Virus record (IMG/VR): IMGVR_UViG_3300026116_000038
DNA: 20,000 nt
Strand: one strand, 5' to 3'
Source: an uncultured virus (IMG/VR IMGVR_UViG_3300026116_000038)
Lineage: Duplodnaviria; Heunggongvirae; Uroviricota; Caudoviricetes
The position numbers were made by a program, and so were the translations under genes. The notes beneath the pieces are model-generated. The model had not been told where the DNA came from. It saw only the letters and a program-made list of their open reading frames with translations, and did no database searches. Shown piece by piece: positions 1 through 20,000 of the stretch (position 1 is its first letter; every line of letters begins with the position of its first letter).

Positions 1-2
1 GT

Positions 3-1274
3 AAAAATGCCACGCTTGTTTGGAAAATTAAACAAGAAGGCGGTACTTTAGTTACTGAACATGGTCAATTAGATGGGGCCATGCAAACATTTTCAGATAA
101 GCCGGGAGATAAAGGAAAGGCTGGTACTAAAGCTTATTTATCACCTGTAGATAATTGTTCCTTCCATGTTTTAAGAGAAATTCGAAAAAAGGAAGAAGCA
201 GGATATTCAGAATTTATTGATGGTAAATATGTAACTGAAGTTGCTACATCTATAGATTTTAATAAAGTTTTACCTAAAAATTTTACAGGATATAAGCCGC
301 AAACGGATATTTCTGAATCTACTTTAGAAAAAATTCATAAGGCAGGTAAAGCTAGATATACAAGGAAGTTTGATGGACAACAACATGCATTAGTAAAACA
401 TCCTTGGGGTTGGGAAATTTATTCTCGCCGTATGGATTTAAATACTGAAAAGTTTCCTAATCATATTATTGAATTAGATAATTTTGATATTCCTGTAGGT
501 ACTATTCTTGTAGGCGAGATGGTTTGTCAACGAGAAGATGGAACTGATAATTTTAAAGCTACTTCTAGAGTTTGTAGATCGGATGCTGAGGTAGCTAGAA
601 AATTAGTTGAGGATAAAGAAGTTCCAGAACCATTATATTTAATTTTTGATATGCTTTTTTATGATGGAAAAGAGTTATCAGATGTTACTTATGACGATCG
701 TGCTAAAATTTGGAGAGAATTTAAAGGTAATCTAATTAATCCGGTTACTTATCACGATATAAATCCTAATAATTGGATGGAAATTGCTAAAGAAAATCGT
801 TGGGAAGGATTTGTTATTACTGATGGGGATAGTAAACCAGGAGATAAATTCTTTTCTTTTGATGGTACTGCACAAAGACCAAAAGGACATCATAAATTAA
901 AACCAGAATCGAATACAGATTGTGTTGTATTTGCGGCAGCTTCAGGATCTGGTAAGAGGATGGGGCAGGTTGGAGCCGTATTTGTAAAGCAAATTCATCC
1001 AGAAACTGGGGAATTTTTTAATTGCGGCAAGGTGGGGTCAGGTTTTACGGAAAATGATATTGACGAGATGACAAAAATGTGTAAGGATAGGGGTATCCCA
1101 ATTTTTGAAAAGGATAAGGACGCATTAAAAATTGATCTTCAAGACACATCTCATGATATTGTTGTTGAAGTGAAATTTTCTGAACGTCAAGAGGATACTA
1201 ATAAATTTCGTTTTCCGGTTTTTATAAGAATCCATGGCGATAAAAAGCCGTTAGAGTGCGTAGCAGATGTATAG
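3..1274 (+). CDS. lig: ATP-dependent DNA ligase, 5' end lies upstream of the window
   Basis: Motif I RKFDG, III ILVGEMV, IIIa YLIFDMLFYDG, IV WEGFVI, V KLKP, OB-fold KVGSGF and VI RFPVFIRIHGDK. The frame is open from nt 3 (KNATLVWKIKQEGGTLVTEHGQLDGAMQ), so ATG 81 is probably not the true start. Confidence 0.93.
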   Translation, partial: KNATLVWKIKQEGGTLVTEHGQLDGAMQTFSDKPGDKGKAGTKAYLSPVDNCSFHVLREIRKKEEAGYSEFIDGKYVTEVATSIDFNKVLPKNFTGYKPQTDISESTLEKIHKAGKARYTRKFDGQQHALVKHPWGWEIYSRRMDLNTEKFPNHIIELDNFDIPVGTILVGEMVCQREDGTDNFKATSRVCRSDAEVARKLVEDKEVPEPLYLIFDMLFYDGKELSDVTYDDRAKIWREFKGNLINPVTYHDINPNNWMEIAKENRWEGFVITDGDSKPGDKFFSFDGTAQRPKGHHKLKPESNTDCVVFAAASGSGKRMGQVGAVFVKQIHPETGEFFNCGKVGSGFTENDIDEMTKMCKDRGIPIFEKDKDALKIDLQDTSHDIVVEVKFSERQEDTNKFRFPVFIRIHGDKKPLECVADV

Positions 1275-1383
1275 TACTGCAAATTCGTTACGTGACTAAC
1301 TGACATATATAAGCCATTTCGCTACATGCATTTTTTCCACACACCTTACCTCACCTCAGAAAAACCGTAATGATTTTGAATAG

Positions 1384-1412
1384 TTCACTTTTGGCACAGA
1401 ATATGCTAAAGT
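1384..1412 (+). promoter_or_regulatory. Putative sigma70 promoter with extended -10
   Basis: TTCACT-17 bp-TAAAGT with TGn before the -10; AGGAG SD upstream of ATG 1446. Confidence 0.4.
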
Positions 1413-1445
1413 TGGGATCGTCCTCAATAGGAGAATTGATTTCAA

Positions 1446-1748
1446 ATGAAAATGTTCGGAGTACATTGCCTGCTTTGTCAAGGTGATTTAGAAATATTAC
1501 AGATAGTAAATGGTGGACTTCATACCAAGTGCACAAATTGTGGCCATATTGGTCGTCCAGAAATTCGTCAAATAAATAATACAATTTATTCAAATTTTAC
1601 TAGAAATCCGAAAAATCCAAGAAAAGCTGTAGACGTTCAGTATTCTAGAAGTAATAGACCTTTTTCTCCTCCGCAATCGAGTAAAACTCCTAGTGGAACG
1701 TGGAATAAGGATTCATTTTTACCAGCTTCTTATAAAAAAATAGGATAA
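1446..1748 (+). CDS. Zinc-ribbon protein with basic, low-complexity tail
   Basis: CLLC...CTNCGH pair; AGGAG SD; Ser/Pro/Lys-rich C-terminus. Confidence 0.7.
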   Translation: MKMFGVHCLLCQGDLEILQIVNGGLHTKCTNCGHIGRPEIRQINNTIYSNFTRNPKNPRKAVDVQYSRSNRPFSPPQSSKTPSGTWNKDSFLPASYKKIG

Positions 1749-1783
1749 TATATCTAAAATATGATTGGATATATAAATGATGA

Positions 1784-2599
1784 ATGGATTCACCTTTTAA
1801 TAATAGACATGATAAATATGAATCTATCTATGATCTTCAAATTATAGATAGAATTCCTATAATTATAAGAGTAAATGGAAGAAATTTTTCTCGTCTAACA
1901 CGAAGATTAGATCGTCCATATTGTATTAAATTAATCAATGTATTTAAAAATACATTATTACAAACTATTCAAGTAATAGATGATGCTATATTTGGTTTTC
2001 AATATAGTGATGAATTTACTTTTGTCTTAAGAAATGATAGATCATACGAATATCAACCTTGGTGTCAAAATAAAGTACAAGATATCGCTAGTGTAATATC
2101 TAGTATGATATCAATTAATTTTTTTAAAAATTTGGTTTTAGAAGATGATTTAAATGAACTTGATGGCGATGCTATTTTTAAAACAAAAGTATTTGCTATG
2201 CCCTCTATTAATGAGGCAGTTCATCATATAATATTAAAACAGCAATTATGCTATGGTGACGCTGTATTTAGAGCGGCAAATGCAGAATTTACTAAAATAT
2301 ATGGAAAAACTGAAGCGAATAAAAGATTATTTGGCAAAAATTTAGATGAACAAATAGAATTATTACAATCTGAGTGTAATATTGATTATGAAAATTATCC
2401 TAAAGCATATAGATTTGGAATTGGAGCTTATAAAGTTCCTAAAATAATAAAAACTATAGATGGTGAAATTCAAAAAAATAAATGGATAATAGACTCAAAT
2501 CTTCCTAGTTTTATTTTAGATAAAAGTTTTTTAAGTAATATAATATATTCTGGAGTTGACATTATTCGTGCTAATAGAGATATTAAAATAGACGATTGA
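1784..2599 (+). CDS. Thg1-like (tRNA-His guanylyltransferase / 3'-5' polymerase family) protein, divergent
   Basis: PIIIRVNGRNFSRLT matches the IRxDGxxF motif with D->N; FQYSDEFTF matches the SDE motif; KVQDIASVISS and YENYPKAYRFG resemble Thg1 segments. Confidence 0.85.
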   Translation: MDSPFNNRHDKYESIYDLQIIDRIPIIIRVNGRNFSRLTRRLDRPYCIKLINVFKNTLLQTIQVIDDAIFGFQYSDEFTFVLRNDRSYEYQPWCQNKVQDIASVISSMISINFFKNLVLEDDLNELDGDAIFKTKVFAMPSINEAVHHIILKQQLCYGDAVFRAANAEFTKIYGKTEANKRLFGKNLDEQIELLQSECNIDYENYPKAYRFGIGAYKVPKIIKTIDGEIQKNKWIIDSNLPSFILDKSFLSNIIYSGVDIIRANRDIKIDD

Positions 2600-2796
2600 A
2601 TTTCCATTTTGGCTGATAAATTTGAAAAATTAGCCAAAAATCGTGGATATTGTGTATACCCTGCAGAATTTTCAAAAAATTCAAATAATAAAAACCATAT
2701 TCTGATAAATAATAAAATCAAGCTAGAAACGCTTTAGCTAAAGTGAATCAATATTCTTCTGTTCCTGAGTGGTATTCTGGCACCCTTAAGAAATGA
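2600..2796 (+). pseudogene. Frameshifted remnant of a small hypothetical protein
   Basis: ISILADKFEKLAKNRGYCVYPAE...HILINNK continues in another frame as NQARNALAKVNQYSSVPEWYSGTLKK*. One extra A in the A-run near 2714-2717 would join them. No start codon is evident. Confidence 0.4.
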
Positions 2797-2800
2797 CAAA

Positions 2801-3034
2801 AATGCCCTTGTCAATATAGTTGGCAGCGGTTACATTTCTAAATATAAATTTGTATTAAAAATTGCAGAAATGTTTAATTATAATTCTAATTTGATTAAAC
2901 CTATAAAATTTCATTTATTAAATAAACCAGCTAACAAACCATTATTAGCCGGATGATTTACTGATCTTATAGAAAATTTAATTGGCAGAAAAATGTTGCA
3001 TTTTGCAGATGGTCTTAAAATAATTAATTTTTAA
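2801..3034 (+). pseudogene. C-terminal fragment of an RmlD-like (dTDP-4-dehydrorhamnose reductase) SDR gene with an internal TGA
   Basis: Translates as VNIVGSGYISKYKFVLKIAEMFNYNSNLIKPIKFHLLNKPANKPLLAG*FTDLIENLIGRKMLHFADGLKII, resembling the RmlD C-terminus (SxYEFAxxIA...IKP...PAxRP...LG...xxGL). TGA at 2954-2956; no N-terminal Rossmann part. Confidence 0.6.
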
Positions 3035-3086
3035 TTATTTTTATATTTTCACTTTAAAATAAAAATGAATAAAATGGCATTAGTAT

Positions 3087-3311
3087 ATGCGGCATTCATC
3101 TGCGGCAAGACTTCCAGTATATTTTATTCGAAATCGTCACACATGGATTGATTATCTCTCTAGTAACGGTTATAATAAAGCAAAATGTGCTGATTGTGGT
3201 TTAATTGCAATGCAGGACAAAGGTAGTTTAGGATACTTTGTTGCCGAGAACGAAGATCATGATGCATATTTAAGTTGCGAGCAGTTGATCATTAAAAATA
3301 TAATAGAATAA
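3087..3311 (+). CDS. Small putative Zn-binding protein (H-x-W...CxxC...C) with C-terminal IIKxIIE motif
   Basis: HTW, CADC, ends LSCEQLIIKNIIE; same architecture as ORFs 12150 and 12531. Confidence 0.75.
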   Translation: MRHSSAARLPVYFIRNRHTWIDYLSSNGYNKAKCADCGLIAMQDKGSLGYFVAENEDHDAYLSCEQLIIKNIIE

Positions 3312-3412
3312 CTTTTTTTTAAAATACGTTTCAGACCCTAGACAATTTAAACTTTAAGACTTAATTGTTAATTACGACGATACGTTTATAAAAACCCAAG
3401 AAAGAAAAGAAA

Positions 3413-4828
3413 ATGCTAACTGATGTACCTGAAATTGATCAAGCAGACCTTCAAAATATTTATAGCTATGCCATTGATAGTGGCACCAACGTCTTAATTT
3501 TAGGCCCTTCTGGTGGTGGAAAAACTCAAATGTGTTTTTCCGTTATCGCTAAGAAAAAATGCCGGCCGATTTACATCAATATGTCAGTACTAGAGCGTGT
3601 TGATTTTCAAGGTTTACCTGTTATTTCTGATGATAATAAAACTGTAAATTATGCCTGTCCTGACTTTTTACCTTTCGTTGATGTTAAAGTTCGAAAGCAA
3701 AAAGAAGCCATAAATACAATGATTTCTTGGCTAAATAAACAGCCAAATAAAAATATTGATTCTTTAGATAAATTTGATGCAATTAAATTTCTTGAAGGTG
3801 AAATTTCTAAAATTGATGCGGAAGAAGAAATCAAGCTTCTAAAGCAATCTGCTAATTCATTACCTAATAACGAAACTTTTAATGAATTAAAGGGTAGAAT
3901 TAACGGATTAGATCAATCAGTTAATGAGGAAACTCCTATTGTCATTATGTTTGATGAAGTTGATAAGGGTATGACTGAAGTTTTAAATACCCTGTTAGAA
4001 TTTTTGCAATTTGGATCAATTAATGGTCGTAAATTAAATATTCGTACTTGCATTATGACAGCTAACATGCCTGACGAATTTGCGCATTCAAATCAAATTT
4101 CTCATGCTATTACTAAGCGCGGGTTAACTTTTCAACTAAAGTTAAATTTTGAACAATGGGTTTCTTGGGCTGTCAATAATGGTATTAGTCCATTGATTAC
4201 CGGCTTCTTACGTCAAAATAATTCTTATCTATACAAGACGGCTAATGGTGATGATACAGCTTATGCTTTACCATCTCCTAGAACTTGGGAAATTGCTAAT
4301 AAAGTTATTAAATTCTTCGAAAAGGAAAAAGAAGAAAATATTAATGAAGAATTGCGTTTGAAATTAGTTTCAGGGGCTGTTGGTTCTACTGCTGCAATTC
4401 ATTTTAATAATTGGTATAAGCATTATCATCAACTTGATCCATTTATTAATGATTTAATGGAAAAGGGTGTTTATCCAACTAAAACCAAACCAGATATGGC
4501 TACTGAAGATATTTTTATCTGCGCTTTGTCTGCTTGTTCTAAAGTTGAATCTGTACTTAAGCCTGATAATCGTCCACAAATTGAAAAATATGTAAAAAAT
4601 GCTTTTAATTGGTTAGCTACGTTACCGCCTGATGTTCAAGTTGGATCTATTCGTATGGTTTTTGGTGGTAATTTTAATGCTTCTAAAGGTCTTGAAGGTG
4701 TAATTCAAAAGTATAAGTTATCTGAAATACCTGAATTTACCAATGTGTTTATTGATATTGATAAGAATTTTAGGAAATGGGAGAAATTAAATGCTGAACG
4801 ATCCGCAGAACTTAGTAAGTCAAAGTGA
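3413..4828 (+). CDS. MoxR/dynein-related AAA+ ATPase with a large helical insert
   Basis: Walker A GPSGGGKT, DFQGLP, Walker B IMFDEVDK, sensor-1 MTAN, AITKR Arg finger, PSPRTWE; overlaps the downstream VWA gene by 38 nt. Confidence 0.9.
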   Translation: MLTDVPEIDQADLQNIYSYAIDSGTNVLILGPSGGGKTQMCFSVIAKKKCRPIYINMSVLERVDFQGLPVISDDNKTVNYACPDFLPFVDVKVRKQKEAINTMISWLNKQPNKNIDSLDKFDAIKFLEGEISKIDAEEEIKLLKQSANSLPNNETFNELKGRINGLDQSVNEETPIVIMFDEVDKGMTEVLNTLLEFLQFGSINGRKLNIRTCIMTANMPDEFAHSNQISHAITKRGLTFQLKLNFEQWVSWAVNNGISPLITGFLRQNNSYLYKTANGDDTAYALPSPRTWEIANKVIKFFEKEKEENINEELRLKLVSGAVGSTAAIHFNNWYKHYHQLDPFINDLMEKGVYPTKTKPDMATEDIFICALSACSKVESVLKPDNRPQIEKYVKNAFNWLATLPPDVQVGSIRMVFGGNFNASKGLEGVIQKYKLSEIPEFTNVFIDIDKNFRKWEKLNAERSAELSKSK

Positions 4829-6245
4829 TTTTGATCGTTTAAACGAAAAAATCTCTGCAGCTAAAAGCATAATGGCCCGAAGTGTTGATCACGGAGGTAT
4901 GCCATTTGTTTACTCCTTTATTGCTACTAAAAAGCATTATCTAGACGATTTTACTAAAATTGGTAGAGGTAAAAAATCTCAATCAGAAGATGGTAAAACC
5001 GATGGAGCTGGTTTAGAAAAAGTTGAAGGTACTGCTGCAACTAATGGTAAGAAATATTTCTGGTATCCTGCGTTTTTAGAAAAATTATCAATTAATGAAT
5101 TAAAGATAATTTTTTGTCATGAAACGTATCACATTATGATGCAGCATTGTAATCCATTGAGATCTTTTGGAAAGAATCATGGAATTTGGAATTTAGCTGT
5201 TGATTATGTAGTTAATGCATCTATTGAACATGATTTCAGATGCAATAATGGAGACAGAAATAATTTCACAGCTAATTGTGAAGCTGCTTACAAAAATAAA
5301 ACAGAACATCCTATTTGGAATGGTAATCTTCATAAACCATATGTATTAGCTGATTTAATTGCTGATATTTTATCTTATAAAGGTTTATCAGAAGAAGAAA
5401 AAAATAAAAAACTAGAAGCGGAAAAGAAGAGTAATAATAAATGTACTTTTGTTGATTTTACTCTTTATAAACGTTCTCCAGAATCTATTTATGAAGAAAT
5501 AATGAATGCATATAAATCATCAGGTTTATCTGATGGTGATTTAAATGATTTAATGGATTCATATCTAACAAATGATTCTCATTTAGATTCTGATTTAGAT
5601 AAAAAGGCAATTTTTGAAGAGTTGTTAAGTGCAGCTACCGCCTCTAGGAAAATGTATGGTACTATTCCTGGTTGTCTTGAGGATACTTTAAATGAATTAG
5701 AAAATCCTAAACTTAAGTGGGAAGATATTTGTAGACAAAGTTTACAATATACCCGTCAAGAGTTTGGGGGTAGAAACGATTGGTGTCGATTTAGAAGGAA
5801 GTCTATACCTTTAGGTTTATATATTCCTAAGAAAAAAGATCAATTTATTCGATGGTTATGTTTACTGGATACTTCTGGTAGCATGTCTTTGGATGATATG
5901 ACTTATGGAGTTTCTCAACTAAAAGTATTAGATAGTAGATCTGAGGGTATTGTTGTACCAGTAGATGCCGAACCCCATTGGAATAAAATGGTTAAGATTA
6001 AATCAATGTTTGATCTTCCCAAAATCAATTTGGCTGGCCGGGGTGGAACAGTATTTGATGAATTTTTCGACACCTATCAAAAACGAATCAAAGAACGAAT
6101 TGATTTAATTATTGTAATTACTGATGGAGGTTTTCATTTAAATTGTAAAACTCCACCTGTAGATACAGTATTTGTAATTACTAACCAACATATGCCAGAA
6201 GTTCCATTTGGAAGAGTTGCACCATTAAGGTCAATTAATACTTAA
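4791..6245 (+). CDS. DUF2201-type HExxH metallopeptidase-like domain fused to a VWA domain
   Basis: TAATNG, HETYH (HExxH), WNLAVDYVVN; MIDAS DTSGSMS, GRGGT, ITDG. Confidence 0.9.
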   Translation: MLNDPQNLVSQSDFDRLNEKISAAKSIMARSVDHGGMPFVYSFIATKKHYLDDFTKIGRGKKSQSEDGKTDGAGLEKVEGTAATNGKKYFWYPAFLEKLSINELKIIFCHETYHIMMQHCNPLRSFGKNHGIWNLAVDYVVNASIEHDFRCNNGDRNNFTANCEAAYKNKTEHPIWNGNLHKPYVLADLIADILSYKGLSEEEKNKKLEAEKKSNNKCTFVDFTLYKRSPESIYEEIMNAYKSSGLSDGDLNDLMDSYLTNDSHLDSDLDKKAIFEELLSAATASRKMYGTIPGCLEDTLNELENPKLKWEDICRQSLQYTRQEFGGRNDWCRFRRKSIPLGLYIPKKKDQFIRWLCLLDTSGSMSLDDMTYGVSQLKVLDSRSEGIVVPVDAEPHWNKMVKIKSMFDLPKINLAGRGGTVFDEFFDTYQKRIKERIDLIIVITDGGFHLNCKTPPVDTVFVITNQHMPEVPFGRVAPLRSINT

Positions 6246-6256
6246 TTGAATTTCAT

Positions 6257-7027
6257 ATGATTATTTGTCATGGTTCTGATTGGCATGGTTGTCAATATAA
6301 AATTCCGTTAGATATATCAGGTAAAAACTATGAAGTTGTTACTCTATTTCCAAAAATAGATAAAGATTTTGATGTTTTTGTAATGACTGGAGATTTTCTT
6401 CCTAATAAAATTTGGGGAGCCAATCGAAATAAACATAAACTTGAAAAAGAAAAACATTTTCAAGCTGATTGGCTTCGTAAACAAGCTAAATCATTACAAG
6501 AATGTATTAAAAATAAACCTTTTCTATTTTGTGGCGGTAATCATGACTTTATTAATCCTTGCCGTATTCTTCAAGAATGTGGAATAAATGCGATTGATTT
6601 AACTGATAAAGTTGTAGATTTTATGGGTTTTACCTGGTATGGATTTCCTTATATTCCTGTTATGGAATATAATTGGAATTATGAAAAAAATTTAGAACAA
6701 ATGCAATATGAAGGATCTATGATGATTAATAGATTAAAAGATTCTAATAAATTAGATTCTTTAGATATTATTGCTGCTCATTGTCCTTTGCATGGAATTT
6801 TAGATAAAGCTTCTAATGAAAATATTGGAAATTCAGTAATGAATTCTCTGGTATCATATAAATTACCAAGGCTTCCAAAATTGTATTTGTGCGGTCATAA
6901 TCATGAAGATGGTGGTAAATTCACTTATTTAAATGGTTTAGATCGAACAACTGAAAGTATGTTCATTTCTAACGCTGCTACTACATACCGCATAATTGAT
7001 CTTGACAATATGCCTGCATGTGCTTAA
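6257..7027 (+). CDS. Calcineurin-like metallophosphoesterase (Icc/MPPED-like)
   Basis: SDWHG, TGDF, GNHD, AHCP and CGHNHE motifs. Confidence 0.9.
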   Translation: MIICHGSDWHGCQYKIPLDISGKNYEVVTLFPKIDKDFDVFVMTGDFLPNKIWGANRNKHKLEKEKHFQADWLRKQAKSLQECIKNKPFLFCGGNHDFINPCRILQECGINAIDLTDKVVDFMGFTWYGFPYIPVMEYNWNYEKNLEQMQYEGSMMINRLKDSNKLDSLDIIAAHCPLHGILDKASNENIGNSVMNSLVSYKLPRLPKLYLCGHNHEDGGKFTYLNGLDRTTESMFISNAATTYRIIDLDNMPACA

Positions 7028-7030
7028 ATT
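7002..7030 (+). promoter_or_regulatory. Putative sigma70 promoter
   Basis: TTGACA-17 bp-TAAATT upstream of ORF 7098. Confidence 0.55.
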
Positions 7031-7097
7031 TATTACTGTATGAATAAGTTAAATAGTATAACTTATAGTTTACGAATATAAACAGGTATAAATAAAA

Positions 7098-7562
7098 ATG
7101 CAACGTGCACGAATTAATATGTATCCGAAAGAAGATGATGATAAAGAAATTTATTATTTAGGAAAATTAAAAAGTCCAATTACCATAAATTTCAAAAATG
7201 GTGTGGCTTTTATGTTATATCCTGATGATGAATTTCCAGAACTTCATTTTTGTCCAATTGATCACCCCGATATTTCAGATGTTTTTCAATATTATGGTGT
7301 TCGCAGGTCTAATCCAAATAGAACTAAACATGGAAATTTACCTATAGAACTAAGTCTTAGGTATGAAAAAGATCCTAAGCCTGGAAATAAACCAAAAAGA
7401 TTTTATATTGGCAGAATTCAATTTGATGGATACTTGGACTGTTCTAATGGCGTTGTATTTTTAGCTTTCATTTCTGATGAAGGTGAAGAAGAATTACAAA
7501 TAGCCGTAGTAGATCCAGAAAAAAATTACGTTAAAAAAGCACAACGGGTAGAAAGAAAATAA
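7098..7562 (+). CDS. Hypothetical protein made of two tandem homologous domains
   Basis: YYLGKLKSPITINFKNGVAFMLYPDDEFPELHF aligns with FYIGRIQFDGYLDCSNGVVFLAFISDEGEEELQI. Confidence 0.75.
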   Translation: MQRARINMYPKEDDDKEIYYLGKLKSPITINFKNGVAFMLYPDDEFPELHFCPIDHPDISDVFQYYGVRRSNPNRTKHGNLPIELSLRYEKDPKPGNKPKRFYIGRIQFDGYLDCSNGVVFLAFISDEGEEELQIAVVDPEKNYVKKAQRVERK

Positions 7563-7563
7563 A

Positions 7564-8151
7564 ATGTCATTAAATAAAATAAAAAATGAGAATTCTAAAA
7601 TGAAATTAACTAATCAGAGATCTGGTAAAGAAACTGAAGTGAATTCAAATATTCGTATTTCGTATTTTACAGTTCATACGAATAAAGGTATTGGATATGT
7701 TTGTGTTGCTTTATTAAGACCAGAAAAAGGCTCTACTAGTAATTCTTATCGGGCGGCTTTTTCTTCGTATTCTCCGTTAGATAACAAATCTTTTTCTAAA
7801 GTAAATGCCCGAAATGCTGCTATTGGTCGATTACTTTGTTGGCGAACTGATCGAAAAGATGTAACTGGAAAACAATGTGAAACAAATCCGCGTTTAGAGT
7901 TCAATTACGTGGATTATGATATTCAGACAGAGAAGAAATTGAACTTGAAGGATGTTTTCGTTCAAGCTTTAAATTTAGCTATGCACAACCGTAATGTTCC
8001 TAGTTGGGTTGAGCGATCTTCATTTATCGCATATGGGTTAGACCCGGTTATGGTGACTTCTATTGATGCGCCAAGTCCTGTTGTTTTTACGCGAGAATCA
8101 CGAAATAAGTTAAAAAAACAACTTAACGGTCTTGACAATAAAGCAGTTTAA
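7564..8151 (+). CDS. Hypothetical phage protein (alternative start ATG 7600)
   Basis: 195-aa ORF tightly packed between neighbours; no confident family assignment. Confidence 0.7.
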   Translation: MSLNKIKNENSKMKLTNQRSGKETEVNSNIRISYFTVHTNKGIGYVCVALLRPEKGSTSNSYRAAFSSYSPLDNKSFSKVNARNAAIGRLLCWRTDRKDVTGKQCETNPRLEFNYVDYDIQTEKKLNLKDVFVQALNLAMHNRNVPSWVERSSFIAYGLDPVMVTSIDAPSPVVFTRESRNKLKKQLNGLDNKAV

Positions 8152-8160
8152 ATCCATTAT
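8132..8160 (+). promoter_or_regulatory. Putative sigma70 promoter
   Basis: TTGACA-17 bp-CATTAT; the TTG called as an ORF start at 8132 is this -35 box. Confidence 0.45.
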
Positions 8161-8203
8161 GAGTAGTAACAGGGCAAAAACCCAAGTAAAGGAAAAAATT
8201 AAA

Positions 8204-8704
8204 ATGTCTGAAATTCTAAATAATCAAAATTTGCGAACTGTTCAAAGTCTTTATACAATTTCTCCGGATTTTCGAAATCAATTCGATAAGCTGGTAAAGA
8301 CTGAAATTGCTAAGGCTAAGGATTTCTTGAATAAGTTGTCATTTGATGGCGTTGAAAAACAAGAAGCGCCAGAAGCTCCTACAAAGAAGCGTGGTCGTCC
8401 GGCTGGTTCCAAGAATAAGGCTCCAGCAAAGCCTAAGAAGGAAAAGAAACCTGAAGGGCAAGAACCAGCAAGTGCTCGTGAAAATGGAGATGTAACGCAT
8501 AAAGCTGCCATTTTGGCCGCTCTAACTACATCTGCTGATGGGCTTTCAGCTGGACAAATTCTTGAAGCTATTACGGCGGCAAAGCATAAGCGCTATACTC
8601 CGCCAACTAAGGCTACTCTCTATACTACACTAAATGGTATGAAAAATGATGGTGTGGTTAATATGATTGGTGAGCGGCCGAATACTAAATATGTTGTAGC
8701 GTGA
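8204..8704 (+). CDS. AT-hook + winged-helix DNA-binding protein (nucleoid-associated-like)
   Basis: KKRGRPAGSKNK AT-hook, Lys/Pro/Ala linker, C-terminal THKAAILAAL...GLSAGQILEAI...TLYTTLNGMKNDGVV wHTH pattern; AAGGA SD before ATG 8204. Confidence 0.75.
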   Translation: MSEILNNQNLRTVQSLYTISPDFRNQFDKLVKTEIAKAKDFLNKLSFDGVEKQEAPEAPTKKRGRPAGSKNKAPAKPKKEKKPEGQEPASARENGDVTHKAAILAALTTSADGLSAGQILEAITAAKHKRYTPPTKATLYTTLNGMKNDGVVNMIGERPNTKYVVA

Positions 8705-8730
8705 TTTTATATACTACAAAAGTATATCTG

Positions 8731-8770
8731 AAAAAAGGCTAGATGATATAAGCTCATCTAGCCTTTTTTT
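8731..8770 (+). terminator. Rho-independent terminator, potentially bidirectional
   Basis: AAAAAAGGCTAGATGA-tataagc-TCATCTAGCCTTTTTTT: perfect stem flanked by A and T tracts. Confidence 0.9.
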
Positions 8771-8785
8771 ATTTTAAGGAATTAA

Positions 8786-9049
8786 ATGAAACATTTTGAA
8801 GATTTGTGGGTTGAATCAGAAGAATATACTAAATTATATTATAATGATCCTGTCAATTTAGTTATTGAAAAAGTAAAAATACAATTAGATAGTTTAATTA
8901 ATTGTAATGACCAAAATAAAAAAATAGAAATAATTGGAAAAATATTATTAGATATTTCATTTATTTCCCAAAAATTAAATATTGATGTTTATTCAGCATT
9001 AAAAAAAGAAATTGAAGAATTAAAAATTGAATTATTCGATCCGGAATGA
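8786..9049 (+). CDS. Degenerate MazG-like all-alpha NTP pyrophosphohydrolase fold protein
   Basis: EIIGKILLDISFISQKLNIDVYSALKKEIE resembles the MazG ELGDxL...LxxxLxID.ExAL helix pair; AAGGA SD. Confidence 0.5.
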   Translation: MKHFEDLWVESEEYTKLYYNDPVNLVIEKVKIQLDSLINCNDQNKKIEIIGKILLDISFISQKLNIDVYSALKKEIEELKIELFDPE

Positions 9050-9078
9050 TTGACATTTTAATTTAAATTACCTATATT
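9050..9078 (+). promoter_or_regulatory. sigma70 promoter, likely giving a leaderless transcript
   Basis: TTGACA-17 bp-TATATT; ATG 9085 follows 6 nt after the -10 box. Confidence 0.6.
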
Positions 9079-9084
9079 ACTGTA

Positions 9085-9261
9085 ATGATTAAGATTTTAG
9101 CATTTTTAATATGCTTTAGTTTTGTTAATTTATCTTTTGCAAATGATAAGGTTAATGAAACATTAGAAAAGAAAATAAAACCTAATATAGATAAGGAAAT
9201 ACCATCATCGTTATGTGATTCATCTAAAATAAATTGGAAAATTAAAAATTACCTAAAATGA
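9085..9261 (+). CDS. Small protein with N-terminal signal peptide (58 aa, not in the ORF track)
   Basis: MIKILAFLICFSFVNLSFA|NDKVNETLEKK...NYLK*. Confidence 0.55.
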   Translation: MIKILAFLICFSFVNLSFANDKVNETLEKKIKPNIDKEIPSSLCDSSKINWKIKNYLK

Positions 9262-9283
9262 ATAACTATTATAGTATATTTAT

Positions 9284-9547
9284 ATGAAAATTTTATTTTA
9301 TAATATAGTTGAAAATATTACAAAAAGTAAATTAACTCATGTTAAATTACAGTTAATTGATGCTACATTTACAAAAATATTAGATAATAATCCTAAATTA
9401 AAAATAGGAACTGCTTTAGAAGACAGTTCAGATAATATTTTTAGAGTAACAGGTTATTATGGAGATTATATCGTACTTCATTCCGATAAATTAGGTAAAC
9501 ATCCTGTAGGAAAATATTTATTCTGTAAACAAATTATAAATGTTTAA
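9284..9547 (+). CDS. Hypothetical protein
   Basis: 87-aa ORF overlapping the next start by 8 nt. Confidence 0.6.
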   Translation: MKILFYNIVENITKSKLTHVKLQLIDATFTKILDNNPKLKIGTALEDSSDNIFRVTGYYGDYIVLHSDKLGKHPVGKYLFCKQIINV

Positions 9548-9872
9548 AATTTTTTCAGAAACAGATAAACTAGGAACTATTTATTGGTATATAGAGGGCA
9601 CTTTCATACTTCATAGAGAAGATGGGCCTGCGGTTGAATGGTATACCGGGGATAAATTTTGGTATTTAAACGGAAAAACTCATAGAGTAGATGGACCGGC
9701 TATAGAATATGCCAATAGAATTAAAGTTTGGTGTCAAAATGACATGCGTCATAGGACAGATGGACCGGCTGTAGAATATAGTAATGGAGAAAACCAATAT
9801 TGGTTATATGGAATATATTACGAATATATTCGAACTAATGAAGAATGGATTATATTTCAGATAATTAATTAA
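9540..9872 (+). CDS. LHRxDGPA(I/V)E repeat protein, paralog 1 (three repeats)
   Basis: LHREDGPAVE, THRVDGPAIE, RHRTDGPAVE; ends TNEEWIIFQIIN. Confidence 0.85.
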   Translation: MFKIFSETDKLGTIYWYIEGTFILHREDGPAVEWYTGDKFWYLNGKTHRVDGPAIEYANRIKVWCQNDMRHRTDGPAVEYSNGENQYWLYGIYYEYIRTNEEWIIFQIIN

Positions 9873-9873
9873 T

Positions 9874-10143
9874 ATGAGTAAAGTATATTCAAAAATTGAT
9901 TCTAGTGGCAATATATCTTGGTATAGAGAAGGGACAAATTTTCTTCATAGAGAAGATGGACCCGCCATAGAATATTGGAATGGAGATAAAGAATGGTATC
10001 AAAACGGATATCTCTATAGACTAGATGGTTCAGCAGTAGAATATGCTAATAATTTTATGGATAACGAATATTATTTAAATGGACGATGATATCCAGATAT
10101 AAAAACGGATGAAGAATTTATTATATTTCAAATAATAAATTAA
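9874..10143 (+). pseudogene. LHRxDGPA repeat protein, paralog 2, interrupted by an in-frame TGA at 10087-10089
   Basis: NGR*YPDIKTDEEFIIFQIIN aligns with paralog 3 NGQWFSDIKTDEEWIIFQIIN; TAA at 10141-10143 abuts ATG 10145. Confidence 0.8.
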
Positions 10144-10144
10144 A

Positions 10145-10408
10145 ATGCTAAAAGTTTATTCAAAAATAGATGAATATGGAACTTTTTTTTGGTATAAAGA
10201 AAATACGGATATTCTTCATAGAGATGACGGTCCAGCTGTAGAGATGGGTGATGGATTTAAGTGTTGGCATCAACATGGTCATCTTCATAGAGTTGATGGT
10301 CCCGCAATAGAATGGCCGGATGGACACAAAGAATATTGGTTAAATGGACAATGGTTTTCAGATATTAAAACTGATGAAGAATGGATTATATTTCAAATAA
10401 TAAATTAA
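10145..10408 (+). CDS. LHRxDGPA repeat protein, paralog 3 (two repeats)
   Basis: LHRDDGPAVE, LHRVDGPAIE; ends TDEEWIIFQIIN. Confidence 0.85.
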   Translation: MLKVYSKIDEYGTFFWYKENTDILHRDDGPAVEMGDGFKCWHQHGHLHRVDGPAIEWPDGHKEYWLNGQWFSDIKTDEEWIIFQIIN

Positions 10409-10436
10409 ATTATGATTAATTAGAAATTATAATATA

Positions 10437-10703
10437 ATGAATATAATTCAATTATTCGGATGGATTGGAACAATTTTATTATCTGTTGCTTGTTTTCCAC
10501 AATTATATCAAGTAGTTAAAGCTAAAAATGCTATAGGATTACATTGGTATTATCTCATTTTAGTTTTAGTTGGAATGAGTTTAATGTTAATTTATGTTTT
10601 ATTTACAACATTTAATATACAATTAATATTAAGTTATACAATTCAATTATTAATATTTTCAATTATTATATATTATAAAAAGTATCCTAAAAATTTAATT
10701 TAA
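10437..10703 (+). CDS. PQ-loop / SemiSWEET-like three-helix membrane protein
   Basis: GWIGTILLSVACFPQLYQVVKAKNAIGL PQ-loop signature; three hydrophobic segments in 88 aa. Confidence 0.8.
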   Translation: MNIIQLFGWIGTILLSVACFPQLYQVVKAKNAIGLHWYYLILVLVGMSLMLIYVLFTTFNIQLILSYTIQLLIFSIIIYYKKYPKNLI

Positions 10704-11144
10704 AGCTTGTTGTAATAAATAACATGCTTCTTCGGATTTTGAATGAATACCCATTATCATATCATCTAATCCAAGAGTCATTTCATCTAATTTTTTAAGA
10801 TTTTCATATGTGATTTTAGATATATTTAAAAATTCTTTTTCTACTGCTAAAGAACGTTCTAAAATACCTAAATTATTAACTTTATTAATAATTTCATTGA
10901 CAATTTCGGCGTGCATCACTATATTTAAAGATGCAGGCCCAAATAATCCTATAGTTTTTTCAGCCGCTTTATCAGATGAATCTTGAGCTGATTCATATAA
11001 TCTTTCTAAGAGTAAATGATCTCCATAGAAAGATGAGCCTTTTGTTTGCCAATGCCCTGATTGATGTATAAAATATAAAGCTCTAAGATGGGCAATATAA
11101 GTATTCATTAATTTTAAAACAGGATCATTAGCGTATTTTTTCAT
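10695..11144 (-). CDS. Dps/ferritin-like protein
   Basis: HQSGHWQTKGSSFYGDHLLLERLYE...SDKAAEK matches the Dps HWNxxG..F...H..xE..Y....D..AER pattern. Confidence 0.82.
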   Translation of the reverse strand: MKKYANDPVLKLMNTYIAHLRALYFIHQSGHWQTKGSSFYGDHLLLERLYESAQDSSDKAAEKTIGLFGPASLNIVMHAEIVNEIINKVNNLGILERSLAVEKEFLNISKITYENLKKLDEMTLGLDDMIMGIHSKSEEACYLLQQALN

Positions 11145-11192
11145 ATCTCTATACGATATTATAGATATCAGTATTTAATTAAATTGGGTAAA

Positions 11193-11930
11193 ATGAAAAA
11201 AATTTTAGTACCAAATGATGTACAAATTGCAGTAATTGGTGATATTCATGAACATTCTGAGCAATTTTTTAAAATTTTAGATCAAATAAAACCTTCCAAA
11301 AATACTTGGATTGTATCATTAGGCGATGTGGGTGAAAAAGGTTTTGGTGAGAAAGAATTTAATTCTATTACTGATAAATTAATGGAATTATCATATCTAA
11401 ATATAGGATACGCTTGCCGTGGAAATCATGAAATTAAAATGATTAAACGCAATAAAAATGATTTATCCTGTCAACTTCAATGGTGGAAAAAACAACCTTT
11501 AAGTATTACATTTGAATTTGCATCAGGTGCATTATTAACTTGTTTACATGCCGGTGTTTTACCTTCAATGTCTTGGGAAAGTATTCAAAATAATACTGAA
11601 GTTGTATATATTAGAGATATTGATTCAAATTTACGAATGATTCCGTTAGTTTGGCAAGTAATTAACGGTGTAAAAACATTAATTCCTGCAAAACCTGATG
11701 GGAAAAGTTGGCATTCGTATTATGATGGTAGATTTGGTTATATTGCATCTGGCCACAATGCTCAAAAAGATGGAATTGCTAAATACTATAATTATTCATG
11801 CAATTTAGATTCAGCTGTTTTTGATACTGGAATTTTAACAGCTCAAATGTTTACTTCTGAAGGTAAATTAGGTGAACAAATTACTGTAACTGGTACACCG
11901 TTTAAGCCAAAATTAAACGTTAAGGAATAA
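11193..11930 (+). CDS. PPP/ApaH/PrpE-like metallophosphoesterase (similar to the Pnkp phosphatase domain)
   Basis: GDIHE, LGDVGEKG, GNHE, LHAG, SGHN and NLDSAVFDTGILTA motifs; ATG 11193 preferred over TTG 11184. Confidence 0.88.
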   Translation: MKKILVPNDVQIAVIGDIHEHSEQFFKILDQIKPSKNTWIVSLGDVGEKGFGEKEFNSITDKLMELSYLNIGYACRGNHEIKMIKRNKNDLSCQLQWWKKQPLSITFEFASGALLTCLHAGVLPSMSWESIQNNTEVVYIRDIDSNLRMIPLVWQVINGVKTLIPAKPDGKSWHSYYDGRFGYIASGHNAQKDGIAKYYNYSCNLDSAVFDTGILTAQMFTSEGKLGEQITVTGTPFKPKLNVKE

Positions 11931-11931
11931 T

Positions 11932-12147
11932 ATGTCTGAAAAACCAATATCACTTTCATTATATTGTTGTAATTGTGATTCTCTTATTGATGTAAAAGAG
12001 CAAGAATTAATGAAAGAAAATCCTCCAGAACATATAGTTAATTTTTTAATCAAACATAATAATTGTATATTAGAAGGATTTATTAATGGTCGTTCTATTG
12101 GCGGTATGAAAAATAAACTAAAAGACAATAACAATAATATAAATTAA
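11932..12147 (+). CDS. Small putative Zn-binding protein
   Basis: YCCNCD...FLIKHNNC; AAGGA SD; 1-nt gap from the previous gene. Confidence 0.7.
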   Translation: MSEKPISLSLYCCNCDSLIDVKEQELMKENPPEHIVNFLIKHNNCILEGFINGRSIGGMKNKLKDNNNNIN

Positions 12148-12149
12148 TT

Positions 12150-12530
12150 ATGAATAAGGAAAGTGATAAAATAATTGAAATAATTTTAAATTATTTAGAA
12201 AATAAATTTAGTCATTCATTTAAAATAAAAAAAGACAATGACTGGAATATCAATACTTATTGGTATCCTAAATTTTATTGTTTTTGTAAAAAATGTAATT
12301 ATAATTTATTTATATGTGTGAAGAATATTAATACTAAAAAACTAGGTAGTGAGGAATCATTCATTGATAATTATTGCAAAAATATTTTTATAAAAATCAA
12401 TGAAATTAAATTTATTATAAGGATCATAAATCATGATGGTAAAATTACCTCTAAAACAGTTAGAGAATACGATAATGAATCTGCATTATTAACCTGTAAT
12501 CAATATGTAATTCAAAAAATTATTGAATAA
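12150..12530 (+). CDS. H-x-F...CxxC...C protein with C-terminal IIxxIIE motif, paralog A
   Basis: HSF, YWYPKF, CKKCNY; ends LLTCNQYVIQKIIE. Confidence 0.8.
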   Translation: MNKESDKIIEIILNYLENKFSHSFKIKKDNDWNINTYWYPKFYCFCKKCNYNLFICVKNINTKKLGSEESFIDNYCKNIFIKINEIKFIIRIINHDGKITSKTVREYDNESALLTCNQYVIQKIIE

Positions 12531-12896
12531 ATGATAGAAAATATAATTAAAAATTATCTAGAAGATAAATTTCATCATTCTTTTCGTATGGAAAATAAAT
12601 CAGAGCGTTCAATTAGTGAATCTTATTGGTATCCTAAATTTGATTGTATTTGTAAAAAATGTAATTATACTATATTTATATGTGTAGTTAATATTGCTCT
12701 AGATATAGATTTAATTCAATTTGAAGATATAATTAATATTCATTGTAAACATAATTTAATAAATATTAATGATATTAAATTTATAATATGTAGTAGATAC
12801 AGTGAAAATGATAGATTGAAATCAATTCAACAATTTGATAAAGAATCCGATTTATTAACTTGTGAACAATATATTATTAAAACTATAGTTGAATAA
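12531..12896 (+). CDS. H-x-F...CxxC...C protein with C-terminal motif, paralog B
   Basis: Tandem paralog of 12150 (NYLExKFxHSF, YWYPKF, CKKCNY); ends LLTCEQYIIKTIVE. Confidence 0.8.
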   Translation: MIENIIKNYLEDKFHHSFRMENKSERSISESYWYPKFDCICKKCNYTIFICVVNIALDIDLIQFEDIINIHCKHNLININDIKFIICSRYSENDRLKSIQQFDKESDLLTCEQYIIKTIVE

Positions 12897-12897
12897 A

Positions 12898-13508
12898 ATG
12901 TTTAAAAAGATAATAAATAAATTTAAATTACCTTCACCCAAAGAATTAGGAAGAAGTGACTATAACGCATTACCAATGAGAAATTTTAATCATAATAATA
13001 TGTATACGTGGGAAGATTATTATGAAGAATTAAAAATAAAATATCCTATAAGGTATTTTATTTTTCATTTTTTAAAGAGAAAAATTGATCATAAAATTAT
13101 TAATCGATTATCAAGATTAAAATATTATATCATATATTAGATTTAAGAAATAAAGATAACGAATATGAATACGGGTATATTGATGCTGATTATAAAATAT
13201 TATATAGCTTAATGGCTATTTTAAATGAATTTATTCAAGCTCAAGATACAGCTAATAGAATAATTTATTTACAAAAGGAATTAACTTTAGATCCCGATTG
13301 TAAAAATTACAATTGGAACGAAAGTATCAAAATTTGCCAGGAATTATTAAATATCCAATATTGGTGGAATGTTGAACGTCCTAAAATAATAAAATTATCT
13401 TATAGTGATCCTATTTATGATTTCGATTTTACAAACAAAATTAGGCGAACAGATAATGAAATGATGAAAAAATTAATTGATTTACGTGAAATGATGTGGT
13501 TATCATGA
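12898..13508 (+). pseudogene. Hypothetical phage gene split by a frameshift near 13125-13135
   Basis: The first ORF ends KYYIIY*. The frame of ORF 13212 is open upstream as YHILDLRNKDNEYEYGYIDADYKILYSLMAILNEF, overlapping the end of the first ORF. Confidence 0.6.
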
Positions 13509-13795
13509 ATCGTCGTTTGGATTTATCACCATGACTTGGTTCTCCACCACTGATTATATCTTATACAGATTTACAACCATATAAATATGTTTATAGAGAT
13601 GATTGTGGGCAAAAACATGTTTGCTGGATTCACGGTCATTATATAGCTCCACCGAATGGATTATATAAATGTACTGAAGTTGAAAATATTTTAGTGTGTG
13701 AAGCTCCGTTTATTTATTATAAAAGTAATAATGGAAAATTTCCTATTCGTCATACTCACAATACTCGAAAAAATAAATGTAAAAAAATGAAATAA
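13505..13795 (+). pseudogene. 96-codon Cys/His-containing ORF with an in-frame TGA at codon 10
   Basis: ATGA-coupled start; MNRRLDLSP*LGSPPLIISYTDLQPYKYVYRDDCGQKHVCWIHGH...KCKKMK* fills the gap up to ORF 13803. Confidence 0.6.
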
Positions 13796-13802
13796 AAATA
13801 AA

Positions 13803-13982
13803 ATGTTTATAAATAATATAATATCAATAATACGTTTTTATAAAATATTTATTGGCACCTGGATAATCGGCACCTGGATAATTGTAGGAGTTTTAGGATA
13901 TTTTATATTCGTTAGACCTGAACGACTTAGGCGTAATAATTTAAATTTAAAGAAAAATTCTAATGAAAGTGATTTAAAATGA
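13803..13982 (+). CDS. Small single-TM membrane protein (59 aa, not in the ORF track)
   Basis: IFIGTWIIGTWIIVGVLGYFIFVRPERLRR; ATGA overlap with ORF 13979. Confidence 0.6.
   Translation: MFINNIISIIRFYKIFIGTWIIGTWIIVGVLGYFIFVRPERLRRNNLNLKKNSNESDLK
13854..13882 (+). repeat. In-frame tandem duplication with 15-bp period
   Basis: GGCACCTGGATAAT-C-GGCACCTGGATAAT, encoding GTWII twice. Confidence 0.9.
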
Positions 13983-14245
13983 TTGGACGATTTTTATGTT
14001 TTCTTGGATGCCATAAATGGTCTATGGGTTTTGGAAATATTGCACTTTTTTGCGATCGATGTAATCAAAAACTCTCTTGGCCTTCACCTAAATATGACGC
14101 AGAGCCAGCTCACATGCGCTGTTTAGTATGTAATAAACATCGTAATACAATAAATACCGTGGGTCATGATTTTGAATTTGATATTCGAAGATGGATTTGT
14201 TCGAAAAAATGTCATAATCAAATTAATAATATTCCTATTCTATAA
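13979..14245 (+). CDS. Cys-rich Zn-binding protein with DUF1660-like N-terminus
   Basis: FLCFLGCHKW...CDRC...CLVC...CSKKC. Confidence 0.65.
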   Translation: MIGRFLCFLGCHKWSMGFGNIALFCDRCNQKLSWPSPKYDAEPAHMRCLVCNKHRNTINTVGHDFEFDIRRWICSKKCHNQINNIPIL

Positions 14246-15107
14246 CCGAATCTATTACTTCTATTATTTTTTCTAAGGATAATTTACTTCTTGTACCATC
14301 TAAATGCCTTGGACTACCGCCAATACTACTAGAACCACCCCAACCTTCTTCTAATTCATTTAATTTTTCATACATTTTAATTAAGTTAAAATTACTAACA
14401 AAATCGCTCTTTTTTGCCAAAGAAACTGCTAAACTATCATTTTCTAACGGTCTAACTAGTACAATTTTATTGAATCCAGCAGCATAAAGTGTAGAATAAA
14501 TGTGCGGATTATCTGATTGAACTACAACATAATCATTTTGATTTCTTAATATTTTATATTCTGAATTAATTTCTTGTTTAGCTATTTCTAAACCAGCTTC
14601 TCCGTCAACATATTGATCAATTCTTCGCAAGGTAGCTTCAAGAATGTATTTTAAATTACCATTAGATATTTTTTCATAATTAGACTTATCGGATTTAAAG
14701 TCAATTTCTACCGCACTAACCCATTCTACCGTTTTTGTCATACCGTTTATGCATATAGCTCCTGCATGAGCATCAGCAACGCCTATAGCATTAATTAATT
14801 TAATTACTAATGGTTCCTTTACTCTATCTGGATTTTGAAGAATCCAAACAGTCATAGCTACATCGATATCACAATCATTTAAATAAAATGTAAATTTACT
14901 AGGATCTAAACCAAGTAAAACTGCTACGCGCGCTTGCTCACATGCAGCAAGTGTGCAATATCGTAAACATCCGGCATGATGATCAAAGGAAAATTTATTA
15001 TTTTCAGCATCAATTTGTGGTCCAGAAACTGCTCCATCAATTGCAATAGAATAACTCGGTAGCTCATTTAATTCCCAAACTCGTCCACGTTCAATTATAA
15101 TATTCAT
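14235..15107 (-). CDS. DHH-phosphoesterase-like protein with permuted motif order
   Basis: IDG, FDHH, NDCDID, VADAHAG and C-terminal WGGSSSIGGSPR; DHH precedes the DxD motif. Confidence 0.65.
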   Translation of the reverse strand: MNIIIERGRVWELNELPSYSIAIDGAVSGPQIDAENNKFSFDHHAGCLRYCTLAACEQARVAVLLGLDPSKFTFYLNDCDIDVAMTVWILQNPDRVKEPLVIKLINAIGVADAHAGAICINGMTKTVEWVSAVEIDFKSDKSNYEKISNGNLKYILEATLRRIDQYVDGEAGLEIAKQEINSEYKILRNQNDYVVVQSDNPHIYSTLYAAGFNKIVLVRPLENDSLAVSLAKKSDFVSNFNLIKMYEKLNELEEGWGGSSSIGGSPRHLDGTRSKLSLEKIIEVIDSVIE

Positions 15108-15223
15108 TGTAAGTACCAGTTCCTTTTAAAACAAAAAGCAGGAACGGCTTAATTTTTAATTGCCATTGCTGCTTTAATAATATATCTGAGTAGGCCCAGA
15201 ATCAATTAAATAGTAAAAGCGGC

Positions 15224-15252
15224 TTGACATTTATCATATAAAATGCTAAACT
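15224..15252 (+). promoter_or_regulatory. Strong sigma70 promoter with extended -10
   Basis: TTGACA-17 bp-TAAACT with TGn; points into about 530 bp of non-coding DNA. Confidence 0.65.
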
Positions 15253-15253
15253 T

Positions 15254-15618
15254 AGATCTCGAATTGATGATAAATAATATTTTATTATATATAAATTTTA
15301 ATATTTAAATGTAAAAATCAAAAAATCGAGAAAGAAAAAAATTACAATTATTCGCGCGCGCTCCCGCCTGCGCTCCTGTGTACGCTCCCGCGCGCGTAAG
15401 ATCTTATATACTAGATCTAGTATATTAATATATTAAAGATCTAATATGTAAAATAAAACCATATATTAGTATGAGTTTACGAATACTAATATATAGCAGT
15501 TTTTGAATATTTAAATTAAATTTTAAAACACTAATATTAAAATTAATAAAATCAAGTTATATTAAATAATTATAATCTAAAATCCAGATCTTGGATGAGT
15601 TTTGCGAATCCAAGATCT
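15254..15618. other. Structured non-coding region, candidate replication origin
   Basis: Six AGATCT sites (15254, 15399, 15413, 15437, 15586, 15613), a 20-bp palindrome at 15406-15425, two hairpins and AT-rich flanks, between divergent genes. Confidence 0.45.
15353..15396. repeat. GC-rich island with three imperfect 12-bp direct repeats
   Basis: cgctcccgcctg / cgctcctgtgta / cgctcccgcgcg (15359-15394), bounded by CGCGCG runs. Confidence 0.8.
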
Positions 15619-15790
15619 AGCAGAATTTTGAAAATACAAAACACAGTTGATCAAATTCTATTAGATTATTAATATCCAGACTCATAATTAAAGTTTATGT
15701 AAATAATAGAACTCAAATGAAGAACTAGTCATCCTGAATCTGAAAACGTTTTAAAACTGATTTAAAACGATCTTTGATTAAATAAAATAA

Positions 15791-16117
15791 ATGCCCAAAT
15801 TACTTCCCGGAATAAACGAATATTTAGAACAGATCAATGATAACAAACCTGTAACCGCAAAAGGTTTAGAAGATCTGGTATATAAAATTATTGTTCATAC
15901 AGGATTATCTTATACAACTTGTGAGGCTATAGTTAAAGAATATTTTCAATTAATAAGAAATGAAATGTTAAATGGAAATATTGTATATATTCAAGATATA
16001 GGTAAATTATATATTCAGTGTCCAAAAAACGGAACAAGCAAGAAAAAAATAATGCCTTTAATAAAACCTTTTAAAAAAATGAAAAATTGGTTAAAATATG
16101 TTCAATCAGAAGAATGA
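15791..16117 (+). CDS. HU/IHF-like DNA-binding protein
   Basis: TGLSYTTCEAIVKEYFQLIRNEMLNGNIVYIQDIGKLYI resembles the HU/IHF pattern GLSKxxAxxxV..F...I...L..G..V.I.xxG.F; the arm region is short. Confidence 0.7.
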   Translation: MPKLLPGINEYLEQINDNKPVTAKGLEDLVYKIIVHTGLSYTTCEAIVKEYFQLIRNEMLNGNIVYIQDIGKLYIQCPKNGTSKKKIMPLIKPFKKMKNWLKYVQSEE

Positions 16118-16367
16118 ATTAAATAATAATCAAGATGAAGAAATTAAAAAAGCTTCATCGAAAATTTTAGCCGGATACGTTGTAACTTATAAATTATTAA
16201 ATATTTATAAAGATCTTAGCATTAAGTGTATGGAAGAATTAATGAACCGCAGATCCGCAGGTGATAATTTTAAATTTGAAGATTATATTGAAGAACAAAT
16301 AAAAGATATCCCAAAACCAAACGATCTAACGAATATTTCTAAAATATTAGGAAAAGGTATAATTTAA
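16098..16367 (+). CDS. Hypothetical helical protein
   Basis: 89-aa ORF overlapping the HU-like gene and directly abutting the RNA ligase start. Confidence 0.7.
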   Translation: MFNQKNELNNNQDEEIKKASSKILAGYVVTYKLLNIYKDLSIKCMEELMNRRSAGDNFKFEDYIEEQIKDIPKPNDLTNISKILGKGII

Positions 16368-17597
16368 ATGAAAACTTTACTAGTTCAAGATTATCTACGT
16401 TCAGGTAAAACTTTAAATGATCTTATCATTGAACATGGAGTATATTCAAATATAACCAATGGAAAAATTGGATTATCCTATGATCAAATTGAATCAAGGC
16501 CATCAGATCCATTAGCTTGTGAATGCAGAGGTTTAATTTTAGAAGAAAATACTTATAACATTGTAGCGTTTCCGTTCAAAAGATTTTTTAATCTAGCCGA
16601 AGAATCCCTAATTCCTAAAGATTTTGATTGGAATTCGGCAAAAATTTATAATAAAATTGACGGAACACTCTGTATAATTTATAATTATAAAGATTGTTGG
16701 TACATGGGCACTAGGTCAAAACCTGAAGCCGATGTAGGTATTGATGGTGGAATGTTGACATTTTCAATGCTATTTGATCATACTGTAACTGAAATGTATA
16801 TAAATCAATATTATAAAACATATAATATTAATCCTTCGGGAAAGAAAAATATTCAAGATTTAATGAGTTGTTTTGGTGAAGATGCTAAAAAATATACATT
16901 TATGTTTGAATTAACAAGTCCATTAAATAGAATTGTATGTAATTACTATGGTTTAAATTTAACATTATTGGGAGTAAGAGATAACGAATCATTTCAGGAA
17001 CAAAATCCTGAAATTTGGTTAAATGATAAAACTGAATTATATGGGTTAAAAACTTCTGAAGTATTTTCATTTAAAGATATAAATGAAACTATTAATACTG
17101 TAAATTCTTGGAAGCCTGAAGAAAAGGAGGGTGTTGTAGTTGTAGATAAGAATTTTAATAGAATAAAAATTAAAAGTATAGCTTATTCTTTATTTAATAA
17201 AATGCGAGATAGTCTTTCAACTTCTGTTAGAGGTTGTATTGAAGCTATTTTATTAGGTAAAGATGATGATTTAATTGGAATGATGCCTCCAATAATTTCT
17301 GATAGATTAATTAGACTAAAACCTGCAATTCAAAAAGTTTTTACTCAAACTGAAATTGATTTTAATGAAATTAAAGATGTAGAAAATATGAAAGAATTTG
17401 CTGGGTATGCTGAATTTAAACTTTGGCCAGCAGCTATGTATGCTTTAAAACGTAAAAAAATAGAAAATATTCATCAATTTGCCTTAGGTCGACAACAAAA
17501 TGGTAAAATTTCTTCTGGATCTTTAGATACAATATTATCTTTATGTGAAAAAGTTGACCCGTCATTAAAAGATTTAAAACCACAAATAAATAATTAA
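16368..17597 (+). CDS. T4 Rnl1-like ATP-dependent RNA ligase
   Basis: ECRGLILE, VAFPFKRFFN, motif I KIDGT, FMFELTSPLNRIV, motif IV EGVVV, motif V RIKIKS. Confidence 0.92.
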   Translation: MKTLLVQDYLRSGKTLNDLIIEHGVYSNITNGKIGLSYDQIESRPSDPLACECRGLILEENTYNIVAFPFKRFFNLAEESLIPKDFDWNSAKIYNKIDGTLCIIYNYKDCWYMGTRSKPEADVGIDGGMLTFSMLFDHTVTEMYINQYYKTYNINPSGKKNIQDLMSCFGEDAKKYTFMFELTSPLNRIVCNYYGLNLTLLGVRDNESFQEQNPEIWLNDKTELYGLKTSEVFSFKDINETINTVNSWKPEEKEGVVVVDKNFNRIKIKSIAYSLFNKMRDSLSTSVRGCIEAILLGKDDDLIGMMPPIISDRLIRLKPAIQKVFTQTEIDFNEIKDVENMKEFAGYAEFKLWPAAMYALKRKKIENIHQFALGRQQNGKISSGSLDTILSLCEKVDPSLKDLKPQINN

Positions 17598-17606
17598 TAA
17601 ATAAAA

Positions 17607-17888
17607 ATGAATAAACCAATTAAATTTACATCAAAAATTAGCATAGAAAACATTGATGAAAATGATAATAGATATGATTTTTTAACTAAAACATGTAAAG
17701 AATATGGTTTTATTAGAAATTTAAATCAAATTGATAATTATTATGAAGGATTAGATAATGATTATAATTCATTAAAATCTAGAATTATTTTTTTGTTAAA
17801 ACTTCTTAAAAAAGAAAATATATTAGTAATAGACTATCAAATTTATGCTTTAGTTTATGATAATAAAGTGCACGGAATATTAGCATGA
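17607..17888 (+). CDS. Hypothetical protein
   Basis: 93-aa ORF with an ATGA overlap into the next gene. Confidence 0.65.
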   Translation: MNKPIKFTSKISIENIDENDNRYDFLTKTCKEYGFIRNLNQIDNYYEGLDNDYNSLKSRIIFLLKLLKKENILVIDYQIYALVYDNKVHGILA

Positions 17889-18376
17889 ATATCCAAAAAC
17901 AATTAACAACAGAATTAGTTCAATATATTTTATATAGTTTTGGATTTGGACAAAATATTATATATGATACCATAGGAATATATAAAGAAAAATATAAAAC
18001 AAATTATAATATAAAAATAGAATATGAAGAAAATATAGTTAAAAAACATCCAATTTATTCTGCTTCAATGAAAATTTCAGAATCAAAATTACATGTTTCA
18101 GCTGCATCTTTGAATTACGCAGATGAAATAAGCTATATTGCATTATTTAAAATGGATAATTTTCCTCTCTATGGAATAAAATTAGATTTGACAGATGGTT
18201 TAGGATATAGTATATTTTTAATATCCAAATCACCAGGATCTTGGAATAAAATATCTATGTACGACAAAATTGTAGCTTGTGCTGGAATTGAAAAATTAAA
18301 TGATTCTGGTGGTTTTTGGGAAAAAGATAGTCCAGAAGAATATTATAATAATCTAGTCGAACTTGCAGAAATGTAA
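17885..18376 (+). CDS. Hypothetical protein
   Basis: 163-aa ORF, translationally coupled start. Confidence 0.7.
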   Translation: MNIQKQLTTELVQYILYSFGFGQNIIYDTIGIYKEKYKTNYNIKIEYEENIVKKHPIYSASMKISESKLHVSAASLNYADEISYIALFKMDNFPLYGIKLDLTDGLGYSIFLISKSPGSWNKISMYDKIVACAGIEKLNDSGGFWEKDSPEEYYNNLVELAEM

Positions 18377-18379
18377 CGC

Positions 18380-18408
18380 TTGACAAATTAAAAAATCGGA
18401 GATAAAAT
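18380..18408 (+). promoter_or_regulatory. sigma70 promoter
   Basis: TTGACA-17 bp-TAAAAT; AGGA SD before ATG 18430. Confidence 0.7.
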
Positions 18409-18429
18409 AGATGCAACTAGGATTTTTTT

Positions 18430-18660
18430 ATGAAAATTTATATTGCATCCAAAATGCCCATTGCTACTTTGCGAGAAAATTATTCACAAGGTCCACCGGC
18501 TGATTTTTTAATAGATGACTTATTAGAAATTTCTGAATTAAATACTACATGTATATTAAATGATTTGGAAATCGCTCTGAATAAAATAAAAACCAAAAAA
18601 GCTAATTTTATTTATGAAATAGAAATAAAGGAAATTAAAAATTATGGTTACAATAAGTAA
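18430..18660 (+). CDS. Hypothetical protein
   Basis: 76-aa ORF downstream of a promoter and SD. Confidence 0.7.
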   Translation: MKIYIASKMPIATLRENYSQGPPADFLIDDLLEISELNTTCILNDLEIALNKIKTKKANFIYEIEIKEIKNYGYNK

Positions 18661-18802
18661 ACTAGGATCTGAATTGGATTCCGTTACTGTTAAAATAAAT
18701 AATAAAATTTATAATTTGTCAGAAAATTCCGATAAATTTGAACTTTATTTAGCAGTAAAAGAACTATCAAGAGTTTTATTGCAGTCACAGATGAAAAAAT
18801 AA
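18644..18802 (+). CDS. Small hypothetical protein (52 aa, not in the ORF track)
   Basis: MVTISKLGSELDSVTVKINNKIY...QSQMKK*; AAGGA upstream; fills the gap. Confidence 0.5.
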   Translation: MVTISKLGSELDSVTVKINNKIYNLSENSDKFELYLAVKELSRVLLQSQMKK

Positions 18803-18806
18803 TAAA

Positions 18807-18980
18807 ATGAGCTCTTCACCTTTTTTGTATAAAAATTCAGAAATTATTAAAGCTCACATTAATAAGCTTAAAAAACTTAAAATTGATAATTTAATTAAAA
18901 TTCATGAACTCGCACAATTGGAAAAACTAGAATTCGAATTAGTCGAGATAGAGAGCCGCGAACGACTAAATAAATGTTAG
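18807..18980 (+). CDS. Small coiled-coil-like protein (57 aa, not in the ORF track)
   Basis: MSSSPFLYKNSEIIKAHINKLKKLK...LEKLEFELVEIESRERLNKC*; 4-nt gap from the previous ORF. Confidence 0.5.
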   Translation: MSSSPFLYKNSEIIKAHINKLKKLKIDNLIKIHELAQLEKLEFELVEIESRERLNKC

Positions 18981-19005
18981 TTTTTAACTATTTTTGAGGG
19001 TTTTC

Positions 19006-19500
19006 ATGAAAAATGATGATGATTTTGTAAACGAATATATTTCCGAATGCATTGATCGTGGAATAAAAACCACAAAAGATATATGTAATGAAGCTAGAAA
19101 AGAAATGGATTCTATAGATAAAAAATTAATAGAAGCCAATAAATTAAGAATTAGATTTAAAAACTTAAAACAGGTTTTAAAAAATTTTAATCATGAATCT
19201 GTTCGTAAAAATCGTACAAATGATCATACTGTGATATTAAACCAAGGCGGCGATATTACTAAATCATTCTTTTATGAAGTTATGATTAAAATTTGTGATT
19301 ATATTGATTCTTCTGAATCACCATTTACTACTAGGGAAATTGCTAATCATGTTTCTGGAATAGAAAATGCTTCTGATACTTTTTTGTGTATTAAAGAATT
19401 AGCTGATAATGGTATCATTCTTCGTAATGAAGAACGTCAAATTATTAAAGGTCCTAAATGGAATGAACGTCCGCAATTATTAAATAATAAAACTGCATAA
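19006..19500 (+). CDS. Coiled-coil + winged-helix protein
   Basis: GAGG SD before ATG 19006; coiled coil ARKEMDSIDKKLIEANKLR; wHTH pattern PFTTREIANHV...IKELADNGIILR. Confidence 0.7.
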   Translation: MKNDDDFVNEYISECIDRGIKTTKDICNEARKEMDSIDKKLIEANKLRIRFKNLKQVLKNFNHESVRKNRTNDHTVILNQGGDITKSFFYEVMIKICDYIDSSESPFTTREIANHVSGIENASDTFLCIKELADNGIILRNEERQIIKGPKWNERPQLLNNKTA

Positions 19501-19505
19501 TATTA

Positions 19506-20000
19506 ATGTTTAGTGTTTTAATACTGTTGTTATTAAGTAGTATGTTAATAACTATATTATATAATATACTTTTCTTTAATAAAATAAAGAAAAAACAAAT
19601 AAATTGTTTTAAAAATGTAGGTTCAGCTGGAATTGCTGAAACGGAAATAACGTTACTATATGGAATAGCTTCATTTAAAATAAATGAAAATCTTTTTTAT
19701 ACTGATCTTCAAAAAATGCTGGATGTGACAAAGCCGGAAGCTGTAACGGCATTTGGTTCTATCTATGAACACATGATGGTGGTAGAAGCCTGCGCTCCAA
19801 AAGGCATACATGTGATGGTAGAAAAACCATTGGCCACCAACTTGGCACATGCCCAAAAAATGGAAGAGCTGGCAAAAAGATACAATATCCACCTGCTCAC
19901 GAATTATGAAACATCCTGGTATCCTACAACAGAAAAAGCATATCAACTCGCCAATGACAGCAATTATATGGGCGCTATCAAAAAAGTGGTGATTCATGAT
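19506..20000 (+). CDS. Gfo/Idh/MocA-family oxidoreductase body preceded by an unrelated hydrophobic N-terminus; runs off the window
   Basis: The frame is open from ATG 19506 to the end: YTDLQKMLDVTKPEAVTAFGSIYEH...GIHVMVEKPLATNLAHAQKM...LLTNYETSWYP. The EKP motif is present but the N-terminal GxG strand is absent. Confidence 0.8.
   Translation, partial: MFSVLILLLLSSMLITILYNILFFNKIKKKQINCFKNVGSAGIAETEITLLYGIASFKINENLFYTDLQKMLDVTKPEAVTAFGSIYEHMMVVEACAPKGIHVMVEKPLATNLAHAQKMEELAKRYNIHLLTNYETSWYPTTEKAYQLANDSNYMGAIKKVVIHD

What the first reader, a model, noticed from the sequence alone, without database searches (positions are those of the whole stretch)
3087..12896. Shared 12-residue C-terminal tag on six small proteins from two unrelated families
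Seen: the C-termini align without gaps: SCEQLIIKNIIE (3311), TNEEWIIFQIIN (9872), TDEEFIIFQIIN (10143, after the TGA), TDEEWIIFQIIN (10408), TCNQYVIQKIIE (12530), TCEQYIIKTIVE (12896). Consensus [ST]-[CDN]-[EN]-[EQ]-x-[IV]-I-x-x-I-[IV]-[EN]-COOH. The bodies are unrelated (H..CxxC..C proteins vs LHRxDGPA repeat proteins) and the genes lie in three separate loci. Inference: a modular amphipathic tail that docks interchangeable cargo or adaptor proteins onto one common partner, such as the capsid interior, a protease/chaperone or the MoxR-VWA pair. I know of no named family for it.
Basis: partly seen in the sequence, partly recalled or inferred. Interest (0 to 1): 0.8.

Follow-up and report, generated by a model that had tools for sequence, protein, structure and literature searches.

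The report
Shared tail tag in huge phages
About one fifth of the genes in this giant soil phage and its relatives encode small, otherwise unrelated proteins that all end in the same short helix; it is a modular tag kept by selection on the protein, and what it binds is still unknown.

Summary
They are the visible edge of something much larger. A 131-kb record identical to window bases 1-19691 has 46 of 231 ORF-called genes ending in [ST]-x-[DEN]-[EQ]-Phi-I-I-x-x-I-I-[ENDQ]. A complete 435-kb relative has 64 strict DNA matches against 0 in the reversed control. In 147.6 kb the 7-residue core sits directly before a stop 64 times and elsewhere 9 times, with about 5 expected.

The 170 distinct tail-bearing ORFs fall into 85 BLAST-unlinked body clusters. 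These include an unnamed H-CxxC-C zinc-finger-like family, HRxDGPA repeats, DUF4116 and DUF6794.

Third codon positions vary 2-4 times more than first and second positions, so selection acts on the peptide. In the 435-kb phage the same codons also supply the next gene's Shine-Dalgarno site and ATG. In the window's phage they do not.

The tail is therefore modular and functional. Docking to a common partner is the best guess but was not shown. In the zinc-finger family the tail also carries an invariant Cys. I found no description in print.

The parts
3087..3311 (+). B1: 74-aa member of an unnamed H-CxxC-C zinc-finger-like mini-protein family. The tail SCEQLIIKNIIE is encoded at 3273-3308.
   Evidence: ORF. 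A profile search found 21 representatives at E<=0.001, all ending [ST/N]C[DNEKAS][EQ]x[IQT]I[KRL]xI[IL](E). H18, C34, C37 and C64 are invariant in 24 of 24 aligned sequences. No Pfam or PDB family reaches its threshold. The next gene starts 100 nt downstream, so this tail is not part of a chained junction.
9540..9872 (+). A1: 110-aa protein with three HRxDGPA repeats. The tail TNEEWIIFQIIN is encoded at 9834-9869.
   Evidence: It is one of 17 aligned sequences whose tail is nearly invariant (E78 E79 W80 I82 F83 Q84 I85 N87) while the bodies are 52-70% identical.
9874..10143 (+). A2: repeat-protein gene interrupted by an in-frame TGA at 10087-10089. The tail TDEEFIIFQIIN is encoded at 10105-10140.
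   Evidence: Read-through translation. The TGA is also present in the IMG/VR record G001. Base 10089 reads G (TGG, Trp) in contigs of runs X2 and X3 from two other studies. TGA is a normal stop in these phages, used by 7 of 48 tail genes in G001.
10145..10408 (+). A3: 87-aa protein with two HRxDGPA repeats. The tail TDEEWIIFQIIN is encoded at 10370-10405.
   Evidence: AlphaFold2 with a 17-row alignment gives mean pLDDT 78, beta-hairpins and a helix at residues 77-86.
12150..12530 (+). B2a: 126-aa Cys-rich protein (H, CxCxxC, then a long insert). The tail TCNQYVIQKIIE is encoded at 12492-12527.
   Evidence: It is 49% identical to B2b. No other homolog was found for B2b.
12531..12896 (+). B2b: 121-aa paralog of B2a. 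The tail TCEQYIIKTIVE is encoded at 12858-12893.
   Evidence: It shares only the 13-residue tail with B1 by BLASTP.
3413..4828 (+). MoxR-like AAA+ ATPase directly downstream of B1. This is context and a candidate partner only.
   Evidence: Pfam AAA at 29.7 bits against a cut-off of 21.2. A homolog with 28% identity lies in the complete 435-kb relative (G002 421005-421784), between tail genes.
4791..6245 (+). DUF2201 protein: putative HExxH metallopeptidase domain plus a VWA-like domain. This is context and a candidate partner only.
   Evidence: Pfam DUF2201_N at 60.5 bits and DUF2201 at 31.7 bits, both above their cut-offs. The sequence HETYH is visible. Homologs lie in G002 at 417670-418716 and 434627-435001. 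A similar AAA+ / DUF2201-like pair sits directly upstream of a repeat-protein gene in the unrelated locus L029, by my reading of the sequences.

Best explanation
The 12 residues are the local form of a modular C-terminal amphipathic helix. It consists of an N-cap [ST], acidic first-turn residues, and then Phi-I-I-x-x-I-I-x-COOH. A clade of huge (jumbo) soil and rhizosphere phages attaches this helix to a large, fast-evolving repertoire of small proteins with unrelated bodies.

SHOWN:
- The tail is strictly terminal.
- It sits on dozens of unrelated bodies.
- It is kept by selection on the peptide.
- Its invariant face is the hydrophobic one (positions -8, -7, -6, -3, -2). The polar positions (-5, -4, -1) are free and differ by family (F-Q..N on the repeat proteins, K-N..E on the Cys proteins) or by genome (K-D, K-N, K-G).

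INFERRED as the most likely mechanism: the exposed Ile stripe plugs all these proteins into one shared interaction. That could be a common phage or host partner, or a common assembly. The variable bodies (repeats, zinc fingers, orphans) would then act as interchangeable binding or effector modules, as in the multigene host-interaction families of large DNA viruses.

Two overlays are SHOWN:
- In the H-CxxC-C family the helix starts with an invariant Cys, so there it is also part of a probable zinc site.
- Because most tail genes are chained head to tail, the tail's codons double as the next gene's translation start region. In the 435-kb relative AAG-GAT supplies a Shine-Dalgarno site 9 nt before an ATG formed by GAA+TGA. 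In the window's own phage no Shine-Dalgarno site lies in the tail.
For: Terminal specificity:
- The 7-residue core lies directly before a stop 64 times and elsewhere 9 times in the six-frame translation of 147,635 nt, with about 5 expected.
- In the window's phage record G001 (131,451 bp, identical to window 1-19691), 46 of 231 ORF-called genes end in it. There are 4 internal matches in 40,362 residues.

Abundance:
- G001 has 22 K-type and 13 F-Q-type DNA pattern matches (controls 1 and 0).
- The complete 435,004-bp G002 has 64 matches against 0 in the control.
- The 36-nt Cys-type pattern has 0 matches in one genome of each of 185,579 prokaryote species.

Modularity:
- The 170 distinct tail ORFs fall into 85 body clusters.
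- Bodies include DUF4116 (70.7, 87.5 and 29.7 bits against a cut-off of 24.9) and DUF6794 (44.1 against 27.1), with 7 more DUF4116 proteins above cut-off among 64 others scanned.
- They also include the H-CxxC-C family, the HRxDGPA repeats, a C4 zinc-ribbon type and many orphans.
- A non-Cys family in G001 ends NLT[ED]EEFIIKNIIE, which bridges the two window subtypes. A MORN-like protein in L084 ends RTWDEFIIQLIIE.

The tail is an add-on for some bodies:
- All 7 repeat proteins listed for locus L036 end after the last strand.
- DUF4116 proteins of the cultured phages SCTP-2 and Atu_ph07 align only to residues 9-272 of 296. The SCTP-2 proteins end differently.

Selection acts on the protein. 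In sets chosen without reference to positions -8..-1, nucleotide entropy by codon position is 0.54/0.30/1.13 bits (G002, n=43), 0.62/0.45/1.13 (G001 Cys family, n=21) and 0.26/0/0.52 (G001 repeat family, n=20).

There was no recent DNA exchange between families. Tail DNA of the two window families is 16-21 of 36 nt identical.

The tail is a helix: AF2 places a helix at residues 77-86 of the 87-aa repeat protein.

The tail is kept without chaining: 11 of 48 (G001) and 15 of 87 (G002) tail genes have the next ORF more than 30 nt away.
Against: - No partner was found, and nothing here shows binding.
- In the Cys family the tail is integral: the invariant Cys64 goes with H18, C34 and C37, and the first 'tail' is internal in the tandem protein P0069.
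- Small phage proteins diverge quickly. Some of the 85 'unrelated' clusters may be one old fold with a C-terminal helix. Many G002 orphans share a longer C-terminal stretch, L[TS]x[DE][DE].
- Part of the conservation is at the DNA level. In G002 the tail Lys codon is AAG 44 times and AAA 35 times, against a genome-wide AAG share of 0.22. The last codon ends in A in 41 of 43 tails, and an ATG spans the last codon and the stop in 29 of 43. A Shine-Dalgarno core precedes 61% of 33 genes that follow a tail gene, against 37% of other genes.
- The genome-specific residue at -4 (D, G or N) is explained by this Shine-Dalgarno overlay and not by co-evolution with a partner.
- Two tail subtypes coexist in one genome.
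- Gene calls are my own greedy ORF calls, not curated annotation.
- The G002 regions were chosen around pattern hits.
Confidence: 0.5

Rival explanations
1. The tail is an integral structural helix with no shared partner. Each small protein needs a C-terminal capping helix to close its own hydrophobic core. The likeness comes from common descent of many fast-diverging small proteins, a generic capping-box-plus-amphipathic pattern, and the Ile bias of AT-rich codons.
For: - In the H-CxxC-C family the tail Cys is invariant with H and CxxC (24 of 24). The motif is internal in the first domain of the tandem protein P0069.
- The wider HRxDGPA family nearly always follows its last repeat with a [ST]xxE[FWY] helix, which each lineage words differently. 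Examples are SSQEEFERLIKLKALW, ITSDQMLIYYLKYGFLK and YEEALKIWKMNEAMK.
- Ile makes up 9.7% of residues in the window's proteins.
- hhalign finds nothing significant between the families.
Against: - The same worded helix sits on an all-beta repeat body, on alpha-helical DUF4116 repeats, on DUF6794 and on zinc ribbons. These cannot share one core.
- Repeat and DUF4116 bodies exist without it.
- The composition nulls and the empirical null of 810 other C-termini are exceeded.
- The motif is almost never internal.
Confidence: 0.2
2. The tail is a by-product of a conserved intercistronic junction. On this reading, the last 7-8 codons are primarily the ribosome-binding and re-initiation cassette of the next gene in chained arrays. 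New genes acquire the tail when they are inserted at such junctions. The peptide itself would be tolerated rather than functional.
For: - The stop-to-next-start distance is at most 5 nt for 29 of 48 (G001), 60 of 87 (G002) and 15 of 19 (G003) tail genes.
- In G002, AAG-GAT gives AAGGA 9 nt before an ATG made of GAA+TGA. AAG is used 44 times against AAA 35, with a genome share of 0.22. TGA is the stop in 53 of 87 tails, and the last codon ends in A in 41 of 43.
- A Shine-Dalgarno core lies upstream of 61% of the genes preceded by a tail gene, against 37% of others and 8% background.
- G004 writes K-G as AAAGG.
- Earlier scan notes describe LRW-tail arrays that work this way.
Against: - In the window's own phage, 0 of 10 genes preceded by a tail gene have a Shine-Dalgarno core, against 29% of other genes. 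The tail Lys codon there is AAA 20 times and AAG once.
- Third codon positions vary 2-4 times more than first and second, which is the signature of peptide-level selection.
- The conserved N-cap half lies upstream of any RBS.
- The tail is kept where the next gene is more than 30 nt away (11 of 48 and 15 of 87; B1 in the window).
- Tail DNA is only about 50% identical between families.
Confidence: 0.1
3. The tail is a shared stability signal. It would be a C-terminal degron, or a shield against C-terminal degradation, that gives all these small, probably early, proteins a common lifetime through one host or phage protease.
For: - The strict C-terminal position fits recognition of a free end.
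- The window's phage and the 435-kb relative both encode an AAA+ ATPase and an HExxH-type peptidase-VWA protein among tail genes.
- That C-terminal residues control bacterial protein turnover is recalled knowledge (ssrA/ClpXP, Tsp). No call supports it.
Against: - Eight to thirteen conserved residues with helical periodicity and an N-cap are more than known C-terminal degrons need.
- The very last residue is the least constrained at the protein level (E, Q, K, L, R, T, N, D).
- There is no direct evidence.
Confidence: 0.1

Closest known systems
Capsid targeting sequence (CTS) of phage T4 internal proteins
   Same: A short conserved terminal peptide is the only thing shared by a diverse, fast-evolving set of small phage proteins. 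It addresses them to one destination. [quoted passage not shown]
   Different: By my recollection the T4 CTS is N-terminal and is cut off by the prohead protease. Here the tag is C-terminal, and neither cleavage nor packaging is shown. T4 has a handful of such proteins; these phages have 46 in 131 kb and at least 64 in 435 kb. No sequence relationship was tested.
Encapsulin cargo-loading peptides
   Same: These are short C-terminal peptides on unrelated cargo enzymes that dock them inside an HK97-fold shell (review PMC7355545; search listing and abstract only; the details are recalled).
   Different: Those peptides are extended and Gly/Ser-rich (recalled), are encoded next to the shell gene, and sit on enzymes. 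Here the tag is an Ile-rich helix on tiny non-enzymatic proteins scattered in arrays. No shell link is shown.
Lineage-specific multigene families of large DNA viruses and jumbo phages. Examples: the ~35-copy zinc ribbon of Bacillus phage G; poxvirus ankyrin proteins with a common C-terminal PRANC/F-box-like end.
   Same: These are large tandem expansions of small zinc-ribbon or repeat proteins in giant genomes. In the poxvirus case, variable repeats are joined to one common C-terminal docking module. The phage G expansion is noted in Iyer et al. 2021 (PMC7824862; passages read). PRANC is recalled.
   Different: In those cases each expansion is one homologous family. Here one short tail crosses many unrelated bodies. 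The passages I read in Iyer et al. mention no MORN, DUF4116 or C-terminal tail (0 occurrences each).
Chained arrays of 'LRW-tail' phage mini-proteins
   Same: These are head-to-tail arrays of small giant-phage genes whose shared last codons are both part of the protein and the next gene's ribosome-binding site. I found the same dual coding in the 435-kb relative.
   Different: Those arrays are one paralog family. In the window's own phage the tail holds no Shine-Dalgarno site. Those notes are unchecked AI notes.
PeSL promoter-terminator cassettes that mediate modular shuffling in T4-type phages (PMC2839356, PMC4122927; search listing and abstracts only)
   Same: These are conserved short elements at gene boundaries in hyperplastic regions full of small orphan genes. 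They offer a way for unrelated ORFs to share a boundary sequence.
   Different: PeSLs are non-coding DNA motifs conserved as DNA. Here the conserved element is coding and is conserved as peptide, with drifting synonymous sites. It is only about 50% identical as DNA between families.

Membership tests
MORN repeat (Pfam MORN / MORN_2), for the LHRxDGPA proteins | Match to the Pfam MORN models | tested here: not met
   No MORN model was reported at E<=1 for the three window proteins. The only hit is DUF6745 at 23.7 bits, below its 27-bit cut-off. NCBIfam and PHROGs gave nothing.
MORN repeat (Pfam MORN / MORN_2), for the LHRxDGPA proteins | Single-layer beta-hairpin repeat fold like solved MORN proteins | tested here: inconclusive
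   The AF2 model (pLDDT 78) is made of hairpins plus one helix. Foldseek against the PDB gave no match at E<=0.001. T. brucei MORN1 appears at ranks 6 and 50 with E 1.9 and 3.4.
Zinc ribbon / treble-clef type zinc finger, for the H..CxxC..C proteins | Four conserved metal ligands | tested here: met
   H18, C34, C37 and C64 are invariant in 24 of 24 aligned family members.
Zinc ribbon / treble-clef type zinc finger, for the H..CxxC..C proteins | Match to a named zinc-finger family or a solved relative | tested here: not met
   The best Pfam hit is Zn_Ribbon_TF at E 0.0023, in 2 of 24 members and below threshold. The best PDB sequence hit is eS27 at E 0.045. The AF2 model was too poor to use (pLDDT 50).
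Zinc ribbon / treble-clef type zinc finger, for the H..CxxC..C proteins | Zinc actually bound | not testable with these tools
   This needs metal analysis or a structure.
Terminal targeting peptide (T4 CTS / encapsulin cargo-loading peptide kind) | A short terminal peptide shared by otherwise unrelated proteins | tested here: met
   There are 170 tail ORFs in 85 body clusters, and the motif is terminal 64 times against 9.
Terminal targeting peptide (T4 CTS / encapsulin cargo-loading peptide kind) | Binds a defined receptor (scaffold or shell) and is sufficient to target a foreign protein | not testable with these tools
   No partner is known. The single co-folding job gave no verdict.
RBS-in-tail chained arrays (dual-coding junction) | The last codons of the upstream gene form the Shine-Dalgarno site or start of the next gene | tested here: not met
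   For the window's phage: 0 of 10 downstream genes have a Shine-Dalgarno core, and the Lys codon is AAA 20 times against AAG once. The feature is met in the 435-kb relative G002: 61% of 33 downstream genes, and an ATG spans the last codon and stop in 29 of 43 tails.
PeSL-type mobile regulatory cassette | The boundary element is conserved as DNA between unrelated genes | tested here: not met
   Tail DNA is 16-21 of 36 nt identical between the two window families. It averages 12.8-12.9 of 24 nt between families in two other lineages.
PDZ-binding C-terminal motif | A hydrophobic last residue, and a PDZ reader encoded by the phages | tested here: not met
   The last residue is E, N, D or Q. That PDZ ligands end in a hydrophobic residue is recalled. 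A standalone PDZ gene exists in L002 (40 bits). Neither it nor Pfam PDZ_6 is found in G001, G002 (complete) or G003, while the control rang in 14 of 14 genomes.

The most novel reading that the evidence does not exclude
The tail is an address label. It would be a C-terminal tag that delivers a library of 50-100 diversified small effector proteins (zinc fingers, repeat binders, orphans) to one phage-built destination. That destination could be the capsid interior, for co-injection with the DNA as a C-terminal counterpart of the T4 capsid targeting sequence on a far larger scale. It could also be the conserved AAA+ / peptidase-VWA machine, which would read the Ile face and the acidic end. If so, these phages would run a tag-based cargo system covering a fifth of their genes.
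Probability: 0.2. Interest if true: 0.9.

Novelty: new variant of a known kind. Interest (0 to 1): 0.72.

Why it matters
Huge phages are full of small orphan genes that nobody can sort. This work gives a simple, checkable handle on about a fifth of the genes in one clade. All of them carry one short, selectable C-terminal helix, so they probably share a step: a partner, a destination or a fate.

If the tail is a docking or packaging tag, it would be one of the most heavily used protein address labels known in a virus. It would also be a ready-made tool for loading foreign proteins. The variable bodies would then be a natural library of host-directed binders.

The dual use of the same codons as peptide and as the next gene's start region in one relative, but not in the window's phage, is a clean natural test case. 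It separates peptide-level from RNA-level constraint in chained gene arrays.

Tried and rejected
- **Whole genome.** None is held for the window. I worked instead from the IMG/VR record G001, which genome search named as the nearest record.
- **Cultured phages.** There is no near-identical DNA and no tblastn hit for an H-CxxC-C protein.
- **First DNA pattern.** The C-E-Q form of the tail found nothing in viral contigs. The wider C-[DN]-E form did.
- **The search for related loci with the 24-row Cys-family alignment.** The call failed with an error because no stretch was conserved enough. I used a DNA pattern instead.
- **AF2 of the 74-aa protein with 3 rows.** Mean pLDDT was 50 and the tail was unmodelled, so it is unusable.
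- **Co-folding of the 87-aa repeat protein with the 74-aa Cys protein, to test tail-tail contact.** The verdict was 'no answer' (score 0.03, mark 0.32, partner fold uncertain). This is no evidence either way.
- **ESM Atlas look-alikes of the 74-aa protein.** Only unnamed clusters appeared, plus a sub-threshold lead to DUF1660 (0.89). I did not follow it up. The later Pfam scan of 24 family members at E<=1 did not list it.
- **PDZ reader idea**, from a standalone PDZ gene in L002. It is not conserved in the relatives.
- **Recent recombination between families.** Rejected on DNA identity.
- **hhalign between the repeat and Cys families of another lineage (L031).** Nothing was found, not even the tail.
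- **Other lineages.** In two other repeat-protein lineages, unrelated Cys proteins in the same contig end like that lineage's repeat proteins: L031...YLKYGFLK against ...Y[KL]KYxxLx; L068/L037...KLKAFQ against ...K[LM]K[AC][FL]x. The own-lineage profile ranks 1st, 2nd and 1st of 19. I treat this as a suggestive side observation only. The other 15 lineages showed nothing, and a related profile (T11) scored the L031 tails as well as the own-lineage one did.
- **Expression.** No RNA holder is listed. One run labelled 'METAGENOMIC RNA-Seq' holds pieces of the region, but its RNA status is a guess.
- **Bacterial genomes.** All 80 printed rows have a single match, in unrelated taxa. I read these as chance or unrelated and examined none.
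- **This scan's notes.** There are none on this genome or on this sequence.

Full report
**1. The observation**

The fifth copy, 9874-10143, continues in frame after a TGA at 10087-10089 and ends TDEEFIIFQIIN. No Pfam, PHROGs or NCBIfam family reaches its threshold on any of the six. The repeat proteins give only a sub-threshold DUF6745 hit.

The 121-aa and 126-aa Cys proteins are paralogs with 49% identity. The 74-aa protein shares only its last 13 residues with them. The repeat family and the Cys family share nothing but the tail. hhalign aligns 14 tail columns at E 0.16. BLASTP of the bodies with tails removed gives 0 cross hits.

**2. Is it more than chance?**

- A profile of the three repeat-protein tails scores the three Cys tails 16.7-22.3. 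Of 4877 internal 12-mers from the window's other genes, 3 reach 16.7. The best of the 31 other C-termini scores 10.7. The composition-matched null gives 7e-5 to 7e-4.
- Among 810 C-termini of non-repeat ORFs from 75 unrelated metagenome loci, 1 reaches the weakest Cys tail, and it is an antisense artefact. In the window plus its close relative L002, 4 of 67 do.
The profile tests are the fair ones.

**3. What each family is**

*The LHRxDGPA proteins.* They belong to a very large 23-residue repeat family.
- Members usually occur as arrays of paralogs.
- In nearly every lineage the last repeat is followed by a [ST]xxE[FWY] helix that the lineage words in its own way.
- The window's wording, DIKTDEEWIIFQIIN, occurs in 16 of the 48 homologs found. 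It is nearly invariant in 17 aligned sequences whose bodies are 52-70% identical.
- AF2 (pLDDT 78) predicts hairpins plus a helix at residues 77-86. No solved structure matches significantly.

*The 74-aa protein.* It belongs to a real, unnamed family. A profile search over 1.84 billion representatives found 21 at E<=0.001.
- All of them end in a tail of this kind.
- In 24 aligned members the invariant columns are M1, H18, C34, C37, C64 and I69. That is an H-CxxC-C tetrad whose last ligand is the tail's Cys.
- One member is a tandem of two such domains, and its first 'tail' is internal.
- The family has no Pfam or PDB relative.
- At least four further members lie on the same 390,274-bp contig as the window.

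**4. The tail is far more widespread than six genes**

A DNA pattern for C-[DN]-E-x-I-I-K-x-I-[IL]-E-stop found four IMG/VR contigs. In them the same ending also sits on bodies with no Cys pattern.

The search tool named a 131,451-bp virus record, G001, as the nearest record to the window. It is identical to window positions 1-19691.
- G001 has 22 K-type and 13 F-Q-type tail patterns, all on the coding strand. The controls gave 1 and 0.
- By ORF calling, 46 of 231 genes end in the tail. About 24 are repeat proteins and about 17 are H-CxxC-C proteins. A four-member non-Cys family ends NLT[ED]EEFIIKNIIE, and there is one other.
- That third family joins the two window subtypes: T-[ED]-E-E-F-I-I from one and K-N-I-I-E from the other.

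A complete 435,004-bp relative, G002 (CheckV 100%), has 64 strict pattern matches against 0 in the reversed control.
- It has no repeat family and no F-Q-type tail.
- In the roughly 150 kb I fetched around its pattern hits, 87 distinct ORFs carry the tail. About 21 more carry degenerate versions.

**5. Position and modularity**

- In the six-frame translation of 147,635 nt, the 7-residue core lies directly before a stop 64 times and elsewhere 9 times, with about 5 expected. Most of the 9 fall in short spurious frames.
- In G001's 231 genes there are 4 internal matches in 40,362 residues.
- The 170 distinct tail ORFs from six records fall into 85 BLASTP body clusters.
- Named bodies are DUF4116 repeats and DUF6794, both above the Pfam cut-offs. 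Others are the H-CxxC-C family, the repeat family, a C4 zinc-ribbon type in which the second CxxC abuts the core, and many orphans.
- The minimal shared unit is Phi-[IM]-I-[KR]-[DN]-I-I-[EQ]-COOH. Most copies add L-[ST]-x-[DE]-[DE] before it.
- The repeat body and the DUF4116 body exist without this tail elsewhere. For them it is an add-on.
- The 36-nt pattern has no match in one genome of each of 185,579 prokaryote species.

**6. Peptide or DNA?**

I chose tails by features outside positions -8..-1. Nucleotide entropy at codon positions 1/2/3 was:
- 0.54/0.30/1.13 bits (G002, n=43);
- 0.62/0.45/1.13 bits (G001 Cys family, n=21);
- 0.26/0/0.52 bits (G001 repeat family, n=20).

Third positions drift while the residues hold, so selection acts on the peptide. 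Tail DNA of the two window families is only 16-21 of 36 nt identical, so there has been no recent exchange between them.

There is also a DNA overlay.
- Most tail genes are chained to the next gene. The gap is at most 5 nt in 29 of 48, 60 of 87 and 15 of 19 cases.
- In G002 the Lys-Asp codons are AAG-GAY far more often than codon usage predicts: AAG 44 against AAA 35, with a genome-wide AAG share of 0.22.
- That gives AAGGA 9 nt before an ATG formed by the last codon's A plus the TGA stop, in 29 of 43 tails.
- Genes that follow a tail gene have a Shine-Dalgarno core in 61% of 33 cases, against 37% of other genes.
- This explains the genome-specific residue at -4 (D in G002, G in G004 written AAAGG, N elsewhere) and the loose last residue.
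- In the window's own phage the tail holds no Shine-Dalgarno site. There, 0 of 10 downstream genes have one, against 29% of other genes, and the Lys codon is AAA 20 times and AAG once. The DNA overlay therefore cannot explain the six tails of the finding.
- Earlier notes of this scan on 'LRW-tail' arrays suggested this test.

**7. Mechanism**

Shown: a terminal, modular helix selected at the peptide level. Its conserved face is the Ile stripe (-8, -7, -6, -3, -2) and its polar face is free.

Inferred: the stripe gives all these proteins one common interaction. Which one is open. Candidates, none tested:
- The MoxR-like AAA+ and the HExxH-peptidase/VWA protein next to the 74-aa gene. Homologs sit among tail genes in G002. 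Since a fifth of all genes are tailed, this is weak.
- The capsid or scaffold, by analogy with the T4 capsid targeting sequence.
- The tails themselves.
- A host protein.

A phage PDZ reader is excluded as a conserved partner.

**8. Known or new?**

Full-text searches found no description:
- the tail strings;
- MORN repeat with phage, paralogs and C-terminal;
- MORN with jumbo phage;
- lineage-specific expansions with zinc ribbon in jumbo phages.

The comparative jumbo-phage paper of Iyer et al. notes a ~35-copy zinc ribbon in phage G. The terms MORN, DUF4116 and 'C-terminal tail' occur 0 times in its main text. Its supplements were not read and could hold family lists. The closest known kinds are terminal targeting peptides and multigene families of large viruses. 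This is a new variant of those kinds. It is not yet a demonstrated mechanism.

**9. The interrupted copy**

The TGA at 10087-10089 is also in G001. It reads TGG in contigs of two other studies. TGA is an ordinary stop in these phages. This is therefore a strain-specific nonsense change at a conserved aromatic position, not recoding.

**Limits**

- Gene calls are greedy ORF calls of my own.
- The G002 regions were chosen around hits.
- BLAST-unlinked does not prove unrelated for small proteins.
- No experiment or co-fold supports binding.

Noticed in passing
window 19692-20000: The window is identical to the IMG/VR record G001 up to base 19691, then becomes unrelated (207 mismatches in the last 309 bases). 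The break falls inside ORF 19506-20000, whose later part matches the Gfo/Idh/MocA oxidoreductase family (48.3 bits). This could be a chimeric join in one assembly or a strain-specific replacement.
   Followed up: partly
window 10087-10089: The in-frame TGA of the middle repeat gene reads TGG (Trp) in contigs of two other studies (runs X2 and X3), so relatives have an intact gene with the tail.
   Followed up: yes
window 10391-10408 versus L070 about 151-270: TTT CAA ATA ATA AAT TAA (F-Q-I-I-N-stop) is the exact reverse complement of TTA ATT TAT TAT TTG AAA (L-I-Y-Y-L-K). The latter lies in the tail of repeat proteins of another lineage. An antisense ORF there ends CSDQKAVFQIIN. This is probably a coincidence of AT-rich codons.
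   Followed up: no
window 3-2599, 6257-7027, 11184-11930 and 16368-17597: A nucleic-acid repair and tRNA toolkit surrounds the tail genes. It comprises an ATP-dependent DNA ligase, a Thg1-like tRNA-His guanylyltransferase, two calcineurin-like phosphoesterases and a T4 Rnl1-type RNA ligase (Pfam).
   Followed up: no
window 10437-10703: An 88-aa PQ-loop membrane protein (32.9 bits, cut-off 22) lies directly after the repeat-gene trio. This is an unusual family for a phage.
   Followed up: no
L002 10861-11115: A standalone 84-aa PDZ-domain gene (PDZ_6, 40 bits) lies in a close relative, 640 nt downstream of an H-CxxC-C gene. It is not found in G001, G002 or G003.
   Followed up: yes
L002 11609-13828: This 739-aa helicase-like ORF appears to carry an intein-like insert (...GDKYQ C VSVESM ... 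LTHN SIYAFAG...), judged by eye only.
   Followed up: no
L037 1012-1215 and 1188-1688; L031 and L068 arrays: In another repeat-protein lineage the tail EQWLKLKIFQ overlaps by 28 nt, in another frame, the N-terminus (MAKTKNISI...) of the next paralog. In L031 about 20 small CxxC proteins end ...EAxxxYKKYxxLx, resembling that lineage's repeat-protein tail ...YLKYGFLK.
   Followed up: partly
P0069 (135 aa, metagenome protein): This is a tandem fusion of two H-CxxC-C domains. The first copy's tail is internal and altered at its end (..FIIKKHIG), while the second ends ..FIIKKIIE.
   Followed up: no
window 14235-15107 (minus strand): This 290-aa protein of no known family ends ...KLSLEKIIEVIDSVIE. 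It is an Ile-rich amphipathic C-terminus that is out of register with the tail motif.
   Followed up: no
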